In this document: positions 1 through 64,000 of the stretch, one piece after another | How positions within the stretch are numbered: position 1 is the stretch's first letter | Layout: the number at the start of each line of letters is the position of its first letter | Assembly (NCBI GenBank): GCA_022822375.1 | Contig: JAJEBU010000126.1 | Coordinates: forward strand, 68,659-132,658 | Source: Dehalococcoidia bacterium | GTDB lineage: Bacteria; Chloroflexota; Dehalococcoidia; Bin125 | Direction: 5' to 3' | DNA length: 64,000 nucleotides | Translations under genes and position numbers: made by a program | The notes under the pieces: generated by a model | Database searches by the model: none | The model's input: the letters and a program-made list of their open reading frames with translations, nothing else | What the model was told of the DNA's origin: nothing

Positions 1-1
1 C

Positions 2-685
2 CTGGCGCTCTTCGAGGTGGGCAAAGTCTTCTTGCCAAACCCTGGCGGCCTCGCGACCGAACGGCGCATGTTGCTAGCTCTGATCGGTGGCGACCTCTCC
101 CCGTCCATGCACGGCGGCGAGCAGCGTCCGCTGGACTTCTACGACGCCAAGGGCGTGCTCGAGCAACTGGGACACGGCGTCGGCGCCGAGTTCGCGATCG
201 CCCAGCACGCCGCCGATGCCGCGCTGTCGCCCGGCCAGTCCGCTTCCGTGACCGTTGCCGGCCAATCCGTCGGCGTGATCGGACGCGTGGAGCCGGCCGT
301 CGCGTCGCAGTTCAACGCCGAGGGTGACGTATTCGCCCTCGAGCTCTCGATCAGCGAGCTCGCGCCGCTGATCGGTGGGGCGGTCACGGTCGCCTCACCG
401 TCGGTCTATCCGGCGGCCGTCGAGGATTTGGCGCTGATCGTCGACGAGAGCCTGCCCGCTGGCGAGCTGGAAGCGGCCATTCGCGGCAACGGATTGGTCG
501 AGGATGTCGAGCTGTTCGACGTGTACAGCGGCGAGCCGATCGCTGACGGCTCCAAGTCACTTGCGTTCCGGGTGCACTATCGCTCGCCCGATCGGACGCT
601 GTCGGAGCGGGATGTTGAGAAGGCGCGGCGCGGGATCGTGCGTCGCTTGGCCTCGCAGTTCGGCGCGGAACTGCGCGATTCCTAG
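2..685 (+). CDS. pheT: Phenylalanine--tRNA ligase beta subunit, C-terminal portion (5' end outside window)
   Basis: Translation ends ...FDVYSGEPIADGSKSLAFRVHYRSPDRTLSERDVEKARRGIVRRLASQFGAELR, typical of the PheT C-terminal ferredoxin-fold anticodon-binding (FDX-ACB) domain. The ORF runs off the window start. Stop TAG at 683-685. Confidence 0.85.
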   Translation: MALFEVGKVFLPNPGGLATERRMLLALIGGDLSPSMHGGEQRPLDFYDAKGVLEQLGHGVGAEFAIAQHAADAALSPGQSASVTVAGQSVGVIGRVEPAVASQFNAEGDVFALELSISELAPLIGGAVTVASPSVYPAAVEDLALIVDESLPAGELEAAIRGNGLVEDVELFDVYSGEPIADGSKSLAFRVHYRSPDRTLSERDVEKARRGIVRRLASQFGAELRDS

Positions 686-866
686 CTGTCCGAGCCCCCT
701 CTTTGGTTATCTGTGTTGTCTGGTGATCAGACGCACGGCGCGCGCACGTCGGGCATGTTGGCACTCTCGACCGAAGAGTGCCAGAATGAGAAGCAGCTGG
801 TTAGCACTCTACGCATCAGAGTGCCAGCACTCAGCCAGCGGCCCGCGCGCACGAACGGAATCGGCC

Positions 867-1394
867 ATGACCTTCATCCACCCAAACCTCTCGGAGCACT
901 ACGGCACCGGCGCGGAACTGCCCGCCCTCGCTGAGCGCATCAACGGCGCGGGCGACCATCTTGAGCTTGCGGCGGCGCTCAATGACGCGACCGCGCTTCC
1001 ACGCGTCGAACTGCGCCGGGTCATGCGAACCCTGGTCCGTCGCGAGGGCGGTGCATCACCCAATGCAGCTCACGAGCTCGCCGCGCGACGACTGCGCGCT
1101 CTGTTGCAGTTGGACGTCGAGGCGGCTCGCGTCATCGCCCGAGCCTGCACCGACGCCTTCGTTGACCTGCCCGACCGTTGGCAGGAGCGCAGCTGCGAAA
1201 TCGAGCTGAGCGTGATCAAGAACGCTCTGCACGCCCGCGAATTCCTGGCGTTGACCGAGATTCTGCCCTGGCTGCACCAGGCGGAGTCGGCGTCCTGGTT
1301 GCAGGCGCGGTTGGACCGTGAACGAGACACAGACGCCTTGCCGACGAATGAGCCGACGAATGATCAGACGCAGGGGGTCATCGAGCGCGTGTAG
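867..1394 (+). CDS. hypothetical protein (175 aa)
   Basis: The long ORF 504..1394 has an Arg-rich N-terminal part that is antisense-like. Balanced composition starts at ATG 867 (MTFIHPNLSEHYGTG...). No recognisable domain. Confidence 0.45.
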   Translation: MTFIHPNLSEHYGTGAELPALAERINGAGDHLELAAALNDATALPRVELRRVMRTLVRREGGASPNAAHELAARRLRALLQLDVEAARVIARACTDAFVDLPDRWQERSCEIELSVIKNALHAREFLALTEILPWLHQAESASWLQARLDRERDTDALPTNEPTNDQTQGVIERV

Positions 1395-1446
1395 CGCACC
1401 GTGGGCAGATGTCCGAGAGCGGTGAGAGCGGCCTGAGCCGCGCGGG

Positions 1447-1824
1447 TTAGGCCGCCTGCGCGTCTGGCGCTGGTTCGGCGGCCGCGGCCTGCTCCGCGAC
1501 CGCGCGGAAGCCGTCCGGGTCGTGCAGCGCCATCTCGGCCAGGACCTTGCGGTCAACCTCGATGCCGGCCAGCTTCATCGCGTGCATCAGGCGGCTGTAG
1601 GTCGTGCCGTTGAGCCGCGCCGCGGCGTTGATTCGCTGAATCCAGATTCGTCGCATATCGCCCTTGCGCTCGCGCCGATGGGCGTAGGCGTAGGACAGCG
1701 CGTGCAGGCGCGACTCCGACGCACGCCGGTACAGGCGATGGCGTACGCCGTGATGCCCCTTTGTCTGCTTGAGGACTTTCTTGTGTCGGCGCCGCTCGCG
1801 CGGACCGCCCTTGACTCGTGGCAT
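1447..1824 (-). CDS. rplT: 50S ribosomal protein L20
   Basis: MPRVKGGPRERRRHKKVLKQTKGHHG... matches the L20 N-terminus and the lysine/arginine-rich L20 fold. It lies downstream of rpmI and infC in the conserved infC-rpmI-rplT order. Confidence 0.92.
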   Translation of the reverse strand: MPRVKGGPRERRRHKKVLKQTKGHHGVRHRLYRRASESRLHALSYAYAHRRERKGDMRRIWIQRINAAARLNGTTYSRLMHAMKLAGIEVDRKVLAEMALHDPDGFRAVAEQAAAAEPAPDAQAA

Positions 1825-1865
1825 GGGTCGTCCTGTCTCAGTTCAGGTGGCGCACAGCGGCGAGG

Positions 1866-2072
1866 CTACGGCGAGCCGTACGGCAACAGGCGCTTGACGC
1901 GCTTCTGATTGCCGACGTTCTTGACGCCGTGCATTCGGCCTTGTTCGCGCAAGGTGCGCTTGTGTTTCTTCTGCTTGTTGTGGCCACGGTAACCCTTCAT
2001 CCGCATCACCTTGCCGGTGCGCGTAATCCGGAACCGCTTGGCTGTGCCCTTGTGGGTCTTCATCTTCGGCAT
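1866..2072 (-). CDS. rpmI: 50S ribosomal protein L35
   Basis: MPKMKTHKGTAKRFRITRTGKVMRMKGYRGHNKQKK... is a canonical L35 sequence. Start taken at the internal MPKMK (ATG at 2072) rather than the ORF-track start. Confidence 0.9.
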   Translation of the reverse strand: MPKMKTHKGTAKRFRITRTGKVMRMKGYRGHNKQKKHKRTLREQGRMHGVKNVGNQKRVKRLLPYGSP

Positions 2073-2207
2073 CGCAGGCGATCTCCAGCACATCCAACTC
2101 GAACGAGCGTGGTGTCAGCTTACGCGACGCCCGCGCACTGTCCAATTGCCGCCGACACACTTCACGGCGGTCGTGCGGAAACGACAGACACTCACTGACC
2201 GCACGGA

Positions 2208-2840
2208 TCAGCCGGCGGCCTCTGTCGACTCCGCCTGGACCGCAACGGCTTCAGCCGCCGCAGCGGCCTCCGCGGCCTTGGCCATCGACTGAGACTTGGC
2301 CTTGTCCTCCACCACGATCATCGACATCGACCGACCCTCAATCGAGATTGGCTTCTCCACGGTCGTCGCGACGCCGTTCTCTTCCAGCGTCTCGATCATT
2401 TCCTGGATGCGCTCGGCCCCAATCTCTCGGTGGGTGATCTCGCGCCCGCGGAACGTGATCGAAATCTTGACCTTGTCCCCGTTGCGCAGCAGACGCGCAG
2501 CGGTGCGGCCTTTGGCCTCCATGTCGTGGCGGCCGATGTTGGGGCGCATCTTGACCTGATGCAGCGATGCGGTTTTCTGACGCTTGCGGCCCTCGCGCTC
2601 GCGTTTGGACTGCTCGTACTTGAAGCGCCCGTAGTCCATCATCCGCGCGACCGGCGGCCGAGCGGTCGGCGCGACTTCGACCAGATCGAGACCTTGCGCA
2701 CTGGCAAGGTCGAGCGCTTGCGGCGTCGGCATGACGCCCAGTTGTTCACCGTCTGCGCCAATCACGCGCACTTCCCGAGTCCGAATCGACTCGTTGACTC
2801 GCTGTTCATGCTCTCGTTGATCCTTGACGGCCAGTGGAAT
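2208..2840 (-). CDS. infC: Translation initiation factor IF-3 (probable non-canonical AUU start at 2840; ORF-track GTG start at 2771 is internal)
   Basis: Hand translation upstream of the track start continues in frame as I-P-L-A-V-K-D-Q-R-E-H-E-Q-R-V-N-E-S-I-R-T-R-E-V-R-V-I-G-A-D-G-E-Q-L-G-V, matching the conserved IF-3 N-terminus (INEQIRAREVRLI...). In-frame stop at 2847-2849. The only start-like codon before it is ATT at 2838-2840; infC classically uses AUU. Confidence 0.8.
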   Translation of the reverse strand: MPLAVKDQREHEQRVNESIRTREVRVIGADGEQLGVMPTPQALDLASAQGLDLVEVAPTARPPVARMMDYGRFKYEQSKREREGRKRQKTASLHQVKMRPNIGRHDMEAKGRTAARLLRNGDKVKISITFRGREITHREIGAERIQEMIETLEENGVATTVEKPISIEGRSMSMIVVEDKAKSQSMAKAAEAAAAAEAVAVQAESTEAAG

Positions 2841-2973
2841 GCTCCTTCATTGTCGGAGGCGCAGCTCGAAGGCAACGCCACCATCGCTTGGTTGCGCTGA
2901 TGCTAAGCGCACCAGCGCTCGGTTTCAATGCTCGGGTTCAATCATAGGGAGGATGGAGGGAGTCGATGAGCCG

Positions 2974-3492
2974 CTACTCGGAGGCATCGGTATCAATCAC
3001 CAGCATGATGTCGCCCTGATCGACCGCGTCGCCGACGGCGACCGAGACTTCGGTCACGCGGCCCGAAGCAGGCGAGCGAATCTCGTTGTTCATCTTCATC
3101 GCGACCATGACCAGCAACGGATCGCCTTCCTCGACATCATCGCCGGCGGCGACCAGCACTTCCGTGACCTGGCCAGTCATCGGAGCGGGCATCCGAACCT
3201 CGCCGGCGATGGCGGGGCCCGACGCGGACAATGAGCCGGCGCTGCGCTCGATCTCCGTGTAGTGGCGGTCCGGTCCGATGAAGACTTCGGCCGACTTGCC
3301 GTCGCGACGGATCGCGATCGGGATGCGACGGCCATCGACGTACAAGCGGAACAGCGTGCTGTCGTCGACCGACTCGAGCTCGAGTTCGTAGCTGCGATCG
3401 CCGAGCTCGGCGTGAAAGCGACCGTCGCCAGTCTCGTCGATTGCGACTTCTTGCAGTGCGCCGTTGACGTTCAGCCGGTAGTTCTTCGCCAT
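2974..3492 (-). CDS. Biotin carboxyl carrier / biotinyl-domain protein of an acyl-CoA carboxylase (with BT-like linker domain)
   Basis: C-terminal biotinyl domain with the AMKM biotinylation motif (...GDPLLVMVAMKMNNEIRSPASGRVTEV...). ATG at 3492 is preceded by GGAG 8 nt upstream. Its start overlaps the accC stop by 22 nt (translational coupling). Confidence 0.75.
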   Translation of the reverse strand: MAKNYRLNVNGALQEVAIDETGDGRFHAELGDRSYELELESVDDSTLFRLYVDGRRIPIAIRRDGKSAEVFIGPDRHYTEIERSAGSLSASGPAIAGEVRMPAPMTGQVTEVLVAAGDDVEEGDPLLVMVAMKMNNEIRSPASGRVTEVSVAVGDAVDQGDIMLVIDTDASE

Positions 3493-5039
3493 CCCTGCTC
3501 CACTGGATATCGTCGCCCGCGCGCCGAGGCTGCCCAACCGCCGCGCCGGGCCGTGCGCCCGACGCGATCCGACTGGGCTGCCTCGCCTTGTGTGTGAAAG
3601 AAGAGTGCCGCAGCCAGTGTGGCCTCGAGCGAGGTGACCGGCCGCTGCGACACGTTGAGAATCTCGTTTTCCTCCACATACAGCGTGTGGATGTCGCCCG
3701 AGCGGAAGTGCTCGTCGTCCATCAGCGCCTGGTGGAACGGAATCGAGGTGCTGAGCCCAATCACCAGATACTCACCGAGCGCGCGCTTCATGCGTCGGAT
3801 GCACTGCTCGCGCGTTTCGCCCCAGGTGATCAGCTTGCTGATCAACGAGTCGTAATAGGGGCTCACGCCGACACCCCGGGCGAGCATCGAGTCAAGCCGC
3901 ACGCCAGGCCCGTCGGCCTCGCGGAACCAGGCGATCGGGCCAACGGACGGGGCGAAATCGCGGTATGGATCCTCGGCGGTGATGCGGCACTCCATCGCCC
4001 AGCCGCGAATCGGCCGCTCGGCGGCGGTGTAACCAAGCGGCTGACCACCGGCGATCTTGAGTTGGTCCTGGACCAGGTCCACTCCGCGCACGAGCTCGGT
4101 CACCGGGTGTTCCACCTGCAGGCGGGTGTTCATCTCGAGGAAGGCAAAGTTCTTGCCGTCGGGCGCGTTCGGATCGTCCCAGACGAGGAATTCGACGGTG
4201 CCGGTCGAGGTGTAATCGCAAGCGCGCGCCGCGTTCGTCGCCGCTTCTTCCATGCGGGCGCGCAGCTGTGCAGACACGCCGGGCGCGGGCGCCTCTTCAA
4301 CCAGCTTTTGACGCCGGCGCTGCGCCGAGCAGTCACGCTCGCCGAGGCAGACGACATTGCCGAAGCTGTCGGCGACGACCTGAATCTCAATGTGGCGGGC
4401 CGGACGCAGCAGCTTCTCGACGAAGACCGCGCCGTTGCCGAAGGCGGTGATCGCCTCCTCCTGCGCCTGCTGAACGGCGCGCTCGATCTCATCGGCCGAT
4501 TCAACGACGCGGATGCCGCGACCGCCGCCGCCGGCCGAGGCCTTGATCGCGATCGGATACCCGATCTCGTCGGCGATGGCGATCGCATCGGCGGGATCGT
4601 CGAGCGGATCGATCGTGCCGGGGATGATCGGAACGCCGGCTTGCTTCATCGTGCGGCGTGATTCGATCTTGTCGCCCATCAGCTCGATGGCCTCGGGGCT
4701 GGGGCCGACGAAGATGATGCCGGCCTCGCGACACGCGCGCGAGAAGTCAGTGTTCTCAGAGAGGAAGCCGTATCCGGGGTGGACCGCGTCGGCGCCCGTC
4801 TGCTTGGCGGCCGCCAGGACCGCGTCGGCGTTGAGGTAGCTCTCCGCTGGCGAAGGCCCGCCGATGCGCACGGCCTCGTCGGCCATGCGTACGTGGCGGG
4901 CGGTGCGGTCAGCGTCGGAGAACACGGCCACCGTTTGAATGCCGAGGTCGCGCGCGCCGCGGATGACGCGCACCGCAATCTCGCCCCGATTGGCGATCAA
5001 CAGCTTGTCGAACGGTCGCTGGTCGTCAGTCACAGTCAA
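3471..5039 (-). CDS. accC: Biotin carboxylase subunit of acetyl/propionyl-CoA carboxylase
   Basis: LLIANRGEIAVRVIRGARDLGIQTVAVFSD...HPGYGFLSEN is the ATP-grasp biotin carboxylase signature. 522 aa. Confidence 0.9.
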   Translation of the reverse strand: MTVTDDQRPFDKLLIANRGEIAVRVIRGARDLGIQTVAVFSDADRTARHVRMADEAVRIGGPSPAESYLNADAVLAAAKQTGADAVHPGYGFLSENTDFSRACREAGIIFVGPSPEAIELMGDKIESRRTMKQAGVPIIPGTIDPLDDPADAIAIADEIGYPIAIKASAGGGGRGIRVVESADEIERAVQQAQEEAITAFGNGAVFVEKLLRPARHIEIQVVADSFGNVVCLGERDCSAQRRRQKLVEEAPAPGVSAQLRARMEEAATNAARACDYTSTGTVEFLVWDDPNAPDGKNFAFLEMNTRLQVEHPVTELVRGVDLVQDQLKIAGGQPLGYTAAERPIRGWAMECRITAEDPYRDFAPSVGPIAWFREADGPGVRLDSMLARGVGVSPYYDSLISKLITWGETREQCIRRMKRALGEYLVIGLSTSIPFHQALMDDEHFRSGDIHTLYVEENEILNVSQRPVTSLEATLAAALFFHTQGEAAQSDRVGRTARRGGWAASARGRRYPVEQGWRRTTG

Positions 5040-5132
5040 CGTCTCCCACAGCCGCTCCAGCGGCCCGCATCCTCAGGCAGCACAGCGATCATAACCGCGC
5101 GAGTGGTGTTGGAGTATCGAGCGCGCGACGAA

Positions 5133-6962
5133 TCAGGCGGGTTCGGCAGCGCGCCGACGCCGCAGGTCGGTCAGCAACGCCCGAATCTCGTCCAGCGATT
5201 TGGCCCCCAGATCGTCGCCGCTGCGGACGCGGACGGCCGCCGCTCGAGCGTCCACCTCGCGATCGCCGATCACGAGCAGATACGGAATCTTGCGCTTTTG
5301 GCCGTTGCGAATCTTTGCCTGCATCCGTTCGTTTCCGTCGTCGACGTCGACCCGCAGCCCGGCAGCCCGCAGGTCAGCGGCCACTTCGCGCGCCCAGTCT
5401 TGGTGACGATCTGCGATCGGGATGCAGCGCGCCTGGACCGGCGCCAGCCAGAGCGGGAAGTTGCCCGCGTAATGCTCGATCAAGATGCCCAGAAATCGCT
5501 CGAACGAGCCGTGAATCGCGCGATGGATGACAACCGGCGTGCGGCGCTCGCCGTCTTCCGCGACGTACACGCACCCCAACCGTTCCGGCTGGATCAGGTC
5601 GAGCTGGATCGTGGACAGCTGCCATTCGCGGCCCATGGCGTCGGAGACGAACAGGTCCGCCTTCGGCCCATAGAAGGCGGCCTCGCCTTCCTGCTCGACA
5701 TAATCAATGCCTGCGGTGTCGAGCGCTGAGCGCAGCGCGGTCACCGCGGTCTGCCATGCGTCAGGATCATCGACGTACTTGCCGCTCTCGCCGGGCAGCG
5801 ACAGCTCGTAGCGGAAGTTCGGCATGCCGTAGGTCTCGAACAGCGTCTGGACCAACTCCAGCACACGCGAGACCTCGTCCGAAATCTGATCAGGCGTGAT
5901 GAAGATGTGGCAGTCGTCCTGGGTCAGCGAGCGCACGCGCGTCAGCCCCGACAACTGGCCCGACTTCTCGTAGCGGTACAGCGTCGTGTACTCCGCATAG
6001 CGCAGTGGAAACTCGCGGTACGAGTGCAGCGTGTGGTTGTACAGCGTCATGTGGACCGGACAGTTCATCGGCTTCAGGTAGTAGGCCTCCGGGTCCTCGT
6101 CGTCGGGGTCTTCGCGCATCGCCGGGTACATGACGTCGGCGTAGTTCTCGAGGTGTCCCGACCGACGGAACAGCTCGCCGCGCGCGACGTGGCCCGTCCA
6201 GACTTCCTGGTAGCCGCGCGCCTCCTGCAGCTCACGGATCAGCGTTTCCATCTCCTGGCGGATGATCGCGCCGTCGGGCAGCAGCAACGGCACGCCCGCG
6301 CCGACGAGCTCGGAGAACGCGAACAGACCCAGGTCGCGGCCGAGCTTGCGGTGATCGCGCCGCTGCGCCTCTTCGATCCGCTGGAAGTGCGCATCGAGCT
6401 CTTCGCGAGTGGCAAACAGCGCACCGTAGACCCGCTGCAGCTGCGGTCGCGTCTCGTCGCCCCGCCAGTACGCGCCGGCGACGCTGGTCAGGCGGAACGG
6501 ACCGATCTGGCGGGTCGACTCCACATGTCCGCCCTGGCAGAGGTCGGTGAACTCCGCGTGTGTACAGATGCCAAGCTGCTCGGCGTCGGCGCTGAACTGG
6601 TCGATCAGTTCCTGCTTGAACGGCTGGTCAGCGAACATCTCACGAGCGTCGGCGACGGGTATCTCGCGCCAGTCGAAGGCGTGATTGCGGCCCATCTCCT
6701 TGCGCATCCGCTTCTGGATTGTGGAGAGGTCCTCCGGCGTCAGCGGACGCGGCAGGTCGAAGTCGTAGTAGAACCCGGTCTCGATCGGCGGACCGATGGC
6801 GAACTTGGCGTCGGGGAACATCTGCAGCACGACCTGGGCCAGGACGTGTGCCGCGGAGTGCCGCATCCGCCGCAGCCACTCGTCGGCGTCGACCTCGTCC
6901 TGCGCGGCGACGCCGCCCGCGCCGACCGCATCGATGGCTCCGTCGAAGGGATCCTCCGCCAT
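5133..6962 (-). CDS. thrS: Threonine--tRNA ligase (609 aa, lacks N-terminal TGS domain; begins at the editing/second-additional domain)
   Basis: RHSAAHVLAQVV (zinc-binding editing-site His pair), class II catalytic core and C-terminal anticodon-binding domain. Positioned upstream of infC as in the conserved thrS-infC-rpmI-rplT cluster. Confidence 0.9.
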   Translation of the reverse strand: MAEDPFDGAIDAVGAGGVAAQDEVDADEWLRRMRHSAAHVLAQVVLQMFPDAKFAIGPPIETGFYYDFDLPRPLTPEDLSTIQKRMRKEMGRNHAFDWREIPVADAREMFADQPFKQELIDQFSADAEQLGICTHAEFTDLCQGGHVESTRQIGPFRLTSVAGAYWRGDETRPQLQRVYGALFATREELDAHFQRIEEAQRRDHRKLGRDLGLFAFSELVGAGVPLLLPDGAIIRQEMETLIRELQEARGYQEVWTGHVARGELFRRSGHLENYADVMYPAMREDPDDEDPEAYYLKPMNCPVHMTLYNHTLHSYREFPLRYAEYTTLYRYEKSGQLSGLTRVRSLTQDDCHIFITPDQISDEVSRVLELVQTLFETYGMPNFRYELSLPGESGKYVDDPDAWQTAVTALRSALDTAGIDYVEQEGEAAFYGPKADLFVSDAMGREWQLSTIQLDLIQPERLGCVYVAEDGERRTPVVIHRAIHGSFERFLGILIEHYAGNFPLWLAPVQARCIPIADRHQDWAREVAADLRAAGLRVDVDDGNERMQAKIRNGQKRKIPYLLVIGDREVDARAAAVRVRSGDDLGAKSLDEIRALLTDLRRRRAAEPA

Positions 6963-7009
6963 CGCGCTGCTCTCGGGTGCTCGTGCTGATCAGATGAACC
7001 TGTGCGGCG

Positions 7010-7088
7010 TGGTGGGCGATACTGGACTTGAACCAGTGACCTCTGCGATGTCAACGCAGCGCTCTAGCCAACTGAGCTAACCGCCCGC
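7010..7088 (-). tRNA. tRNA-Val (anticodon GAC), CCA encoded
   Basis: Reverse complement reads GCGGGCGGTTAGCTCAGTTGGCTAGAGCGCTGCGTTGACATCGCAGAGGTCACTGGTTCAAGTCCAGTATCGCCCACCA. D-arm GCTC/GAGC, anticodon stem CTGCG/CGCAG with loop TTGACAT, T-loop GGTTCAAGTCC, 3' CCA. Confidence 0.85.
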
Positions 7089-7465
7089 ACCGGGCTGCCG
7101 ACGCGGCGTGTATCGACGACGCCGGCTGTTTGTCATCGTATGCCTCGCAGTTCCGCCTGGTCAACGCGCGCCGCCGCCGTCGGTCGCGGCCTGACGAAGA
7201 CGTCTGCGGTAAGATCAGTGTCAACTCGTTGACGTTGTGCGCTGCGTTGGCTAGCTTGCGCCAACGACGTCAGACAGAACCGACCATCGGAGTCGAAGTG
7301 GGCCAAGGCACCTTGCGATCATCTGCAGAGCTGGGCAGCGTGCGGTCAGAGCGTGCGGCGCATGAGCGGTCGCCTTCGACTGTGAGTGAGACTGCGAGTG
7401 TCCGCGCCCGTGTACCATTGGGAGACGCGCTACTGCCGTTGGCACGGCGCGAGACCACCGGTCGC

Positions 7466-7541
<76 letters not shown>

Positions 7542-7615
7542 ACGACAGGTTCGCGAGCGAGGCGGCGCTTCGCTCGGAGCAGATTCTCCACGGGCCGCAG
7601 CGCTCGTCATCCCGC

Positions 7616-7700
7616 GGGGAAGTGTCGGAACTGGCAGACGAGCACGATTTAGGATCGTGTGCCGCAAGGCGTAGGAGTTCGAGTCTCCTCTTCCCCACCA
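7616..7700 (+). tRNA. tRNA-Leu (anticodon TAG), long variable arm, CCA encoded
   Basis: GGGGAAGTGTCGGAACTGGCAGACGAGCACGATTTAGGATCGTGTGCCGCAAGGCGTAGGAGTTCGAGTCTCCTCTTCCCCACCA. Acceptor GGGGAAG/CTTCCCC, anticodon stem CACGA/TCGTG with loop TTTAGGA, class II variable arm, T-loop TTCGAGT. Confidence 0.8.
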
Positions 7701-7772
7701 TCGGCCGCGAGTCTGTCGTTCGCCGACCAGTGCACCATGCGGCGAAATCGGCGTCGCTGAAGGAGTGTTCAC

Positions 7773-10062
<2,290 letters not shown>

Positions 10063-10090
10063 CACGCAGCAGCATCGGACACTGCCAGAG

Positions 10091-10118
10091 CGGGGCCGAG
10101 AGGCCCCGTTCTGCGTCT
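10091..10118 (+). terminator. Candidate intrinsic terminator after the ABC ATPase pair
   Basis: Perfect hairpin CGGGGCC-GAGA-GGCCCCG (7-bp GC stem, GNRA tetraloop) followed by TTCTGCGTCT. It lies 29 nt after the stop at 10062 and upstream of lepA. Confidence 0.45.
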
Positions 10119-10171
10119 CCGACGGCATCCGCAGCGGTGGCGCACCCGTCTGACTGATACGATCAGGGAAC

Positions 10172-12043
10172 ATGAACGCCACCGTCGCCTTCGACCCTGA
10201 ACGCATCCGCAACTTTTGCATCGTCGCGCATATCGACCACGGCAAGTCGACCCTGTCCGATCGCCTGATGGAGGCGACGGCGACCGTTGACCGGCGCGAT
10301 ATGTCCGACCAGTTGCTTGACTCGATGGATCTCGAGCGGGAAAAGGGCATCACGATCAAGGCGCGCGCCGTGCGCATGGATTACCACAGTCGCGACGAGG
10401 ACTATCGCCTGCATCTGATCGACACTCCGGGCCACGTGGACTTCTCATATGAAGTCTCGCGCAGCCTGGCAGCCGCAGAGGGAGCTCTGCTCGTCGTCGA
10501 CGCCGTGGAGGGCATTCAGGCACAAACGCTGGCCAACGTATACCTCGCGATGGAACAAGACCTCGCGCTGATTCCCGTCATCAACAAGATCGACCTCGAT
10601 GTCGCGCGCCCAGAGGCCATCGCGGCCGAACTGGTCGACGTGATCGGCTTCTCGGAGGACGAAATCCTCTACGTCTCGGCCAAGACCGGGCAAGGCATCG
10701 ATCAGCTGCTCGACGCCATTGTCGAGCGCATTCCGCCGCCCGAGGGAGAGCCGGACCATCCGCTGCGCGCGCTGATCTTCGACTCCGAGTACGACTCGTA
10801 CAAGGGTGTGATCGCCCACGTGCGCGTCGTCGACGGCGAAGCGAAGGGGCAGGCGCCATTGCGGCTCTGCGCGACGAACCGACGCTTCGAGGCGATGGAA
10901 GTGGGCAGCTTCTCGCCCGATCTGCTTCGCCAGGCGTCGCTCGCCGTGGGAGATGTGGGCTACGTCGCCACCGGCTTGAAGGATGTCGCCGATGTCCGCG
11001 TGGGCGACACGATGACCATTGGCGGACGCCATCAGCCCGAGCCGCTGCCGGGCTATCGCGAGCCCAAAGCCATGGTCTTTGCCGGCTTGTATCCCGCCAA
11101 CTCCGCCGATTACCAGGAGCTCTCCGACGCGCTCGACAAGCTGCGCCTCTCGGACAGCGCCATCCAGTATCAACCCGAGTCGTCGGCGGCGCTCGGCTTC
11201 GGATATCGGATGGGATTCCTCGGTCTGCTGCACATGGAGATCGTCCAGGAGCGGTTGGAGCGCGAGTACGGCCTCGAGCTGGTCTTCACCGCGCCGTCCG
11301 TCGAGTACGAGGTCGAGGGCGTTGACGGTCAGGTGCGGCTGATCGAGAACCCATCTGACCTGCCCGCGCCGAATCACGTTGCCGAGATCCGCGAGCCGTG
11401 GGTGCGTATCTCCGTGATCGCGCCGCACGACCACGTCGGCGCGGTGATGGAGACAGTCACCGGCCGACGCGGCGTCTACGACCGCATGGAGTACCTGCAG
11501 CGTTCCGGCTCGGCGGCCGGCGCCAACGGCAACGGCGCGACGCCGACGACCAACGACATTCGCGTGCTGCTGGAGTACGAACTGCCGCTCTCCGAAATCC
11601 TGACGGATTTCTACGACGAATTGAAGTCGCGCACACGCGGCTATGCGAGCCTTGATTACTCGCTGATCGGCTATCGAGCGGCCAAGTTGGTCAAGCTGGA
11701 CTTGCTGATCAACGGCGAGCCGGTCGACGCGCTGTCGGCGATCGTCCACTCCGACGCGGCCGCCACGCAAGGCCGCGAACTGGCCGATCGGCTGCGCAAG
11801 CTGATTCCGCGCCAACTGTTCGACGTGCCGATCCAGGCGGCGGTCGGCGGTCGGATCGTCGCCCGCGAAACCGTCCGCGCGGTCCGCAAGAACGTCACGG
11901 CCAAGTGTTACGGCGGGGACATCACGCGTAAGCGCAAGCTGCTCGCGCGTCAAGCCGAAGGCAAGAAGCGTCTCAAGCGCGTCGGCAACGTCGAAATCCC
12001 GCAGGAGGCCTTCCTGGCCGTCCTGCAGCTCGGCAAGAGCTGA
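10172..12043 (+). CDS. lepA: Elongation factor 4 (LepA)
   Basis: [21 protein letters not shown]... DTPGHVDF ... GTPase domain plus the LepA-specific C-terminal domain (ends ...[11 protein letters not shown]). 623 aa. Confidence 0.93.
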
Positions 12044-12044
12044 A

Positions 12045-13433
12045 TCAATCGGCCGACGTGGGCACGACCTCGGTGTCGTCGGCCCGCTCGAGTTCCTGGT
12101 CCGCCTCGTCTGCCTCTTCTGCCTCGTCCTCTTGCGACACCTCGAGCACGCCGGCAGTGTCCGCGATGGACTGCCGAATGTCGTTCAGCGCCTCCGGATC
12201 GTCCGACGCCTCGACGGCGAAGCACACGAGTTCGTACAGCGCCTCTGCCGGGATCAGCGCATAACCGAAGGTCTCGCAGGCGTTGATCAGCGTCCGTGGG
12301 AACGGTTCGCGGCGGATGCGCGGGTCGGTCTCGCGGAATCCATTGGCCACGATGATGCCCTGCGGGCGAGCGTTGCGGCGCAGGAACTGCTCCTCGATCC
12401 GCTGCTGCAACGTCAGGTAGAGGCGATCCGTCACCGCTCCCGTCGCCGACGCCAGTTCCACCAGCGCGGTGTCCGATCCGTTGCGCAGCTCCAGCCCGCT
12501 CTCCGTGCGGTTGATGCCGTAGCCCAGCACGCGGAAGGCGTCCTCGACGACATCGCGGAAGGCGGCGTTCTGGCTCTGCCAGAGCATCCGCTGGAAGCGG
12601 GTCGTGTCGAGCAGCATCGACTCCGCCTCAGCCACTCGCCGTTGCGCGTTCTTCAGCGCTTGCTCCGCCTCCGTCAGGTCGTCGCGCGCCGCGGCGCCGT
12701 CGACCGTGTCATAACGCCGCACCCAGACAGGCGCCGACGCCGCGTCAGGGTCTTCGAGCAGCCGCTCAATCATCTCCAACAGCGACGCCGAGAAGTGCTT
12801 GCGCTGGGTCGCGGCCAGCTGATCCGGTGGCGGCAGCGCGATCACGCGTCCCGCGCCGACGCGGAACTCCGCCGCGACCGCCGCCCCGCCGATCGAGCGG
12901 CCGATCACCGCTCCATCGCTCTCCGACGGCAAGTCCAGGATTGCGCGGTAGCGGATGCGTCCCGCGAGATCGTCCAGCAAGCCGCTCGCTGGGTGGTGCG
13001 GATCGGTCGGCCGCGCATCTTTGCCGTCGGCCGGTCGCAGCGTCGGCCAGCGGAATGGGTCGCCTGGCGGAGCAGGGATGATCGAGTACCGATCGAGGCC
13101 GGCAAAGGCGGCGACGCCGGAGTGGCGTACGTTCGGATAGAGAAACAGCACGAGCAGGCCGCCGCGCTCCATCAGCCGCGTCAGCTCCCATTGACGCTGC
13201 AGCAGCAACTCGCCGAGTCCGAAGTGGAACGCTCCTGATTCGCCCGCGCCGACAGGGCGTCCGTCTGTCGATTTGGCAGCGAGTGTGCTCGCCGCGATAC
13301 CCTCGATCTGCTCGGAAACTGCCTGTGGATCGATGATGCACGCGTCGTAATCGAAGATGGACGGCGCGTTGGCGATCGAGTGGTTATCGACGCTCGGACT
13401 GGGGACCGGGCATCCGATGGAGATGATGCGCAC
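12045..13433 (-). CDS. hypothetical protein, 462 aa, with central coiled-coil, nuclease-like C-terminal region and highly acidic tail
   Basis: Balanced composition, unlike the Arg-rich antisense ORF on +. No motif I can assign confidently. C-terminal block ...GIIVANGFRETDPRIRREPFPRTLINACETFGYALIPAEALYELVCFAVE followed by an EDEAEEADEADQELERADD tail. Ends 1 nt after the lepA stop. Confidence 0.6.
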   Translation of the reverse strand: MRIISIGCPVPSPSVDNHSIANAPSIFDYDACIIDPQAVSEQIEGIAASTLAAKSTDGRPVGAGESGAFHFGLGELLLQRQWELTRLMERGGLLVLFLYPNVRHSGVAAFAGLDRYSIIPAPPGDPFRWPTLRPADGKDARPTDPHHPASGLLDDLAGRIRYRAILDLPSESDGAVIGRSIGGAAVAAEFRVGAGRVIALPPPDQLAATQRKHFSASLLEMIERLLEDPDAASAPVWVRRYDTVDGAAARDDLTEAEQALKNAQRRVAEAESMLLDTTRFQRMLWQSQNAAFRDVVEDAFRVLGYGINRTESGLELRNGSDTALVELASATGAVTDRLYLTLQQRIEEQFLRRNARPQGIIVANGFRETDPRIRREPFPRTLINACETFGYALIPAEALYELVCFAVEASDDPEALNDIRQSIADTAGVLEVSQEDEAEEADEADQELERADDTEVVPTSAD

Positions 13434-13659
13434 TGGCCGCTCCTTCTTCGTCCGCGTTCATCGACCCTGCGGACACGGTATCGGCTGAGTGTACCTGTCG
13501 CGCGGCTGCGCTATGTCAGCCCTCTGCTCGCCGCTGCCGGTGATAGCATGGGATCGGTCGTGCTAGATGGGGAGCTAGCGGTGCCCTGTACCCGCAATCC
13601 GCTCTAGCGGGGTTGAATTCCTGGGTTGAGGGCGGTGACATGAGAACTACCGACGCCAA

Positions 13660-13800
13660 GTAGTGTTGAAATCTGGGTCCCGCGCGGCGGCCCGCCGTGA
13701 ACCCCGTCAGGTCCGAGAGGAAGCAGCGGTAAGCGGTTGTCAGGTCGGGTGACGCGGGAGTGCCTGGGTGGAGCCGGCTAGCGAAGGCAAGCTCATGCAA
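13660..13800 (+). ncRNA. ffs: Signal recognition particle RNA (4.5S/ffs-type; boundaries approximate)
   Basis: Contains the universally conserved SRP RNA domain IV sequence GUCAGGUCCGAGAGGAAGCAGC (GNRA tetraloop GAGA) at ~13705-13727. The following ...GGUGACGCGGGAGUGCCUGGGUG is colinear with E. coli 4.5S ...GAUGACGCGUGUGCCGGGAUG, and GUGAAC precedes the motif. It lies in a 424-bp gap with only short spurious ORFs. Confidence 0.65.
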
Positions 13801-13856
13801 CCGTTCGATCCTGGGTGCACGGCCGATACCGCGCCACAACGTCACGGACATTCCCG

Positions 13857-14693
13857 ATGAGCGGCCGACGTCGGCGGGCTCGGCTCGGCCAGCACTTCCT
13901 GCGCGACGAGCGGGTGACCAACGCGATCATCGAGCTTGTGCCCGATCATCCGGCGCCGATCCTGGAGATCGGCGCCGGCAACGGCGTCCTGACTGAGCCG
14001 TTGGCCGAGCTGGGACGACCGCTCGTCTCGGTCGAGCTTGACGAGGGCATGGCGTTCCGCACGCGGCGGCGACTGCTGGATCACGGATTCGACCACCCAG
14101 TAGTGATCGAGCACGACGTGCTGGACATCGATCCGGTCGAGGCGTTGGCGACGGTCGCGTCGAGTCCGCCCTACGGCATCGTCGGCAACTTGCCCTACGC
14201 GATCACAGCGCCCATCTTCCGAAAGTTCCTCGAAACGGAGGCCGCGCGCCCCGATTGGATGCTGGTGATGGTCCAGCACGAAGTCGCGCAGCGCGTGACG
14301 GCGCAGCCTGGCAAGCTATCCCTGCTCGGCGTCTCGGTGCAGTTCTTCGCCGATGCAGAGCTGTGCTTCAGCGTCGAACGCGAGTCGTTCGATCCGCCGC
14401 CGCAGGTGCGATCGGCGGTCGTCATGCTCAACCTGCGCGATGATCCAGCCGTTGACGTGCCCAGCGCCGAGCGATTCTTCGAAGTCGTGCGCGGCGGCTT
14501 TCGCAATCCGCGCAAACAGCTGCGCAACGCCCTCGCGCAGGGAGTCTGGCTGCCTCCCGGCGGCGCATCCGAGTGGCTCGACGCTTGCGGCATCGATCCC
14601 ACCCGCCGTCCAGGCACACTGACGCTGGACGAGTGGGCAGCACTCACCAGGTGGAGAGAACGTCAGCTGACGGCGAAGGACGCCCGGTCATGA
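13857..14693 (+). CDS. rsmA: 16S rRNA (adenine1518-N6/adenine1519-N6)-dimethyltransferase
   Basis: MSGRRRRARLGQHFLRDERVTNAIIELV... is the KsgA N-terminus, with SAM-binding motif ILEIGAGNGVLT. Stop overlaps the ispE start (ATGA). Confidence 0.9.
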   Translation: MSGRRRRARLGQHFLRDERVTNAIIELVPDHPAPILEIGAGNGVLTEPLAELGRPLVSVELDEGMAFRTRRRLLDHGFDHPVVIEHDVLDIDPVEALATVASSPPYGIVGNLPYAITAPIFRKFLETEAARPDWMLVMVQHEVAQRVTAQPGKLSLLGVSVQFFADAELCFSVERESFDPPPQVRSAVVMLNLRDDPAVDVPSAERFFEVVRGGFRNPRKQLRNALAQGVWLPPGGASEWLDACGIDPTRRPGTLTLDEWAALTRWRERQLTAKDARS

Positions 14694-15652
14694 GCAACGT
14701 CCACAGTGGCAAGATCTGGGTCACGAACGCGGCGGCCAAGCTCAATCTGACGCTGGAAGTGCTCGGCAAACGCACCGACGGATACCACGATCTGGCCTCG
14801 GTGGCGGTGTCGCTCGATCTGGCCGACGAGCTACGCCTGACCCGGCAGACCGACGGCCGCGCCGTCTCGTATCGGGACACCGCGGGACGTCGCGTCTCGA
14901 TCGAGACCGACGACGACATCATCCAACGGGCATGGTCGGTGCTCGACGCTCGGATCCCGCTGCCTGGCGGCGCGACGATTGAGGTGACGAAGCGCATCCC
15001 CATCGCCAGCGGACTCGGAGGCGGTTCGACCGATGCAGCTGCGTTTCTACGGCTCGCGCGGAACGCGTGGGACCTGCCGTTATCGGACGCAGATCTGATC
15101 GTGCTCGGCGCGGATGTGGGCTCTGATGTGCCCTTCTGTCTGCTCGGTGGTCCAGCCCGCATGAGCGGACGCGGCGAGCTGGTCGAGCCGCTCCAGGCCC
15201 CGCCGACGTGGTCGGACGATTGGGCGGTGCTGCTCCACCGGCCGGAGCTGCCCGTGCCGTCGGAGAAGACCGCGTCGATGTATCGCTCGCTGCGTGCCTC
15301 GGACTTTCGTGACGGTGCGGCGACCGATGCCATGACTGATTTGCTGTCCTGCGGGGGAACCGTCGCCCAGCAGCACTGTGTGAACTCCTTCGACGCCCCC
15401 GCCCGTGAGGTGATGCAAGGTCTCGTTCCCGCTTGGCGACGGATGGGACTGGCCATCGCCCGCGCGGCTCAGGCGAACGGCGCTGACGCCGTGACGCCGA
15501 TGCTCGCCGGCGCGGGACCCACGCTCTTTGCGGTCCTCCCGACCATCATCGCCCGGTCTGCGTGCGAAGCGCTGCTCGAACAGCGCGGCGGTTTCACGGC
15601 GGTCACCCGCCCGATCAGCCGCGCTGACGCCACGGCCGTCCAGTCACGCTGA
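14690..15652 (+). CDS. ispE: 4-diphosphocytidyl-2-C-methyl-D-erythritol kinase
   Basis: AAAKLNLTLEVLGKRTDGYHDL... and the GHMP kinase motif PIASGLGGGSTDAAA. Conserved rsmA-ispE adjacency. Confidence 0.9.
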   Translation: MSNVHSGKIWVTNAAAKLNLTLEVLGKRTDGYHDLASVAVSLDLADELRLTRQTDGRAVSYRDTAGRRVSIETDDDIIQRAWSVLDARIPLPGGATIEVTKRIPIASGLGGGSTDAAAFLRLARNAWDLPLSDADLIVLGADVGSDVPFCLLGGPARMSGRGELVEPLQAPPTWSDDWAVLLHRPELPVPSEKTASMYRSLRASDFRDGAATDAMTDLLSCGGTVAQQHCVNSFDAPAREVMQGLVPAWRRMGLAIARAAQANGADAVTPMLAGAGPTLFAVLPTIIARSACEALLEQRGGFTAVTRPISRADATAVQSR

Positions 15653-15654
15653 TC

Positions 15655-16071
15655 ATGGACACGCTCGCCGCGCTGCTCTCCGGATTCGTCGCCGGCGCCG
15701 CCGTCGGCGTGCTGGGACTCGGCATCTTCGGCAGCTTGCTGGTGACCGTGCCCACGACCAACTGGTTGCGCCGGCAGTTCCCCGACCCGTCGAACTGGGT
15801 CATGGTGAGCCTCGCCGCGGCGTTCGCCGCTCAGGCGGGCAGCGCGCTGCTGGGCTTGCTGATGGGCGTGGCGCTCCTGTCTCTGGAGGGCGACTCGTTC
15901 GGACTCGGCAGCCCGTCCTGGCGCTTTACGACTGGGATCGTGATCGGCGTGGCGCTGCTCTGTGTCGGCGGGATCTTCTGGCAACCATCGATCTGGCGGC
16001 GCTTCATCCTGATCGGCGTGCTGGCCGCGGGCAGCTTCGGTTGGATGCTGCCGCACATGGCTCTGGGCTAA
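15655..16071 (+). CDS. small integral membrane protein (4 predicted TM helices), hypothetical
   Basis: Hydrophobic Gly/Ala/Leu-rich 138-aa ORF beginning 3 nt after the ispE stop. Confidence 0.55.
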   Translation: MDTLAALLSGFVAGAAVGVLGLGIFGSLLVTVPTTNWLRRQFPDPSNWVMVSLAAAFAAQAGSALLGLLMGVALLSLEGDSFGLGSPSWRFTTGIVIGVALLCVGGIFWQPSIWRRFILIGVLAAGSFGWMLPHMALG

Positions 16072-16189
16072 TCGCGCGGACGCTGCGCCGCTGGTGCGTA
16101 TACTCAACGGTGATAATCCCAACACAGCTAGAGCTGGAGGCCCCGTGGACCCTCAATCTGTGCCGCCTGAGTCGCTACCGGGCACGATT

Positions 16190-16891
16190 ATGGATGGTCA
16201 CATTCACACCGTCCGCGGCGCTGCTGACTCCCAACTGCAGCCCGGCGAGTTGTTCGAGGAGGCCAGGCGCATCGGCTTGACCGGTGTCAACCTGTCCGAG
16301 CATGACCGAGTCTGGGAGCGCTACGACTGGAACAACTACAACGAGGAGATGCGCGAGGCCGGCATCTATCTGCAGCGCGGCATGGAGGTCTCGACCGACC
16401 TTGGGCACATCGTCGTGTTCGGCATCGACCAGTACTACCAGGGCATCCGCAGCGCGAAGCAGCTGCGCAAGATCTGCGACGAGATCGGCGCCTTCATGTC
16501 GGTCGCGCACCCGTTCCGCCACTTCTTCGACCCCGTCACGTTCCGTCGGCGGGGCGAGGAGCCGTTCTCGATGACGCCCGACGAAGCAGCTCACAAGATG
16601 GAAGTCTTCTCGCTGGTGCACGGCATCGAGGTCGGTAACGGCGGCAACACCCGCCGCGAGAACCTCTTCGCCCTCGAAGTGGCGCGCATCCTCGACAAGC
16701 CCATGACCGGCGGCTCGGACGCGCACTCGACCTCGGGCATTGGCAGCTACGCGACGGTCTTTCCCGAGCCGCTGACCTGCAGCGAGCAGACCATCCAGCT
16801 GCTGCACGACGGCGCGACAGTCTGCTACGACGGCCTGAACCGCGGCGAGTTCGGCCCCTTCGGCCCGTGCGCGGACGACGACGCGCTCTGA
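16190..16891 (+). CDS. PHP-domain (polymerase/histidinol-phosphatase family) metal-dependent phosphoesterase
   Basis: MDGHIHTVRG...NLSEHD...GMEVSTDLGHIVVFG...GGSDAHS are the PHP His/Asp metal-ligand motifs. ATG at 16190. A paralog lies at 61286..61879. Confidence 0.8.
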   Translation: MDGHIHTVRGAADSQLQPGELFEEARRIGLTGVNLSEHDRVWERYDWNNYNEEMREAGIYLQRGMEVSTDLGHIVVFGIDQYYQGIRSAKQLRKICDEIGAFMSVAHPFRHFFDPVTFRRRGEEPFSMTPDEAAHKMEVFSLVHGIEVGNGGNTRRENLFALEVARILDKPMTGGSDAHSTSGIGSYATVFPEPLTCSEQTIQLLHDGATVCYDGLNRGEFGPFGPCADDDAL

Positions 16892-16920
16892 GCCGGCGCC
16901 CGCCGAGATAGGCCGCGGCC

Positions 16921-19692
16921 GTGCCAGACCAGATCTATGCCGCAATCGACCTGGAAACGACCGGGCTCAAAGCCGGCCGCGATGAGATCATCGAGGTCGG
17001 CATCGTCCGCTGCACGCCCGACGAGGTGCTGGACACGTTTACGAGCCTCGTCCGTCCGTTGGAAATGCCTGGACTCCGCGTCCAGCGATTGACCGGGATC
17101 GATCTCGACGAGTTAGCCGCCGCTCCGCAGTGGCACGAAGTGGAAGAGCAGGTCAAAGAGCTGCTCGACGGCGCGACGCTGATCGGCCACAACATCGACT
17201 TCGATCTGAACTTCCTACGCGAAGCAGGCATCAGTCTGTCCACGCCAGCAGTCGACACGCTGGAGCTGGCGCGAATCGTCGATCCGTTGGCGCCAAGGCA
17301 TCGCCTCAGCGACCTCTGCGAGCGCTACGGGATCACTGGTGGCGAGGCGCACCGCGCCCTGTCAGATGCCGAAGCAGCGCGGCAAGTGTTCCTGGAGCTG
17401 CGCGAGCGCTTCGACGATCTGCCACACCCGGCCCGAACCGATCTCGCACAGATCGTCGCGGGCAGCGACTTCTTCTGGTCGGTCGGTCGAGTCCTGCGCG
17501 AGTGGGAGCAGTCGTCACCCCGTTCAGCTCAGGCCAATGTGTTGATGCGCCAGATTGTCGGACCTGGTGGCGAGCCCACCCGCGCCGGTCTGCCTGACGG
17601 GTCACTAGTGCAACTGACAGAACGTGCGTTTGCCTTGATCGAAGAAGACGGATTCGAGCGACGCGAGGAACAGCTTGCGATGGCGCGAGATGTGGCCAAC
17701 TCGCTGCAGCACGGGGGAACGCTGCTCATAGAGGCAGGCACGGGAACAGGCAAATCACTCGCGTATCTGGTGCCCGCTGCGCTTTGGGCGCTCAAGGTCG
17801 GGCGCACTGTGCTGATCAGCACAAACACGATCAACCTGCAACAACAGCTCGCTGGCAACGACGTTGAACTCACGCGGCGGCTGATTGCAGGAGTCGCGCC
17901 AGAGGCGGCGACCGCACTCAGCGCAACCGTCGTCAAGGGCCGCGGCAACTACCTCTGTCAGGATTGCCTCGATGGGGAAGTTGAAGCAGCCGGGAATCGG
18001 GGGGATCCATCCCTGCTGGCGCGCGTCGCAATTTGGCGGCATCTCAGCCCCGCCGGTGATCGCGCAGAGCTTCGATTGCCGCCTGACCAGGCGAAGCTCT
18101 GGTCCAGCTTCTCAGCCGACGGCAAACTTTGCTTCTCAGACGAGAGCTGCACTTACACCAACGGCACACGAGCAGGCGAGTGCTTCCTCCAGCAGGTGGA
18201 GCGTCAGGCGAAGCGTTCGCACATCGTGATCACCAACCACGCTCTGCTCGTGACTTCGATCATCCGCTCCTCGATGCTCATCCCCGACGCGCCGGTGGTG
18301 ATCATCGACGAAGCGCACACACTGGAGAAAGTCGCTACAGACCAGCTCTCGTTGGAGATGAACGAAGCGTGGCTGATGGAAGCGGTCACTGCGGTGTCTA
18401 AGGAGTTTGACCGCCTCGCCGAACGGAGCAGTTCGCAAGACTTACAGAAGCTCTCACTGGAGCTTCAGGCCGCCGCCGATCGCCTCGAGCTGAGTCTTGC
18501 GGATATCTTCGATCGCGTTTCGGAGTTTGTGGCCCGCTACCGCGTGGAGAGAGGAACCAGAGAGGACCGAGTCACTCTCACCGCAGGTGTGCGCAACTCA
18601 GAGGAATGGGCGGCGCTCGAGGAACTGTGGGAGCGATCGATCAGCGAGCTGTCGCAGTTGACAACGATGACATTGGATACCCTGGAGGAGGAATCGTCGT
18701 CAGCAGATTCAGAAGAGCCGTCGCCAGCGCGTGCGCTCGATACAGGAAAGCTCTGGCTGACTATTCTGCGTGACCGGATGACACAAATGAATGACGTCAT
18801 CTCCACGCATTCCGACGCCACGGTGGCCTGGGTCGAGCGGGAGAATCGCCGGTTGGAGTTGACCGGGCTGCACAGCTCACCGCTCAACGTTGCTGAAGCG
18901 TTGGGGCCACTCTGGGAGCGAAAACATGCGACCATCTTGACGGGCGCGACCCTGGCGACTAGCGACGAGCCTGGCAGAGAGTTTTCATACCTGCGCGATA
19001 GACTTGGCATCGAAGATCAGGATGAGGCCCTGTACGATTCCCCGTTCGACTACGAACATCACGCGAAGGTCTTCTTACCGCTTGAGGCCCCGGACGGCAA
19101 CGATTCCAACCACAACGACTTCGTCGCCGACGCGGTCAAGCAGCTGGCGATTGCCGCCAACGGGCGGACAATGGTGCTCTTTCGCTCGTACGACGCGATG
19201 GGGTACGTGGTCAAGCAGATTGAAGACAGCCTCGAGGCTCATGGGCTCCAGGTACTGCGGCAAGGACGCGAGTCACCCACGCGAATTGTGGAGGCGCTGC
19301 TGGCAGACCACCGGTCCGTTGCCTTCGGTGTTGCGGCGCTCTGGACGGGTGTGGATGTACCGGGAGAAGCACTGTCGCAGCTGATCGTGACCAAGCTGCC
19401 CTTCGATCCGCCCAACGATCCGGTGCTGAAGGCACGCTCGGAGCAGTACCCGAACTCGTTCAGAGATTTCGCCTTGCCGAACGCGGTGATTCAATACCGT
19501 CAGGGTGTTGGTCGCCTGATCCGCTCCAGCACGGACAAGGGCGTGATCGTCGTCCTCGACGGCCGCGTCTTGCGGCGAGACTATGGCGTGGTGTTTCGCC
19601 GTGCCTTGCCACGTGAGCCTCAATATCTGCCGTTGATGCAGGTCGTCGCCGAGGTGAAGCGATTTCTGCCGCCTCCTGAGCGTGCTCCGTGA
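16921..19692 (+). CDS. dinG: Bifunctional DnaQ-like 3'-5' exonuclease / DinG-family ATP-dependent DNA helicase
   Basis: N-terminal DEDDh exonuclease (AIDLETTGL...HNIDFDLNFL...HRALSDAEA) fused to a DEAD_2/Rad3-type helicase (LIEAGTGTGKSLAYLVPA, VIIDEAHTLE). 923 aa, GTG start. Confidence 0.9.
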   Translation: MPDQIYAAIDLETTGLKAGRDEIIEVGIVRCTPDEVLDTFTSLVRPLEMPGLRVQRLTGIDLDELAAAPQWHEVEEQVKELLDGATLIGHNIDFDLNFLREAGISLSTPAVDTLELARIVDPLAPRHRLSDLCERYGITGGEAHRALSDAEAARQVFLELRERFDDLPHPARTDLAQIVAGSDFFWSVGRVLREWEQSSPRSAQANVLMRQIVGPGGEPTRAGLPDGSLVQLTERAFALIEEDGFERREEQLAMARDVANSLQHGGTLLIEAGTGTGKSLAYLVPAALWALKVGRTVLISTNTINLQQQLAGNDVELTRRLIAGVAPEAATALSATVVKGRGNYLCQDCLDGEVEAAGNRGDPSLLARVAIWRHLSPAGDRAELRLPPDQAKLWSSFSADGKLCFSDESCTYTNGTRAGECFLQQVERQAKRSHIVITNHALLVTSIIRSSMLIPDAPVVIIDEAHTLEKVATDQLSLEMNEAWLMEAVTAVSKEFDRLAERSSSQDLQKLSLELQAAADRLELSLADIFDRVSEFVARYRVERGTREDRVTLTAGVRNSEEWAALEELWERSISELSQLTTMTLDTLEEESSSADSEEPSPARALDTGKLWLTILRDRMTQMNDVISTHSDATVAWVERENRRLELTGLHSSPLNVAEALGPLWERKHATILTGATLATSDEPGREFSYLRDRLGIEDQDEALYDSPFDYEHHAKVFLPLEAPDGNDSNHNDFVADAVKQLAIAANGRTMVLFRSYDAMGYVVKQIEDSLEAHGLQVLRQGRESPTRIVEALLADHRSVAFGVAALWTGVDVPGEALSQLIVTKLPFDPPNDPVLKARSEQYPNSFRDFALPNAVIQYRQGVGRLIRSSTDKGVIVVLDGRVLRRDYGVVFRRALPREPQYLPLMQVVAEVKRFLPPPERAP

Positions 19693-20180
19693 CCCTTGAC
19701 ACTGACTGGCCGCCTTCCATAACGGATGGCCGCACGACGATCGAGCCGATCTCGCCGGCACGTGTCGCCGCGGACTGGCTCGGCGAAGCGGCTCGGGCCG
19801 TCGCCGGGCGCGCTGAACCGATCCATCTGCAGCAACGCCTGGACGCTGGCGACATCGGTTGGTGGATCGTGGGCGACGGCAACGTCGTCGGTGCGTTGAG
19901 CGCTCGGATCGAGGCGTCCAGCGCGATCTGGACGTGGCTCGCCATCGATGCTCGCTGGCGGGCCTTCGGCTTTGGCGGAGCGGCCGTGCCGCTCTTCGAA
20001 GACGCGGCGAGCCAACGGGGCGCCAACGAGGCGCTGGTTCCGCTGCCCGCCGACAATGGAGTCGCGCTCTACTTCTGGCTACGCTTGGGATACGTCCCGT
20101 TGCGGTCCGGCAATGTCTCGGACCGCGTCTGGATGCGCCGCAGCCTCTCCGACGTCGATACAACCGATTCTGCAACTTGA
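19689..20180 (+). CDS. GNAT-family N-acetyltransferase-like protein
   Basis: 163 aa overlapping the dinG stop (GTGA). C-terminal ...FGFGGAAVPLFEDAASQRGANEALVPLPADNGVALYFWLRLGYVP resembles the GNAT acetyl-CoA binding core. Confidence 0.55.
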   Translation: MTLDTDWPPSITDGRTTIEPISPARVAADWLGEAARAVAGRAEPIHLQQRLDAGDIGWWIVGDGNVVGALSARIEASSAIWTWLAIDARWRAFGFGGAAVPLFEDAASQRGANEALVPLPADNGVALYFWLRLGYVPLRSGNVSDRVWMRRSLSDVDTTDSAT

Positions 20181-20190
20181 GGAGTCTGAC

Positions 20191-20619
20191 ATGTCCCTGG
20201 TCATCCCGGACGAGGTGCGGGAACGGGTCAACGAGGCGTTGAACGAGGGCTTTCCATTGGCCTTCCATGCCGTCAGCGCCGACTCGCAGCCGATCGTCAG
20301 CTTTCGCGGCAGCGCGCAGACGCACGGCGACGACTCGCTCGCCATCTGGGTGCGTTCCGACCCATCGGCCACGCTTGAGGCCATCGCGCAGAATCCGAGC
20401 GTCGCCATGACTTACACGAACATGCCGGCGCGCAAGTTCTGGATCTTCCGCGGGCAGGCGTCGCTCGTCACTGACGAGGCACAGCGCAACCAGATTTGGG
20501 AAGGTCAGCACCCGCTCGAACAATCGCGCGACGAGCAGCGCACGGGCAAGGCGGTGGTGGTGCGGCTGGATTCGATCCAGGGCAGCGGGGTCGACCTGCG
20601 CCGTGAATCAACCGACTAG
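20191..20619 (+). CDS. Pyridoxamine 5'-phosphate oxidase-family (F420/FMN-binding split-barrel) protein
   Basis: ATG 20191 preceded by GGAG. 142 aa with PNPOx-like split-barrel pattern (PLAFHAVSADSQPIVSFRGS...SVAMTYTN...KFWIFRGQASLV). Confidence 0.7.
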   Translation: MSLVIPDEVRERVNEALNEGFPLAFHAVSADSQPIVSFRGSAQTHGDDSLAIWVRSDPSATLEAIAQNPSVAMTYTNMPARKFWIFRGQASLVTDEAQRNQIWEGQHPLEQSRDEQRTGKAVVVRLDSIQGSGVDLRRESTD

Positions 20620-20910
20620 CGGGAGCGATCCCGCCGCGACTGGATCCTGCGGCGCAGCAAGCGTCCGCCGCCGAGACCGGCCATCAGGACGCCAATCCAC
20701 AGGACGACGGACTCCACGATCCCACCGGCGCTGGTGAAGGCCCAGCCGAGCCAAATGCCCAGGCCGGCCGCGGTGACGATTCCAGCGGTCGGCAAGCGGC
20801 GCTGATGCTGAGTCGACTCGAGCGGTTCGCTGATCTGCGGTGCAGGCGGAGCCGTCGGCCCGGCGCTGGACCCGCGTCGTCGTCGTCGCCGAGGTCGCTG
20901 ACGCGGCACG

Positions 20911-21282
20911 TCAACGCCTCCGCCGTGCGAGGTCGCGGGCGCTAGCCCCAGGCGCAGCGCGTCGCACGCGTGAACGCGGTGCGTCCGATGCCGCCGTCGG
21001 TTCGACTGGCGCTGACGGCGGCAGTGACAGCGTCGATGGCTCGGCGGACGCCGAGCCTTGCTGGTCGAGACAGTTGCGGCAGGCGAACTGCAACGCCATC
21101 GTCTCGTCATCGATCCAAACATCACCGCAGTCAGGTCCGTCAGCAGTGACGGTCATGCGCAGGTGAAAGTACTCACCGCAGCGGTAGCAGTCCGAGCGGG
21201 CATCGGGGCGCGTTAGCTCGCCGCAGACGCAACAGGCCCAGGCCTCGTCCTCGTTCGCTGCGTTGGATTCAGCGGTCGTCAT
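20911..21282 (-). CDS. Zinc-ribbon protein with Pro/Ala-rich linker (possibly N-terminal part of a frameshifted membrane-anchored protein, see findings)
   Basis: MTTAESNAANEDEAWACCVCGELTRPDARSDCYRCGEYFHLRMTVTADGPDCGDVWIDDETMALQFACRNCLDQ has multiple Cys pairs, followed by a PA-rich linker. ATG at 21282 overlaps the cca stop by 14 nt. Confidence 0.6.
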   Translation of the reverse strand: MTTAESNAANEDEAWACCVCGELTRPDARSDCYRCGEYFHLRMTVTADGPDCGDVWIDDETMALQFACRNCLDQQGSASAEPSTLSLPPSAPVEPTAASDAPRSRVRRAAPGASARDLARRRR

Positions 21283-22513
21283 CTGCCAATCGTATCCGCT
21301 CTTCGAACCGGGCGATCGCTTCGCCATCGGCGGCGTCCAGGTCGCCGTCCCACAGCGCCGCCTCAATGATTGATAGCCACCGTCCCACACGCGGCCCTAC
21401 AGGAGTGCCCAGTTCCAGGATGCGTCGAGCGGAGATCGGCGATTGCATCGCATCCCGCCGCGCCAGAAAGTCCGAGACCGCCGCACCGGATGGACCGTCC
21501 CAGAGACGCGCGGCAGCCTCAAGCGGATCATCGGGAACGCCGCGCAGCGCGACGGCGATGGCCGACGGTCGCTTCAGCTGGCCGAGTCGTCGACGCTGGC
21601 GTCGAAGGGCGCGGCCGGCATCCACTGACGTCCGCTCGGAACGTGTCAGCCCGACTGATTGTGGCAGCAACCTCACGGTGCTCTCAGGCTGCGTGAGACC
21701 GACGCTCGACCAGAACATGTCCGGCGACTCTGCTGCCTGAAGAACAGCTGCCGGCAAGGTCCAGGACGCCAATCGCCCCTGCGGAATCTGTAACCGACGC
21801 GCCCAGTCGAGCGCCGCAACGGCATCTGGCTCCTGCAGCAGCAACCGCCAGGCGTCGCCAAACCGCTCGGCCGTGAGCTGCGCCAAGTGCGCTCGATGCC
21901 GCCGCGCCTCGGCGCGGGTCTGCGGAGCAACCGATCCGCCGATCCGAGCGGCGTAGCGGGCGGCGCGGATCAGGCGCGTCGGGTCGTCTCGGAACGACAG
22001 GTCGTGCAACGTGCGGATCGTGCGCGATCTGACATCTCGGGCGGCGCCGAACGGATCGATCAACTCGCCCCGCCGGGCAACCGTCAGGGCCAGCGCGACG
22101 CTGTGGATCGTGAAGTCGCGGCGAGCCAGGTCGACATCAATCGACGCCACCGCCACCACGGGCAGCGCACCCGGCGACGTGTACGTCTCCGACCGAGTGC
22201 GCGCCAGATCGATCGACGAACCGTCCGGCAGCTGCGCCCGGGCCGTGCCGAACCGATCATGGACGCTGGGGCGCTGGCCCGCAGCCTGGGCCAGCACACC
22301 GTGCAAGATCGACGGGTCGCCGTCGACTGCGAGATCGAGGTCAAGCGGCCGGTTGGCCTCCAGTCCGATCAAGATGTCCCGCAGGACACCGCCGACCGCG
22401 TAGACATCGATGCCTTCGTTCTGCGATACTTCACATAACGCTTCGAACGCGGCCAACGCCGCCTCAGAGCGTTGCGCGATGTGTCCGCGCAGTTGATCGA
22501 TCAGGTTCGGATG
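21269..22513 (-). CDS. cca: CCA-adding enzyme / poly(A) polymerase-family tRNA nucleotidyltransferase
   Basis: VYAVGGVLRDILIG...DLDLAV nucleotidyltransferase head motif (GGxVRD ... DxD). ATG at 22513 (MSAHPNLIDQL). Confidence 0.8.
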   Translation of the reverse strand, partial: HPNLIDQLRGHIAQRSEAALAAFEALCEVSQNEGIDVYAVGGVLRDILIGLEANRPLDLDLAVDGDPSILHGVLAQAAGQRPSVHDRFGTARAQLPDGSSIDLARTRSETYTSPGALPVVAVASIDVDLARRDFTIHSVALALTVARRGELIDPFGAARDVRSRTIRTLHDLSFRDDPTRLIRAARYAARIGGSVAPQTRAEARRHRAHLAQLTAERFGDAWRLLLQEPDAVAALDWARRLQIPQGRLASWTLPAAVLQAAESPDMFWSSVGLTQPESTVRLLPQSVGLTRSERTSVDAGRALRRQRRRLGQLKRPSAIAVALRGVPDDPLEAAARLWDGPSGAAVSDFLARRDAMQSPISARRILELGTPVGPRVGRWLSIIEAALWDGDLDAADGEAIARFEERIRLADDDR

Positions 22514-22582
22514 GGCGCTCATGACTCCAACACGCCTTCCACAGCTGCAACCTACTAGCGGAGTCGGACGGAGGCGGCGCTG

Positions 22583-23305
22583 ATGCCGGCCGCTGGCGTG
22601 TCCGACAAGATGCTCAACGTGCTGCAGCAGCGGCTCGCCTACCAGTTTGACAACGTCGGACTGCTGCGGGAGGCGCTGGTGCACCGTTCCTGGTTGAATG
22701 AGTCGAGCGACCCGACGATCCGCTCGAACGAGCGGCTGGAGCATCTCGGCGATGCGGCGCTCGAGGCGTTCGTGACCCTGCGGCTCTTCCTTGACTTCCC
22801 CGACGCGACCGAGGGCTGGATGACGACCGCTCGCTCGTCGTTAGTGCGCAACCAGACGCTGGCCCAGATTGGACGCGAGTTGCGACTGGGCGATTGTCTG
22901 TCGATGAGCCCCGGCATCTCGCGGAGCGGCGGACGCGACAACGACCACATTCTGAGCTGCGCGCTCGAGGCCGTGATCGGCGCGATCTGGCTCGATGGCG
23001 GCGACCGCGCCGCCCGTGACATGATCGACCGCCTCTTCGACGAACGGATCTCGGCGATCTCAGAGACGTTCCACCTCCTGGACGCCAAGTCTCGGTTGCA
23101 GCACTACTCCCAACGCAGCGACGGGACGAAGCCCTGCTACCGCATCGTCTTCGAATCTGGTCCGTCGCACGATCCCGTGTTTCGCGCCGAAGTCTCTGTC
23201 TTTGGCGAGGCCGTCGCCGAGGCTGAGGGCCGTTCGAAGCAGACCGCCGAGCTCGCGGCCGCACAGCGTGCGCTGGAGATTCTCGGCGTCGAGAACTTCG
23301 ACTGA
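22583..23305 (+). CDS. rnc: Ribonuclease III
   Basis: RNase III signature NERLEHLGDAAL, catalytic ...SCALEAVIGAIWLDGG, and a C-terminal dsRBD (...GPSHDPVFRAEVSVFGEAVAEAEGRSKQTAELAAAQRALE). Confidence 0.88.
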   Translation: MPAAGVSDKMLNVLQQRLAYQFDNVGLLREALVHRSWLNESSDPTIRSNERLEHLGDAALEAFVTLRLFLDFPDATEGWMTTARSSLVRNQTLAQIGRELRLGDCLSMSPGISRSGGRDNDHILSCALEAVIGAIWLDGGDRAARDMIDRLFDERISAISETFHLLDAKSRLQHYSQRSDGTKPCYRIVFESGPSHDPVFRAEVSVFGEAVAEAEGRSKQTAELAAAQRALEILGVENFD

Positions 23306-23362
23306 TCGAGTGGAAACACTCCGCGCACACAGCAGTCGAGACTCTGCCCTACGCTGATCGGC

Positions 23363-24034
23363 ATGACAGACGCACATCGATTCGTTCACGCCGTCTGGAC
23401 GCCCGCCGGGCCCGGCCCGCATCCCACGCTGTTTGCGTTGCACGGACACGGCGCGCACTGCCAGGACCTCGCGCCGCTCGCGCCGTTGCTGGCCGATGGG
23501 CAGCTGCAGGTGATCTGTCCGCAGGCCGAGTTTCCGCTGGAGGGCGCTCCGTACTCCTACGCCCCGATGTACACCTGGATGCAGAGAGGCGCCAACGACC
23601 GGCCGCTTGAGGGCGAACTCGAGCGCGTGTCCAACGCGCTGTCGGAGTTCATCACGGCGGCGTCGGAGCGCTACCACGCCGACTCGACACGCACCGCGCT
23701 GATGGGGTTCTCGCAGGGCGGCTTCCTCGCCTATCGGCTCGCGCTCAGCGAGCCTCAGCGATGGCAAGGTGCTGCAATGCTCTCGACCTGGCTCTCGGAT
23801 GACGCTGCCGATGACGTGCACCCCGATGCCGCCGACCTGCCGCTGCTGGTCCAGCATGGCACGAACGACCCGCTCGTCGGTATCGACCGTGGCCGCACGT
23901 CGCGCGACCGTTTGCAGTCCATGCGGATGAACCTGGACTACCGCGAGTACCCAATGCAGCACGAGATCGGCCGTCAGGCGCTGCATGACCTCTCGGCCTG
24001 GTTGTCCGAACGTCTGCTGAACGAGGCCGACTGA
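23363..24034 (+). CDS. Phospholipase/carboxylesterase-family alpha/beta hydrolase
   Basis: Nucleophile elbow GFSQGG, plus HG oxyanion motif (LHGHGA) and distal Asp/His. Confidence 0.75.
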   Translation: MTDAHRFVHAVWTPAGPGPHPTLFALHGHGAHCQDLAPLAPLLADGQLQVICPQAEFPLEGAPYSYAPMYTWMQRGANDRPLEGELERVSNALSEFITAASERYHADSTRTALMGFSQGGFLAYRLALSEPQRWQGAAMLSTWLSDDAADDVHPDAADLPLLVQHGTNDPLVGIDRGRTSRDRLQSMRMNLDYREYPMQHEIGRQALHDLSAWLSERLLNEAD

Positions 24035-25026
24035 TGGTCAGGCTGCTCTCCCGCTTCCGCCGCGGCTCCGATGCTCGGCAACAGCAAGAGCAAGACGCGG
24101 AAGTCCGCGACGCCATCACGCGCAGCGCCGCCAACACCCGTGGCGGACAGTTGAGCGCGCTGCGCCGCATCTTCAAGCGGAACAAGGTCGACGACGACTT
24201 CTGGGAAGAACTGGAAGAGACGCTGATTCTCGGAGACGTCGGCGGCGCGAACTCAGCTCGCTGGATTGAAGAACTGCAGCGCGAGTCAGCCGGTCTCGAC
24301 GCCTCCGGCGTACGTGATCTACTGCGGAGCCGCATGATCGCGAGCCTCGATCGGCCGAGCAGCAGCGGCGCGTTGTGGGACACCACGGACGGGCAATCTG
24401 CGCCCGAGACGCCGCACGTCGTGCTGGTCGTCGGCGTCAACGGCGCCGGCAAGACCACATCAATCGCCAAGCTGGCGCATGCGTATCAGGAGGAAGGTCA
24501 GTCGGTGCTCCTCGCCGCAGCCGACACCTTCCGCGCGGCGGCCATCGAGCAGCTGCAAACCTGGGGCGGACGGCTCGACGCGCCAGTGATCGCGCATCAG
24601 CCGGGGTCGGACCCCGGCGCGGTTGCCTACGATGCCATCGAAGCGGCCGTCTCGCGCGGCGCGGACCTCGTCCTGATTGATACCGCGGGCCGCTTGCAAA
24701 CACAGAAGAACCTGATGGCCGAGCTGGGCAAGGTGCGCCGCGTGATCGAGTCCAAGCACGCCGGCGCTCCGCATGAGGTGCTGCTCGTCATCGATGCCAC
24801 GAGCGGCCAGAACGCGCTCAGCCAGGCGCGCCAATTCTCCGACGCGACCGACGTGACGGCGGTCTGTTTGGCCAAGCTCGACGGCACCAGCAAGGGCGGC
24901 ATCGTCTTTGCCATCGCCGAGGAGCTCGGCATTCCGGTTCGCTTTGCAGGAACCGGCGAACAGTTGGGGGACATCGCCCCGTTCGACGCCACCGCATTTG
25001 TCGACGCGCTGCTGACAGACGACTAG
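24034..25026 (+). CDS. ftsY: Signal recognition particle receptor FtsY
   Basis: NG domain: GVNGAGKTTSIAKLA, DTAGR, LAKLDGTSKGG. ATG overlaps the upstream stop (TGATG). Confidence 0.9.
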   Translation: MVRLLSRFRRGSDARQQQEQDAEVRDAITRSAANTRGGQLSALRRIFKRNKVDDDFWEELEETLILGDVGGANSARWIEELQRESAGLDASGVRDLLRSRMIASLDRPSSSGALWDTTDGQSAPETPHVVLVVGVNGAGKTTSIAKLAHAYQEEGQSVLLAAADTFRAAAIEQLQTWGGRLDAPVIAHQPGSDPGAVAYDAIEAAVSRGADLVLIDTAGRLQTQKNLMAELGKVRRVIESKHAGAPHEVLLVIDATSGQNALSQARQFSDATDVTAVCLAKLDGTSKGGIVFAIAEELGIPVRFAGTGEQLGDIAPFDATAFVDALLTDD

Positions 25027-25077
25027 CGGCGGCTGATCGCACGTACGCTGCGCCCAAGCTGGAAAGGTTGGTCCGCA

Positions 25078-26127
25078 ATGAGCCTGGTGCGAGGCTGGTC
25101 ACAACGGCGGCTCATATTGATCGGCGGAATCGCCGCTGCAGGTGTCGCGTTGATCGCCATCGTGCTCTGGCAGGTTGGACTGTTCGACAGCGCACCACCG
25201 CCGGCCAGCCTGGAATCGGCAGTGGAGTCGTTGCGCGATCAACAGGAAACGCAGCAGTCAACTGAGCAGACTCAGACGCAAACGCAAGTTAGCGCCGCGC
25301 CACAGGCATCGGGACAGCAAGAGCAAGCCGCAGCGCGGCAGTCCGAGGACGCTTCGGCCGCGTCCGACGGCTACGGAGGCTCCAGCACAAGTGCCGAACC
25401 ACAAGCAGCGGAAGATGCTCAGCCATCGGCCGACACCGCGATGGCCTATGAGGAACCGCAGCAGGCTGAATCTGAGCAGCCCGAGCCGCCGGCCGAGCAG
25501 GAACAACAGGCACAGCCTGCCGAGCCGCAGCAAACCGCTCAGCCGTCAGACGCCGGGGACCAGGACAGCCCTGTCTCCGCCCCGCTCGCAGACCTGGCCG
25601 GGACGTGGACCCTGTCCGAACAGGGTGAGTCGTTCGTCGGCTACCGCATTGGCGAGGAGCTGGCCCAGATCGGCACGACGACCGCTGTGGGGCGGACCAG
25701 CGAGATCGTGGCGAGCCTCGTGTTCGACGGTTCAGCGATCACGACTGTCGAGATCACCGCTGACCTGCGCACGCTGCGCAGCGACCAGAGCTTCCGCGAC
25801 GGCGCATTGCGCACTCGCGGCCTCGAGACCGACACGTATCCGTGGGGCATCTTCAGATTGACCGAGCCGATTCCCATCGACGCGCTGCCCAGGGGTGACG
25901 GACCGCTCAGTGCGACGGCCGCCGGCACGCTCGAAGTCCACGGCGTGACCAACAACGTCACGATCGCGCTCGAAGGCCGCTACGTCGATGGCTTCGTTGT
26001 GGTGGTCGGCTCGACGGACTTCGTCCTGGCCGACTACGACATCGAGAAACCGACGGGCTTCCGCGTCCTGTCGATCGAGGATGCGGGGGTCATGGAGTTC
26101 CAGTTGGTACTGGAACGGACGGAATGA
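25078..26127 (+). CDS. Membrane-anchored YceI-family (polyisoprenoid-binding-like) protein with Q/E/A-rich disordered linker
   Basis: N-terminal TM helix, ~150 aa low-complexity acidic/Gln-rich segment, then a YceI-like beta-barrel (ADLAGTWTLS...VEITADLRTLRSDQSFRD...GLETDTYPW...TLEVHGVTN). Confidence 0.7.
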   Translation: MSLVRGWSQRRLILIGGIAAAGVALIAIVLWQVGLFDSAPPPASLESAVESLRDQQETQQSTEQTQTQTQVSAAPQASGQQEQAAARQSEDASAASDGYGGSSTSAEPQAAEDAQPSADTAMAYEEPQQAESEQPEPPAEQEQQAQPAEPQQTAQPSDAGDQDSPVSAPLADLAGTWTLSEQGESFVGYRIGEELAQIGTTTAVGRTSEIVASLVFDGSAITTVEITADLRTLRSDQSFRDGALRTRGLETDTYPWGIFRLTEPIPIDALPRGDGPLSATAAGTLEVHGVTNNVTIALEGRYVDGFVVVVGSTDFVLADYDIEKPTGFRVLSIEDAGVMEFQLVLERTE

Positions 26128-26251
26128 GCCTGGCTGGGGCGTCAGTTCTTCAGTTATGTCGCGCCGCCGACTGGATTGCCAACATAACCAATATAGTGCG
26201 ATCATGATGATTGCCCGGCTCAACCGCTCCGCCGGCCCTCCGCCCGCTCGC

Positions 26252-26567
26252 TCAGCTCCGCTCGTTCAGGGTGGCCAGATCAAACTTCAGATTGCCGAAG
26301 GAATCCTGCTCAACGTTCGTGATCTCCCCTTCGGCGTCGAGATGGCCGATGATCTGGAACAAATCCACGCTGCGCAGATCTTCCTCGGCGTGCTCCATCA
26401 GCATCGTGACCGTGAGTCGCTCGCGGCGTCCGACACGGCGCGATTCTGCCAGGAGCGCCCGGCGGACGGTGTCCACATCGGCCATCGTCGCTGACGCGGC
26501 CTTCGTCGCCTCACGCACCTCGTTCAACGCGCCCAGCCGACGCCGCAGCCCGTCAAAGAGTCCCATC
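26252..26567 (-). CDS. hypothetical protein (~104 aa)
   Basis: MGLFDGLRRRLGALNEVREATKAASATMADVDTV... 15-nt overlap with the upstream gene's 3' end. No recognised domain. Confidence 0.45.
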
Positions 26568-27134
26568 GCCGTCCTCCAGGGCGCCCCGCAGCAACGCGAG
26601 GCCATCAGGATGACCGCCGGTCAGGGCCGCCATCCTCGACTCGGCCACGCCGCCCAGCCGCCAGAGCGTGGTGAGCAATCGCGCAGCCGCCTGCCACTCG
26701 TCGTCTGACGCGGGCAAGTCATCGAGCGGCGCGTGGCCCCGCGCGAGGATCACAGCCCGGCGTCCATCCGCAGCGTCCGCCTCGGCGCCAAACTCTTCAA
26801 TGACCTGCTCAAACTCATGCTCGGCGTGATCAAGCTCGTTCCGAGCGAGCCGGACCGTCCCATGCACAATGCGAGAGTCGACATCGTAGGGCCGATCATC
26901 GGCCGCAGCGTAGGCGCAGCGCTGCGCGTCCTCGACGTTGCCTTGAAACAGCGACCGCCAGGCAGAGGCAACGAGATCGCCCCGAACATCGACCGCGACG
27001 GCCGGCTCGGCCGCGCTCGTGATCTCATCGATCCGCGCGCCTGCTCGCATCAGACGCTCAGCGAGCCGCAACGACTCGATTGCCGCCCGCTCGCGCTCCG
27101 AGCGTTGAAGTCCCAGGCGGGTCAGCAGGCTCAC
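26553..27134 (-). CDS. hypothetical acidic protein (193 aa)
   Basis: Balanced composition, no recognised motif. Divergent from dinB (start 27193), 58-bp shared upstream region. Confidence 0.5.
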   Translation of the reverse strand: MSLLTRLGLQRSERERAAIESLRLAERLMRAGARIDEITSAAEPAVAVDVRGDLVASAWRSLFQGNVEDAQRCAYAAADDRPYDVDSRIVHGTVRLARNELDHAEHEFEQVIEEFGAEADAADGRRAVILARGHAPLDDLPASDDEWQAAARLLTTLWRLGGVAESRMAALTGGHPDGLALLRGALEDGDGTL

Positions 27135-27192
27135 TGGATGCTCCTAGGGAAGCTGGCCATGATTCGCGACGCTGGATTGTTAGCGTACAAGC

Positions 27193-28431
27193 GTGACGAT
27201 CCCGCCCGAGGCGCCGCTCCGGCACATCATCCACGCCGACATGGACGCGTTCTTCGCGTCGGTCGAGCAGCGCGATCGTCCCGAGCTGCGCGGCAGGCCG
27301 GTGCTGGTCGGCGGATCGCCGAAGGGCCGCGGTGTGGTCGCCGCGGCGTCGTATGAGTCGCGCGCCTTCGGCTGCCGCTCGGCGATGCCGATGCGGACGG
27401 CGGTGCGGCTCTGCCCGCACGCGGAAGTCGTGCGGCCACGCTTTTCCCGCTACCGCGAGGTCTCGGCGCAAATCATGGCTATCTTCCGCGACGTTTCGCC
27501 GCTGGTCGAGCCGCTCTCGGTGGACGAGGCATTCATCGACATCAGCCACCGCGTCGCGCAGGGATCGCGGCCGGCGGAGTTGGCCCAGTGGGTCCGAGAG
27601 CGCGTCGCCGCCGAAACCGAGCTGACGGTCTCTTGCGGCGTGGCGACGAGCAAGTCCGTGGCCAAGATCGCCTCCGATCAGCACAAGCCCGATGGCCTCA
27701 CCGTCGTCCCGCCTGGTACCGAAGCTGACTTCCTCGCGCCGCTGCCGATCTCCGACCTCTGGGGAGTTGGTCCGAAGACCGCCGCGCGGTTGCGCGAGGC
27801 CGGCATCAAGACAATCGGCGACCTGGCCGAACGTCCCGTGCCCTGGCTCATGGACCGCTTCGGTTCACGCGGGGAGGCCTTCTCCCAGTTGGCGCGCGGT
27901 CTCGACGACCGCGGCGTCTCGACCGAGCGGCAGACGAAGTCGATCTCGTCGGAAACAACGTTCGCTGAGGACATCGGCGCAGCGGCGACGCTGCGCAACG
28001 TCGTCGGGCAACAATCATCCGCCGTCGCCAAACGGCTCGGAGAACAGGGCTATCGGGCGCGCACGGTTCAGCTGAAGTTTCGTCTCGCAGACTTTACGAC
28101 CTTCACACGGCAGCGCACGTTATCCGTCACGACCACTGACGCCGCGGTGATCGAGCGCACGGCGCTCTCGTTGCTGGATGAACAGTTGTTGCCGTCGCGC
28201 CGCTTCCGACTGCTGGGCGTGGGCGTCTCGGGGCTCGAGCAGCAGCCCGAGGCACATCAGCTATCGATGTTCGACGACTCTGGCTCGTCGAACGTGGAAC
28301 CACCGATGTCCGCCGCGCGTCGTGAGCGGCAGCGGGCGGTCGACGATGCGGTGCGCGAGCTGAACGAGCGGTTTGGCGATATCGTCCAGTTCGGCACGCT
28401 CGCCAATGCCACGGATGGAGACCCACCATGA
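27193..28431 (+). CDS. dinB: DNA polymerase IV (Y-family)
   Basis: HIIHADMDAFFASVEQRDRPELRGRPVLVGG... is the canonical DinB N-terminus, followed by the SVDEAFID catalytic motif. Confidence 0.9.
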   Translation: MTIPPEAPLRHIIHADMDAFFASVEQRDRPELRGRPVLVGGSPKGRGVVAAASYESRAFGCRSAMPMRTAVRLCPHAEVVRPRFSRYREVSAQIMAIFRDVSPLVEPLSVDEAFIDISHRVAQGSRPAELAQWVRERVAAETELTVSCGVATSKSVAKIASDQHKPDGLTVVPPGTEADFLAPLPISDLWGVGPKTAARLREAGIKTIGDLAERPVPWLMDRFGSRGEAFSQLARGLDDRGVSTERQTKSISSETTFAEDIGAAATLRNVVGQQSSAVAKRLGEQGYRARTVQLKFRLADFTTFTRQRTLSVTTTDAAVIERTALSLLDEQLLPSRRFRLLGVGVSGLEQQPEAHQLSMFDDSGSSNVEPPMSAARRERQRAVDDAVRELNERFGDIVQFGTLANATDGDPP

Positions 28432-29114
28432 TGCACCCTCGCGACGCCGCCGTCATCTCGTTCGATTGCTACGGCACGTTGATCGACTGGCACGCCGGCG
28501 TGCGCAACTGGCTGGCCTCCACGCCGCAGCTGCGGGATCTGAACGCGGCCGAGTTCACCGCGCGGCGGATCGCCGTTGAGCTCGAAGTCGAGCACGAACG
28601 CTACCGCCCGTATGACGACGTACTGGCGATCTCGATCCAACGCACGGCGTCGGAGTACGGCGTTGAGCTGGACGACCACACGGCGCGGTCATTCGCCGCG
28701 TCGATTGCAGCATGGCCGGTCTATCAGGACGCCGCCGGCTTTCTGCGTCGTCTGGCGGCCGTCGGAACGCCGCTCGCCATCCTCTCCAATGTCACGCGGG
28801 CCAGCCTGGGTGTCAGCGTTCGCAAGCTGGGCGCCGACTTCGATCAGCTGGTCACGGCCGAGGATGTGCGCAGCTACAAGCCTGATCCGCCGCACTGGCA
28901 GACGCTGTGGGCATCACGAGGCATCTCGGCGGCGCAGCAGCTGCACGTGGCCGGATCGATCCCGCATGACATTCGGCCGGCGTCTGAGCTGGGCGCGGCG
29001 ACCGTCTGGGTGCGGCGGATGAACGAGCCAATGCCGTCGGACGTTCAGCCCGACCTGACCGTGTCCTCGCTGGCCGAACTCGGTGACTACTGGCGCCTGC
29101 CGTACAGGCGATAG
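28428..29114 (+). CDS. HAD-superfamily hydrolase (haloacid dehalogenase type II-like)
   Basis: Motif I ISFDCYGTLIDW, motif II LSNV, distal SYKPDP...GD. Overlaps the dinB stop (ATGA). Confidence 0.78.
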   Translation: MMHPRDAAVISFDCYGTLIDWHAGVRNWLASTPQLRDLNAAEFTARRIAVELEVEHERYRPYDDVLAISIQRTASEYGVELDDHTARSFAASIAAWPVYQDAAGFLRRLAAVGTPLAILSNVTRASLGVSVRKLGADFDQLVTAEDVRSYKPDPPHWQTLWASRGISAAQQLHVAGSIPHDIRPASELGAATVWVRRMNEPMPSDVQPDLTVSSLAELGDYWRLPYRR

Positions 29115-29145
29115 CATCAGCACAGATATCAACAGGAGGTGGTCG

Positions 29146-29532
29146 ATGAAGCTCACGCGGATGTATCTGGGCGAAGATGGCACGTCGCAGTTCGAGGACA
29201 TCGAGATCAATCTGAGAGAGTTCGATGTCGGCGCGTTCTCGCGGCGGCTGCGACCCGACTTCATCTCGTTCCGCATTTCAGAACCGGGCCTCGTCAACGA
29301 TTGGCACAACGCGGAAGCCAAAACGATGATCGTCGTGATCCAGGGATCCGTGCAGACCGAGGTATCGAGCGGCGATACGCGGCGCTTCGACCCAGGTGAC
29401 ATCTGCTACGCCGAAGACACCGAAGGACCCGGACATCTCACCACCGACCTCGAGGGTCCGCGGCTGAGCATGATGGTCTTCCTGCCCGACGACTTCGACG
29501 TCCACCGCTGGGCGCGATCATTCGACGACTGA
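29146..29532 (+). CDS. small cupin-like hypothetical protein, tandem paralog 1
   Basis: ATG 29146 preceded by AGGAGG. MKLTRMYLGEDGTSQFEDIEI...WHNAEAKTMIVVIQGSVQTEV.GDTRRFDPGDICYAEDTEGPGHLT.DLEGPRLSMMVFLPDDFDV. Paralogous to the next gene. Confidence 0.65.
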   Translation: MKLTRMYLGEDGTSQFEDIEINLREFDVGAFSRRLRPDFISFRISEPGLVNDWHNAEAKTMIVVIQGSVQTEVSSGDTRRFDPGDICYAEDTEGPGHLTTDLEGPRLSMMVFLPDDFDVHRWARSFDD

Positions 29533-29546
29533 GGAGCAACAGCAGC

Positions 29547-29921
29547 ATGCAGATCACACGTGTCTACACCGGCGACGATGGCGAGTCTCACTTTGAGACG
29601 ATTGACGTCGCGCAGACGGAGAGCCGCTACGGCACGCTGTCCGAGATGTTCGACGCGGAGGGCGTCATCTTCCGCACGACACCTGTCGGCGGCGAGCTCG
29701 ACTTTCACAACGCACCGCGCAGACAGTTCGTGGTCACCCTGAGCGGGACGGTGGAGATCGAGGTCGGCGACGGCAGTGTCCTGCGGCTGCACGGCGGCGA
29801 CATTCTGCTCGCCGATGACGTGACGGGCCGCGGCCACATCACGCGGGACATCGAGGGACCGCGGCGAAGCCTCTTCATTCCGCTGCCCGACGACTTCGAC
29901 GTCGCGACGCTGCGCGGCTAG
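29547..29921 (+). CDS. small cupin-like hypothetical protein, tandem paralog 2
   Basis: MQITRVYTGDDGESHFETIDV...FHNAPRRQFVVTLSGTVEIEVGDGSVLRLHGGDILLADDVTGRGHITRDIEGPRRSLFIPLPDDFDV is colinear with the preceding gene. Confidence 0.65.
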   Translation: MQITRVYTGDDGESHFETIDVAQTESRYGTLSEMFDAEGVIFRTTPVGGELDFHNAPRRQFVVTLSGTVEIEVGDGSVLRLHGGDILLADDVTGRGHITRDIEGPRRSLFIPLPDDFDVATLRG

Positions 29922-29927
29922 CGGCCG

Positions 29928-30512
29928 CTACGAGACATCACCGACCCAGCGCCAGTAGTGGTCAAAGGCCGCGATCGTCAGCGCGTGCGTGATCAGCTTG
30001 TCGTTGAGCAGGCCCGGAATCTCGTCCAGCGGCACGGTCGTGACTTCGATGGCTTCGCTGCCCGTGCCGACCTGATGGTCAGCCGCGACGTTGCGGGTCA
30101 CGTCCTGCGCGAGGAACGACCAGCAGCGGTTCTCTTGCAGCGCCGGGTTGGGATGTACCCAGCCGAGCTCGATCGCCTCGGAGCTGGCGTAGCCAGATTC
30201 CTCGAACATCTCACGGAGCGCCGCCTGTTTCGCGTCCTCGCCGGGGTCGACGATGCCGCCAGGAATCTCCAGCGTCAGCTCTCGCGTGCCGTGCCGGAAC
30301 TGGTTGACGAACACGACCTCGCGCTCAGGCGTGATCGGCATGATGTTGACCCAGTCGGGGAACTCGAAGATGAAAAAGCGGTGATCGCGGCCCGACGTGG
30401 GGTGACGAGCGATGTCGCGCCGCAGCCTGAAGAACTTGAAGTCCTCCACGATCTCGGAGCTCTGCCGTCGCCAGTCATCGATACCGCCGCTGCCACGTGA
30501 TGCGCTGCTCAT
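29928..30512 (-). CDS. NUDIX hydrolase (ADP-ribose pyrophosphatase-like)
   Basis: Nudix box GGIVDPGEDAKQAALREMFEESG. Confidence 0.82.
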   Translation of the reverse strand: MSSASRGSGGIDDWRRQSSEIVEDFKFFRLRRDIARHPTSGRDHRFFIFEFPDWVNIMPITPEREVVFVNQFRHGTRELTLEIPGGIVDPGEDAKQAALREMFEESGYASSEAIELGWVHPNPALQENRCWSFLAQDVTRNVAADHQVGTGSEAIEVTTVPLDEIPGLLNDKLITHALTIAAFDHYWRWVGDVS

Positions 30513-31336
30513 GTGACGGCGTTGAACACTTTGGCGTACGTGTCGATCTTCAGGAACGAGTCCAGGCCGGCGTCGTGGAACTGGACGTCGAGATTTTCAA
30601 GCAGCGTCGACTTGTAACGGTCAACGTCGATGCCCAGGTCGGCCACGTCCTGCTTGATCCTCCGCAGTCCGAGCGCCACCGCGCTGGCCAGCAGCAGCTG
30701 GCTTTGCCAGACATAGAAGCGGCCCGCGGCTGGCAGTCGATCGATCAACTGCGGCAGGATCGTGTGCAGGAAGTTCACGTGCCGCACTTCGTCTCGCAGA
30801 ATCAGCCGGAAGATCTGCTTGGCGAGCGGATCCACATCATCCAGGTCCAGCGCCTGCTGCAGGAAGAGCGCCGCGAAGTTCTCGCTGAACAACGTCGACG
30901 TCAGCCAGTTCTCGACCCGGTAGAAGCCCCAGGACGCCATACCGCCGAAGCGCTCAATCAGGAAGCGCTCCGGCGTCGACAGGTAGCCGTGCCCTCCAAC
31001 CTCCGTCAGATAGCGGTCGAGCGCGTAGACGTGGCGGGCCTCGTCCTGGCACTGCGCGGCGAGGTACAGGTTGAGCGCTGGATCGCGCAGCTGATGTGTG
31101 GCCTGGCTCATCATCACCTGGATCGTGTCCAGCCCCATGACCTCGAGCCCGAGGAAGACGTTCATCATCCGCAGCCAGGCCGCGCGTCGCGCGGCGGGAA
31201 TCGTCGACCCCGCCGCCCAGTCGACATCGCGGTCAGCGTTCCAGAGCCGGTCTCCCTGCTGTCGAAACAACGCGCGGAACGCGTCGGCCTGCTCGGCCGA
31301 GCGATGCGGACGGACAGCGTTGGGCGAGCGGCGCAT
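30509..31336 (-). CDS. Ferritin-like diiron-carboxylate protein (AurF/MiaE/DUF455-like oxygenase fold)
   Basis: Two ExxH motifs (CQDEARHVYAL and LRDEVRHVNFL) with upstream Glu residues at the spacing of diiron carboxylate four-helix-bundle enzymes. Its stop overlaps the NUDIX start (ATGA). Confidence 0.6.
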   Translation of the reverse strand: MRRSPNAVRPHRSAEQADAFRALFRQQGDRLWNADRDVDWAAGSTIPAARRAAWLRMMNVFLGLEVMGLDTIQVMMSQATHQLRDPALNLYLAAQCQDEARHVYALDRYLTEVGGHGYLSTPERFLIERFGGMASWGFYRVENWLTSTLFSENFAALFLQQALDLDDVDPLAKQIFRLILRDEVRHVNFLHTILPQLIDRLPAAGRFYVWQSQLLLASAVALGLRRIKQDVADLGIDVDRYKSTLLENLDVQFHDAGLDSFLKIDTYAKVFNAVT

Positions 31337-31441
31337 ACGGTCTGACCTCTCCGCGACTATATCGAAGGCTGCGTCGGCGCTGACATCGGGGCTGAGCAGT
31401 GCAGCCTCGGGGAGCGGGCAGACGAGGATCGGCAGTGCAGC

Positions 31442-31897
31442 GTGACTGATCGTATACTGCGGCTCATGGCTGATGAGGCATTCGACCCTGAGGAGACCTT
31501 GCGCGCCCTGCGGGACGCCGATGTCGTCGTGATCGGCTTCGGGTGGCTGCAGGAGCGGCTGCTCATCGACGGTCGTCGCAACGATGTTGACGGACCGTTC
31601 ATCCGTGTGGTCGAGCCAGTGAGAGGGCCGCGGGAACGGCTGCGCGAGCTGCGCAAGCTGCGCCCTGGTTTCGACGACCCTGAGTCATTCGTCTTCTTCC
31701 CATGGTCCGGCCGCGTCGAGTCCTTCGTCGAGGCAGACCTCTTCGAGCGCATCCTCGAACGCTGCGAGGGCGACGAGACAGCAGAGGCCGACGCGCGGTC
31801 GGCGCTGCAGCGGCTGTTTGAACTGGACCGCGAAGATTTGCGCCAAGCGATCTCCGGCGGCGACAAGTACCACACCCTGTACGAGCGCCAGCCCTGA
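31442..31897 (+). CDS. hypothetical protein (151 aa)
   Basis: Balanced acidic protein with no recognised motif. Confidence 0.45.
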   Translation: MTDRILRLMADEAFDPEETLRALRDADVVVIGFGWLQERLLIDGRRNDVDGPFIRVVEPVRGPRERLRELRKLRPGFDDPESFVFFPWSGRVESFVEADLFERILERCEGDETAEADARSALQRLFELDREDLRQAISGGDKYHTLYERQP

Positions 31898-31983
31898 CCT
31901 GTTCGGCCGTAACGTGCCCGGGACGGCCGGCAGGCCGATCGCTTATGACGAGTAAACCGTTTGCCGTAGCGTCTGTTGCGTAG

Positions 31984-32247
31984 TTGGCATACGCTACGTC
32001 CATACATTGGCAACAGGCGACGGGGCAAAACGTGGCGCATCAACCAACCGAAAGTCGAAGCCGCGCGGACATTGACGGAGGGGTGGGTGAGGACGCTGGC
32101 TCTGATGCATGCTCCCACGCCTGGTCCATCGACCGGCCGAACCAGCAAGTGTCGCATGGACGCTGCCTCGTCTGTGGGGAAGAGAAAGACTTCCTGAACT
32201 ACGGCGAAGAGCTGCGCATGCCCTTCGGTCGCCGCCGCCGAAGCTAG
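31984..32247 (+). CDS. small hypothetical ORF with Cys/His residues (doubtful)
   Basis: 87-aa ORF in a locally lower-GC stretch: ...DACSHAWSIDRPNQQVSHGRCLVCGEEKDFLNYGEEL. The start lies inside a palindrome. Coding status uncertain. Confidence 0.2.
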   Translation: MAYATSIHWQQATGQNVAHQPTESRSRADIDGGVGEDAGSDACSHAWSIDRPNQQVSHGRCLVCGEEKDFLNYGEELRMPFGRRRRS

Positions 32248-32335
32248 CCCGGCCTCACGACCGAACTGCAGCCTCCCCCGGCGGCGCAACGTCGCCGCCC
32301 TGCATCATGTGGCGCATCTGTCTTCTGCTGCGCTC

Positions 32336-33268
32336 CTACTGTGGCGGTGGCGCTGTGACCTCGACCGATACGGCGATGATCCGCTCCGTGCCATAGACCG
32401 CGATCAGATCGAATGCGGCTGGGCTCAACTGCAGATCAGTGTTCGACGCTTCTGTCCCGCGTACGACCACGAGCGCCTCAGTGCCGACGACCGCCGCTTG
32501 TTCCTCATCGGTCAGCAGCGTGGCGCCTGGCAGACGCGTCAGACGCAGCGTCGTGCCAACTGGCCAGCGTGATGTGAAGACCGTCGCCGGCTCAGTGGGA
32601 TCGTAGGCCGCTCCGTCGCCGAGTTGGCGCGGAATGCCTGACGGAATCGGTTCCGCCGTGACCCGCTCGGCGGCGATCTCCGCGCCGTCGATCTGGGCCG
32701 GGACGACCGCCATATCGACGACCGTGGGCTGAATCTCCGAGACGGGGATGGACATCTCGGTGCTCTGCTGCTGCACAGACCCTGCTGTCGTCTCGGCTTG
32801 CTGCTCTTGCGCCACAGCCGCACCTTGCTCCGGGGCCGCTTGACGATCTTGCTCGGCAGACTCAGCCGCTGGCGATTCCTGTTCTTGCGACTGCGCTTCA
32901 GCGGTCTCAGGCGGTGTTGCCGCCGGTTCTGCTGCCGAGTCTGCGGCGGATTGTTCAGCCGCCCCGTCCTCGGCCGCCCCGTCCTCGGACGCCGCGGCGT
33001 CCGTCGCTGGCTCCGTCACGACCGCTGGCGAGTCGTCCTCCAGCAGTTCTGTGACTCCGAAGTAGACCGCGACCCCGATCCCGCCCAGGATGGCGAGCAC
33101 CGCCAGTCCGCTGATCATTCGCTTCAGCCTGGGGCCGATGAGTTGCCGCTCGTTGGGCAGCCGCAACCGCTCTCCGGAGTAGCGTCGGTAGTCGGCGGCG
33201 CCGCGCACGCGGATATGCGGGCTCGAGTAATCGCGCGGCCCGCCCTGATTCCGTGAGTACTGGCTCAT
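32336..33268 (-). CDS. Membrane-anchored protein with long acidic disordered region and C-terminal RlpA/DPBB-like domain (tentative)
   Basis: N-terminal cytoplasmic segment, one TM helix (LAVLAILGGIGVAVYFGV), ~120 aa Ala/Glu/Gln-rich low-complexity region, then a C-terminal ~100-aa block (...TLRLTRLPGATLL...ALVVVRGTEASNTDLQLSPAAFDLIA) weakly reminiscent of double-psi beta-barrel domains. Confidence 0.55.
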   Translation of the reverse strand: MSQYSRNQGGPRDYSSPHIRVRGAADYRRYSGERLRLPNERQLIGPRLKRMISGLAVLAILGGIGVAVYFGVTELLEDDSPAVVTEPATDAAASEDGAAEDGAAEQSAADSAAEPAATPPETAEAQSQEQESPAAESAEQDRQAAPEQGAAVAQEQQAETTAGSVQQQSTEMSIPVSEIQPTVVDMAVVPAQIDGAEIAAERVTAEPIPSGIPRQLGDGAAYDPTEPATVFTSRWPVGTTLRLTRLPGATLLTDEEQAAVVGTEALVVVRGTEASNTDLQLSPAAFDLIAVYGTERIIAVSVEVTAPPPQ

Positions 33269-33321
33269 GAACGCAGGTTATGCCATCTGCGTCCGTATGG
33301 TTGACTCAGTAGGATGAACGC

Positions 33322-33696
33322 ATGGCCGACCGAGTCTCGACCCGCCGAATCCGCTGCCCAAACTGCGATCAACGACTCGACGTTGGCGTGCCGCCCGAGC
33401 GCGATCGGCCGCGGCGCGTCGTGACGATGTGCAGGCAATGCCGCTACGACCTCGTCGTCTCCCGATCCGAGAAGAGCGGCGAACCGCTGCGCATTCGCGC
33501 CTGCATGCGCTGGGACGTGACCTGTCCGTACTGCGAACAGCCCACGGTCGCCCGCGTACCGCCCAAAGGTCTGCTGCGACGCAAGGAAACATCGCCGTGC
33601 GTCCATTGCCGCAAGCCGCTGATTGTCGAACGGCGCGAAGAGGGCCAACTCGTCCTGCGCGCGCACCGCGGGATCCTCGAAGGCAGCCTGCTCTGA
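33322..33696 (+). CDS. Cys-rich double zinc-ribbon protein (four CxxC pairs)
   Basis: CPNC...CRQC...CPYC...CVHC in 124 aa. Divergent from the preceding gene (54-bp spacer). Confidence 0.6.
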   Translation: MADRVSTRRIRCPNCDQRLDVGVPPERDRPRRVVTMCRQCRYDLVVSRSEKSGEPLRIRACMRWDVTCPYCEQPTVARVPPKGLLRRKETSPCVHCRKPLIVERREEGQLVLRAHRGILEGSLL

Positions 33697-33891
33697 CACC
33701 TCTGGCTGTCTTGCGCGCCATCTTGGTGTAACCGCCGTAACGCTCGGAGTACCAGTGCGCGACCAGCGCTGTCTGTCACGCTCGTTGGCGGCGCTTGTGC
33801 TAGTGACCAACGCTACTCACACGTCTACAGTGCAGGAATACCAATTCGCGGGCTCCGCCGACGGTCGGCGGGGCGCAGAGAGAGCGAGACC

Positions 33892-35049
33892 ATGAGCGAC
33901 TACGACCAGCGCGCCATCGAGATGCATCGGGAATGGGGCGGCAAGGTCGACTACGCGTCGAAGGTGACGGTCGAGAACCACGACGACCTCTCGGTTGTCT
34001 ACACGCCCGGTGTGGCGGCGCCCTGCCTCGAGATCGCCCGCGACCCATCGCTGGCGCGCGTGATGACCGGCGTCGGCAACCTCGTCGCCGTGATCACCGA
34101 CGGATCTGCCGTGCTCGGACTCGGCGACATCGGACCGCAGGCCGCGCTGCCAGTGATGGAGGGCAAGTGCGTCCTCTTCCGCTCGTTCGCCGGCGTGGAC
34201 GCGATCCCGATTGCGCTGTCGGTGCGCAGCGTCGATGAGATCTGCACCGCGATCGAGGCGATTGCGCCGTCGCTGGGCGGGATCAACCTTGAGGACATTT
34301 CCGCGCCGCGCTGTTTCGAGATCGAGCAACGCTTGCACGACTCGCTGGACATCCCGGTCATGCACGACGACCAGCACGGTACTGCCGTGGTGGCTCTGGC
34401 CGGTGTGATCAACGCCCTGCGCCTGACCAACCGCGACTTCAAGGATGTGCGGACCTCAATCCTGGGGGCCGGCGCCAGCGGCATCGCCTGCGGCGCCATC
34501 CTGCGCGAGATGGGCTGTGAGGACGTCGCGCTGATCGACTCCAAGGGCCTGCTCACCGTCGACCGCGAAGACCTCAACCCGTGGAAGCGCGAGGCCGCCG
34601 AGTGGTGCGGATTCCGCAACAACGCCGACGGCAGCATCCCGCAGACGTCCCAGGTGATGGAAGGGACCGACCTCTTCCTCGGGCTCGCCGGGCCGGGCCT
34701 GGTCACGGTCGCTGATGTCGCCTCGATGAACGACAACGCCATGGTCTTCGCGATGGCCAACCCCACGCCCGAGATCATGCCGGACGAGGCGGCCGAGGCA
34801 GGCGCGGCGATCGTTGCCACGGGACGCTCGGACTTTGCCAACCAGATCAACAACGCGCTCGGCTTCCCGGGCATGTTCCGCGGGCTGCTCGATGGCGGCA
34901 TTCCCAAGATCGAGGACGAGCACAAGATCGCCGCGGCGCAAGCCATCGCCGACTTCGTGACCGACCCCACGCCGGATCGGATCGTGCCGAGCATCTTCGA
35001 GGAAGGCCTCGCCTACAAGGTCGCCGACGCCGTCCAGGCCGTCGGATAG
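33892..35049 (+). CDS. NAD(P)-dependent malic enzyme (short, MaeB N-domain type)
   Basis: 385 aa: ...VYTPGVAAPC...DGSAVLGLGDIGP...VMHDDQHGTAVVALAG...ILGAGASGIA... are malic enzyme motifs. Confidence 0.85.
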   Translation: MSDYDQRAIEMHREWGGKVDYASKVTVENHDDLSVVYTPGVAAPCLEIARDPSLARVMTGVGNLVAVITDGSAVLGLGDIGPQAALPVMEGKCVLFRSFAGVDAIPIALSVRSVDEICTAIEAIAPSLGGINLEDISAPRCFEIEQRLHDSLDIPVMHDDQHGTAVVALAGVINALRLTNRDFKDVRTSILGAGASGIACGAILREMGCEDVALIDSKGLLTVDREDLNPWKREAAEWCGFRNNADGSIPQTSQVMEGTDLFLGLAGPGLVTVADVASMNDNAMVFAMANPTPEIMPDEAAEAGAAIVATGRSDFANQINNALGFPGMFRGLLDGGIPKIEDEHKIAAAQAIADFVTDPTPDRIVPSIFEEGLAYKVADAVQAVG

Positions 35050-35064
35050 GCGGCTAGGCCGCGC

Positions 35065-35991
35065 TTAGGCCGAGTCTGTCGCGCCGGTTCGCCGGTACAC
35101 GTCGAGCGCCTGCGCGATCGCCGCGCGGACGCCCAGCACCGGCTCATATTCCAGCGCCACGCGCGCACGCGAGTCGTCGATCAGGTGCGGCCGCCCCGTC
35201 ACGTCGACGTAGCCGTCCACGCCTTCCGGCTCCGGCAGCACCCATCCCGACAGTCGCAGCGTCCACAGCGCCCGCGACGCGAGATACGGCGCACTCCAGA
35301 ATCTCGCTTCGACGCCTTGCAGCTGGCACGACTCGCGAGCCAGCTCGCCCCACGTCGTGTGTGCAGATGTGGCGTGAAACACGTGATCAACCGCCTCATC
35401 GGAATGGATCAACATCGCCCAGACGGCGCGGCCGAGGTCGGCGCCGGCGAGGATGGAGATCGGCGCCTCGCCGCCCGCGACGAGCGCCGCGCGAGGCCGC
35501 GAGGTGAAGTGGCGCAGCAGCTGGAGCATCTGCCCGCCGCCCTCGGCGATCACCGGCGCCGCGCGCAGGATTGAGAGCGGCACGCGGCGTCGATAGGTGC
35601 GCGCGGCTCGCTCCGCCGCGACGCGGCTCTGCAACGCCGGCCCCAAGGGTCTCGGTACCCAGCTTTCGCTGACTGGCCAGGGCGGCAGGCGGCGCCCATA
35701 CGTCTCGGTCGTCGAGACCATCAACACCTGTGCCAGGTCTCGTTGCCGGCACGCGTCAAGCAACGACGTCGTCGAATGCACGTTGGCCTCGGCGTAGATC
35801 GCGGCTGGATGGCCGGGATCCGTCAGCGAAGCGGCGTGGACGACGTGGGTCGCGCGGTCGAGCGCTGATTGCAGCGCATCTGCGCTCGTGACGTCGAACG
35901 GCATGACGTCGACGGCGTGCCGCTCAAGCTCGCGACGTACCGCGAGACCAACAGGCTGATCGGCGCCGCTCAGGGCGATGCGCATGTCCAT
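35065..35991 (-). CDS. NAD-dependent epimerase/dehydratase-family (extended SDR) protein, divergent member
   Basis: Length and overall pattern of the extended-SDR Rossmann family (MDMRIALSGADQPVGLAV...). The glycine-rich motif is degenerate. Confidence 0.45.
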   Translation of the reverse strand: MDMRIALSGADQPVGLAVRRELERHAVDVMPFDVTSADALQSALDRATHVVHAASLTDPGHPAAIYAEANVHSTTSLLDACRQRDLAQVLMVSTTETYGRRLPPWPVSESWVPRPLGPALQSRVAAERAARTYRRRVPLSILRAAPVIAEGGGQMLQLLRHFTSRPRAALVAGGEAPISILAGADLGRAVWAMLIHSDEAVDHVFHATSAHTTWGELARESCQLQGVEARFWSAPYLASRALWTLRLSGWVLPEPEGVDGYVDVTGRPHLIDDSRARVALEYEPVLGVRAAIAQALDVYRRTGATDSA

Positions 35992-36086
35992 TGCTTGAGT
36001 CCCCGTCTGCCTGTGGCGGTGTTAGCCTCGCCCCATCACGACGTGATTCGAGCTGACTCAGAGCGTATTCGCTGCGGAGGCGCCCA

Positions 36087-36869
36087 ATGCCCATTCTCGA
36101 ACGACCCGGCTGCGACATCTACTACGAGGAGACGGGCGGCGGCCCGCCGATCATCTTCGCGCATGGCGCGGGAGGCAATCACCTCTCCTGGTGGCAGCAG
36201 ATACCGCTGTTCGCCAAGTCCTACCGCTGCGTTGCGTTCGATCATCGAGGCTGGGGCCGCAGCGTCCCGACCGGCGGACCGGGCCCCGCGGCCTTCGTCG
36301 ACGACCTGCTCGCGCTGATGGACGAGCTGCGGATTGAACGGGCGGCGCTGGTCGCGCAATCGATGGGCGGCTGGAGCTGCCTGGGCGCAGCGCTCAAAGC
36401 GCCCGAACGAGTGGCGGCGCTGGTCATGGCCGACACGCTGGGCGGACTGTTGACCGAGTCGATGCGGGAACCGTACGAAGTCGCCCGCGCGGCCGTCCGC
36501 GAGCAGGGTCTGGAGTCGCTCGCCTACGATCGCGGCCTGCGCGAACGTGACCCGGCGTTGGCCTTCCTCTACGAGGAGATCATGGCCCTCAATCCACCGC
36601 GCGATCCAGCCATGCTGAACACCCTGCGCGAGCAGACGCCGGATCCTGACGCCGTCGCGGCATTAACGATGCCCATCCTCTGGGTCGTGGGCGGGAACGA
36701 TCCAATCATGCCGCCGTCCTGCATGCGTCTGGCCGCCGAACTGGTCCCGGGATCGCAGTACTACGAGATTCCAGCGACCGGCCACAGCGTCTACTTCGAG
36801 CGGGCAACGGAGTTCAACGGCCAGCTGAACCGGTTCCTCGTCGATTCTGGATGGGGCACCGGCATCTAA
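36087..36869 (+). CDS. alpha/beta-fold hydrolase
   Basis: HG motif (FAHGAGGN), nucleophile elbow AQSMGGW, C-terminal His (ATGHSV). Confidence 0.8.
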   Translation: MPILERPGCDIYYEETGGGPPIIFAHGAGGNHLSWWQQIPLFAKSYRCVAFDHRGWGRSVPTGGPGPAAFVDDLLALMDELRIERAALVAQSMGGWSCLGAALKAPERVAALVMADTLGGLLTESMREPYEVARAAVREQGLESLAYDRGLRERDPALAFLYEEIMALNPPRDPAMLNTLREQTPDPDAVAALTMPILWVVGGNDPIMPPSCMRLAAELVPGSQYYEIPATGHSVYFERATEFNGQLNRFLVDSGWGTGI

Positions 36870-36874
36870 CTGGC

Positions 36875-38248
36875 TCAGTCCGGCCAGGTCCAGTCGATAC
36901 TGACCGCGCGCTGCAACGCGTCGAGCTGATAGCGCAGCGACGGATCCCAGAGCATGAAGCCGATCCCGCCGACCTCGGCGGTCGCTTCGATCTGTGCGTG
37001 AACGAAGTCCGCGTGGTAGGCCAGCCCGCGCGACTGGTAGTCGGTAAAGTCCTGTAGCCACGGACGAACCACTGCCGATCCGGGCTCGTCAATCAGTTCG
37101 ATCGTCGCCTGGACGTTTCGGCCGACCACCGCGCCGGGATGCGCGGGCGGATAGGCAAAGCCGAACGAGCCAGGCGTCCAACCGCTGGGATAAACCATCG
37201 GCGAGACGTAATCGAGATGCGGCGCGACGCCCGCCACCGACTGTCCGATGCCTTGGTCGTTGCCCGCCGTCGAGATGACACCAAAGGTGTCGAACGACAC
37301 CGCTAAGCCGACCTGATGCAAGGCGTCTCCGGCCTCCTGGGCAAATCTGTTGATCGTGGCGACCCGCTCGGCCTCGCTGAACTGGCTGCGTTCCAGCACG
37401 CTCTCGTATGGCAAGCGAACGTAGTCGTACTGAATTTCGTCGACGTAGCCAGCCGCGGCCATGCCGATTTCGATGTTGTAGCGGCGGGCCTCGAAGGAGA
37501 AGGGCGACGCCCAGCTGTTGCCGTTGCTGTCTCTGAATCGGCCGCCGCTGAGGTTGTGCAGAGAGTGCTGAGGGTGCCAGGCCGAGAACCAAGGGTCAAA
37601 GAACGTCACAATCCGACCGATGCGGTAGACGCCCTGCTCGCCCAGTTGCTCGAGGAAGCTGGTCGTTCTCGGGAAGGCGAACTGCGCGTCGGCCTTCATC
37701 ACGCGGGCAGTCTCGTTTGCGGCAAACGGGATGACCCGGCCGCCTTCGTCCTTCAGATCAACCACCACCGCGTTGATCAAGTCCCGCTCGATCAGGTCGC
37801 TGACGAAGTCCTGGACCTCCTGCTTCTCGATCTCAAGGAAGGGGACGAAGATCGCGCGCACCACGAGTTTGCGCAGCACGATCACCGATCGGTCTCGGTA
37901 GACCGGGCGCTGCACATTGTTGTAGCCCGGTTGCACGACGGTCAGTTGTCCAGTCCGCTCTTCCGCTGTGAACTCGAAGCGGCCGCTGGCGTCAGCGCGC
38001 ACCAGGCTGGTTCCAGTCGAGACGCGGGCGTGCGCCGCGGGCAGCAACCGCCCAGCCTTCCAGACGTAGACGCCACCGCTCAGCGGCGTGGTGAATGTGG
38101 TCGTTGACGAGGTGAGCGCTCGCAGCCCCGGCGCCCGATCAGACGCCGGGTCGTCGGCGGATACTCCGTGCAAGGCGCCCAGCGCGAACAGCGCCACAAC
38201 GGCCATCCCCAGAATCAGACTCCACAGCCTCGAGCGCGGGTCCAACAC
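36875..38248 (-). CDS. Secreted hypothetical protein, putative glycoside-hydrolase-like TIM-barrel (DUF4015-like)
   Basis: N-terminal signal/TM segment (LWSLILGMAVVALFALGALHG), then a ~400-aa domain with dispersed aromatic/acidic motifs (VVVDLKDEGGRV, YDYVRLPYES, FMLWDPS). Family assignment is tentative. Confidence 0.5.
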   Translation of the reverse strand: MLDPRSRLWSLILGMAVVALFALGALHGVSADDPASDRAPGLRALTSSTTTFTTPLSGGVYVWKAGRLLPAAHARVSTGTSLVRADASGRFEFTAEERTGQLTVVQPGYNNVQRPVYRDRSVIVLRKLVVRAIFVPFLEIEKQEVQDFVSDLIERDLINAVVVDLKDEGGRVIPFAANETARVMKADAQFAFPRTTSFLEQLGEQGVYRIGRIVTFFDPWFSAWHPQHSLHNLSGGRFRDSNGNSWASPFSFEARRYNIEIGMAAAGYVDEIQYDYVRLPYESVLERSQFSEAERVATINRFAQEAGDALHQVGLAVSFDTFGVISTAGNDQGIGQSVAGVAPHLDYVSPMVYPSGWTPGSFGFAYPPAHPGAVVGRNVQATIELIDEPGSAVVRPWLQDFTDYQSRGLAYHADFVHAQIEATAEVGGIGFMLWDPSLRYQLDALQRAVSIDWTWPD

Positions 38249-38351
38249 GAGTCGGCCTTTCGATCACGAAACTGTTGCGTCGAGCAACTCTACACTCCCT
38301 GCACAGTTTAAAGTTATGTCGAGGAGCGTCGGATGGCAAGTCCCGCGTCGA

Positions 38352-38702
38352 TCAAGGGTCAGCGTGCTCCTCGGCGGCCGCCTTGAGGTTGCGCAGCCCC
38401 TGCTCGGCCGACGCGTCGATCGCGCGCATGCCCCGACCAATGAGGAAGACGTTGCTCACACGCCAGCGCCAGCCGAGCGGGCGCGCGGTGTCGCTGATCG
38501 TGCAGCCGTTCGCTCGCGGACGCAGCTCATACGCGTGTTGGACGCGGAATCCCGCGCCCATGCGCACTTCAAGCAGCAACTGCCTCCCGCGCGACTCGGA
38601 GAGGACGACCGCCTGGGACTCATCCACGCCCAGCTGCGCCTCCGCACGCAGCAGCTCCCAGACATGGCCGATCGGCGCGTCGATCTCGACTGCTTCAATC
38701 AT
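38352..38702 (-). CDS. SRPBCC (START/Bet v1-like, polyketide cyclase/dehydrase-type) small lipid-binding protein
   Basis: 116 aa: MIEAVEIDAPIGHVWELL... is the typical N-terminus of activator-of-Hsp90/PKS-cyclase SRPBCC proteins. Confidence 0.6.
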   Translation of the reverse strand: MIEAVEIDAPIGHVWELLRAEAQLGVDESQAVVLSESRGRQLLLEVRMGAGFRVQHAYELRPRANGCTISDTARPLGWRWRVSNVFLIGRGMRAIDASAEQGLRNLKAAAEEHADP

Positions 38703-39288
38703 CCCAGGCCAACCGTTCGATCAACGCGCCAACCTCTTGCAGGTCAGCGCAGCGCGTGACGTGCTCGGGGTAACTCAGACCCATGTTGCGCGGCCAGGTC
38801 ATGAGCGCGACGTCGATGCCGGCGCGGGCCAGCAGCGCGCACGTTGCCGCGTCGTCATCGATGTGCAGCGATGCATCCCGGCCGCGCAGATACGCCTCTT
38901 TGTAACGGGGCGAACTGAGCGGTGACGCGTTCATGACCAGCTCGTCGATCGAGTCTGCGAAGCCGTGCCGCTCGAGCCAGGCGTTCGTCTGCGTGCGGCC
39001 GTGCTCGTGCCGCCCAGTGAGGACAATCACCCGCCCCGTCCGCGACGCGGCCCGGACGACCTCCAGCGCACCCGGTCTCGGCGGACGCAGCACATAGCGA
39101 ACGCGGTACCAAGTCGATTCCAGCAGACGATCCATGATGCCGCCCAACATGCCGGATGGCGTCGTCGAGATCGGCAGCTGCGTCGACGGGTCAGGCGCCA
39201 GCGACACATCGCGGTTGATCGCCGGATTCCATCCGAACGGCGGCTCGGCCAGGACGCCATCGAGGTCAAAGGACCAGAGGTGTGGCAT
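38695..39288 (-). CDS. HAD-like hydrolase/phosphatase
   Basis: HAD motif I FDLDGVL near the N-terminus (MPHLWSFDLDGVLAEPP). Start taken at the ATG of MPHLW; 8-nt overlap with the downstream SRPBCC gene. Confidence 0.6.
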   Translation of the reverse strand: MPHLWSFDLDGVLAEPPFGWNPAINRDVSLAPDPSTQLPISTTPSGMLGGIMDRLLESTWYRVRYVLRPPRPGALEVVRAASRTGRVIVLTGRHEHGRTQTNAWLERHGFADSIDELVMNASPLSSPRYKEAYLRGRDASLHIDDDAATCALLARAGIDVALMTWPRNMGLSYPEHVTRCADLQEVGALIERLAWDD

Positions 39289-39298
39289 GTCTCGACGG

Positions 39299-40276
39299 CT
39301 ACGCCCAGCCATGTTCGCGGTACCAGGCCATCGCTTCGCGCATCCCGTCGTTCAGGCTGCGCCGCGCACTCCAGCCGGTGTCGCGCTTGAGCGTTGAGGC
39401 GTCGCACAGCCACGCGCGCTGCCGCATTTCCACCACCCGAGTGCGATCCAACGTCGGCTCCGTGCCTGTCAGCTGCGCCCACCACTCCGAGCATCGGGCC
39501 GCGCCGTGAAAGACGCTCGCCGGCAGCGTGGGGATGACCAGTCGCTTGCCTGCCACCGACTGCAACTGGGCGAGCAGGTCATTCCAGGTGTACGGACCGC
39601 CCTCATCGCAGATGTGGTAGCGCACGACGCCTTCCAGGTCCGAGTTCAGGATCGCCGAAACTGCCTCCGCCAAGTCAGGACCGTAGATCGCGTCGACCAG
39701 ATTTGTCCCGTCGCCGAGTCTCACGGACAGCTTGCGTTGCGCCATCCAGAAGAAGGCCTGCAGCCCCGCATCGGCCGGACCGTAGATCATCGGCGGCCGC
39801 AGAATGGTGAGCTGCATCGTTCCGCGCTGTTCGAGGGCAGCCTCCTCGGAGGCGGCCTTGGAACGTCCGTATGCAGACACCGGATGCGGCGTCGTGTCCG
39901 GCGGTTCAGGTTCACGACCGGAAGCTGGACCTTGTGCGGCGATCGAGGAGATATGCAGGAACCGTTGCACGCCCGCTGCCGCCGCTGCGCTGGCGAGATT
40001 CGCCGTTCCCCTTCGGTTGACGCGCATGAAGTCATCTTGGTCGACCGCGCGCAACACCGCGGCCGAATGGACGACCGCTTCGACACCGACGCAAGCGGCC
40101 GTGAGCGACGCGGGCTCCATCAGGTCGCCCAAGACCCGCTCGTACTGCACATCTCGCACGTTCGAGTCATCGCTGGTCCGACGCATCAGCAGACGCACGT
40201 CGTGGCCGTCCGCATCGAGCTGCCGCGCGACGTGTCCGCCGACGAATCCGCTACCGCCGGTGACGAGGACTCGCAT
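39299..40276 (-). CDS. NAD-dependent epimerase/dehydratase-family reductase (CerR-like candidate)
   Basis: MRVLVTGGSGFVGGHVARQL... Rossmann GxxGxxG, and YGRSK catalytic Tyr-x3-Lys. ATG at 40276, 5 nt downstream of the AONS-family gene stop. Confidence 0.82.
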   Translation of the reverse strand: MRVLVTGGSGFVGGHVARQLDADGHDVRLLMRRTSDDSNVRDVQYERVLGDLMEPASLTAACVGVEAVVHSAAVLRAVDQDDFMRVNRRGTANLASAAAAAGVQRFLHISSIAAQGPASGREPEPPDTTPHPVSAYGRSKAASEEAALEQRGTMQLTILRPPMIYGPADAGLQAFFWMAQRKLSVRLGDGTNLVDAIYGPDLAEAVSAILNSDLEGVVRYHICDEGGPYTWNDLLAQLQSVAGKRLVIPTLPASVFHGAARCSEWWAQLTGTEPTLDRTRVVEMRQRAWLCDASTLKRDTGWSARRSLNDGMREAMAWYREHGWA

Positions 40277-40280
40277 GGCG

Positions 40281-41585
40281 CTACGAGATGACGCCCTGCC
40301 GGCGGCCGGCTTCTTCGAAGATCTGCAGTGCCCGTTCGAGCTGTTCGTCGGTGTGCGTGGCGATGTAGGAGGTGCGCAGGATGGCCTGCCCGCGCGGGAC
40401 GGCGGGCGCGATGACGGCGTTGGTGTAGACCCCGTGATCGAGCAGGTCGCGCCAGAACACTGCGGTGCGCACCTCATCGCCGACGCGGATCGGGATGATC
40501 GGCGTGGCAGAGTTTGCGACGTCGAAACCGAGCGCGTCCAACTCTCGCCGCATTCGCGCGCCGATCTCTTGCACTCGCTGAACCCGCCAGTTTTCCTCAT
40601 CGATCAGCCGCAGTGCCGTCAACGCCGCCGCCGCGGAGGCCGGCGGCAGCGCGGCCGTGAACAGCATCGGACGCGAGAAGTGGCGGATGTACTCGATGAC
40701 CTTGTGCGGACCGGCGCAGAATCCGCCCACGGACGCCAACGTCTTGCTGAACGTGCCGATCGTCAGATCGTCAGGCTCATCGAGCCCGAAGTGAGATCGC
40801 GTGCCGCGTCCAGTCGGTCCGACCGTACCGATTGCGTGCGCGTCGTCGACCAGCATCCGCGTCTGGTGTTTGCGGCAGACTTCGCGCAGTTCGGGCAGCG
40901 GCGCGAGGTCGCCGCCCATCGAATAGGCGCCATCGATCAGCACGAGCCGTGCCTGTTCCGGGTTGAGATTGCTGAGGACCCGATCGAGGTGCTCGGGATC
41001 GTTGTGCTGAAAGCGGGTGTACTTACCCAGCGCCAGCCCGGCGGCGTCGTAGATGGATGCATGCACGTCACGATCCAGGACAGAGATACCGTGTCGATCA
41101 ATCAGCGCCGAGACCGCGCCCAGATTGGCCAGATAGCCCGTCGAGAAGACGATGGCCGTTTCCATGCCGAGGAACTCGGCGAGCTCCTCCTCGAGCGTGA
41201 GATGGACCGGACTCGTCCCGTTCAGCAGGCGCGAACCGGTCATGGAGGGGCCGTATCGGTCGAGCGCGTCGTGCGCCGCCTCGAGCACCTTTGGGTGGCG
41301 TGTGAGCCCGAGATAGTTGTTCGAGCCGAGCATGATCACGCGTTTGCCATCGACGACGGCCTCAGGGCCGTCGTTGACCTCGATCGGCTGAAAGAAGGGA
41401 TAGAGGCCGGCGGCGCGTGCCTGGTCTGCGAGCTGGAAGTGGGAGATGCGATCAAACAGGTCGGGCGAGCCGACCTCGCGTTGATGGCCGTCTATTTCCT
41501 CCATGCGGAGTCCGGCGGCCTGCGCCAGATCGGTCAGCGACGGACTCCCTGAATCCGCGCCCGCGTCGGAATGGGCCTGCGTCAT
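40281..41585 (-). CDS. alpha-oxoamine synthase-family PLP enzyme (serine palmitoyltransferase / 8-amino-7-oxononanoate synthase-like)
   Basis: MLGSNNYLGL..., ...AIVFSTGYLANLGA..., PLP lysine in GTFSKTLASVGGF. 434 aa. Confidence 0.85.
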   Translation of the reverse strand: MTQAHSDAGADSGSPSLTDLAQAAGLRMEEIDGHQREVGSPDLFDRISHFQLADQARAAGLYPFFQPIEVNDGPEAVVDGKRVIMLGSNNYLGLTRHPKVLEAAHDALDRYGPSMTGSRLLNGTSPVHLTLEEELAEFLGMETAIVFSTGYLANLGAVSALIDRHGISVLDRDVHASIYDAAGLALGKYTRFQHNDPEHLDRVLSNLNPEQARLVLIDGAYSMGGDLAPLPELREVCRKHQTRMLVDDAHAIGTVGPTGRGTRSHFGLDEPDDLTIGTFSKTLASVGGFCAGPHKVIEYIRHFSRPMLFTAALPPASAAAALTALRLIDEENWRVQRVQEIGARMRRELDALGFDVANSATPIIPIRVGDEVRTAVFWRDLLDHGVYTNAVIAPAVPRGQAILRTSYIATHTDEQLERALQIFEEAGRRQGVIS

Positions 41586-41793
41586 CGCGATCTCCCATCA
41601 CGCCGGTCCGCATCTGCGACGGCAGGCGTGTCGCGCGTGTTTCCAGCGAGTGTACGCGAGATATCCGCTGAGACCATGTCGTTGGCGTCGCAGCGTTTGG
41701 TCGGGAGGTGGTTTACGGGAATCGGCTTGCGCGCTGCTTATGACGTGTGGCTAGAGTGGAATCACTGCCTGCGTTTGGGAAAGAACACGCGCC

Positions 41794-42582
41794 ATGATGA
41801 GACTCAGCATCAAACCAGCGGCCGCGCTCGCCGCGGCTGCCTTCCTTCTGCTCTTGATTCTGGACCTGATCTGGCCGGGACACGGAGTGTGGTTGCTGGT
41901 CTTCGGCATCCTCGTCGGCTTCGCAGCGGCCGGTATGTGGTGGCGAGATCGATTGATCATGCTCGCCGCCTCCCAGCCTCAGGCGCCGCGGCCAATCTCG
42001 TCCGTCAGCGCCTACGGCATCAGCGGAGCGGGTCTGCAGATCACGCCGCCGAGAGATCAGCAGGGCGTGCCCCTCTCACTGGTGCTCGCGCCGATCGCCG
42101 CCTTGTCGATCTTGCTCTTCATCGGCGGCGCGATCGGATCGTCGGACTCCCAGCTCGTGCAGGAAGTCGAACTACAACAGACGGAGGTCGCGGCCATTGA
42201 CCGCAGCCGCGACGGTGAGTCGACCGCGTTGCAGCCGAGTCCCCCCGCCACAACGACTTCAGCTCCCAGCGCCAGCGCGCAGAATGCGGTCGCGAGCGTA
42301 GCCCAGACACAACAGGATCAGGCGCCCGCACCCGTGCGGCCCATCGTCGTCGCAACGCCGACCGCGGCCACCGCGGCCCAGGAAGCTCAAGCAGCCGCAC
42401 CCGTGCCGGAGTCGATCCGCACGGTGGAGTACACCGTCGAAGAGGGCGACACGCTCTACGAGATCGCCGTGCAGCACGACGCCACGGTCGAGGCGATCAT
42501 GGACATCAACGGGCTCGACAGCCAGAGCTACATTCACCCCGGCGACGTCTTGCGGATTCCGATCAACGACGACGAGTCCTAG
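41794..42582 (+). CDS. LysM-domain membrane protein
   Basis: N-terminal TM helices, Pro/Ala/Thr-rich linker, C-terminal LysM (YTVEEGDTLYEIAVQHDATVEAIMDINGL...IHPGDVLRIP). Confidence 0.75.
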   Translation: MMRLSIKPAAALAAAAFLLLLILDLIWPGHGVWLLVFGILVGFAAAGMWWRDRLIMLAASQPQAPRPISSVSAYGISGAGLQITPPRDQQGVPLSLVLAPIAALSILLFIGGAIGSSDSQLVQEVELQQTEVAAIDRSRDGESTALQPSPPATTTSAPSASAQNAVASVAQTQQDQAPAPVRPIVVATPTAATAAQEAQAAAPVPESIRTVEYTVEEGDTLYEIAVQHDATVEAIMDINGLDSQSYIHPGDVLRIPINDDES

Positions 42583-42588
42583 CAGGAG

Positions 42589-43515
42589 CTAGCCGCTTGC
42601 ATCCAGCGGGACGTGCAGTCCGCCGCTGACCACCTGCGCGGCGCGCGCTTGTGCGTCGGCGTGGTAGGAACTGCGCACCATCGGGCCTGACTCCACGTGT
42701 CGGAAGCCCAACGCGAGCGCCTCCGCGCGGATGTCCTCGAACTCCTCGGGTGGTGCGTAACGCACGACTGGCAGGTGCTTCGACGACGGCTGCAAGTATT
42801 GTCCGACGGTCAGCAGTTCAACGCGCGACGCGCGCAGATCGCGCAGCAGTTGCGACACCTCGTCCCGCTCCTCGCCCAGTCCCAGCATGAATCCGGTCTT
42901 GGTCGGAATATGCGGCTGCCATTCCGAAGCGCGCTGCAGCAGTTCTAGCGAGCGCTCGTAACGCGCCTGGAAGCGCACGCGTGGGTAAAGCCGTTGGACG
43001 GTCTCGACGTTGTGGTTCAGCACAGTCGGCGCGGCACGCAGCACGGTGTCCAGGGCGTTCCAGTTGCCGACAAAGTCCGGGATCAGCACTTCCACCGATG
43101 TCTGCGGCCGCCGACGGCGAATCAGCTCGATGCACGAGGCGAAGATCTGAGCCCCACCGTCGGCAGTGTCGTCTCGATTGACTGAGGTGATGACCACGTA
43201 GGACAAGCCCAGCCGATCGACCGCCGCGGCCAGGCGCGCGGGCTCGGCCCAATCAAGGGGCTGCGGCTTGCCAGACGTGACAGCGCAAAATCCGCACGCG
43301 CGCGTGCAGGTATCGCCCAGAATCATGAATGTCGCGGTGCCGCGGTTGAAGCACTCGCCGATGTTCGGGCAGCGCGCCTCTTGGCAGACCGTGTTGAGCG
43401 TCTCGTCCTGCAACAGCTGGACGATCTGCCCGTAGCGCTCTCCACCTGGAAACTGGGCCCGAATCCACTGCGGCTTGCGCTCGCGCGTTCGCGGCATCAA
43501 TCGCCTCCCCGCCAT
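42589..43515 (-). CDS. lipA: Lipoyl synthase
   Basis: Radical-SAM CxxxCxxC (CTRACGFC) plus the N-terminal auxiliary cluster Cys motif (CQEARCPNIGEC). Confidence 0.92.
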   Translation of the reverse strand: MAGRRLMPRTRERKPQWIRAQFPGGERYGQIVQLLQDETLNTVCQEARCPNIGECFNRGTATFMILGDTCTRACGFCAVTSGKPQPLDWAEPARLAAAVDRLGLSYVVITSVNRDDTADGGAQIFASCIELIRRRRPQTSVEVLIPDFVGNWNALDTVLRAAPTVLNHNVETVQRLYPRVRFQARYERSLELLQRASEWQPHIPTKTGFMLGLGEERDEVSQLLRDLRASRVELLTVGQYLQPSSKHLPVVRYAPPEEFEDIRAEALALGFRHVESGPMVRSSYHADAQARAAQVVSGGLHVPLDASG

Positions 43516-44216
43516 CGAGCCATCGAGAGCCTCAGGCCGAACACGTCGCTGAAGCTTGCCGCAAGGATCGGCGCGCAGGCCTCCACCGAGGCATGTCGGC
43601 CCGCCTCAATCGACAGCGACGTCGCCGATGCGCCTTCGATCCCGCAGGCGCGAATGTCATCAAACCAGGCGAGGTCGACATCACAGTTCAGCGCCAGACC
43701 GTGTCGGCTGACTCCGCCCTGGATGCGGACGCCCACGCTGGCGAGCTTGCGCTCGCCGATCCAGAGGCCGGGCCGGCCGGACACGGCAGCTGCCTCGATG
43801 CCAAACTGCGCGACGGTCAAGCGCGCCGCCTCTTCGAGTCCGCGCACGTAGGATGCGATGCCGATCTGCCGCTCCCGAACCCTCAGGATCGGCCAGACAA
43901 TGAGCTGGCCGGGGCCATGAAACGTGATGTCTCCGCCGCGATCGGTATCGATGACGGGCGCCGACAGCGGTCGCAGCACGTGTTCGCGGCCGCCTCGACG
44001 CCCCTGTGTGTAGACCGGATCATGCTCCAGCAGCACCACAACTTCGGGCGCGGACCCGGCGGCGACGGCCGCGGCGCGGCTCTGCTGCCAGCTGTTCGCG
44101 TCTGCGTAGGGCACGCGTCCCGCATGCGTGATCTGGACTATCTGCGAGCGCTCGACGCCCCGCACAGATACCGGCTCGCGGCTGGTGCTCGTCGTCGCCA
44201 GCGTCTGCGTGCCCAC
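43497..44216 (-). CDS. lipB: Octanoyltransferase (lipoyl(octanoyl) transferase)
   Basis: ...ITFHGPGQLIVWPIL..., the ...RKLASVG... catalytic Lys region, and LALNCDVDLAWF. Overlaps the lipA start. Confidence 0.88.
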   Translation of the reverse strand: MGTQTLATTSTSREPVSVRGVERSQIVQITHAGRVPYADANSWQQSRAAAVAAGSAPEVVVLLEHDPVYTQGRRGGREHVLRPLSAPVIDTDRGGDITFHGPGQLIVWPILRVRERQIGIASYVRGLEEAARLTVAQFGIEAAAVSGRPGLWIGERKLASVGVRIQGGVSRHGLALNCDVDLAWFDDIRACGIEGASATSLSIEAGRHASVEACAPILAASFSDVFGLRLSMARWRGGD

Positions 44217-44323
44217 GTTGCCTCCCCACTCTGCCTCCCCGTGTTTTGCCTCTGTTTCAGTCTATCCAGCGACCGAAGCGCGGGAACGGTGCCGGTGCGA
44301 ATCTTGAGTAGACTGAATCCACG

Positions 44324-47020
44324 ATGACGACCTCTGAGTCTCCCTGGTTTTCAGCGCACCCCCGCGCGACAGACCCATTGGGCGCCGACGACTGGCTGGA
44401 AACGAACGACTGGATCGACTCCTTGCGCGATGTCGCACGGCGGCGCGGGCCCGACCGCGTCTCGCGGCTGCTGCAGTCACTCCAGATCGAGGCCCAGCGC
44501 GGCGGCATCCGCCTGCCCGTGACATCGCAGACGCCGTATGTCAACACGATCCCCATTGAGCGGCAACCCGCCTATCCCGGCGACCTCGAGCTCGAACGCA
44601 GAATCAAGTCGATCATCCGTTGGAACGCGATGGCGATGGTCGTCGAGGCGAACCAGAACAACCACGGCATCGGTGGGCACATTTCGACCTACGCGTCGGC
44701 GGCGACGCTGTACGAGGTGGGATTCAACCACTTTTTCCGCGGCCAGGACCACCCCAGCGGCGGAGACCTGGTCTACTTCCAGGGGCATTCGGCACCAGGC
44801 ATCTATGCGCGCGGTTATGTCGAGCGCCGACTCGAGCCAGCCCAGCTGCACAAGTTTCGCCAGGAACTCTCCGGCGGACTTCCCTCGTATCCCCATCCGT
44901 GGTTGATGGACCACTATTGGCAGTTCCCCACGGTCTCGATGGGACTGGGGCCGATCCAGGCCATCTACCAGGCGCGATTCATCCGCTACCTCGAGAACCG
45001 CGACCTGTTGCCGCCCACGGATCGCAAGGTCTGGTGCTTCCTCGGCGACGGCGAGACGGACGAACCGGAGTCACTCGGTTCGATCGCGCTCGCATCGCGC
45101 GAAGAGCTGGACAACCTGATCTTCGTCGTCAACTGCAACTTGCAGCGGCTCGATGGTCCGGTGCGCGGCAACGGACAGATCATTCAGGAACTCGAAGCCG
45201 TCTTCCGCGGCGTCGGCTGGAATGTGATCAAGGTGATCTGGGGATCGGAGTGGGACCAGCTGCTCGCGCGAGACGATGAGGGGCTGCTCGTTCAGCGCAT
45301 GGGCGAAGTGGTCGACGGCGAGTATCAGAAGTACACGGTGGCCGGCGGCGGATACATTCGCAAGCACTTCTGGGGCGTTGATCCGCGCCTGCTGAGGATG
45401 GTCGATGACCTCTCCGACGACGCCCTTTGGCGGATGCGTCTGGGCGGACATGACCCGCTCAAAGTCCACGCAGCCTTCCGCGCAGCCAGCGACCATCGCG
45501 GCGCGCCGACGGTCATCCTGGCTCGGACGATCAAGGGTTACGGCCTCGGAGAGGCGGGCGAAGGCCGCAACATCACGCATCAGCAGAAGGAGCTCAACGA
45601 ACGGGAGCTGATGCAGTTCCGCGACCGCTTCGCAATCCCCCTCTCCGACGAAGAGGTGATCGGTGCTCCGCTCTATCGTCCCTCGCCCGACAGTCGAGAG
45701 GCGTTCTACATGTCTGAGCGCCAGACATCATTGGGCGGGCCGGTGCCCGAACGGCGTTCGCCGCCGTCGCCGTTGACCGCGCCGCCAGACGACGCGTTCC
45801 AGGAGTTTCATGAGGGCACGGGCGATCGTGAGGCGTCCACCACAATGGGATTCGTGCGCATGCTGAGCCGGCTCATGCGCGACCGTGAGATCGGCCGTCG
45901 CATCGTCCCGATCGTGCCGGACGAGTCGCGCACCTTCGGCATGGAAGGCATGTTTCGCGAGTTTGGCATCTATGCGTCGACCGGCCAGTTGTACGAACCG
46001 GTCGATTCGGACCGCCTGCTCTTCTACAAGGAATCGCGCGACGGCCAGATTCTTGAAGAGGGCATCACCGAGGCCGGCGCGATGTCGTCGTTCATCGCCG
46101 GCGGTACCGCCTACTCGACGCTGAAGGCGCCGATGATCCCGTTCTTCATCTTCTACTCGATGTTTGGCTTGCAGCGCATTGGCGATCTCGCATTCGCCGC
46201 CGGCGACGCGAGGGCGCGCGGCTTCCTGATCGGCGCCACCGCGGGCCGCACGACCCTGAACGGCGAGGGCCTCCAGCATCAGGATGGACACAGCCACCTC
46301 CTGGCGTCGTCGATTCCCAATCTGGTCTCCTACGATCCGGCGTACACCTACGAGATCGCGGTCATTGTGCAAGAGGGCTTCAGGCGCATGCACGATGAGG
46401 ACGAGAGCGTGTTCTTCTATGTCACCGTCGAGAACGAGGCGTACGCGCAGCCGCCGATGCCCGATTCGGAGCTGGTGCGCGAGGGGATCCTGCGCGGCAT
46501 TTACCAGTTGGCCCCGTGCGATGAACCGCAAGTTCGGCTGCTCGGCAGCGGACCGATCCTGAATGAAGTGCGCCGCGCCCGAGAGATGCTGGAGCACGAT
46601 TACGGCGTTCGCGCCGATGTCTGGTCGGTCACGTCCTACACCGAGCTGCGGCGCGAGGCGCTGCGTACCGACCGCTGGAACCGCATGCATCCGCTGGAAG
46701 AACCGCGCCGTTCCTGGCTGGAGCGTTCGCTGGGAACATCGAGCGCGCCGATCATCGCGGCGAGCGACTACGTCGCAACGCTGCCGGATATGGTCGCCCG
46801 CTGGCTGCCAGGTCCGCTGACGGCGCTGGGCACCGATGGCTTCGGTCGTTCAGACACGCGCGAGGCCCTGCGCGACTTCTTCGAAGTCGACGCGAACTCT
46901 GTGGTCTGGTCGGCCTTGAGCGCACTGGCGCGGCGCGATGAGATCGATGGAGACACGCTGTTGCGCGCGCGCGACACGCTCGGCATCGACCCCGAGCGCC
47001 CCGATCCGATGTTGCAGTAG
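44324..47020 (+). CDS. aceE: Pyruvate dehydrogenase E1 component (homodimeric AceE type)
   Basis: 898 aa. N-terminal ...GGHISTYASAATLYEVGFNHFFRG and the ThDP-binding GDGETDEPES region. Confidence 0.92.
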   Translation: MTTSESPWFSAHPRATDPLGADDWLETNDWIDSLRDVARRRGPDRVSRLLQSLQIEAQRGGIRLPVTSQTPYVNTIPIERQPAYPGDLELERRIKSIIRWNAMAMVVEANQNNHGIGGHISTYASAATLYEVGFNHFFRGQDHPSGGDLVYFQGHSAPGIYARGYVERRLEPAQLHKFRQELSGGLPSYPHPWLMDHYWQFPTVSMGLGPIQAIYQARFIRYLENRDLLPPTDRKVWCFLGDGETDEPESLGSIALASREELDNLIFVVNCNLQRLDGPVRGNGQIIQELEAVFRGVGWNVIKVIWGSEWDQLLARDDEGLLVQRMGEVVDGEYQKYTVAGGGYIRKHFWGVDPRLLRMVDDLSDDALWRMRLGGHDPLKVHAAFRAASDHRGAPTVILARTIKGYGLGEAGEGRNITHQQKELNERELMQFRDRFAIPLSDEEVIGAPLYRPSPDSREAFYMSERQTSLGGPVPERRSPPSPLTAPPDDAFQEFHEGTGDREASTTMGFVRMLSRLMRDREIGRRIVPIVPDESRTFGMEGMFREFGIYASTGQLYEPVDSDRLLFYKESRDGQILEEGITEAGAMSSFIAGGTAYSTLKAPMIPFFIFYSMFGLQRIGDLAFAAGDARARGFLIGATAGRTTLNGEGLQHQDGHSHLLASSIPNLVSYDPAYTYEIAVIVQEGFRRMHDEDESVFFYVTVENEAYAQPPMPDSELVREGILRGIYQLAPCDEPQVRLLGSGPILNEVRRAREMLEHDYGVRADVWSVTSYTELRREALRTDRWNRMHPLEEPRRSWLERSLGTSSAPIIAASDYVATLPDMVARWLPGPLTALGTDGFGRSDTREALRDFFEVDANSVVWSALSALARRDEIDGDTLLRARDTLGIDPERPDPMLQ

Positions 47021-47029
47021 AGGTTCGCC

Positions 47030-48415
47030 ATGACGACCAACGCATCCGATCCCGGAGCCGTGGTTCTGCCCGACCTTGGGGAGGACATTGAAGAGGCCGA
47101 TGTGCTCCAGATCTACGTCTCCGTCGGTGACGTGGTCGTGATCGAACAGCCGCTGATCGAGATTGAGACCGAGAAAGCAACGCTGGACCTGCCCTCGCCA
47201 GTTGGCGGAGCGGTGGTTGCCGTACATGTCAGCAACGGCCAGACGATCCGTCCCGGCGATCTTGTGCTCAGCATTGAGGCCAGCGATCCCCGCGCGTCGG
47301 CGGCGCACGAGCCGAGTGCGACTGCATCCGCGCAAGACGAGCCAGCGCTGGCCCCGCCAACTCCCGCTCCCGAAGCCCCGCCAACTCCTCCAGCCCGAGG
47401 GCGCGATGAGCTGCCCTCCGAAGACATTGGCGATCCGCCTGGCGAACTCCCAGCCGGCTTGCCGTCTGCCGCTCCCGCGCCCTTGCTTGACGGCGAGCCT
47501 GAGGGTCGACCTGTCTTCGCCTCGCCCTCGGCCAGACGGTTTGCGCGCGAGATCGGCGTCGACATTCGCGCGGTCGGCGGCAGCGGACCGGGCGGGCGGA
47601 TCGACTTGGACGACATCAAGCGGCACGCTCGAGAGACGCCACGCGAGGCGCCACAGGCGTCGCATTCAGCGCTGGCGCCAGGGCCGCTGCCAGACTTTTC
47701 GGAGTTCGGCGCGATCGAGCGCGTGCCGATGAGCCGGCTGCGCCGCACCATCAAGCGCAACATGGCCCTGTCGTGGCACGAGGCGCCGCATGTGACGCTG
47801 CACCACACCGCTGACGTCACCGAGCTCGAGCAGGTCCGCCACGACTATCGCGATCGCGCCGAGGAGCTGGGCGGACGGCTGACGATCACGGCCATCCTGC
47901 TCAAGATCGCCGCCGCCGCCTTGCAGGCGCACCCGCACGTCAACAGTTCGCTCGACGCTGAGACCGATGAGTTGATTCTCAAGCGCTACTACCACCTCGG
48001 CGTCGCGGTGGACACGCCGCGCGGACTGGTCGTGCCCGTGATCCGCGACGTCGACAGCAAGAACATCATCGAGCTGTCCGTGGAGCTGACGGACATCTCA
48101 GAGCGCGCGCGGTCGGGCGATCTGGAGCTGCAAGACTTTCGCGGCAGCAGCTTCACCGTGACCAACTTGGGTGGATTGGGCACCGGACACTTCACGCCGA
48201 TCATTCACCACCCCAATACGGCGATCCTGGGCATTGGCCGCGCGGAACGTCGGCCTGTCTGGTCAGAAGGTCTCAGCGACTGGGAACCGCGCAGTATTTT
48301 GCCCTTGTCGTTCACGTTCGACCACCGTGTGATCGACGGCGCGGACGGCGCGCGCTTCATGACCTGGATCGCCGACGTGATTCGCCAGCCGCTGGTGCTG
48401 GCGCTGGGCGGCTAA
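47030..48415 (+). CDS. Dihydrolipoamide acyltransferase E2 component
   Basis: N-terminal lipoyl domain (IEIETEKATLDLPSP), peripheral-subunit-binding domain (SPSARRFAREIGVDI), C-terminal catalytic domain with the DHRVIDGA motif. Confidence 0.92.
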   Translation: MTTNASDPGAVVLPDLGEDIEEADVLQIYVSVGDVVVIEQPLIEIETEKATLDLPSPVGGAVVAVHVSNGQTIRPGDLVLSIEASDPRASAAHEPSATASAQDEPALAPPTPAPEAPPTPPARGRDELPSEDIGDPPGELPAGLPSAAPAPLLDGEPEGRPVFASPSARRFAREIGVDIRAVGGSGPGGRIDLDDIKRHARETPREAPQASHSALAPGPLPDFSEFGAIERVPMSRLRRTIKRNMALSWHEAPHVTLHHTADVTELEQVRHDYRDRAEELGGRLTITAILLKIAAAALQAHPHVNSSLDAETDELILKRYYHLGVAVDTPRGLVVPVIRDVDSKNIIELSVELTDISERARSGDLELQDFRGSSFTVTNLGGLGTGHFTPIIHHPNTAILGIGRAERRPVWSEGLSDWEPRSILPLSFTFDHRVIDGADGARFMTWIADVIRQPLVLALGG

Positions 48416-48432
48416 GCGGGGAGGAGGGCGGC

Positions 48433-49863
48433 GTGGTGACAGAGCGCAGCGACGGAGACGCTCATCGGGTGGTCGTGCTCGGCGCTGGACCGGGCGGCTA
48501 TCCCGCGGCCTTCCACGCGGCCGAGCGCGGCTTGGATGTCACGCTCGTCGATACGCGGCCGCAACCCGGCGGCGTCTGCCTGTACGAGGGCTGCATCCCA
48601 TCGAAGGCGCTGCTCCATGTCGGCAAGCTGATCCGCGAAGCACGCGAGGCGTCCGCGTGGGGCGTCAGCTTCGGCGAGCCGACGCTTGACCTCGATCAGC
48701 TGCGCGAGTGGAAGGACGGCGTCGTCAAGAAGATGACGAACGGTCTCGGACTGCTGCGCCGCCAGCGCAGCGTCCAGTATCAACAGGGATACGGACGCAT
48801 CCGCGACGGCAACACCCTCAACATCGAGTCGAACGGCGAAGTCATCCCTCTGGAGTTCGACTCGTTGATCGTGGCCACCGGTTCGACGCCGGCCGCTCCG
48901 CGCGCTCTGCAGCTTGATTCTGAGCGCCTGCTCGACTCCACCACTGCGCTTGAATTGCCCGAGATTCCCGAGACCTTGCTCGTCGTCGGCGGCGGCTACA
49001 TTGGACTCGAACTGGGCACCGTCTATGCCGAGCTGGGTGCGCGGGTGACCGTGGTGGAGACGCTGCCTGAAATCCTCAGCGGCGTCGAGCGCGACCTCGT
49101 CCGCGTGCTGCAGCGCAGCCTGCGTTCGCGGTTCGACGCGATCCACGTCAACGCCTCCGTGCAGTCCCTCGCCGAGGCTGATGACGGCGTCGAAGTCGTC
49201 ATCGCGGACAAGGAAGGCGTCGAGCGCACGGAGGTGTACAGCCACGTCCTGATTGCGACTGGGCGCCGACCGAACAGCGGCGGCCTTGGACTGGAACGCA
49301 CGCAGGCACTGATCGACGAGCGCGGCTTTATCGTGACCGACCAGCAGCGTCGGACAGCGGAATCTTCCATCTTCGCCATCGGAGACGTCGCCGGCGAGCC
49401 GATGCTGGCCCATAAGGCGACGGCTGAGGCGTCGGTGGCCGTTGAAGCGATTCTGGGCGAGCCATCGGCATTCCGTCCGTTGGCCGTGCCTGCTGTCATC
49501 TTCACTGATCCGGAAATCGCGTGGTGCGGACTGAGCCAGTCCGACGCCGCGGCCGTTGGCATGGAGGCGTCGACGGTCAGCTTTCCTTGGGCCGCGCTGG
49601 GCCGTGCAACGGCCTCGGGGCGAAACGACGGCCTGACGCGGTTGGTGATCGAGCACGGCACCGAGCGCATCCTGGGCATGCAAGTCGTAGGAGCAGGTGC
49701 GGGTGAGCTGATCGGCGAGGGTGTGCTGGCGGTCGAGATGGGCGCGCGCGCGTCGGACCTGGCCGAGTCGATCCACGCCCATCCGACGCTGAATGAGTCG
49801 GTGATGGAGGCGGCGCAGGTCTTCTTCGGCCTGAGTCCGCACTATCTGGCCCGCAAGCGCTGA
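48433..49863 (+). CDS. lpd: Dihydrolipoyl dehydrogenase E3
   Basis: FAD motif VLGAGPGGY, redox disulfide GGVCLYEGCIPSK, NAD motif VVGGGYIGLE, C-terminal HAHPTL interface motif. Confidence 0.92.
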   Translation: MVTERSDGDAHRVVVLGAGPGGYPAAFHAAERGLDVTLVDTRPQPGGVCLYEGCIPSKALLHVGKLIREAREASAWGVSFGEPTLDLDQLREWKDGVVKKMTNGLGLLRRQRSVQYQQGYGRIRDGNTLNIESNGEVIPLEFDSLIVATGSTPAAPRALQLDSERLLDSTTALELPEIPETLLVVGGGYIGLELGTVYAELGARVTVVETLPEILSGVERDLVRVLQRSLRSRFDAIHVNASVQSLAEADDGVEVVIADKEGVERTEVYSHVLIATGRRPNSGGLGLERTQALIDERGFIVTDQQRRTAESSIFAIGDVAGEPMLAHKATAEASVAVEAILGEPSAFRPLAVPAVIFTDPEIAWCGLSQSDAAAVGMEASTVSFPWAALGRATASGRNDGLTRLVIEHGTERILGMQVVGAGAGELIGEGVLAVEMGARASDLAESIHAHPTLNESVMEAAQVFFGLSPHYLARKR

Positions 49864-49885
49864 GCCGGCACGAAGTCCAGCGGAC

Positions 49886-50758
49886 ATGCAGATTCAACTC
49901 GGCGGACAGACTCTCGACGCGACTGATCGCTGCCTGGTCATGGGCATCCTCAACGTCGCGACGGACTCGCCGGTCAGCGAGTCCATCGTGGATGTCCAGG
50001 AAGCGCCGCGCCGCGCCGCGGCGCTGCGCGACGCAGGAGCATCGATCATCGACGTGGGCGCGCAGTCCACGCGGACGGGCGCTGCCGCGGTGCCGCCCGA
50101 ACAAGAGATCGCGAGAGTCGTTCCCGTGGTCGAGATGCTGGTCGGCGAAGGGCACCTCGTTTCCGTCGATACCTGGACGGCGCCGGTGGCGCGGGCGGCC
50201 GTGGCGGCGGGCGCCCATCTGATCAACGACATCACCGGTGCCGCGCCAGAGACCGTGGCTGTCGCGGTCGAGACGACCACGCCGATCGCCGTCATGCATA
50301 TGCGAGGCGAGCCGCAGCGTCACCGCGAAGTGACGCACGAGTATGAGGACGTCGCCGGTGAAGTCCGCGATTGGCTCGGACGCAGAGCGGCTGAGATCGA
50401 AGCGGCAGGCGCACCGTCGGTCTGGATCGATCCCGGTTTCCAGTTCGGACGCGGGCTGACCGACAACCTGCGGCTGTTGCTCGATCTGCCGCAGCTGGCG
50501 AGTTTGGGCTATCCCGTCCTCATTTCGGCGTCCCGCAAGGGGTTTCTGGCCGAGATGCTGGGTCACGGCGAGCTGCGCTCGCATGACGCGCACGGCAAGC
50601 CGGGCATGCTCGAGGCGACGATCGCCTTCAACGTCCTGGCGGCCTGGCTCGGAGCACACGTCGTGCGCGTCCACGACGTGGAAGAGGTGGCGTGGGCGCT
50701 GGAGGTATCGGCGGCGGCCAACACGTTGCGCCGCGCCATGAACGATGCAGCCCGCTGA
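49886..50758 (+). CDS. Dihydropteroate synthase-like pterin-binding protein
   Basis: ...LVMGILNVATDSP..., DVGAQSTRTG, and a C-terminal ...RVHDV pattern of DHPS/pterin-binding TIM barrels. No other folate genes adjacent. Confidence 0.7.
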   Translation: MQIQLGGQTLDATDRCLVMGILNVATDSPVSESIVDVQEAPRRAAALRDAGASIIDVGAQSTRTGAAAVPPEQEIARVVPVVEMLVGEGHLVSVDTWTAPVARAAVAAGAHLINDITGAAPETVAVAVETTTPIAVMHMRGEPQRHREVTHEYEDVAGEVRDWLGRRAAEIEAAGAPSVWIDPGFQFGRGLTDNLRLLLDLPQLASLGYPVLISASRKGFLAEMLGHGELRSHDAHGKPGMLEATIAFNVLAAWLGAHVVRVHDVEEVAWALEVSAAANTLRRAMNDAAR

Positions 50759-50814
50759 GCGCGCGATACACTTTGCCTGAGTGTCCCCGCAATCACCCGC
50801 AGGAGAATGGCGTC

Positions 50815-51015
50815 ATGCCCGTCTATACATATCGCTGCGAAGCATGCAGCGAGAACTTCGACAAGATTCGTCCGATGGCCCAGGCGTCGGAGCCGCAAGC
50901 GTGCCCGACGTGCGACGTCGAGGCTGAGCGCGTGATGGCCGGCGTCTTCGAGAACAACTCGACTAAGAACCGCTCGGCAAACTTCCCAAAGCGCAAGCGC
51001 TACACGAACTGGTAA
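50815..51015 (+). CDS. FmdB-family zinc-ribbon protein
   Basis: MPVYTYRCEACSENFDK...QACPTCDV is the FmdB putative-regulatory zinc-ribbon signature. Confidence 0.75.
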   Translation: MPVYTYRCEACSENFDKIRPMAQASEPQACPTCDVEAERVMAGVFENNSTKNRSANFPKRKRYTNW

Positions 51016-51067
51016 CGACCGCCGACCAACAGCGACGTCCGCGTTTGACACGCACTTGGAGAGTGGT

Positions 51068-52165
51068 ATGAGCCAGCGACCGCCCGATCCGATTCCGTTC
51101 CCCAGCGACCGCATCCAGGGCGGCGCACCGCCGCCGCAGGCGCCACAGCCGCCCGCTCAACCGTCGGGGCCCGTGATCTACTCAGCGTCGGGCCAACCGA
51201 TGCGACGGGTCAGGCCGCCGTCTGCGCCGCCGCCTCCAGCCCCGGTACCGCTCAACGCCGCACCTCCGCAGGCGGCCGGCGTTGGCGCCCCCGGCGGTCA
51301 GGAACCGGTCGGCTTGCACGGCCACATTGCCGCCGTGATCGACTCGACCGATGCGGACTTTGAGCGGGATGTGATCCAGCGATCACATGAGATGCCTGTG
51401 ATCGTCGACTGCTGGGCGCCGTGGTGCGGGCCGTGCCGCGTGCTGGGACCGATCCTCGAGAAGCTGGCCTACGAGCGCGACGGCCAGTTGCAGTTGGTCA
51501 AGGTCAACACCGATGAGAACCCGCAAGTCGCGCGGGCGTTGCAAGTGGAGGGCATCCCGGCCGTCTTCGCGTTCGCCGGCGGGCAGCTGGTCAACCGCTT
51601 TGTCGGCGCGTTGCCCGAGGAGCAGGTGCGAGCCTTCTTTGACTCGCTGATTCCCTCTGAAGCCGACATCAAGGCGGCAGAGGGCTACCGCATGATGCAG
51701 GAAAACCAGATTCCGATCGCGCGTCTGCATTTCGAGTCAGCGCTCGACGAGGATCCCAACCACGAGATGGCTGGCGTCGGTCTCGCTGCGATCCTGTCGC
51801 GTCTGGGCGAGACGGAGCGCGCCGCCGAGCTCGCTCGCCGCTGGCCCAACCATCCGTTGAGCAAGAGCGTGCTCACGTCAATGGAGCTCGCGGCGGCGCT
51901 GGACGGTCAGGACGCCGGCGCAGTCCGCGCGGCTGCGGCGTCTCACCCGACCGACGCGATGAGCCGCTATCGGCATGGCTGTCTGCTGGCCCTGGAGGGC
52001 CAGATGATGCAGGCGTTGGACGAGATGCTGGAGTCGGTGCGGCTGGATAAATCGGCCGGGGACGAGGCGGCGCGCAAGACGCTGCTCGGCATGTTCGCCA
52101 TGCTCGGCGAGAATGAGCCGGTCGTCGCGGAGTACCGCAAACGGCTGGGTCAGCTGCTTTTCTAG
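51068..52165 (+). CDS. Thioredoxin-domain protein with C-terminal TPR-like domain (YbbN/CnoX-like) and Pro-rich N-terminal extension
   Basis: Trx active site WAPWCGPC, then an alpha-helical TPR-like C-terminus. The ~90-aa N-terminus is Pro/Ala-rich. Confidence 0.82.
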   Translation: MSQRPPDPIPFPSDRIQGGAPPPQAPQPPAQPSGPVIYSASGQPMRRVRPPSAPPPPAPVPLNAAPPQAAGVGAPGGQEPVGLHGHIAAVIDSTDADFERDVIQRSHEMPVIVDCWAPWCGPCRVLGPILEKLAYERDGQLQLVKVNTDENPQVARALQVEGIPAVFAFAGGQLVNRFVGALPEEQVRAFFDSLIPSEADIKAAEGYRMMQENQIPIARLHFESALDEDPNHEMAGVGLAAILSRLGETERAAELARRWPNHPLSKSVLTSMELAAALDGQDAGAVRAAAASHPTDAMSRYRHGCLLALEGQMMQALDEMLESVRLDKSAGDEAARKTLLGMFAMLGENEPVVAEYRKRLGQLLF

Positions 52166-52187
52166 ACGGTCTCGTCGACGACGAGGG

Positions 52188-52514
52188 CTACTCCTCGTCG
52201 TCGTCCTTCGTGTACCACTCGCGTGTGCGCCACCATGGCATGGGACGGATGTCGTCTTCTGCGGTTGCGCGGTTGCGGACTGCCCAGACGAACACCCAGA
52301 GCGTGACTCCGACGAACACGAACGGGATGAAGAGCGAAGTCGCCAGCGTCTCGTCAGAGACGTGCAGGTCGTCGCCGTCATCTTCGCCGCCGGCATTCGC
52401 AACCTGCGGCTGATCCGTCAACGCGTACTCGCCCGCCGCGGCCGCGCCGAGCGTCAGCGCGCACAGGCCGCTCACCACCATCAGCGCCAGCAGGAAACGT
52501 CGAAGCTGGGACAT
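52188..52514 (-). CDS. small membrane protein with acidic termini, hypothetical
   Basis: MSQLRRFLLALMVVSGLCALTLG... and a second TM (LFIPFVFVGVTLWVFVWAV), ending in a DDDEE tail. Divergent from the Trx-fusion gene at 52589. Confidence 0.45.
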   Translation of the reverse strand: MSQLRRFLLALMVVSGLCALTLGAAAAGEYALTDQPQVANAGGEDDGDDLHVSDETLATSLFIPFVFVGVTLWVFVWAVRNRATAEDDIRPMPWWRTREWYTKDDDEE

Positions 52515-52588
52515 TCGATCACACCCCTCAACTGTTCTCGCCATAGTGTCGCGCGATGCGCCGACAGCGTCAACGCTAGAATAAGCGC

Positions 52589-54166
52589 ATGCATCCTCCC
52601 ACGACATTCGCATTGCGCGATGCTGACGGCCGCGAGCGGCAGTTCCCGCCCGATGGTCCGGTGTTGCTCGCTCTGGTCAAAGAAGATTGCGACACCTGCA
52701 ATCTGACGCTGCCGCTGCTCGAGAAGGTCCATCAGGCCACCGAAGACGGCCTGGACGTGTGGGTCGCGGTGCAGAAGACCGACGACATCCCCGTCCTGAA
52801 GGAGCGGCACGGCCTGACCATGCCGCTGCTTGACGACGACGCGCTGGACCTGTCCTACGAGACCGACATCGACACCGTGCCGACGCTCTTCCTCTATGAC
52901 GAGCAGCAGAACTGCACGCTGCAGACCTTCGGCTTCGACCGTCACGAGTGGCGGGAGATCGCCGCGGAGTCAATGACGCTCGCCGGCCGTCCTGATGGCG
53001 ACACGCAGATCGAATGGGACGCCCTGCCTGTGCAGCGTCCAGGCTGCGGCGCTCGCAACTACGAGCCGGGCGTCTACGAGCGTCTGCAAGCGTTGAAGAG
53101 CGGCGATCTGCTCTCGCGCCTGGTCGATCTGGCCGCGTCCGACGACATCTACGAGTTTATGTACGAGCAGGGCTACACCGACGGCTTCCCGGTCGTACCG
53201 CCCACACGGGAGCGCGTCTGGAAGATGCTGCAAGGCACGCAGCGCGACCCGCAGGACGAAGTCGCCGTGATGCCGCCCAACCTGGCGCCGATCACGGTCG
53301 AGAAGATCGCCATCAACGCCGTCATGGCCGGCGCGAAGCCCGAGTATCTGCCCTCGATCATCACCCTCGTCGAGATCGCCTGCACAGAGACGTTCAACAT
53401 TCACGGCGTGCTCGCGACGACGATGGGCGCGACGCCGGTCGGCATCTTCAACGGTCCGATCCGTGACAGGATCGGGATGAACTACCTGCACGGCGCATTG
53501 GGCTCGGGCAATCGGGCCAACGCGTCGATTGGCCGCGCGCTGCGTCTCTGTGCGCGCAATGTCGGCGGCAGCCTGCCAGGCGGAACCGACCGCGCCACTC
53601 AGGGAGGCCCGCATCGCCTGACGATGAACTTTGCCGAGAATGAGGCTGCGAGCCCATGGGCATCGCTCGCGGTCGAGCGCGGTTTCGAGCCGACCGACGA
53701 TGTGGCCACCCTGATGGCGATGTCGGGCGGTCCCGCGACCGTCGCCGACGAACGAGCCCGCGACGGACGCGCCTTGGCCGGAACGCTGGCCGCGTCGATG
53801 TCTTGCATGCAAGATCCCAAATCGCCCATGGTCGACACATTGGTCGTGTTGTCGCCCGATCACGCGGGCATCTTCGGACGTTCAGGCTGGTCGAAAGATG
53901 ATGTGCGCGAGTGCATCATCGAGGAAACGTCGATCCCGCTGCACATGCGCCTGCGCTCGGACGACGCCGGTTGCGGTCTGCCGCCGAGCATCGTCGAACA
54001 GTTCGGCGGCGAGGCGGCGCTCGACATGCCGATCGCCAAGTTCCGCGACAAATCCAACATCATCCTCGTCGTCGCCGGTTCCTCGGCGGCGAAGTTCTCG
54101 ACCATTCTGGGCGGCTGGGCCGGCGGCGCATACTCGATGCCGGCGAGCAGCAAGATCGGCGTCTGA
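52589..54166 (+). CDS. Fusion protein: N-terminal thioredoxin-fold (TlpA/AhpC-like, CxxC = CDTC) domain + C-terminal uncharacterised ~370-aa domain X (paralog of 54813..55961)
   Basis: N-terminal ...RQFPPDGPVLLALVKEDCDTCNLTLPLLEKV... is a redox-active Trx-fold. The C-terminal domain carries DGFPVVPPTRERV, ITVEKIAINAVMAGAKPEY, GSGNRANASIGRALRL and NVGGSLPG motifs shared with the paralog. Confidence 0.8.
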   Translation: MHPPTTFALRDADGRERQFPPDGPVLLALVKEDCDTCNLTLPLLEKVHQATEDGLDVWVAVQKTDDIPVLKERHGLTMPLLDDDALDLSYETDIDTVPTLFLYDEQQNCTLQTFGFDRHEWREIAAESMTLAGRPDGDTQIEWDALPVQRPGCGARNYEPGVYERLQALKSGDLLSRLVDLAASDDIYEFMYEQGYTDGFPVVPPTRERVWKMLQGTQRDPQDEVAVMPPNLAPITVEKIAINAVMAGAKPEYLPSIITLVEIACTETFNIHGVLATTMGATPVGIFNGPIRDRIGMNYLHGALGSGNRANASIGRALRLCARNVGGSLPGGTDRATQGGPHRLTMNFAENEAASPWASLAVERGFEPTDDVATLMAMSGGPATVADERARDGRALAGTLAASMSCMQDPKSPMVDTLVVLSPDHAGIFGRSGWSKDDVRECIIEETSIPLHMRLRSDDAGCGLPPSIVEQFGGEAALDMPIAKFRDKSNIILVVAGSSAAKFSTILGGWAGGAYSMPASSKIGV

Positions 54167-54228
54167 CGCCGCAACACCGCGCAATGCGCGCCGCGACCCT
54201 GCAGTCGGCGCGTTGATGGAGAGGTCCC

Positions 54229-54759
54229 ATGGTTACGCAGATCCTCGACCCGACCGACGAACGAGTGCCGATCAAGCGATCCCTCACGCCGCGCCCAGAA
54301 GCGCTGCATGGGACGATCGCCCTGCTCGACATCTCCAAGCCGCGTGGCGACAAGTTCCTCGACCGACTCGAACAGCTGCTGCACGAGCGGGCGCCGGGCG
54401 TCGAGACCCGCCGCTTCATGAAGCCGACCGTCGCCAAGCCGGCGCCCGAGCCGATCAAACAAGCGATCCTGGAGGAATGCGACTTCGTCATCGAAGCGCT
54501 GGCTGATTGAGGATCCTGCACGACGTGCAGTGTGCACGACACCGTCTTCTTCGAACTGCAGGGCAAGCCCTCGGTCTTCGTCGCCACCTCTGAGTTCATC
54601 AAGGCCGCCAGCCACCAGGCCGAGCGGCTCGGACTCGAAGAGGTGCGGCGCGTCTTCATTCCGCATCCGATGCAGGACCGCACCGATGCAGAGATGCATG
54701 AACATGCCGAGCGCTTCGTAGACGAGATCCTCGACACCTTGATGGCGCCCGTCGAGTAA
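54229..54759 (+). CDS. UGSC-family selenoprotein (176 aa) with in-frame TGA = selenocysteine at 54508..54510
   Basis: ORFs 54229..54510 and 54532..54759 are in the same frame (both = 1 mod 3) and separated by one TGA. Read-through gives ...FVIEALAD-U-GSCTTCSVHDTVFFELQGKPSVF..., i.e. the eponymous U-G-S-C motif immediately followed by a second Cys pair (UxxCxxC). Coding-like composition continues past the TGA, and a hairpin follows it. Confidence 0.8.
54516..54538 (+). promoter_or_regulatory. Candidate bacterial SECIS hairpin(s) downstream of the Sec-UGA
   Basis: Overlapping perfect palindromes: CTGCAC-GAC-GTGCAG (54516-54530, begins 6 nt after UGA) and CGTGCA-GUG-UGCACG (54524-54538, begins 14 nt after UGA, apical loop GUG containing G and U as in bSECIS). 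Confidence 0.55.
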
Positions 54760-54812
54760 CGGCGAACGGCCTGCCGCCGTTCGAGCCTCCCGATCTGGAC
54801 AGAGGTCAGCCT

Positions 54813-55961
54813 GTGGCGTCCCAGCAATCGAGTGACTATGCGGCGAGCTCGCCGACGGTGGCCAACCCGCATGCGCGACTGATCGACATCGCCGACCACG
54901 ACGATGTCCATGAGTTCATGTTCGACCAGGGCATCACCGACGGTCTGCCGGTGGTGCCGCCGACGCGCGAACGGGTCGACCGCATGCTTGCGGCGTCGCC
55001 CGAGCATTGGAACGATCCCAGCGCAGAGATCGCGAAGCTGCCACCGAACTATGGACCGCTCACGGTGGAGAAGGCTGCCATCAACGCCGTCATGGCGGGC
55101 TGTGCGCCGTCCTTCTTCCCGACCGTGCTGGCGTCGATCGAGGCAGCGGCCGATCCGCGCTTTCCACTTCACGGTTCGATCGCCACGACGGCAGGCCTGG
55201 CCCCGTTGATGCTCGTCAACGGACCCGTCCGCGAGCAGATTGGGATGAACTGGGGCCTCAACGCGCTTGGCCAGGGCAACCGCGCCAACTCGACACTGGG
55301 GCGCGCGTTGCGGCTGATGCTGCGCAACGTCGGCGGCGCGGTGCCCGGCGAGATCGAGCAAGCCATCCAGGGCGGCGGACACAAGTGGACCCTCTCCTAC
55401 GCCGAAGACGAGGACACATCGCCGTGGGACCCCTTCCACGTCGAGCACGGCTGGAATCCTGATGACAGCGTGGTCTCGCTGATGGCCACGACCGGCGGGC
55501 CGCGCGTCTGCATCGATCAGACCAGCCGCACGGCGCGGGCGCTGACCGGATCCATCGCCATGGCATTTCAACAGGTGGTCAAGCCGCGCGGACAGGTCTC
55601 GCCGACAATGTTCGTCGTCTCGCCCGAGCACGCTGACGTCTACCGTGCGGATGGTTGGACCAAAGAGAACATCCGCGAGGCGATCATGGAGTTCACTGCT
55701 CTGCCGCTGCGCGATCGCCTGGCCTCACCAACACTGGGCGGCGGTATCAACGAGTACGCGCCACAGCAGTACGGCCTGACGGAAGAGCAGCTCGACCTCC
55801 CGATGTCTAAAGTGGCGCATCCGTCGTTCATCCAAATCACCGTCGCCGGCAGCCATGCGGGGAAATGGACGAGCATCTACCAGGGCATCTTCGGCGACGG
55901 CGATCCGACGCAGCCGCCGCCCGGCCCGTTCGTCCCGCCCGCTGCCCGTGTGCGCTCCTGA
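54813..55961 (+). CDS. Uncharacterised domain-X protein (382 aa), paralog of the C-terminal domain of 52589..54166
   Basis: Shares FMFDQGITDGLPVVPPTRERVDRML, LTVEKAAINAVMAGCAPSF, GQGNRANSTLGRALRLMLRNVGGAVPG and the C-terminal ...ITVAGSHAGKW block with the upstream fusion protein. GTG start. Confidence 0.78.
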   Translation: MASQQSSDYAASSPTVANPHARLIDIADHDDVHEFMFDQGITDGLPVVPPTRERVDRMLAASPEHWNDPSAEIAKLPPNYGPLTVEKAAINAVMAGCAPSFFPTVLASIEAAADPRFPLHGSIATTAGLAPLMLVNGPVREQIGMNWGLNALGQGNRANSTLGRALRLMLRNVGGAVPGEIEQAIQGGGHKWTLSYAEDEDTSPWDPFHVEHGWNPDDSVVSLMATTGGPRVCIDQTSRTARALTGSIAMAFQQVVKPRGQVSPTMFVVSPEHADVYRADGWTKENIREAIMEFTALPLRDRLASPTLGGGINEYAPQQYGLTEEQLDLPMSKVAHPSFIQITVAGSHAGKWTSIYQGIFGDGDPTQPPPGPFVPPAARVRS

Positions 55962-55977
55962 GCGGCGCGGGACTGGC

Positions 55978-56619
55978 ATGGCCGCAACGTCGCTGGAACC
56001 GGACCGGCTGCAGGGACTGCGAACTCATCTCGCAACGCATCCTCGGGTCACGATTGAGGTCGGCGAACAGATCGTCTCGCTGGCCTCGCGGCACGGATTG
56101 TTCTCAGCTCGATCGTTGGATGACGGCACGGCCATGATGCTGCGCGAGCTGGAGTCGCTACCGGCAGCGGCGCGCGTACTCGATCTGGGCTGCGGATACG
56201 GCGCGCTCGGCATTTCTCTCGCGCTGCGCTGGCCCGACGCCGACGTGATGATGGTCGATGTGGACCTCCGCGCCATCGAGGCGGCTCGGGAGAATGTGGA
56301 CCGACTCGGTCTGCAACACACCGCCGTACTGCCGTCCGACGGCGTGAGCGCCGTTCGAGCACAGGCGCAGTTCGACCTCGTCGTCTCCAATCTGCCCGCG
56401 CAAGCCGGCAACGATGCGCTGGATGAGTTGCTGCTGGGCGGGCACGACGTCTTGGCGGCGGACGGCCTGCTCGTGGTGGTGGCGGTCAACGGCTTGCGGA
56501 CGTATCTGCAACGCCGATTGGCGGACATCTTCGGCAAGCGGCAGACATCGAAAGTGCGGCAAGGTCAGCGGCATACGGTGTTGCAAGCCGTACGGTCGGC
56601 GGCGGGGACATCGCCATGA
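55978..56619 (+). CDS. Class I SAM-dependent methyltransferase (small-domain RsmC/RlmG-like)
   Basis: SAM motif I VLDLGCGYGALGISLA, motif IV DLVVSNLP (N6-adenine/N2-guanine MTase-like NPPY variant). Confidence 0.75.
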   Translation: MAATSLEPDRLQGLRTHLATHPRVTIEVGEQIVSLASRHGLFSARSLDDGTAMMLRELESLPAAARVLDLGCGYGALGISLALRWPDADVMMVDVDLRAIEAARENVDRLGLQHTAVLPSDGVSAVRAQAQFDLVVSNLPAQAGNDALDELLLGGHDVLAADGLLVVVAVNGLRTYLQRRLADIFGKRQTSKVRQGQRHTVLQAVRSAAGTSP

Positions 56620-58007
56620 GTTTGCCGCAAGCGCCGAGCCGTCCGGGAATGACCGAGCCGCTGCGGTTGCGTGAGTTCCGGCTGCTGCTGATCGGATTCA
56701 TCCTCGGTCAATCGATGATGCCGCTGCAGTTCGTCACATCGATTGCCTGGATTCAGCACGTGGCTGACGACGAGGTCGAGATCATCATGGTCGGCGCGAT
56801 CGGCACGATTCGCGGACTGGGAATGATCGGTTTCGGATTGTTCGGCGGCGCGCTGGCCGACCGCTTTGACCGTCGCCGCCTGCTAATGGTGACGCAGACG
56901 CTCGCGTTCGCGTGCAACATTGGCATTGCCGTCGTGATGTGGACGGGCGCCGGCGGCACACTCGAGATTGGCATCTTCTTCCTGCTCACGATCATCGCGT
57001 CGTCGGCGCACGCCATCGACGGGCCCACGCGCCAGGCGATCACGCCCGAGATTCTGGGCCCGCGACTGACCCCGGCCGGGATTGCGCTGAACTCAGCCGC
57101 GATGCAGCTGGCCATGCCCTTCTCCATCTTCGCGTCAGGCCTGCTGATTGACTCGCTCGGACACGGCACGGTGTTCGCCATTTCCTCGTTCGGACACCTG
57201 GGCGAGGTGCTGGTCTTGGCGTTGATGTCATACCGCACCGTGTTCTCGGCCGAGCACATGAAGAGCCTCGCTGAGCGCGGACAGGGTCCGCGTCAGGCGT
57301 TGTCTGACATCGCCGCTGGTCTGCGCTACGCGCGATCCAAGCCGGTCGTGTTGTGGACCGTGTTGATCGTCGTGCTGATGATGTCGCTGATCATGCCGCC
57401 AACGGGCACGCTCGGTCCGCAGTGGGTGACGACCGTGGTGGGAGCGACGTGGTCGGAGTTCAGCTTTATCGCTGTGTTCTGGGGCGGCGGCGCGATGATC
57501 GCCTCGCTGATCCTCGTGCGCTTCTCCTGGATCGAGCGCAAGGGACTGCTGACCGCCGCCGGCGTGATCGTCATGGCGCTGGGCTTTGTCGTGTTCACCA
57601 ATCCGCCGACGACGCTCAACGCGATGGCGGGCAACTTCCTGCTCGGCGTGGGCATGTCGATCGCGATGGTCAGCGCGAACTCGACGCTCGCGCACGAAAC
57701 GCCCAACGAGATGCGCGGGCGGATCATGGGCCTGATCTTCCTCGGCATGGGGATCGCGCAGGCGGTTGGTCTGCCGCTCGGCGCGCTCGCGCAGTGGCTG
57801 ACGATGGAGACGCTGTTCCCACCGTTGTCCTACGCCGTGCTGGCGACGCTGGCGGCGATCATCGTCGTGCGACCGGTGATTCTGCGGGCGCGCGTGCCTC
57901 AGCATCCGTTGGTTGCGACGGCGGCGGCGCCGAGTGCCACCGTGCGGCGCGTCCTTAACGGCGCTGCGAGAAGGATCGTCCGCACCGCCCCCCAGCACGC
58001 GCGATGA
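56616..58007 (+). CDS. MFS transporter
   Basis: 12-TM pattern, MFS motif GALADRFDRRRLL. Overlaps the methyltransferase stop (ATGA). Confidence 0.85.
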   Translation: MSLPQAPSRPGMTEPLRLREFRLLLIGFILGQSMMPLQFVTSIAWIQHVADDEVEIIMVGAIGTIRGLGMIGFGLFGGALADRFDRRRLLMVTQTLAFACNIGIAVVMWTGAGGTLEIGIFFLLTIIASSAHAIDGPTRQAITPEILGPRLTPAGIALNSAAMQLAMPFSIFASGLLIDSLGHGTVFAISSFGHLGEVLVLALMSYRTVFSAEHMKSLAERGQGPRQALSDIAAGLRYARSKPVVLWTVLIVVLMMSLIMPPTGTLGPQWVTTVVGATWSEFSFIAVFWGGGAMIASLILVRFSWIERKGLLTAAGVIVMALGFVVFTNPPTTLNAMAGNFLLGVGMSIAMVSANSTLAHETPNEMRGRIMGLIFLGMGIAQAVGLPLGALAQWLTMETLFPPLSYAVLATLAAIIVVRPVILRARVPQHPLVATAAAPSATVRRVLNGAARRIVRTAPQHAR

Positions 58008-58072
58008 CGCGGATCGCCTGCACGCTGCGTTAGCATCAAACTGACTAACTGAAGCCCAATGGAGAGCCTGCC

Positions 58073-59239
58073 ATGGAGTATCGATTCAGCGACAAAGCGC
58101 GCGCGTTTGAGTCGGAAGTGAACGAATTCCTCGACAGCGAATGGACGCCGGAGTTGCGCGCGACGATCGGCGATCCCACGACCGACACGATGTCCGAAGA
58201 GCGCGGGTTTCGCAGACTGTTGGCGGATCGCGGCTGGTTGACGATGTCATGGCCGGCCGAGTACGGGGGGCAGGAGCGCTCGCTGGAAGAGCAGTACCTG
58301 TTCTGGGAGGCGATGAACTACGCGGGTGCGCCGCAGGCGACCGTGGCGACCCAGCAAGTGGGGCCGACGTTGATGCGCTTCGGCACGGAGGAGCAGCAGG
58401 AACGCTTCCTGCCGCCGATCGCGCGCGGCGAGGTGGAGTTTGCCTTGGGCTACACCGAGCCGGACGCAGGCTCCGACCTGGCGTCGCTGCAGTTGCGAGC
58501 GATCAAGGATGGCGACGACTACATCCTCAACGGCATCAAGCGGTTCACATCCGGCGCTCACCGCAGCGAGTACGTCTGGCTGGCGACACGGACCGATCCG
58601 GACGCGCCGAAGCACCGCGGCGTATCGATGATGCTGGTCGACATGCAGTCGCCCGGCATCACCGTCAAGCCGCTCTGGACGATGGCCGGCTACCGCACGA
58701 ACGAGGTCTACTTCGAGGACGTGCGAGTGCCCACCAACGTGCTCGTCGGCGAAGAGAATCGGGGCTGGTACTACGCCGCGCATGCGCTCGATCGCGAACG
58801 GATCTCGATCTTCACGGTGTCGTCTGTGCGAGCGGTCTACGACCGCTTGTACGATTGGGCATCCTCGGACACGCCGATGGGGCGCCCCATCGACGACGCG
58901 GGCATTCGCGGCACGTTTGCGGACTTCAAGGTCCAGCTGGAGGTGCTGCAGCACCTGTCCTACCGCATCCTGGACATGCTGAAGCGTGACGAATCGCCAA
59001 ACCACGAGGCGAGCCAGGTGAAGATCTTCTCGACCGAGATGATGCAGCGCTTGCAGAACTTCTCGTTGCACGCGATGGGGCTCTATGGGCAGCTGAACAG
59101 CAACGACCAGCGCGCGCCGATCGGTGGTTCCGCCGAGAACGGGTACCTGGCAGCGGTGATGCCCACCTTCGGCGCCGGCGGCAATGAACTGCAACGCAAC
59201 ATTATCGCCCAGCGAGGCTTCGGCTTCCCGCGTGCGTAA
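58073..59239 (+). CDS. Acyl-CoA dehydrogenase family protein
   Basis: ACAD N-terminal/middle/C-terminal domains (YTEPDAGSDLASL, catalytic region IFSTEMMQR...GGNELQRNIIAQ). Confidence 0.85.
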   Translation: MEYRFSDKARAFESEVNEFLDSEWTPELRATIGDPTTDTMSEERGFRRLLADRGWLTMSWPAEYGGQERSLEEQYLFWEAMNYAGAPQATVATQQVGPTLMRFGTEEQQERFLPPIARGEVEFALGYTEPDAGSDLASLQLRAIKDGDDYILNGIKRFTSGAHRSEYVWLATRTDPDAPKHRGVSMMLVDMQSPGITVKPLWTMAGYRTNEVYFEDVRVPTNVLVGEENRGWYYAAHALDRERISIFTVSSVRAVYDRLYDWASSDTPMGRPIDDAGIRGTFADFKVQLEVLQHLSYRILDMLKRDESPNHEASQVKIFSTEMMQRLQNFSLHAMGLYGQLNSNDQRAPIGGSAENGYLAAVMPTFGAGGNELQRNIIAQRGFGFPRA

Positions 59240-59242
59240 CGA

Positions 59243-59920
59243 CTAGCCGTCGGAGCTGCGCGACGCCAACCAGCGGCGCGTGTTCGGCGCGATCTCCGCT
59301 GGCAGCTGGGGCAGCGTCTCTTCCAGCCAGCGCAAGTCGGCCGGGGTGTCGAGGTCGAAGGCCCAGACATCGATCTGCGCCTCGCGGAAGGGCACGCCGG
59401 CTTCTCCCGCGGCCGCGGCGGACTGGGCGTGCGCTCGCGCGGACGATGGTCCGAACTGCGGCGCGATCACCTCAGGCGGGCGCAGCAGCAGCCCGTTCGT
59501 CCCGCCATTGTGTGCCGGTGCGACGACTACCGCCGGTCCGACGGGCGCAGAGGCGACCAGCAGGTCAACGGAGTCGGGCGTGATCAGCGGGACATCGGCG
59601 GGGACAATCAGCAGCGCATCCGCATCGGAGAACTCGGACTGTGCGCAGGCGACAGCTCGGTTGTAGCCAAGTCTGAGCGCGGTTTGGTCGAGGAAGTCGA
59701 CGCCGAGACGGGAGGCCTCAACCGCCGCGGCGACGTCGCGCGAGGCGATCACGACGCGGTCCACCTGCTCGGCTGATGTGAGTGCGTCGACCACGTCGTC
59801 CAGCATGGCGCGGACCAGCGTGTTGCGATCATCTACGTCGAGCAGCGCCGCCAACCGCCGTTTCCCGGCGGGCAAGCCGCGGACCGGCACGACAGCGATC
59901 AACCCACCGTCAGACGGCAT
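59243..59920 (-). CDS. cofC: 2-phospho-L-lactate guanylyltransferase (coenzyme F420 biosynthesis)
   Basis: IAVVPVRGLPAGKRRL...MLDDVVDAL is the CofC/FbiD family signature. Confidence 0.8.
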   Translation of the reverse strand: MPSDGGLIAVVPVRGLPAGKRRLAALLDVDDRNTLVRAMLDDVVDALTSAEQVDRVVIASRDVAAAVEASRLGVDFLDQTALRLGYNRAVACAQSEFSDADALLIVPADVPLITPDSVDLLVASAPVGPAVVVAPAHNGGTNGLLLRPPEVIAPQFGPSSARAHAQSAAAAGEAGVPFREAQIDVWAFDLDTPADLRWLEETLPQLPAEIAPNTRRWLASRSSDG

Positions 59921-60851
59921 GTCCGGCCGCCTCCAGCACTCCGCGCGCCAGCGCCGTCTTGGCGGCCGCGTCGACCATCAGGGTCGGCAGCACGTCGACG
60001 TGCAGGCCGGTCTCCGCTTCGATCTCGCCGGCCAACGCGGCATCTGCCTGATCGAGGACGAACGTGTCGGCGATTTCGGCGTAGAGTCTGGCCACGCCGA
60101 GCGCAGACACGTCGTGCCCGAGCGAGGCCATGATGTCTGCCGCCGGACCCTTCACTGCCTGGCCGCCGATGATTGGGCTGATCGCGACGACGGGGGCGCG
60201 TGCCTTGATCACCGTTTCCCGCATGGTTCTCACGCTCAGGATTGGCTCGATGCTGAGGAATGGGTTGGACGGTGCGATCACGATGACGTCAGCCTCGAGC
60301 AGGGCGAGGATCGCTTTGGGCAACGGCTGCGCGGTCTCGACGCCGTCGAATCGGAGAGATCGCACGGTGTCGGCGGCGCGGCGGCGCACAAAGTAGTCCT
60401 GAAAGGAGAACTCCCCCGCGTCGGTGTTGACCAGCGTGCGCAGGCGGTCGTCGGTCGCGGGCAAGATGGTCAGTGCGAGACCAGCGCGTCTGGCCAGATC
60501 ACGAGTGATGGTGGAGAGCGGATTGCCCTGTTCGAGCCAGTGGGAACGGAACAGGTGCGTGGCCAGATCGAGGTCGCCGATCATGAACCAGTCCGGCCCG
60601 CCGAGATCGGAGAGGCGGTCGAGCGTGCGCCGCGTCTCACCGCGCAGCCCCCAGCCGGTCTCGGGATTGACCATGTCGGCGAGCGTGTAGATGACCGTGT
60701 CGATGTCGGGCGAGATGTGCAGTCCGGCCCACTCCATATCATCGCCGACGTTGACGATGGCCGTGACGTCTCGCGGCGGCAGCACGCGGACGAGACCGTC
60801 CAGGAAGCGAGCCGCTCCGACGCCGCCGGCGAGGACCGCTGCGCGGGTCAT
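59910..60851 (-). CDS. cofD: 2-phospho-L-lactate transferase (coenzyme F420 biosynthesis)
   Basis: AVLAGGVGAARFLDGL...IVNVGDD...SNPFLSIEPIL are CofD/FbiA family motifs. Overlaps the cofC start. Confidence 0.85.
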   Translation of the reverse strand: MTRAAVLAGGVGAARFLDGLVRVLPPRDVTAIVNVGDDMEWAGLHISPDIDTVIYTLADMVNPETGWGLRGETRRTLDRLSDLGGPDWFMIGDLDLATHLFRSHWLEQGNPLSTITRDLARRAGLALTILPATDDRLRTLVNTDAGEFSFQDYFVRRRAADTVRSLRFDGVETAQPLPKAILALLEADVIVIAPSNPFLSIEPILSVRTMRETVIKARAPVVAISPIIGGQAVKGPAADIMASLGHDVSALGVARLYAEIADTFVLDQADAALAGEIEAETGLHVDVLPTLMVDAAAKTALARGVLEAAGHAV

Positions 60852-61207
60852 CCGGCTGTCTCGTTGCTGATGCGCAGCGTCAGTTGGACGCCGCCGTCGT
60901 CAACCTGCAACAGCTCAAGCTCTGCGTGATCGGTGCGCAGGGTCAGTTCCAGCAGGTCACCCGCTCGATCATCCGCAATCGCACTGCCAGAGGGGTCAAA
61001 GGAAATCACGTCGAAGGCCTCTCCGTGCTCGAGATTCAGCTCTGATTCGGCGACGACGCCGTCGCGGTCGACGACCAGCCGCAGGGCGATGCTGATCGAC
61101 TCGACCGGCTGCTCGCCGACGAGTTCGATGTGGCGGCTGCCATCCAGCTGCCGCTCGTCCTCGACGATTTCGGCGTTCAGCGTCAGGTGCGTGGTCTCGT
61201 GTTGCAC
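60848..61207 (-). CDS. small hypothetical protein (~119 aa, possible GTG start), co-directional with cofD-cofC
   Basis: The 3' third of the long Arg-rich ORF 60848..61771 has normal composition (...HIELVGEQPVESISIALRLVVDRDGVVAESELNLEHGEAFDVISF...). Its stop overlaps the cofD start (ATGA). The upstream part of that ORF is antisense to the PHP gene and rejected. Confidence 0.35.
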   Translation of the reverse strand: MQHETTHLTLNAEIVEDERQLDGSRHIELVGEQPVESISIALRLVVDRDGVVAESELNLEHGEAFDVISFDPSGSAIADDRAGDLLELTLRTDHAELELLQVDDGGVQLTLRISNETAG

Positions 61208-61285
61208 GTGAGGATCGTACAACCGCCGGCGCCGACGATGGGTGGGTGGTTGACCGACTGGCGCGCGCGCGTGAACCTTGCTCTG

Positions 61286-61879
61286 ATGCTGATTGACATG
61301 CACACGCACACGTCGGTGCACTCCACCGACAGCAACCTGCTGCCGCTGGACTCGCTGGCGCGAGCGATCTCGCGCGGGCTGGATGGCGTGGTGCTGACGG
61401 AGCATGATGTGGTCTGGCCGCGTCACCTGGCGGAACAGCTGTCGGAGGAAGCGGGCATCGTCGTCATCCCTGGCGTGGAAGTGACGACAGAGTTGGGACA
61501 TGTGCTGGTCTATGGGATCCAGTCGCTGGTGCCGCGCATCACGGACGCGAAGCGCTTGCGTACGTTCTGCGACGACCAGGAAGCGCTGATGTTTCTGGCG
61601 CACCCGGCGCGCGATCCCGGCCTGCGCGTGCCAAAGGAGTCGATGCAGTTGTTTGACGGCGTCGAAGGCCTGAACGGATGCGATGGTCCGTTGCAGAACA
61701 TGAGCGCACGGTCGCGCGGTCGGACGCGTCCGTTGCCGCCGATCGGCGGCAGCGACTCTCACGCGTTGCACGAGGTCGGCACCGCGGCGACTGAGTTTGA
61801 CGCCGACATCCGCAACTTGGCCGACCTGATGGCAGCGCTACGGAGCGGCGACTACCGGCTCATGGAGATCGATCCCTGA
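61286..61879 (+). CDS. PHP-domain metal-dependent phosphoesterase (paralog of 16190..16891)
   Basis: MLIDMHTHTSVHS...VVLTEHD...GVEVTTELGHVLVYG...GGSDSHA are PHP motifs colinear with the other copy. Confidence 0.8.
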   Translation: MLIDMHTHTSVHSTDSNLLPLDSLARAISRGLDGVVLTEHDVVWPRHLAEQLSEEAGIVVIPGVEVTTELGHVLVYGIQSLVPRITDAKRLRTFCDDQEALMFLAHPARDPGLRVPKESMQLFDGVEGLNGCDGPLQNMSARSRGRTRPLPPIGGSDSHALHEVGTAATEFDADIRNLADLMAALRSGDYRLMEIDP

Positions 61880-61928
61880 GCGGCGAGTCTGCGATTACGC
61901 TCATCACAGGAGAGCCGAGGCACTGCGC

Positions 61929-62633
61929 GTGGGCCGATTCGAGCCATTGCCAACCGACCCGTATGAACAACCGCCGGGCGCGCGGCGCTTTGGGGCGATC
62001 TGCGCGGCCTGCCGCGGTGACACGCAGCTGGGCACTCGCTTCTGCACCAACTGCGGCGGCCTGCGCGACGACGCCGAGCGCGGACACACCGTCCGCTATG
62101 CGGCCTCAAAGTGGATGCGTCTGTTTGCCCGCCTGGCTGATTTGCTGCTGGTCGCCGGGATGGCCATCGTGGTCTACTTCCTGCTCGACGCGGCAGGCGC
62201 GATTGAGATCGACCTGGCGGACTCGAGCAATCTGGAGCTGAGCGATCTCAACGTCAGCTCGTTGATCGCGACGGGCATCTGGTTTCTCTGGTTCGCTGTA
62301 GTCGCGCCGCGCGGTCAGACGCCGGGTAAACAGCTGCTGCGTATGCGGATCATCATGGCCGACGGCTCTGACGCGCCGACATCGCTGAACTGGATGCGCG
62401 AAGGGCTGTTTCAGTTCTTCGCGGTGGTCCCATCGCTGGTCGCGGAGCCCATTATGTCTCCTGCTGAGTGGCTGACCGCCATTGTCAGCCTGGCCCCGTT
62501 TGTGATGCTGATGGATGCCGCGTTCATCTTCGCCGGCTCGGACAAGCAGACGGTGCATGACCGAATCTTCCGCACATTGGTCGTGCGCATTCAGCGTGTG
62601 CCCCAGCACAGCGCCGAGCTGCGCGCCCTATGA
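61929..62633 (+). CDS. Zinc-ribbon + RDD-family membrane protein, tandem paralog 1
   Basis: N-terminal CAACRGD...CTNCGG zinc ribbon, then RDD domain (RLFARLADLLLVAG...APRGQTPGKQLLRMRI...). GTG start. Confidence 0.75.
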   Translation: MGRFEPLPTDPYEQPPGARRFGAICAACRGDTQLGTRFCTNCGGLRDDAERGHTVRYAASKWMRLFARLADLLLVAGMAIVVYFLLDAAGAIEIDLADSSNLELSDLNVSSLIATGIWFLWFAVVAPRGQTPGKQLLRMRIIMADGSDAPTSLNWMREGLFQFFAVVPSLVAEPIMSPAEWLTAIVSLAPFVMLMDAAFIFAGSDKQTVHDRIFRTLVVRIQRVPQHSAELRAL

Positions 62634-63178
62634 CCGCGTCGGACGGCCGTCCCCGCATCTATGTGCTCGAGTGCCGGGTCTGCGCACAGCCATCGGGCGC
62701 CGGACGCTACTTCTGCGCCAGCTGCGGGATTCTCAACGCGGCAGAGTCCAACGCGGCCTATGCGGCGTCGCCGCGAGCTCGGCTGGCGGCGTTTCTGCTG
62801 GACTATCTGATCATCTGGCTGACGGCGGGAGTGGGTTGGCTGCTCTGGCTCGCGATCGTGGCGCGGCGCGGCCAGTCGCCTGGCAAAGCACTGCTCGGTC
62901 TGCGGGTCTGCGACCGAACGGGGCGTGCGGCATCTGCCCGCCTCGTCTGGCTCCGAGAGTTTGGCTGGGACGCGGCGGTCGGAACGGTGCTGTTCGTCGT
63001 CTTGCTGCTGCTGGGCGCCGTCGCTCGCTCGGTCGGTGACTTGCTCGAGTTGTGGTTCTGGCTGACGGTGCTGTTCTGGCTGGTTTCGTTCGGCGACGCG
63101 GCGCGCCTGCTGCGCGACGCCGATCGCCAATCCTGGCATGATCGGGCGCTGGGCACCCTCGTGGTCGGCGGGCGGTGA
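62630..63178 (+). CDS. Zinc-ribbon + RDD-family membrane protein, tandem paralog 2
   Basis: CRVCAQ...CASCG zinc ribbon; RDD domain (RLAAFLLDYLIIWL...ARRGQSPGKALLGLRV...). Overlaps paralog 1's stop (ATGA). Confidence 0.75.
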   Translation: MTASDGRPRIYVLECRVCAQPSGAGRYFCASCGILNAAESNAAYAASPRARLAAFLLDYLIIWLTAGVGWLLWLAIVARRGQSPGKALLGLRVCDRTGRAASARLVWLREFGWDAAVGTVLFVVLLLLGAVARSVGDLLELWFWLTVLFWLVSFGDAARLLRDADRQSWHDRALGTLVVGGR

Positions 63179-63215
63179 TCGGGCCGAGCGACTAGCCTCG
63201 CCACGGAGGTGTCGG

Positions 63216-63950
63216 ATGTCTGCCCGCCTGCCCTCGCTGCGGCGTGAAACATGTCCCGCATGCGGCGCGTATCCAGGCGTCGGCGTCTTCTGCAGCGAGT
63301 GCGGCGTGCTGATGTCGCATCCAGAGTCGGGCGATTTCGCGGCGCCGTATCTGCGGCGTCTGGCGGCCGAACTGCTCGACTTGTTGCTCTTCCTGCTTCT
63401 GCCGCTGTGGCTGTTCTGGATGTGGCAAACGTCGCGCGACGGACAGTCGCCGGCGAAGTCACTGCTCGACCTGTACGTGATCGACGAGGCGGGCCAGCCG
63501 ATCACGGCGCAGCGAATGTGGGTGCGAGAGTTGGTGATCAAGCGGCTGGTGCTGGGCTTGGTGGGCTACGGTCTCACGCTGCTCGGGCCGATCCTCAACG
63601 CCGGCTGGATTCTGATGAACCCCGATCGCCAGTGCATCCACGACCGCGCCGTGGGAACATTGGTCGTCGTTCGACGCGAAGCACCGGTGCTTGCGGAGGC
63701 CGTGCCGGAGCCGCAGGCAGCCGACTTCCAGATGCCGCCTCCCGCGCCGAGCGGTCCACGTCTGACGCCGCCGCCGATTCCTGTTCCTGGACCGCCACGA
63801 GCCGTCGGTCAGAACATCGAGCCCGCGGCGCCAGCAAGACCAACGTCGCCGGAGCTGGAAGCGCTCGAGTTGGAGCGAACCCGTCTTTCGCAGACCGAGT
63901 ATGAGCGCCGCCGACGGGCGCTGCTCCGTCAGCTCGAGGAGTCGAGCTGA
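63216..63950 (+). CDS. Zinc-ribbon + RDD-family membrane protein, tandem paralog 3, with Pro-rich C-terminal tail
   Basis: ATG 63216 preceded by GGAGG. CPACGA...CSECG zinc ribbon; RDD domain (RRLAAELLDLLLF...SRDGQSPAKSLLDLYV...); C-terminal PPPAPSGPRLTPPPIPVPGPP tail. Confidence 0.75.
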   Translation: MSARLPSLRRETCPACGAYPGVGVFCSECGVLMSHPESGDFAAPYLRRLAAELLDLLLFLLLPLWLFWMWQTSRDGQSPAKSLLDLYVIDEAGQPITAQRMWVRELVIKRLVLGLVGYGLTLLGPILNAGWILMNPDRQCIHDRAVGTLVVVRREAPVLAEAVPEPQAADFQMPPPAPSGPRLTPPPIPVPGPPRAVGQNIEPAAPARPTSPELEALELERTRLSQTEYERRRRALLRQLEESS

Positions 63951-64000
63951 CGGAGCAGGGGCGGGATCATCCGCAGCCCGTTGTCTCGCCGCAGCTGTGG

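Follow-up and report, generated by a model that had tools for sequence, protein, structure and literature searches.

The four tightly packed genes at 38352-41585 on the minus strand of the window (the whole 64-kb stretch of DNA analysed, from an uncultured Dehalococcoidia bacterium) raise the question of whether an alpha-oxoamine synthase (AONS) and the three genes that follow it together make a long-chain lipid. The answer reached here, held with moderate confidence, is that they form an operon for a long-chain-base or sphingolipid-type pathway, the product of which would be a sphingolipid-like long-chain amino alcohol, and that this gene set differs from those of known bacterial ceramide clusters. 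All four genes are genuine and are ordered as follows:

40281-41585, minus strand: Spt-like AONS, a PLP enzyme, 434 aa, with the PLP lysine K281 in GTFSKT
39299-40276, minus strand: CerR/HpnA-like reductase of the extended SDR type, 325 aa, with GGSGFVG at 7-13 and YGRSK at 136-140
38695-39288, minus strand: HAD-superfamily phosphatase of a narrow, uncharacterised family, 197 aa
38352-38702, minus strand: small SRPBCC-fold protein, 116 aa

The SDR begins with MRVLVTGG at 40276, and the longer open reading frame from 40600 does not reflect the true start. The HAD gene has two possible ATG starts, at 39288 and further upstream at 39312; the former is preferred because the orthologues are ~192 aa long. 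Read off the sequence, 4 nt lie between the AONS stop and the SDR start (TAG CGCC ATG), 10 nt separate the SDR stop from the HAD start (with the start at 39312 this would instead be an overlap of 14 nt), and the HAD and SRPBCC genes overlap by 8 nt, ATGATTGA, which includes the HAD stop codon. The first-pass annotation had described four tightly packed minus-strand genes, and each lies where it had been placed, with GTFSKT and its K281, YGRSK and FDLDGVL all present; its junctions of 5 nt and 8 nt were approximate, in that the 8-nt overlap is correct and the other spacings are 4 nt and 10 nt. No promoter-like or terminator-like site was found between the four genes, none of the four proteins carries a signal peptide, and the genes are most likely co-transcribed as an operon.

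The AONS matches Pfam Aminotran_1_2 (1.6e-56) and ranks the NCBIfam models in the order SPT-CFB (432 bits, equivalog cut-off 640), SPT-beta (399 bits, cut-off 500), bioF (360 bits) and Kbl (339 bits), all of them under cut-off. SPT also leads among solved structures, where SPT entries score 345 (Sphingobacterium multivorum) and 301 bits, the Thermus AONS/KBL (7poa) 272, Kbl 237, BioF 215 and cysteate acyltransferase (28eh) 210. Comparison by alignment, using the residue roles described for the SPT active site (PMC10196870), places GSR80-82, N85, A212, FSK242-244, A274 and the aromatics at 27/28 in the SPT state, whereas E. coli BioF and the Kbl enzymes of E. coli and Phaeobacter have different residues at these positions. 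In distance-based neighbour-joining (NJ) trees with only three outgroup sequences, sampled without cysteate acyltransferase or the Thermus AONS/KBL, the AONS clade is embedded among SPTs, between those of Proteobacteria and those of Bacteroidota, and Kbl and BioF branch outside (88% and 85% bootstrap). Given its top HMM and PDB matches, its active-site residues and this placement, the AONS is by sequence an SPT-type enzyme and neither a BioF nor a Kbl; a grouping with either of these had been named at the outset as the finding that would speak against an Spt, and the enzyme instead falls inside the SPT radiation with the SPT state at every diagnostic position.

The S. multivorum SPT (8guh, 3a2b) is the best solved relative and aligns without gaps over residues 6-385 (380 residues). 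The two enzymes are identical at the PLP and substrate positions N52, Y54, G80, S81, R82, N85, H138, S185, D210, A212, H213, T241, S243, K244, F272 and A274, and the acyl wall keeps its aromatics at 25/27/28. The window enzyme differs at nearby positions (A79T, S53N, F83L, M271L, S273T), in its shortfall from the SPT-CFB cut-off and in an N-terminal extension of ~40 aa, which is specific to the Dehalococcoidia clade.

The reductase matches Pfam Epimerase (2e-36) and 3Beta_HSD (5e-26), and its best NCBIfam models, HpnA (156 bits) and OleD (118 bits), are lipid-acting and are also the best for the SDR of the Roseomonas cluster described below. Its best matches outside its own clade score 136-189 bits, more than the 129 bits of the top PDB entry, and are SDRs of AONS-GNAT-SDR clusters from Streptomyces, Rubrobacter, Roseomonas and Gemmatimonadota, with full-length identities of 30-38%. 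Closeness to sugar-nucleotide epimerases, which would have told against a lipid role, was thus not seen. An NJ tree places the window SDR with these cluster SDRs and leaves 3wj7, NSDHL and 6wjb outside at a bootstrap of 56%, and so weakly supports membership of the CerR family over other extended SDRs; of the CerR-like reductase first proposed, homology to the cluster SDRs is upheld, and family membership has this tree support only.

It is highly improbable that the AONS is a BioF or Kbl-type enzyme and the SDR a threonine dehydrogenase or a protein of unrelated role. Relatives of the AONS are annotated publicly as '8-amino-7-oxononanoate synthase', the BioF and Kbl models still reach 340-360 bits, some AONS enzymes are promiscuous (among them the Thermus enzyme, at 272 bits), and Kbl has SDR-type threonine dehydrogenases among its known partners. 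What the AONS shares with Kbl-Tdh and BioF is, however, the common fold and PLP chemistry: the signature residues differ, both models miss their equivalog cut-offs and rank under the SPT models, and both families lie outside the AONS clade. Furthermore, the 60 PDB matches of the SDR include no threonine dehydrogenase and the 64-kb window holds no bioA, bioB or tdh homologue, which extends to the whole window the initial remark that no biotin or tdh genes are adjacent.

An SPT-type AONS beside an extended SDR recalls the bacterial ceramide pathway Spt-bCerS-CerR of Caulobacter crescentus (Stankeviciute et al. 2022, as cited in PMC11087976 and PMC11334938), in which CerR is periplasmic (PMC11087976). 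In Gemmatimonadota and other phyla, and also in Streptomyces and Rubrobacter, AONS homologues of 43-51% identity, nested in the same SPT radiation, precede a GNAT-like gene of ~375 aa and an SDR. A gene from a cluster of Roseomonas mucosa shares 40% identity with this GNAT; the same cluster encodes SPT, ACP, fatty acyl-AMP ligase, SDR, paralogues of LptF/G and a member of the sterol-desaturase family. The window resembles these clusters in its AONS and adjoining SDR but differs in three respects: first, neither the 64-kb window nor the surrounding 10 kb in ~40 relatives yielded a bCerS-like acyltransferase, an ACP or an acyl ligase, so that the early remark on an operon without a GNAT-like bCerS holds for the window as a whole. 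Second, a HAD phosphatase and an SRPBCC gene come after the reductase. Third, the host belongs to the Chloroflexota and the SDR lacks a signal peptide, in contrast to the periplasmic location of the Caulobacter CerR. Within this phylum, Ding et al. 2024 (PMC11334938) predicted Spt-like genes in 218 MAGs, and Spt-like proteins in Black Sea MAGs of the Anaerolineae. Anaerolineae AONS sequences found here are 52-55% identical and belong to the same SPT-type clade, but the examined genes, unlike the Dehalococcoidia operon, have housekeeping neighbours only (e.g. QueG, SerRS, MiaA) and no adjoining reductase. The capnine (sulfonolipid) pathway is a further parallel: its cysteate-C-fatty acyltransferase, an AONS, joins an amino acid to a fatty acyl thioester, dehydrocapnine reductase then acts on the ketone with NAD(P)H, and the base needs no ceramide synthase. 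Against such a pathway in the window, cysteate acyltransferase scores well below SPT and the 64 kb contain no cysteate synthase; moreover, the reductase for capnine belongs to the classical rather than the extended SDRs.

The HAD fold was correctly recognised at first sight, with FDLDGVL and motifs II (T91), III (K130) and IV (D144-D146) invariant over 38 orthologues and an AlphaFold model at pLDDT 91.7. Action on a phosphorylated sphingoid base, also suggested then, found no tie: the best Foldseek matches are 5'(3')-deoxyribonucleotidases and generic HADs (E 3e-6), and the distant homologues lie in unrelated contexts. Weak matches to LNS2_PITM, Acid_phosphat_B and PNKP occur in all or many orthologues, and a search of 1.84 billion representatives gave only 420 homologues at E<=1e-3.

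For the small protein, Pfam makes no call from the single window sequence. The AlphaFold model (pLDDT 77; layout beta-alpha-beta4-alpha-alpha), the Foldseek matches and sub-threshold PF10604 matches in 26 of 29 orthologues (best E 2.6e-6) nevertheless support a predicted SRPBCC fold. The top Foldseek matches are all SRPBCC proteins, namely MSMEG_5634 (TMq 0.67), Rv2186c and polyketide ARO/CYC, at probability 1.0, yet with E only ~4e-3, and just 47 homologues were found, each at least 58% identical. The SRPBCC fold assigned initially therefore stands, and within it the protein is more like small polyketide-cyclase-like proteins than like CERT-type START domains. Polyketide and natural-product clusters often include SRPBCC proteins, CAI-1-type autoinducers are built by an AONS working with a dehydrogenase, and no ceramide synthase is linked; on these grounds the operon might make a small CqsA/LqsA-like signal that diffuses, an alpha-amino-ketone or alpha-hydroxyketone, or else some other natural product outside the membrane, derived from an acyl thioester and an amino acid. 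This scenario is very unlikely, given that the CqsA model gives the AONS 215 bits against 432 for SPT and CqsA structures 134 against 345, that the acyl-wall residues of the S. multivorum SPT are conserved, and that the 64-kb window holds no sensor kinase, PKS or NRPS.

Of 43 related Dehalococcoidia loci (AONS 67-98% identical), 39 have the order AONS-SDR-HAD-SRPBCC, and three of the four exceptions are interrupted by contig ends. The order persists where identity has fallen to 67% for the AONS and 34-40% for the SRPBCC protein, and L092 and L101, both from additional divergent lineages, have it as well; the arrangement is well beyond chance. Since the entire block from a LysM gene to a malic-enzyme gene is syntenic within the clade, order alone does not prove shared function. 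Two merely adjacent modules, an AONS and SDR making a long-chain base and a HAD, SRPBCC and DUF4015 set (the last encoded downstream) serving a cell-envelope or glycan process, are an unlikely alternative, though one of some weight. Distant HAD homologues never adjoin an AONS and lie beside glycosyl-hydrolase-like (Glyco_hydro_cc with DUF4012, or GH88-like), NTP-transferase or DNA-glycosylase genes, DUF4015 is itself a putative glycosyl-hydrolase-like domain, and the SDR-HAD gap widens to ~360-600 nt in L002 and L028. Profile HMMs run over the examined loci, window included, found the HAD (43 ORFs) and SRPBCC (40 ORFs) genes solely in loci of the Dehalococcoidia clade, and both were absent from every other Spt-type cluster examined. 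Conversely, the close SDR-HAD-SRPBCC junctions in the window have no promoter-like or terminator-like site between them, the SDR-HAD-SRPBCC order is kept in every sublineage, L092 and L101 included, and the distant HAD neighbourhoods are heterogeneous, only some of them glycan-related, with no recurring partner.

Under the preferred reading of a single long-chain-base pathway, the best-grounded step is the first, in which the SPT-family AONS would condense an amino acid, most likely L-serine but possibly L-alanine or glycine, with a long-chain acyl-CoA or acyl-ACP to give a 3-keto long-chain base and CO2. Homology and adjacency suggest that the CerR/HpnA-type SDR then uses NAD(P)H to reduce this ketone at C3, which would yield a sphinganine-type base. 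Given that the four proteins lack signal peptides and that no ceramide-synthase gene is linked, this reduction is probably cytoplasmic and may precede any N-acylation, whereas Caulobacter acylates first and then reduces in the periplasm. More speculatively, the hydrophobic pocket of the SRPBCC protein could carry or shield the lipid intermediate between the soluble enzymes, and the HAD phosphatase could strip phosphate off a phosphorylated intermediate or head-group precursor. A free sphingoid base as the product is a guess.

Two neighbouring genes have an uncertain part in this pathway:

36875-38248, minus strand: downstream neighbour, DUF4015 protein, secreted or membrane-anchored, 457 aa (Pfam DUF4015 1.4e-75)
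35065-35991, minus strand: second extended SDR (SDR2), 308 aa (Pfam Epimerase 3.9e-14, from profile position 41 on)

The DUF4015 gene lies 103 nt past the SRPBCC gene and is collinear in every complete related locus, including the deep-branching L037, L040, L092 and L101. PAP2_3 and PAP2 membrane genes flank the cluster in deeper-branching relatives (L092, L037, L039, L040), which points to a membrane step further along the pathway, in which a head group or phosphate would be transferred; the sole NCBIfam match of PAP2_3 is a very weak one (24 bits) to phosphoinositol dihydroceramide synthase. SDR2, whose glycine-rich NAD motif is degenerate in the window copy, occupies a long branch among the cluster SDRs in the NJ tree and is found near the cluster in all sublineages.

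The four minus-strand genes described in the first-pass annotation are indeed packed into positions 38352-41585, in which, read from the gene for the alpha-oxoamine synthase (AONS) to that for the small protein, 4 nt separate the first two genes and 10 nt the second and third, and the last two overlap by 8 nt:

40281-41585, minus strand, AONS, with the PLP lysine K281 in GTFSKT
39299-40276, minus strand, extended short-chain-type reductase (SDR), its real start being MRVLVTGG at 40276
38695-39288, minus strand, HAD protein, this start being favoured by an orthologue length of about 192 aa
38352-38702, minus strand, 116-aa SRPBCC-fold protein, assigned from Foldseek of the predicted model and sub-threshold PF10604 matches in orthologues

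No promoter-like, terminator-like or Rfam element was found between the four genes (promoter and terminator scan of 36500-42000; Rfam scan of 33000-45000). Going upstream from the operon, one meets a divergent LysM gene, then lipA and lipB, and then the genes for pyruvate dehydrogenase E1 and E2; on the downstream side are genes for a DUF4015 protein, for an alpha/beta hydrolase encoded on the opposite strand, for a second extended SDR (SDR2) and for malic enzyme. The remaining window genes are housekeeping and the G+C content of the window is 62-69% throughout. The LysM-domain protein (41794-42582, plus strand) carries a membrane segment at its N-terminus and a long linker of low complexity, and the position of its gene is kept in most relatives, including the divergent locus L092.

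The AONS is predicted from its sequence to catalyse the condensation of L-serine with a long-chain acyl-CoA or acyl-ACP to 3-ketodihydrosphingosine. The protein, a fold-type I PLP enzyme, aligns without gaps to the serine palmitoyltransferase (SPT) of S. multivorum across 380 residues and, besides the PLP site at K281, its His/Asp/His PLP triad, H175, D247 and H250, aligns to H138, D210 and H213 of that enzyme. The residues of S. multivorum SPT that bind PLP and the serine carboxylate and hydroxyl and that form the acyl wall have been named in a structural paper (PMC10196870), and when this set was compared nearly all were identical in the window AONS. The SPT state at GSR80-82, N85, A212, F242/S243, A274 and the aromatic 27/28 is present in the window AONS and in all clade members; the same positions differ in E. 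coli Kbl, Phaeobacter Kbl and E. coli BioF. Scores against solved structures follow the same ranking, with 345 bits to S. multivorum SPT, about 301 to the Sphingomonas SPTs and 272 to the Thermus AONS/KBL, compared with 237 to E. coli Kbl and 215 to BioF. The best curated (NCBIfam) match is likewise an SPT family, SPT-CFB at 432 bits, followed by SPT-beta at 399, bioF at 360, Kbl at 339 and SPT-alpha at 338, with the equivalog cut-offs of all three SPT families missed (640 for SPT-CFB, 500 for SPT-beta and 670 for SPT-alpha). Given that a Gemmatimonadota AONS encoded in a cluster with GNAT and SDR genes also falls under the SPT-CFB cut-off (518 vs 640), these cut-offs are narrow.

Neighbour-joining (NJ) trees were built with E. 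coli Kbl and BioF, Phaeobacter Kbl, three structural SPTs, a Parabacteroides SPT and the AONS of Spt-bCerS-CerR-type clusters. The Dehalococcoidia AONS clade (100% bootstrap) falls inside the SPT radiation, all sequences except Kbl and BioF group at 88%, and the Dehalococcoidia clade joins S. multivorum SPT at 85% in a group that leaves Sphingomonas SPT and Kbl outside; the weight of these values is limited, the trees being distance-based, with only three outgroup sequences and a reference set that leaves out cysteate acyltransferases and the Thermus enzyme. The placement proposed as a check in the first-pass annotation, SPT as opposed to BioF or Kbl, thus came out on the SPT side. Two other members of the family were considered and rejected. 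An assignment as Kbl would have to accommodate a score of 339 bits against a cut-off of 460, residues that are not in the Kbl state and a window that holds no MDR-type Tdh; for BioF, the 360 bits compare with a cut-off of 426, the enzyme is an outgroup in the trees and neither a bioA nor a bioB gene is present in the window. The earlier remark that bio and tdh genes are not adjacent was borne out by tblastn, in which E. coli Tdh, BioA and BioB had no match in the window. Public annotation of this AONS gene is generic ('8-amino-7-oxononanoate synthase', 'PLP-dependent aminotransferase'). At its N-terminus the window protein is extended by about 40 acidic-type residues (1-42) that include a conserved stretch (…EEIDG…SPDLF…) and lie outside the region aligned to solved SPTs; the AONS of Anaerolineae and the other more distant phyla lack this extension, their matches starting at query residues 32-43.

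The second gene begins 4 nt past the AONS stop codon and, as had been noted from the sequence, encodes an NAD-dependent epimerase/dehydratase-family protein with a YxxxK motif: GGSGFVG is found at 7-13 and YGRSK at 136-140, and the protein matches Pfam Epimerase and 3Beta_HSD. Its best NCBIfam matches are the lipid-acting HpnA (156 bits) and OleD (118), with GalE at 63. Outside its own clade, its best matches are the SDRs of the AONS-GNAT-SDR clusters of Streptomyces, Rubrobacter, Roseomonas and Gemmatimonadota, to which it is 30-38% identical over the full length, a level similar to that among these cluster SDRs themselves. For the comparison with CerR, the proteobacterial reference was a cluster on a Roseomonas mucosa plasmid, taken as a proxy for Caulobacter. 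The NJ tree places the window SDR clade among the cluster SDRs, with the joint clade that leaves out 3wj7, NSDHL and 6wjb reaching only 56% bootstrap, and groups a bacterial NDUFA9-like protein with the Roseomonas SDR, which echoes the published homology of CerR and NDUFA9. The CerR-like reductase of the first-pass annotation agrees with the adjacency to the AONS and with the best matches outside the clade; with the tree at 56%, membership of the CerR family is likely but not settled. A pairing of Kbl with an SDR-type threonine dehydrogenase was also considered and rejected, given that no TDH is among the 60 PDB matches of the SDR and that the AONS residues are not Kbl-like. The downstream SDR2 (35065-35991, minus strand) lies among the cluster SDRs in the same tree, on a long branch. 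Its glycine-rich NAD motif is degenerate in the window (SGADQPVG) and in the related locus L028 (TGAERSPG), whereas the deep-branching relative L037 retains GACDFIGG, and cofactor binding may have been lost in the window's sublineage.

Bacterial sphingolipid synthesis, worked out only recently, is defined by the three enzymes Spt, bCerS and CerR. Distant AONS homologues (43-51% identity) are directly followed by a GNAT-like gene of about 375 aa and then an SDR gene, an order found in Gemmatimonadota, Krumholzibacteriia, other MAGs, one Streptomyces plasmid and one Rubrobacter plasmid. On the Roseomonas mucosa plasmid (NZ_CP025188.1), a gene labelled 'dATP pyrophosphohydrolase' (L086 22826-23983) shares 36-40% identity with the GNAT-like genes found after the AONS in the other clusters; this label is probably an error, the more likely product being a bCerS-type acyltransferase. 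Alongside it are genes for SPT, ACP, a fatty acyl-AMP ligase, an SDR, LptF/G paralogues and a sterol-desaturase-family protein. In gene content, the cluster matches the proteobacterial sphingolipid locus of the literature (PMC11087976). Compared with a complete ceramide cluster, the window has the Spt-type and CerR-type core and no linked bCerS. In agreement with the first-pass annotation, which saw no GNAT-like bCerS in the operon, tblastn with Gemmatimonadota, Roseomonas and P. veronii (YghO) homologues found none in the 64-kb window, and with the Gemmatimonadota homologue no GNAT was found within 10 kb in about 40 related genomes. Neither the Roseomonas ACP nor its acyl-AMP ligase has a tblastn homologue in the window, where a scan for the ACP phosphopantetheine motif was also blank.

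Several of the distant clusters have peculiarities of their own. The SDR that comes after AONS and GNAT in the Gemmatimonadota locus L073 (12377-12718) is truncated to 113 aa, and the next gene encodes an Era-like GTPase; L072, a close relative of L073, has a full-length SDR, and the short form may be a pseudogene or an assembly error. On the Rubrobacter radiotolerans plasmid (L084) the AONS, GNAT-like and SDR genes are followed by one for an LTA-synthase/sulfatase-family membrane protein (10449-12518) and, about 3 kb further, by an annotated SRPBCC protein (13369-13851) that is not matched by the HMM of the window's small protein. The Streptomyces plasmid cluster (L083) runs, with genes overlapping, into a stand-alone condensation-domain protein (10223-11470), which hints at further acylation or peptidyl modification of the product.

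The window operon differs from the bacterial sphingolipid gene cluster further in that it adds two clade-specific accessory genes, HAD and SRPBCC. The HAD-like phosphatase proposed earlier is upheld by motif residues D8/D10, T91, K130 and D144-146, which are invariant in 38 sequences, and by a model with a pLDDT of 92 that Foldseek matches to HAD phosphatases (E 3e-6); from sequence and model, phosphatase activity is very probable. In fold comparisons the protein falls next to 5'(3')-deoxyribonucleotidases and generic HAD phosphatases, and weak matches to the LNS2 domain of PITM proteins are seen in all orthologues and to HAD-IIIB acid phosphatase and PNKP phosphatase in many. A search of PDB sequences returned nothing meaningful (two matches at E 0.3-0.7). 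The family is narrow, with 420 of 1.84 billion representatives at E<=1e-3, and distant homologues occur in heterogeneous genomic contexts without AONS.

For the 116-aa protein, neither a significant Pfam match, when searched alone, nor a match among PDB sequences was obtained. The START-type fold previously suggested was nevertheless recovered, the top Foldseek matches all being SRPBCC (probability 1.0, TMq 0.55-0.67, E about 4e-3) for a model of moderate quality (pLDDT 77), and PF10604 matches, below the gathering score, being found in 26 of the 29 orthologues. The protein is shorter than typical SRPBCC members; in the model, its helix-grip pocket would suit a hydrophobic ligand.

Conservation was scanned with one genome per species, giving 43 loci whose AONS is 67-98% identical to that of the window. 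All four genes are present in the same order in 39 of these, three of the four exceptions being loci cut by contig ends, and the SDR adjoins the AONS in all 42 related loci that reach past the AONS. Among the loci compared, profile HMMs of the HAD and small proteins match only those of this clade. Two further divergent lineages, L092 and L101, retain the order SDR, HAD, small protein, DUF4015 and, further on, SDR2; the AONS is directly upstream of the SDR in L092, and L101 starts inside the SDR gene, so that the AONS position lies beyond its end. Since the whole block from LysM to malic enzyme is syntenic across the clade, synteny alone is weak evidence of shared function, and the tight spacing of the four genes is a stronger argument for it. 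In L101 (484-1785) one called ORF (P0293, 433 aa) covers the SDR's C-terminal part together with the HAD protein; frameshifts seem to be present at either end, the assembly is a long-read one, and a sequencing artefact is more likely than a natural fusion. Deeper-branching relatives carry PAP2-family membrane protein genes, PAP2_3 and PAP2, that are both absent from the window: a PAP2_3 gene lies directly upstream of the AONS in L092 (4855-5643) and is also present in L037, L039 and L040 (about 9080-9820), and a PAP2 gene follows SDR2 in L092 (12352-13119) and L101. The sole NCBIfam match of the PAP2_3 protein is a very weak one, to phosphoinositol dihydroceramide synthase; given that the L092 protein has no match among PDB sequences, the link to ceramide phosphotransferases comes from this one match of 24 bits.

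The most likely pathway would begin with an SPT-type condensation, followed by ketoreduction to a sphinganine-type long-chain base. For these two steps the grounds are sequence homology, the signature residues and the adjacency of the genes. Of the two accessory proteins, the phosphatase and the pocket protein, each may act on, or carry, an intermediate, and a phosphate head group may be attached or taken off by PAP2-family membrane enzymes in some relatives; these accessory roles, like the choice of amino acid and acyl donor and what becomes of the amine, we infer rather than observe. The sphingoid-base or aminolipid operon first suggested for these genes is thus supported in part: the SPT-type AONS holds, and the CerR identity of the reductase keeps the qualification given to it here. 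We would class the operon as a variant of the bacterial sphingolipid gene cluster and not as something categorically new, one that retains the first and last enzymes and in which a putative phosphatase and a candidate lipid-pocket protein replace the linked acyltransferase. A bolder reading, which we regard as improbable, is that apparently sponge-associated Dehalococcoidia make long-chain amino alcohols (sphingoid or 1-deoxysphingoid bases), free or with unconventional modifications, by a route that needs no ceramide synthase and in which the clade-specific HAD protein and SRPBCC carrier stand in for bCerS, for instance through the handling of a phosphorylated long-chain base as intermediate, and that some sponge amino-alcohol lipids are of bacterial origin.

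The variant-cluster reading concerns a host lineage without cultured members. The window AONS is 98-99% identical to proteins of uncultured Dehalococcoidia and Chloroflexota MAGs, and the related genomes belong to the MAG series SB06xx_bin, PNGco_C_bin, IRC and RHO. Given that a published table lists these as sponge-symbiont MAGs, the lineage is likely sponge-associated, the marine sponge habitat being judged from the names of the related series only. Spt-like genes in Chloroflexota were predicted earlier from Black Sea MAGs, mainly in Anaerolineae (PMC11334938). The Anaerolineae AONS loci examined here have only housekeeping neighbours and no linked reductase, whereas the Dehalococcoidia clade has one, and no paper that connects serine palmitoyltransferase to Dehalococcoidia turned up in our literature search. 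For long-chain-base lipids in this uncultured and probably sponge-associated lineage, the operon offers a concrete lead that can be tested. If the assignment is right, it would extend sphingolipid-type chemistry to Dehalococcoidia, make a compact two- to four-gene set available for heterologous expression, render the host or symbiont origin of sponge long-chain amino alcohols testable and correct the generic public annotations of the AONS gene. Elsewhere in the window, three RDD-family membrane protein genes stand in a row at 61929-63950 (plus strand), the first two with cysteine-rich N-termini that resemble zinc ribbons.

Follow-up and report, generated by a model that had tools for sequence, protein, structure and literature searches.

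A domain of unrecognised family encoded next to the UGSC selenoprotein: a candidate thioredoxin-driven selenocysteine reductase

Introduction

Protein B of glycine reductase and its relatives (GrdB/F/H with GrdE/G/I) and D-proline reductase (Prd) combine a small or medium-sized selenocysteine subunit, carrying the motif U-x-x-C(-x-x-C), with a larger subunit that binds the substrate. They receive their electrons from the thioredoxin system, and trxB-trxA genes are found inside the grd operons of Eubacterium acidaminophilum and Clostridium. The larger subunits PrdA and GrdE are pyruvoyl proproteins, Prd has neither the carrier GrdA nor GrdC/D, and the hosts are Stickland fermenters. A thioredoxin-reduced relay of three Sec/Cys residues is employed by MsrA and by ArsC-type reductases. 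The complete U-x-x-C-x-x-C motif has been described for GrdB/F/H (PMC6778437).

The UGSC protein is an abundant aquatic selenoprotein of undescribed function (PMC2398784, PMC1976440, PMC13188914). Since 2007-2008 it has been listed among the selenoproteins most frequently met in ocean and freshwater metagenomes, and reviews up to 2026 still record no function for it (PMC2398784, PMC13188914). The 'UGSC-containing protein' of Zhang and Gladyshev belongs to the same family, which the literature labels as uncharacterised and thioredoxin-like. A fused UGSC protein is mentioned there only as a 'UGSC/Unknown_1 fusion' in a supplementary figure, and Unknown_1 may or may not be the domain described below.

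In a Dehalococcoidia bacterium, a UGSC gene lies between two genes for a large domain, here called X, the first of which also encodes an N-terminal thioredoxin module (Trx-X). A preliminary description of the window, the whole 64-kb stretch of DNA that was analysed, had interpreted the three genes as a redox system reminiscent of glycine and D-proline reductases. The redox interpretation is supported by the present analysis, and the comparison proved apt, with more behind it than had been assumed, namely a similarity between UGSC and selenoprotein B.

Results

The three genes are located on the plus strand. The Trx-X gene (52589..54166, 525 aa) is followed by the UGSC gene (54229..54759, 176 aa including the selenocysteine) and by a stand-alone X gene (54813..55961, 382 aa, GTG start). 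Both X open reading frames were recovered at the positions previously reported, and their gene calls recur identically in the near-identical contig L001. The reported paralogy of the two proteins was confirmed by BLASTP, which aligned residues 176-516 of Trx-X (X domain copy 1, 53114..54136) with residues 21-361 of the stand-alone protein (46% identity over 341 aa, E 8e-110); all five shared sequence blocks quoted earlier were found. No additional copy of X or UGSC was present elsewhere in the window. Genes for GrdA or GrdC/GrdD were detected neither in the flanks (called genes of L001, to a distance of about 6 kb each way) nor in the contexts inspected elsewhere, and none of the L001 genes gave a Pfam match to a pyruvoyl proprotein (GrdE/PrdA, Pfam Gly_reductase).

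Domain X had been regarded as unrecognised, and 64 diverse members indeed gave no consistent match to Pfam or NCBIfam. Searches of the PDB with phmmer and hmmsearch returned nothing below E 0.1, and comparison with solved folds gave no whole-domain match, the weak matches obtained being to class I fumarate hydratase, PrpD/IRG1 and cyanuric acid hydrolase. The family comprises at least 6,452 clusters at 50% identity. The stand-alone X of the window, modelled by AlphaFold with a pLDDT of 91.9 and a pTM of 0.90, has no thioredoxin domain and no conserved cysteine; its closest relatives outside its own clade are Trx-X proteins (about 47% identity). Ten residues (D43, T84, N146, R157, N159, R164, E198, W205, H273 and K/R284) are kept across all architectures, even in X-X tandems that lack UGSC. 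X thus has the look of an independent enzyme or ligand-binding domain. The X-X tandems are true fusions, and together with X-UGSC-X operons in two haloarchaea they suggest that X domains pair up. In contrast to the Grd/Prd enzymes, X shows no similarity to the pyruvoyl proproteins PrdA/GrdE (0 of 64 members matched Pfam Gly_reductase at E <= 1), and across the architectures compared it has no conserved cysteine that could be the source of a pyruvoyl group. The mode of substrate binding of Grd/Prd is therefore not transferable to X.

The N-terminal module of Trx-X (about aa 1-125, 52589..52963) has a thioredoxin fold, as had been proposed, with the redox motif C34-D-T-C37 (52688..52699) and a thioredoxin-type cis-proline at V97-P98. 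Profile A6 of this domain matched solved structures of thioredoxin, StoA and ResA over positions 4-116 (E 2e-7 to 4e-6), and homologues carry PF00578/PF08534 at the N-terminal domain. A third cysteine, C153 (53045..53047), lies in the linker motif R-P-G-C-G, a segment that is missing from stand-alone X proteins. C34, C37 and C153 are all invariant in alignment A6, and in 75 Trx-X proteins from many phyla they are conserved to 99%, 97% and 99%, respectively; V97-P98 is conserved in at least 95%. Fold, CxxC motif and cis-proline are shared with ResA/StoA/TlpA and with cytoplasmic thioredoxin. Trx-X differs from these proteins in that a linker bearing one more invariant cysteine joins the thioredoxin-fold domain to X, and in that no signal peptide or membrane anchor could be read from its sequence. 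Membership in the ResA/TlpA subfamily was rejected, as the NCBIfam ResA model gave a weak match of 16.1 bits (cut-off 170) and the N-terminus (MHPPTTFALRDADGRERQF) contains no hydrophobic segment. The Trx-X architecture was found in 23 of 148 family representatives and in the majority of 79 genome loci.

The product of the middle gene is a bona fide UGSC-family protein (PF24696, 151.8 bits, cut-off 25, E 2.7e-44; NF041046, 154.2 bits, cut-off 125, E 2.2e-45). Its reading frame contains a single in-frame TGA (54508..54510, U94), and reading through it yields D-U-G-S-C-T-T-C with the redox motif U94-G-S-C97-T-T-C100 (54508..54528). This UxxCxxC motif is almost invariant across phyla, and in related loci the protein sequence is conserved on both sides of the TGA. 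Of 72 genome loci, 71 have the TGA at this position, as do all 80 metagenome loci (151 of 152 in total), and selA-selB is directly upstream of the X/UGSC pair in 17-20 loci. This retention and adjacency indicate that the selenocysteine is probably essential.

A SECIS-like hairpin of six pairs (54524..54538) extends from C17-G31 to A22-U26 with the loop G23-U24-N25, counted from the U of UGA; we take it to resemble the SECIS element of E. coli fdhF. All six pairs were kept in 20 sequences (RNAalifold), one of them alternating between G-C and G-U, and synonymous sites in the region are frozen. There was no compensatory change, so that the support for the hairpin consists of conservation. The single UGSC sequence of the window folded no better than shuffled sequences (z -0.44).

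The preliminary description had seen no sequence similarity to Grd/Prd proteins. For UGSC this was incorrect, as 11 of 17 members matched the GrdF and GrdB models of NCBIfam (best E 8.9e-6 and 1.6e-4, respectively) in alignments that span the selenocysteine region, and six matched the model for glycine/betaine/sarcosine/D-proline selenoprotein B. The similarity is weak (13-30 bits), extends over only about 95 residues and lies far under the curated cut-offs. When compared with selenoprotein B (models TIGR01917, TIGR01918, NF040794 and NF040795), the UGSC protein of the window scored 13.5-14.3 bits where the cut-offs are 602-800; for TIGR01918, whose cut-off is 65 bits, a score of 11 bits was recorded, and no reported score reached that value. 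Membership in the selenoprotein B family was therefore rejected, and UGSC is a remote homologue of the selenocysteine-bearing C-terminal 95 or so residues of selenoprotein B (GrdB/F/H, PrdB). Given these matches and the common motif, it resembles the catalytic selenoprotein B/PrdB and not the carrier selenoprotein A.

In about 72 of the 79 genome loci, which represent at least eight phyla, UGSC follows Trx-X at a distance of 10-150 nt. X was directly upstream of UGSC in 56 of the 62 metagenome loci that had been found via UGSC and had room upstream, and it was downstream in none of the 80 UGSC-anchored metagenome loci. Most genomes and loci contain a single X. Trx-X and X therefore do not always occur together, a point the preliminary description had left for checking; the conserved unit is one X, with or without thioredoxin domain, plus UGSC, and not the trio. 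Direct fusions of the two were found in 38 of 148 family representatives (24 UGSC-X and 14 X-UGSC), one of which (L166:883-2493) is an unbroken UGSC-X frame of 536 aa with a single TGA. Such covalent fusions argue for a stable complex of X and UGSC. It had also been considered that the UGSC gene might occur without these neighbours: X adjoins UGSC in most loci, but about 10% of UGSC genes lack an X in their vicinity (e.g. L131). In a few cases (L007, L038, L049, L051 and L054), Trx-X is present with no UGSC gene closer than 8 kb. In some fusions with X, the UGSC-like domain has lost all cysteines and cannot be redox-active.

The hosts are mainly aerobic heterotrophs, plus haloarchaea. The X-UGSC-X layout of the window recurs independently in two haloarchaeal plasmids, those of Halalkalicoccus jeotgali and Halosolutus, with a Cys-type UGSC. 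These haloarchaea are cultivable, as are Paracoccus ferrooxidans/versutus and Sulfitobacter sp. M05 with a Sec-type pair, and Arthrobacter sp. ERGS1:01, Roseovarius sp. THAF8 and Variovorax sp. SRS16 with a Cys-type pair and trxB in the cluster. As cultivable hosts carry the pair, its function is now testable.

In cultured bacteria the thioredoxin is encoded by a separate gene. The order in Arthrobacter is trxB-trxA-X-UGSC, with the start of X overlapping the stop of trxA, and parallels the occurrence of trxB-trxA within grd operons; the clusters of Roseovarius and Variovorax read X-UGSC-trxB and trxB-TctC-SDR-X-UGSC-like. These neighbours, the fused true thioredoxin fold and its invariant CxxC and C153 make thioredoxin look like the electron supply. 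Further neighbours that recur in unrelated lineages are genes for CaiB/BaiF CoA-transferase, acyl-CoA dehydrogenase, enoyl-CoA hydratase, MaoC and CoA-ester lyase, and for TRAP/TctC carboxylate transporters. The acyl-CoA-type genes are common in those lineages anyway. The best lead points to an organic acid as substrate, possibly in the form of its CoA thioester.

Discussion

We consider it somewhat probable that the products of the three genes form a single cytoplasmic (seleno)cysteine reductase driven by thioredoxin, and the best reading is a Prd-like enzyme with X in place of the pyruvoyl subunit. Like Prd, the system has neither a GrdA carrier nor GrdC/D; like Grd and Prd, it joins a selenocysteine subunit to a larger one and apparently draws on thioredoxin, fused in this case and encoded nearby in others. 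It differs in that the thioredoxin of the window system is part of the large subunit, and in its mostly aerobic and haloarchaeal hosts.

From the observed gene order, conserved residues, fusions, remote similarity of UGSC to selenoprotein B and trxB/trxA neighbours, we infer how UGSC may dock, in which order thiols and selenol may exchange and what kind of substrate may be used. X would be the large, non-redox subunit, with the substrate in a predicted polar pocket rich in Arg, Asn, Asp, Glu and His, and in the window organism it would probably be a heterodimer of Trx-X and free X. UGSC, as the small PrdB/GrdB-homologous subunit, would dock on X and provide Sec94, which would attack the bound substrate; Cys97 would then resolve the selenium adduct with formation of a Se-S bond, a two-electron reductive step as in glycine and D-proline reductase. 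Re-reduction of this bond would proceed via Cys100, the linker cysteine C153 and the CxxC motif of the fused thioredoxin domain, which would be fed from NADPH via thioredoxin reductase.

An antioxidant or repair function is unlikely. The system would then be a peroxidase, a sulfoxide reductase or a disulfide reductase based on Sec, with oxidised cell components as its substrates, thioredoxin recycling it and X serving as scaffold or recognition domain. The AhpC-TSA/Redoxin matches of homologues of the Trx-X N-terminal domain and the largely aerobic hosts would agree with this view, and marine bacterial selenoproteins are mostly thiol-oxidoreductase-like (PMC2398784). The proposed relay also resembles MsrA/MsrB and Trx-type ArsC in its Cys/Sec nucleophile, its one or two resolving cysteines and its recycling by thioredoxin; however, these enzymes are unrelated to X/UGSC in sequence and fold, and the relay proposed here would span two or three polypeptides, with the substrate pocket on a separate, new domain. 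What speaks against such a function is the size and conservation of X, whose polar pocket is retained even where UGSC is absent. Genes for catabolism, transport and LysR/IclR regulators surround the pair, not stress genes; in the annotated contexts that were read, neither a stress regulator (e.g. OxyR, PerR) nor a canonical Prx/Msr gene adjoined it. The homology of UGSC, too, points towards enzymes of reductive C-X cleavage.

Another reading, quite improbable, is that UGSC and thioredoxin only regulate or protect X, which would catalyse a non-redox reaction unaided, e.g. as a hydratase, isomerase or lyase of di- or tricarboxylates or of their CoA esters. X-X tandems that lack UGSC do occur, next to genes for ABC binding proteins; X is also found in a cluster with CoA-transferase and CoA-ester lyase, and aconitase X genes adjoin two fusion genes; the weak fold matches of X and the cysteine-free UGSC-like domains would likewise fit. 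But selenocysteine is retained almost throughout and the Sec machinery is co-located, and the dedicated trxB/trxA genes and the three invariant cysteines of Trx-X would be costly for mere regulation.

The preliminary description had proposed that UGSC is a small, selenoprotein-A-like carrier shuttling between Trx-X and X as two substrate-specific proteins. The X paralogues flanking UGSC here and in the two haloarchaeal plasmids, and a thioredoxin entry resembling that of glycine reductase, would suit this model; yet it is very improbable, since most loci contain one X, the frequent covalent fusions argue for a fixed complex, UGSC resembles selenoprotein B and not A (no GrdA was among the families matched at E <= 1), and no GrdC/D-like acceptor is encoded nearby. 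Least probable is a role in selenium metabolism itself, e.g. in reducing selenium or delivering it to SelD, which would explain the place of the pair between selA-selB and an Ndh-SelD fusion gene (downstream in six loci) and the selB gene near it in Paracoccus, but Cys-type pairs exist in organisms and plasmids without Sec genes nearby and adjoin trxB, CoA-transferase and transporters, a Sec machinery retained solely for its own helper would be circular, and the linkage is simpler if UGSC is the main selenoprotein client of those genomes.

Returning to the Prd-like reductase, X and UGSC may, as a more tentative possibility, represent a new class of thioredoxin-dependent, Sec-based reductase in aerobic bacteria and haloarchaea, in which the selenocysteine chemistry of Stickland enzymes is retained, a domain of new fold replaces the pyruvoyl subunit and an organic acid or acyl-CoA serves as substrate. 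A cysteine would resolve a selenoether or selenenyl adduct, and the reaction may, for instance, be reduction of an activated double bond or cleavage of a C-S, C-N or C-O bond beside a carboxyl or thioester group.

The UGSC literature that was searched does not describe the near-obligate pairing with X (unless Unknown_1 is X), the link to thioredoxin and TrxB or the homology to selenoprotein B; the family thereby gains a partner, a likely electron supply from thioredoxin and thioredoxin reductase and an evolutionary tie to the selenoprotein B subunits of the Stickland enzymes. If the proposal is true, a selenoprotein that ranks among the most abundant in aquatic metagenomes would have a function, and it would be explained why some bacteria seem to retain their Sec machinery largely for the X/UGSC operon. 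Selenocysteine-dependent reductive chemistry, long linked to anaerobic amino-acid fermentation, would then be widespread in aerobic heterotrophs.

Organization of the Trx-X, UGSC and X genes

Three co-directional genes on the + strand, separated by gaps of 62 and 53 nt, encode Trx-X (52589..54166, 525 aa), the UGSC selenoprotein (54229..54759, 176 aa) and the stand-alone X protein (54813..55961, 382 aa). The two large proteins had been described as paralogs in the preliminary description, and they aligned over 341 aa with 46% identity (E 8e-110); every sequence block quoted there was found. The thioredoxin fold proposed for the N terminus of Trx-X was likewise borne out by profile matches to solved thioredoxin, StoA and ResA (E 2e-7 to 4e-6), which at the sequence level identify this domain as a genuine thioredoxin fold. 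Among 75 Trx-X proteins, C34, C37 and the cis-Pro V97-P98 were each at least 95% conserved, as was a third cysteine, C153, in the R-P-G-C-G linker. The middle gene contains a single in-frame TGA (54508-54510), read through to give D-U-G-S-C-T-T-C, and its product is a full UGSC member (Pfam PF24696, 151.8 bits; NCBIfam NF041046, 154.2 bits). Neither additional X or UGSC copies nor a tRNA-Sec were found within the 64-kb window, and a promoter and terminator scan gave nothing useful except a terminator-like site past the upstream Trx-TPR gene.

Clade-specific synteny extended upstream (47030..52165: 2-oxoacid dehydrogenase E2, dihydrolipoamide dehydrogenase-like flavoprotein, pterin-binding protein, Zn-ribbon protein and thioredoxin-TPR protein) and downstream (55855..60851: small-domain methyltransferase, MFS transporter, acyl-CoA dehydrogenase and CofC/CofD). 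About 107 nt at the end of X are shared with the longest methyltransferase ORF; the gene call in the related locus L001 has a later start. A 141-aa ORF (52188..52613, - strand), its product including a hydrophobic segment, lies between the Trx-TPR gene and Trx-X; it overlaps the start of Trx-X by 25 nt, has a homologue in 6/6 loci of the clade and gave no Pfam match. In one related Dehalococcoidia genome an 81-aa HigA/XRE-type antitoxin-like ORF (L004:7121-7366, - strand) is inserted between Trx-X and UGSC, widening the gap to about 730 nt, compared with 62 nt in the window. In another, a frameshift near position 5669 splits the Trx-X gene (L057:5448-6508); either the gene is a pseudogene or the long-read assembly is in error here.

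Family and predicted fold of domain X

No Pfam or NCBIfam model matched the window X proteins or matched consistently among 64 diverse members, and sequence and profile searches of the PDB with X gave nothing meaningful, so that the domain is still as unrecognised as when first described. PDB searches of both kinds with UGSC were equally unproductive. X is a large family: at least 6,452 clusters (50% identity) were matched by its profile at E <= 1e-3, 1,950 of them at E <= 1e-30, and at least 593 matching stretches in a one-genome-per-species collection encode a relative.

Single-sequence AlphaFold prediction of X was unusable (pLDDT 33.6), and prediction with a 64-sequence alignment gave a confident model (pLDDT 91.9, pTM 0.90). 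Foldseek comparison of this model with the PDB gave no match at E <= 1e-3. The best matches were class I fumarate hydratases (E 5e-3, TM 0.23-0.25), followed by cyanuric acid hydrolase and PrpD/IRG1; a relationship to the Toblerone fold or to fumarate hydratase was dropped as unsupported at a TM of about 0.2.

Residues D43, T84, N146, R157, N159, R164, E198, W205, H273 and K/R284 are kept across all X architectures, as are the glycine-rich loops, and the loop G-x-G-x-R-A-N-x-x-x-G-R is placed by the model at a helix N terminus. No cysteine of X is conserved. The pattern suggests a polar pocket, probably with an anion as ligand, and is unlike that of a redox or metal-binding site. Pyruvoyl or N-terminal-nucleophile self-cleavage at T84 was considered and has a low probability: the column holds T, S or C, and the model puts T84 at a strand end and helix N terminus, not in a cleavable loop.

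Conservation of X and UGSC as a unit

Two sets of loci were compared. The X-anchored set comprised 79 genome loci from Chloroflexota, Alpha- and Gammaproteobacteria, Binatia, Acidobacteriota, Actinomycetota, Myxococcota and others, and in about 72 of the 79 UGSC lay 10-150 nt 3' of the Trx-X fusion. The UGSC-anchored set comprised 80 metagenome loci, in 62 of which the sequence 5' of UGSC spans at least 600 nt. The preliminary description had held that UGSC genes lacking these neighbours would point to chance association; X stood directly upstream in 56/62 loci and was absent from that position in 6/62. Fusions among 148 X-family representatives included 24 UGSC-X, 14 X-UGSC, 23 Trx-X and 1 Trx-X-UGSC; gene callers had broken the 14 X-UGSC fusions precisely at the Sec codon, and L166:883-2493 is an uninterrupted UGSC-X reading frame with one TGA. 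What is conserved is thus the pair of X and UGSC. No third gene was conserved with it, selB being the sole frequent co-directional neighbour.

UGSC selenoprotein genes without X in the available sequence were seen at L131:4979-5494, L086, L090, L091, L092 and L097; either the X partner lies at another site or it is dispensable. The L131 gene is flanked on one side by a 403-aa ORF with no assigned function and on the other by a gene which, from its translation, we take to resemble secA. Some UGSC-like domains of UGSC-X fusions (representatives P0202, P0257, P0168 and P0188) have lost one, two or all redox cysteines, the motif position reading, for example, GWSGVYTIW or AEIGGSLFG, so a UGSC-like domain can persist without redox chemistry. 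Plasmids of two unrelated bacteria, Vibrio europaeus (L168:6395-8080, 561 aa) and Sporomusa termitida (L169:6329-8053, 574 aa), encode fusions in which X follows a weak UGSC-like domain, both adjoining aconitase X and its DUF126 small subunit.

Trx-X and a second X are not always found together. Within the Trx-X clade a second X 3' of UGSC was confined to the Dehalococcoidia relatives of the window (L001-L005, L057), and it was found downstream of UGSC in none of the 80 UGSC-anchored metagenome loci. The layout X-UGSC-X, with a Cys-type UGSC carrying Cys in place of Sec, also occurs on haloarchaeal plasmids, namely plasmid 2 of Halalkalicoccus jeotgali (L171:6953-9652, second X 66% identical to the first) and a plasmid of Halosolutus gelatinilyticus (L178:4206-7050, 60% identical). 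These duplications are independent, and the window layout is not a one-off. Together with true X-X tandem fusions (6, among about 10 multi-X gene calls in the 148 representatives), the haloarchaeal layout suggests that X acts as a dimer; in the window organism this is probably a heterodimer of Trx-X with X. Genes of about 710-790 aa with two full X domains in tandem (L082:122-2491 and L163:6001-8154) have a family-5 ABC solute-binding protein as neighbour; the available stretches showed no UGSC gene near them. From these tandems, X may function independently of UGSC.

Selenocysteine codon and linked Sec genes

The U position of UGSC was TGA in 71/72 genome and 80/80 metagenome loci. Named hosts of the Sec type are Paracoccus versutus, Paracoccus ferrooxidans, Sulfitobacter sp. 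M05 and Hyphomonas neptunium, whereas Arthrobacter sp. ERGS1:01 and Roseovarius sp. THAF8 have the Cys type. A hairpin of six pairs with a G-U-N loop, 16 nt after the start of the UGA, was invariant in 20 diverse UGSC sequences; these contained no compensatory changes, and the support for an RNA structure is conservation alone. In window 54517-54540 and its counterpart in 57 loci, Cys100 was always TGC and Ser101 always AGT. Because these frozen synonymous sites overlie the SECIS-like hairpin, part of the protein motif C-S-x-H is probably constrained by RNA structure.

In 17-20 loci Trx-X/UGSC is immediately preceded on its own strand by selA-selB, in 6 loci an Ndh-SelD fusion gene lies 3', and Paracoccus ferrooxidans pFER4 (L177) has selB near the X/UGSC pair. 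These loci, among them L015, L016, L018, L019, L021, L029, L030, L033, L037, L042, L044, L045 (Sulfitobacter sp. M05), L047 and L177, contain a compact island made up of the Sec machinery and this single selenoprotein operon.

Relationship to selenoprotein B

The preliminary description had seen no similarity to Grd or Prd proteins, which did not hold for UGSC. The NCBIfam models GrdF (best E 8.9e-6) and GrdB (1.6e-4) were matched by 11/17 UGSC members, the general glycine/betaine/sarcosine/D-proline selenoprotein B model by 6/17 and GrdH by 4/17, with scores far below the family cut-offs. Residues 78-175 of the window UGSC align with positions 331-428 of these models of about 431-435 positions, which is the Sec region. 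UGSC shares with GrdB/F/H the motif UxxCxxC, described for those proteins (PMC6778437). The relationship is one of remote homology over a single domain, not of membership. X showed no likeness to the pyruvoyl partners PrdA and GrdE in Pfam and NCBIfam scans of 64 members; as of a 2024 paper, no Prd structure had been reported.

Probable electron supply and neighbouring genes

Genes of the thioredoxin system accompany the pair in three cultured bacteria: trxB-trxA-X-UGSC in Arthrobacter sp. ERGS1:01 (L172); TRAP transporter, CaiB-BaiF CoA-transferase, LysR, X, UGSC and trxB in Roseovarius sp. THAF8 (L167); and LysR, trxB, TctC, SDR, X and a UGSC-like gene in Variovorax sp. SRS16 (L170). The separate trxA of Arthrobacter corresponds to the thioredoxin domain that Trx-X carries as a fusion, and the presence of trxB makes NADPH the likely electron source.

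Other neighbours recurring in unrelated lineages were CoA-transferase III, acyl-CoA dehydrogenase, enoyl-CoA hydratase, MaoC, CoA-ester lyase, SDR, TauD and TRAP or TctC carboxylate transporters. None of these neighbours was fixed beside X/UGSC, and since such genes are common in these genomes, an organic acid or acyl-CoA substrate is treated only as a lead. On a Haladaptatus halobius plasmid (L176:3738-8242), X is clustered with a CoA transferase, a CoA ester lyase and a TRAP binding protein and has no UGSC beside it; the arrangement resembles a dicarboxylate-CoA catabolic cluster.

Proposed mechanism and alternatives

A reaction sequence can be proposed from the observed anatomy, conserved Sec and Cys residues, fusions, homology and trx genes. 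X (in the window, Trx-X with X) would bind the substrate, UGSC would dock, and Sec94 would attack; the adduct would be resolved by Cys97 to give Se-S, and electrons from NADPH and TrxB would pass via the Trx CxxC, C153 and Cys100. Such a mechanism would follow the logic of Prd minus its pyruvoyl group. Rival readings are an antioxidant or repair system, a role in selenium handling, and a non-redox X enzyme with UGSC in a regulatory role. The earlier suggestion of UGSC as a small carrier shuttling between large proteins fits the data least of all.

The UGSC family is known and uncharacterised (PMC1976440, PMC2398784, PMC9312934, PMC13188914). A 'UGSC/Unknown_1' fusion is named in a supplementary figure of Zhang and Gladyshev 2008, where Unknown_1 may be X. 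Our literature search found no paper that reports X as a partner, a connection to thioredoxin or homology to selenoprotein B, and none using the family name. The system is rated as a putative Sec-dependent, thioredoxin-driven reductase, with a large subunit whose modelled fold would be new compared with the PDB. In genomes with linked sel genes, the operon looks like a principal client of the Sec machinery.

Follow-up and report, generated by a model that had tools for sequence, protein, structure and literature searches.

A predicted bacterial SECIS element in the coding region of a UGSC-family selenoprotein gene from a Dehalococcoidia-like genome

The DNA described here is a stretch of 64,000 nucleotides (the window), and it contains a UGSC-family selenoprotein gene with an in-frame UGA codon. 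A short hairpin that begins 14 nt after this UGA, designated hairpin 2 (54524-54538, forward strand), is very probably the bacterial SECIS element of the selenoprotein mRNA, with a probability of about 0.88 as judged from comparative sequence analysis. The original prediction had placed a candidate bacterial SECIS at this site and had preferred the second of two overlapping hairpins, and the pairing of the stem, the loop, the synonymous sites and the contrast with cysteine-containing (Cys-form) homologues all agree with that choice. The synonymous-site profile and the Cys-form contrast carry most of the weight.

Features of the UGSC-family gene

The gene is located at 54229-54759 on the forward strand, with an ATG start codon at 54229, the in-frame UGA at 54508-54510 and a TAA stop codon at 54757-54759, and its product has 176 residues, with Sec predicted at residue 94. 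The open reading frame 54229-54510 ends at the TGA, and in the read-through translation the same frame runs on to the TAA at 54757-54759. With cysteine placed at the position of the stop, the 176-residue product matched NCBIfam NF041046, “UGSC family (seleno)protein”, at 154.2 bits (cutoff 125), and Pfam PF24696 (UGSC) at 151.8 bits (cutoff 25), the Pfam match extending across the UGA and taking in profile positions 1-171 of 172. The motif in the window protein is ALAD-U-GSC, the UGA being the codon for the U of the U-G-S-C motif, and from 54508 the window reads TGA GGA TCC TGC ACG ACG TGC AGT GTG CAC GAC. A protein search with the UGSC product returned mostly fragments of 96-100 aa ending in ...EALAD, together with two full-length Cys forms; the fragments are UGSC homologues mis-called at the same TGA.

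UGSC-containing selenoproteins are a known, abundant family of unknown function (PMC2398784, PMC1976440, PMC13188914). The GOS data contained 255 Sec and 21 Cys forms of the family (Zhang and Gladyshev, PMC2398784), and the Olavius symbiont dataset contained a single UGSC member with a strong predicted SECIS (PMC1976440). The window gene encodes a full-length member with the U-G-S-C motif, and there are no differences from the family at this level. A published description of the SECIS of the UGSC family was not found in the literature examined, and a PDB sequence search with the UGSC protein and its neighbour gave nothing significant.

Homologue sample and numbering

A GTDB genome scan gave at least 472 genome matches, from which 80 loci were taken, all with TGA at the same column. 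These loci span Dehalococcoidia and other Chloroflexota, Gamma- and Alphaproteobacteria, Myxococcota, Binatia and others. The proteins of loci L001-L007 are 94-97 % identical in amino acid sequence to the window UGSC protein, and the window is assigned to a Dehalococcoidia-like genome on the basis of these closely matching MAGs. A metagenome scan added 77 TGA forms and three Cys forms, and two full-length Cys proteins were traced back to their contigs, which brought the total of fetched loci to 162. The Sec column holds TGA in 158 sequences (the window and 157 of the 162 fetched loci) and TGC or TGT in five homologues. The 158 Sec-form sequences, including that of the window, comprise 143 distinct 78-nt segments, and the Cys forms number five. 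Nucleotides are numbered with the U of the UGA as nt 1. The first structural comparison used 79 genome sequences and the extended comparison used the 143 distinct Sec-form sequences.

Two overlapping hairpins downstream of the UGA

The segment 54511-54540 reads GGATCCTGCACGACGTGCAGTGTGCACGAC and contains two nested perfect 6-bp palindromes 3' of the Sec codon, both of which are exact and lie where they had originally been reported. Hairpin 1 (54516-54530, forward strand) starts 6 nt after the UGA and is formed by CUGCAC at 54516-54521, the loop GAC at 54522-54524 and GUGCAG at 54525-54530. Hairpin 2, the putative SECIS core on the same strand, is formed by CGUGCA at 54524-54529 (nt 17-22), the loop GUG at 54530-54532 (nt 23-25) and a 3' arm, UGCACG, at 54533-54538 (nt 26-31). 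The two hairpins share 54525-54530 and are therefore mutually exclusive.

In the window sequence alone, the hairpins are not beyond chance. Folding of 54505-54560, which had been suggested as a check on the original prediction, was carried out and gave a minimum free energy (MFE) no better than that of dinucleotide shuffles (z = 0.32), and the z-score for 54480-54600 was 0.71. A perfect 6-bp hairpin with a loop of 3-9 nt, beginning 8-21 nt downstream, is found at 4.7 % of all positions in the window. Rfam gave no match, whether at gathering score for the whole window or at E <= 10 for 54450-54620. Support for hairpin 2 comes only from the comparison with homologues.

The weak single-sequence signal, the frequency of such hairpins in the window and the splitting of homologues by gene callers at the TGA into fragments of 96-100 aa would all fit a chance hairpin next to a TGA that is a genuine stop codon or a pseudogene lesion, with no recoding. 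This explanation is extremely unlikely. The TGA is present in the 158 sequences across phyla, the protein is conserved on both sides of it and one Pfam domain spans it, cysteine fills the same column in homologues without the TGA, and the synonymous constraint described below is confined to the hairpin. The Pfam span, the conservation of the TGA, the Cys forms and the synonymous constraint effectively refute the chance-hairpin and genuine-stop reading.

Pairing and covariation of hairpin 2

The RNAalifold consensus of the 79 genome sequences contained hairpin 2 as the only helix downstream of the UGA. Hairpin 2 was paired in 100 % of the cells of this alignment, with pair 18-30 present as GC in 54 sequences, GU in 23 and AU in 2. 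A comparison with UGSC homologues had also been proposed with the original prediction, and it showed that the stem pairs throughout the 143 distinct Sec forms and that compensatory changes are present. In this extended set pair 18-30 is GC in 99 sequences, GU in 41, AU in 2 and CG in 1, and is unpaired in none; pair 19-29 is UA in 142 and UG in 1; pair 22-26 is AU in 140, GU in 1 and AC in 2; and C17-G31 is paired in 143 of 143, with a bulge in none. The combination ACA...CAT occurs in L031 (Chloroflexi) and L076 (Alphaproteobacteria) as rare independent variants. The peptide of L160 is altered to U-GSCVSCGLRD, and the helix is kept through C18-G30, U19-G29 and G22-U26, with a GUC loop.

When the mixed alignment (A5) was compared with 500 shuffles, none reached the observed pairing or covariation score, and slid registers all collapsed. 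An all-against-all column pairing scan gave no further covarying helix. Since five of the six stem pairs are invariant or nearly so, most of the covariation signal comes from pair 18-30 and from L160.

Synonymous-site constraint and loop bases

A codon alignment of 149 distinct Sec-form genes was used to compare the synonymous entropy of each majority-residue column with that expected from the codon usage pooled over these genes. Observed-to-expected entropy ratios were 0.43-1.26 at about 105 conserved codon columns, with the exception of two places. The first is codons +5 to +8 after the UGA, with ratios of 0.09, 0, 0 and 0, where Thr is encoded by ACG in 98 %, Cys by TGC in 100 %, Ser by AGT in 100 % (148/148) and Val by GTG in 100 % of cases; the second is codon +10, with a ratio of 0.36. 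The share of AGT among Ser codons elsewhere in the same genes is 4 %. There is no such constraint at codons +1 to +4 (0.89-1.23), and the 5' arm of hairpin 1 falls entirely within them. The third positions at nt 18, 21, 24 and 27 are frozen, and nt 30 changes only in a pair-compatible manner. The only frozen synonymous stretch of the gene coincides with hairpin 2.

The loop bases G23 and U24 (54530-54531, forward strand), the predicted SelB contact, do not vary in any of the 143 distinct Sec-form sequences, and U24 is a synonymous site (AGT versus AGC or TCN). Because U24 and G27 lie outside hairpin 1, their invariance is explained by hairpin 2 alone, through its loop and its 3' arm.

Cysteine-containing homologues

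The hairpin is absent from three of the Cys forms (L145, L152 and L154), in which C-GSCTSCSTHD is encoded with the codons TCC, TCG/AGC and ACC; nt 11-40 of these loci fold with an MFE between -1.7 and -4.3 kcal/mol, compared with a mean of -9.6 kcal/mol in the Sec forms. In a fourth Cys form (L162) the hairpin is degenerate, with four pairs left and the GU loop absent. The fifth (L161; TGT; 947-1486, protein P0001) keeps the whole hairpin, including the rare AGT and TCG codons, which may be a fossil SECIS left after a recent Sec-to-Cys change. The absence of the hairpin from three of the five Cys forms and its degeneration in a fourth indicate that the element travels with the TGA and not with the peptide.

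These sequences also bear on whether the conserved palindrome could have a role unrelated to Sec decoding, for instance as a protein-binding site at the DNA level or as an mRNA stability or pause element. The core does hold the DNA palindrome GTGCAC, and most stem positions are invariant and not covarying, as such a role might produce. A role of this kind is nevertheless very unlikely, because the element is tied to the TGA and the three Cys forms that have lost the hairpin still keep the C-S-x-H-D peptide, with the fourth form degenerated as described. The compensatory changes, including the flip from G-C to C-G in L160, keep the pairing rather than the sequence, the invariant G23 and U24 are in the loop and outside the symmetry of the palindrome, and both the position and the loop match the SECIS rules. 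A SECIS function for hairpin 2 is the reading preferred here.

Protein P0001 is 51 % identical to the window UGSC protein and was modelled with AlphaFold2 (pLDDT 87.5, pTM 0.83). The model has a flavodoxin-like alternating beta/alpha fold in which the Sec/Cys residue is at the end of strand 3, before a helix. Its best PDB matches (TM <= 0.52) were dipicolinate synthase B, flavodoxins and lumazine synthase, and as these matches are generic the fold yields no specific functional clue.

Hairpin 1 and possible lower stems

Hairpin 1 is probably incidental and a by-product of the Cys-Thr codons. The UGCAC of its 5' arm duplicates the 3' arm of hairpin 2 and corresponds to the Cys-Thr codons TGY-ACN, with entropy ratios of 1.23 and 0.89. 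Hairpin 1 (-7.5 kcal/mol) and hairpin 2 (-7.4 kcal/mol) are practically equal in energy. Folded in full context, 103 of the 143 homologues adopted hairpin 2 at the MFE and 14 adopted hairpin 1, and the ensemble probabilities in the window are approximately 0.5 for hairpin 2 and 0.25 for hairpin 1. The GAC loop of hairpin 1 is 11 nt from the UGA, which fails the spacing of the bacterial SECIS (bSECIS) model described below, and the G[G|U] loop pattern also fails.

It is conceivable that the function lies in hairpin 1 or in switching between the two hairpins. In the switch version, the 5' arm of the SECIS would be tied up in hairpin 1 on free mRNA until an approaching ribosome opens hairpin 1 a few codons ahead of the UGA, and the SelB-binding hairpin would be presented only co-translationally. 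The equal energies of the two hairpins, the ability of the inner five pairs of hairpin 1 to form in nearly all homologues (95.8 % of cells), its place as the MFE form in 14 sequences and its ensemble probability in the window are all consistent with this view. It is nonetheless decidedly unlikely that hairpin 1 has such a function, since the synonymous sites of its 5' arm vary freely, and every variant is either wobble-compatible or pair-breaking, so that selection for pairing is not indicated. The outer pair is broken in 18 of the 79 genome sequences, and pair 14-18 is broken in L031 and L076 (the only such cases among the 79) and in L160, in all three of which hairpin 2 is compensated. A functional hairpin 1 would also leave the invariance of U24 and G27 unexplained, in addition to its failure in SECIS spacing and loop pattern.

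A longer imperfect stem combining both palindromes had been regarded as possible, and this idea was rejected; the arms compete for nt 18-22, and the RNAalifold consensus retains hairpin 2 alone. A lower helix specific to the window, between nt 2-7, which take in G and A of the UGA, and nt 37-42, was likewise rejected, being paired in 55.7 % across homologues and not conserved. A possible weak 3-bp lower stem (54520-54545, forward strand) would pair A13-C14-G15 (54520-54522) with C36-G37-U38 (54543-54545). Among the 79 sequences, pair 13-38 is present in 60 and pair 14-37 in 57, and pair 15-36 is CG in 23 and GC in 13. The five pairs of a lower stem between nt 11-15 and nt 36-40 are paired in 66 % overall and covary in some clades only. 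Any lower stem flanking hairpin 2 is therefore clade-dependent.

Comparison with known SECIS elements

The bSECIS model (bSECISearch, Zhang and Gladyshev; reviewed in PMC13188914) specifies a loop of 3-9 nt and a stem of 4-16 bp. It places a G in the first two loop positions, typically as N1-G-[G|U]-N-N2 with N1 and N2 paired, and requires a distance of 16-37 nt from the UGA to the apical loop and an MFE <= -7.5 kcal/mol (PMC13188914). As in the model, hairpin 2 closely follows the Sec UGA and is part of the coding sequence, and its 6-bp stem with a 3-nt loop (or 5 bp with a 5-nt loop) is within the permitted sizes. The loop pattern fits as A22-G23-U24-G25-U26. Bacterial SECIS spacing and a G/U-containing apical loop had been ascribed to the second hairpin from the start, and this is upheld by the distance of 19 nt (nt 4-22) from the UGA to the loop, within 16-37, and by the invariance of G23 and U24. 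The hairpin 2 core, at -7.4 kcal/mol, is marginally weaker than the threshold of -7.5 kcal/mol. The MFE of a 48-nt segment is -11.8 kcal/mol and is formed with hairpin 1, and the homologue mean for nt 11-40 is the -9.6 kcal/mol given above.

The 17-nt stem-loop that makes up the minimal SECIS of Escherichia coli fdhF spans nt 15-31 and is separated from the UGA by 11 nt; U17 is bulged, and G23 and U24 are loop bases (PMC8659212). The fdhF sequence was confirmed in 5413 E. coli genomes at >= 99 % identity, and was 100 % identical under the fdhF annotation. Hairpin 2 has G23 and U24 at the same distance from the UGA as fdhF, and U26-G27-C28-A29-C30 is identical and in register; both elements end at nt 31, and an A-U pair closes the loop in both. 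There are also differences. U17 is bulged in fdhF, whereas C17 of the window is paired and the bulge is absent in 143 homologues. The window family has a 3-nt loop, GUN, which becomes AGUNU on opening of the A-U pair, compared with the 4-nt GGUC of fdhF, and the window stem starts at nt 17 (13-nt spacer) rather than at nt 15 (11-nt spacer). A conserved lower helix including the UGA is absent from the UGSC element. By analogy, the window element would work like the fdhF element and is not a strict copy of it.

A group of homologues with U16 (within L081-L160; Ser, not Thr, at codon +5) has a stem of 8 bp, with U16-A32 paired in 47 of 47 and G15-C33 in 42 of 47. Like that of E. coli fdhF, the stem of this U16 clade begins at nt 15. 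In the clade of the window, A16 is opposite A32 and always mismatched.

Proposed mechanism of UGA decoding

SelB-GTP carrying Sec-tRNA(Sec) would bind the apical part of hairpin 2 via the exposed G23 and U24. With the UGA (54508-54510) in the A site, the mRNA channel would keep the first ~10-12 nt after the UGA single-stranded, and this would melt the 5' arm of the competing hairpin 1. Hairpin 2 would remain at the channel entrance, and the tethered SelB would deliver Sec-tRNA in competition with release factor 2. The ribosome would then unwind hairpin 2 as it translates Thr-Cys-Ser-Val-His-Asp. The SelB binding, the ribosome geometry and the competition with release factor 2 are inferred from established knowledge of the E. 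coli system. When at least 10 nt after the U of the UGA were forced to be single-stranded in folding, the MFE structure was hairpin 2.

Two more speculative extensions, a ribosome-operated switch between hairpins 1 and 2 and, in a milder form, a portable SECIS in the fdhF register that would be recognised by the SelB of very distant bacteria, are considered unlikely.

Gene neighbourhood and other features of the window

The ORF at 52589-54166 (forward strand) encodes 525 aa with a weakly thioredoxin-like N-terminus (CDTC motif) and a C-terminal domain of ~340 aa, for which no match was found in Pfam, NCBIfam or PDB sequences. Using tblastn with the 525-aa ORF and its paralog, matches were found in 126 of the 162 fetched loci, across phyla. 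In 21 inspected loci a homologue of the 525-aa ORF adjoins the UGSC gene, being directly upstream in 20 of the 21, and its product seems to be a conserved and uncharacterised partner of this selenoprotein. The paralog, at 54813-55961 (forward strand), is a 382-aa protein that is 46 % identical over 341 aa to the C-terminal domain of the partner. Among the inspected loci, copies of this downstream paralog were present in close relatives only (two in L001, one in L007).

An 8-bp inverted repeat, CGAACGGC-CTGCC-GCCGTTCG, is located at 54763-54783 (forward strand), 4 nt after the stop codon of the UGSC gene; a T-run is absent downstream of it, and a terminator scan gave no call. Approximately 400 nt upstream of the partner gene, 51056-52165 (forward strand) encodes a protein with thioredoxin and TPR_20 domains, and genes for pyruvate dehydrogenase E1 and E2 are located farther upstream at 44324-48415. 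The ordinary features of the window include a bacterial large SRP RNA at 13558-13822 (forward strand, 169.6 bits) and tRNA-Val, tRNA-Lys and tRNA-Leu at 7010-7700. No tRNA-Sec, SelB-type GTPase motif or sel genes among the scanned neighbours were found within the 64-kb window.

A crude scan of the window for an in-frame TGA followed by a SECIS-like hairpin gave 12 further candidates. The flagged TGAs at 26706, 59774 and 61043 (forward strand) and at 50322 and 15833 (reverse strand) have GU- or GG-loop hairpins 16-37 nt downstream and stop-free flanks. The candidates at 26706 and 15833 were rejected, as their correct-frame translation looks like an off-frame artefact of GC-rich DNA.

Conclusions

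As a predicted SECIS, hairpin 2 is an ordinary, well-supported case of a known mechanism, and it leaves the knowledge of Sec decoding unchanged. The region 54229-54759 is one selenoprotein gene and not two short ORFs, and in many public annotations its homologues are divided at the TGA. The putative recoding signal is narrowed to 15 nt, and the predicted UGSC SECIS, an RNA element encoded within four codons of a conserved peptide, is almost invariant across phyla. This comparative picture is useful for the annotation of UGSC genes and for the design of expression constructs.
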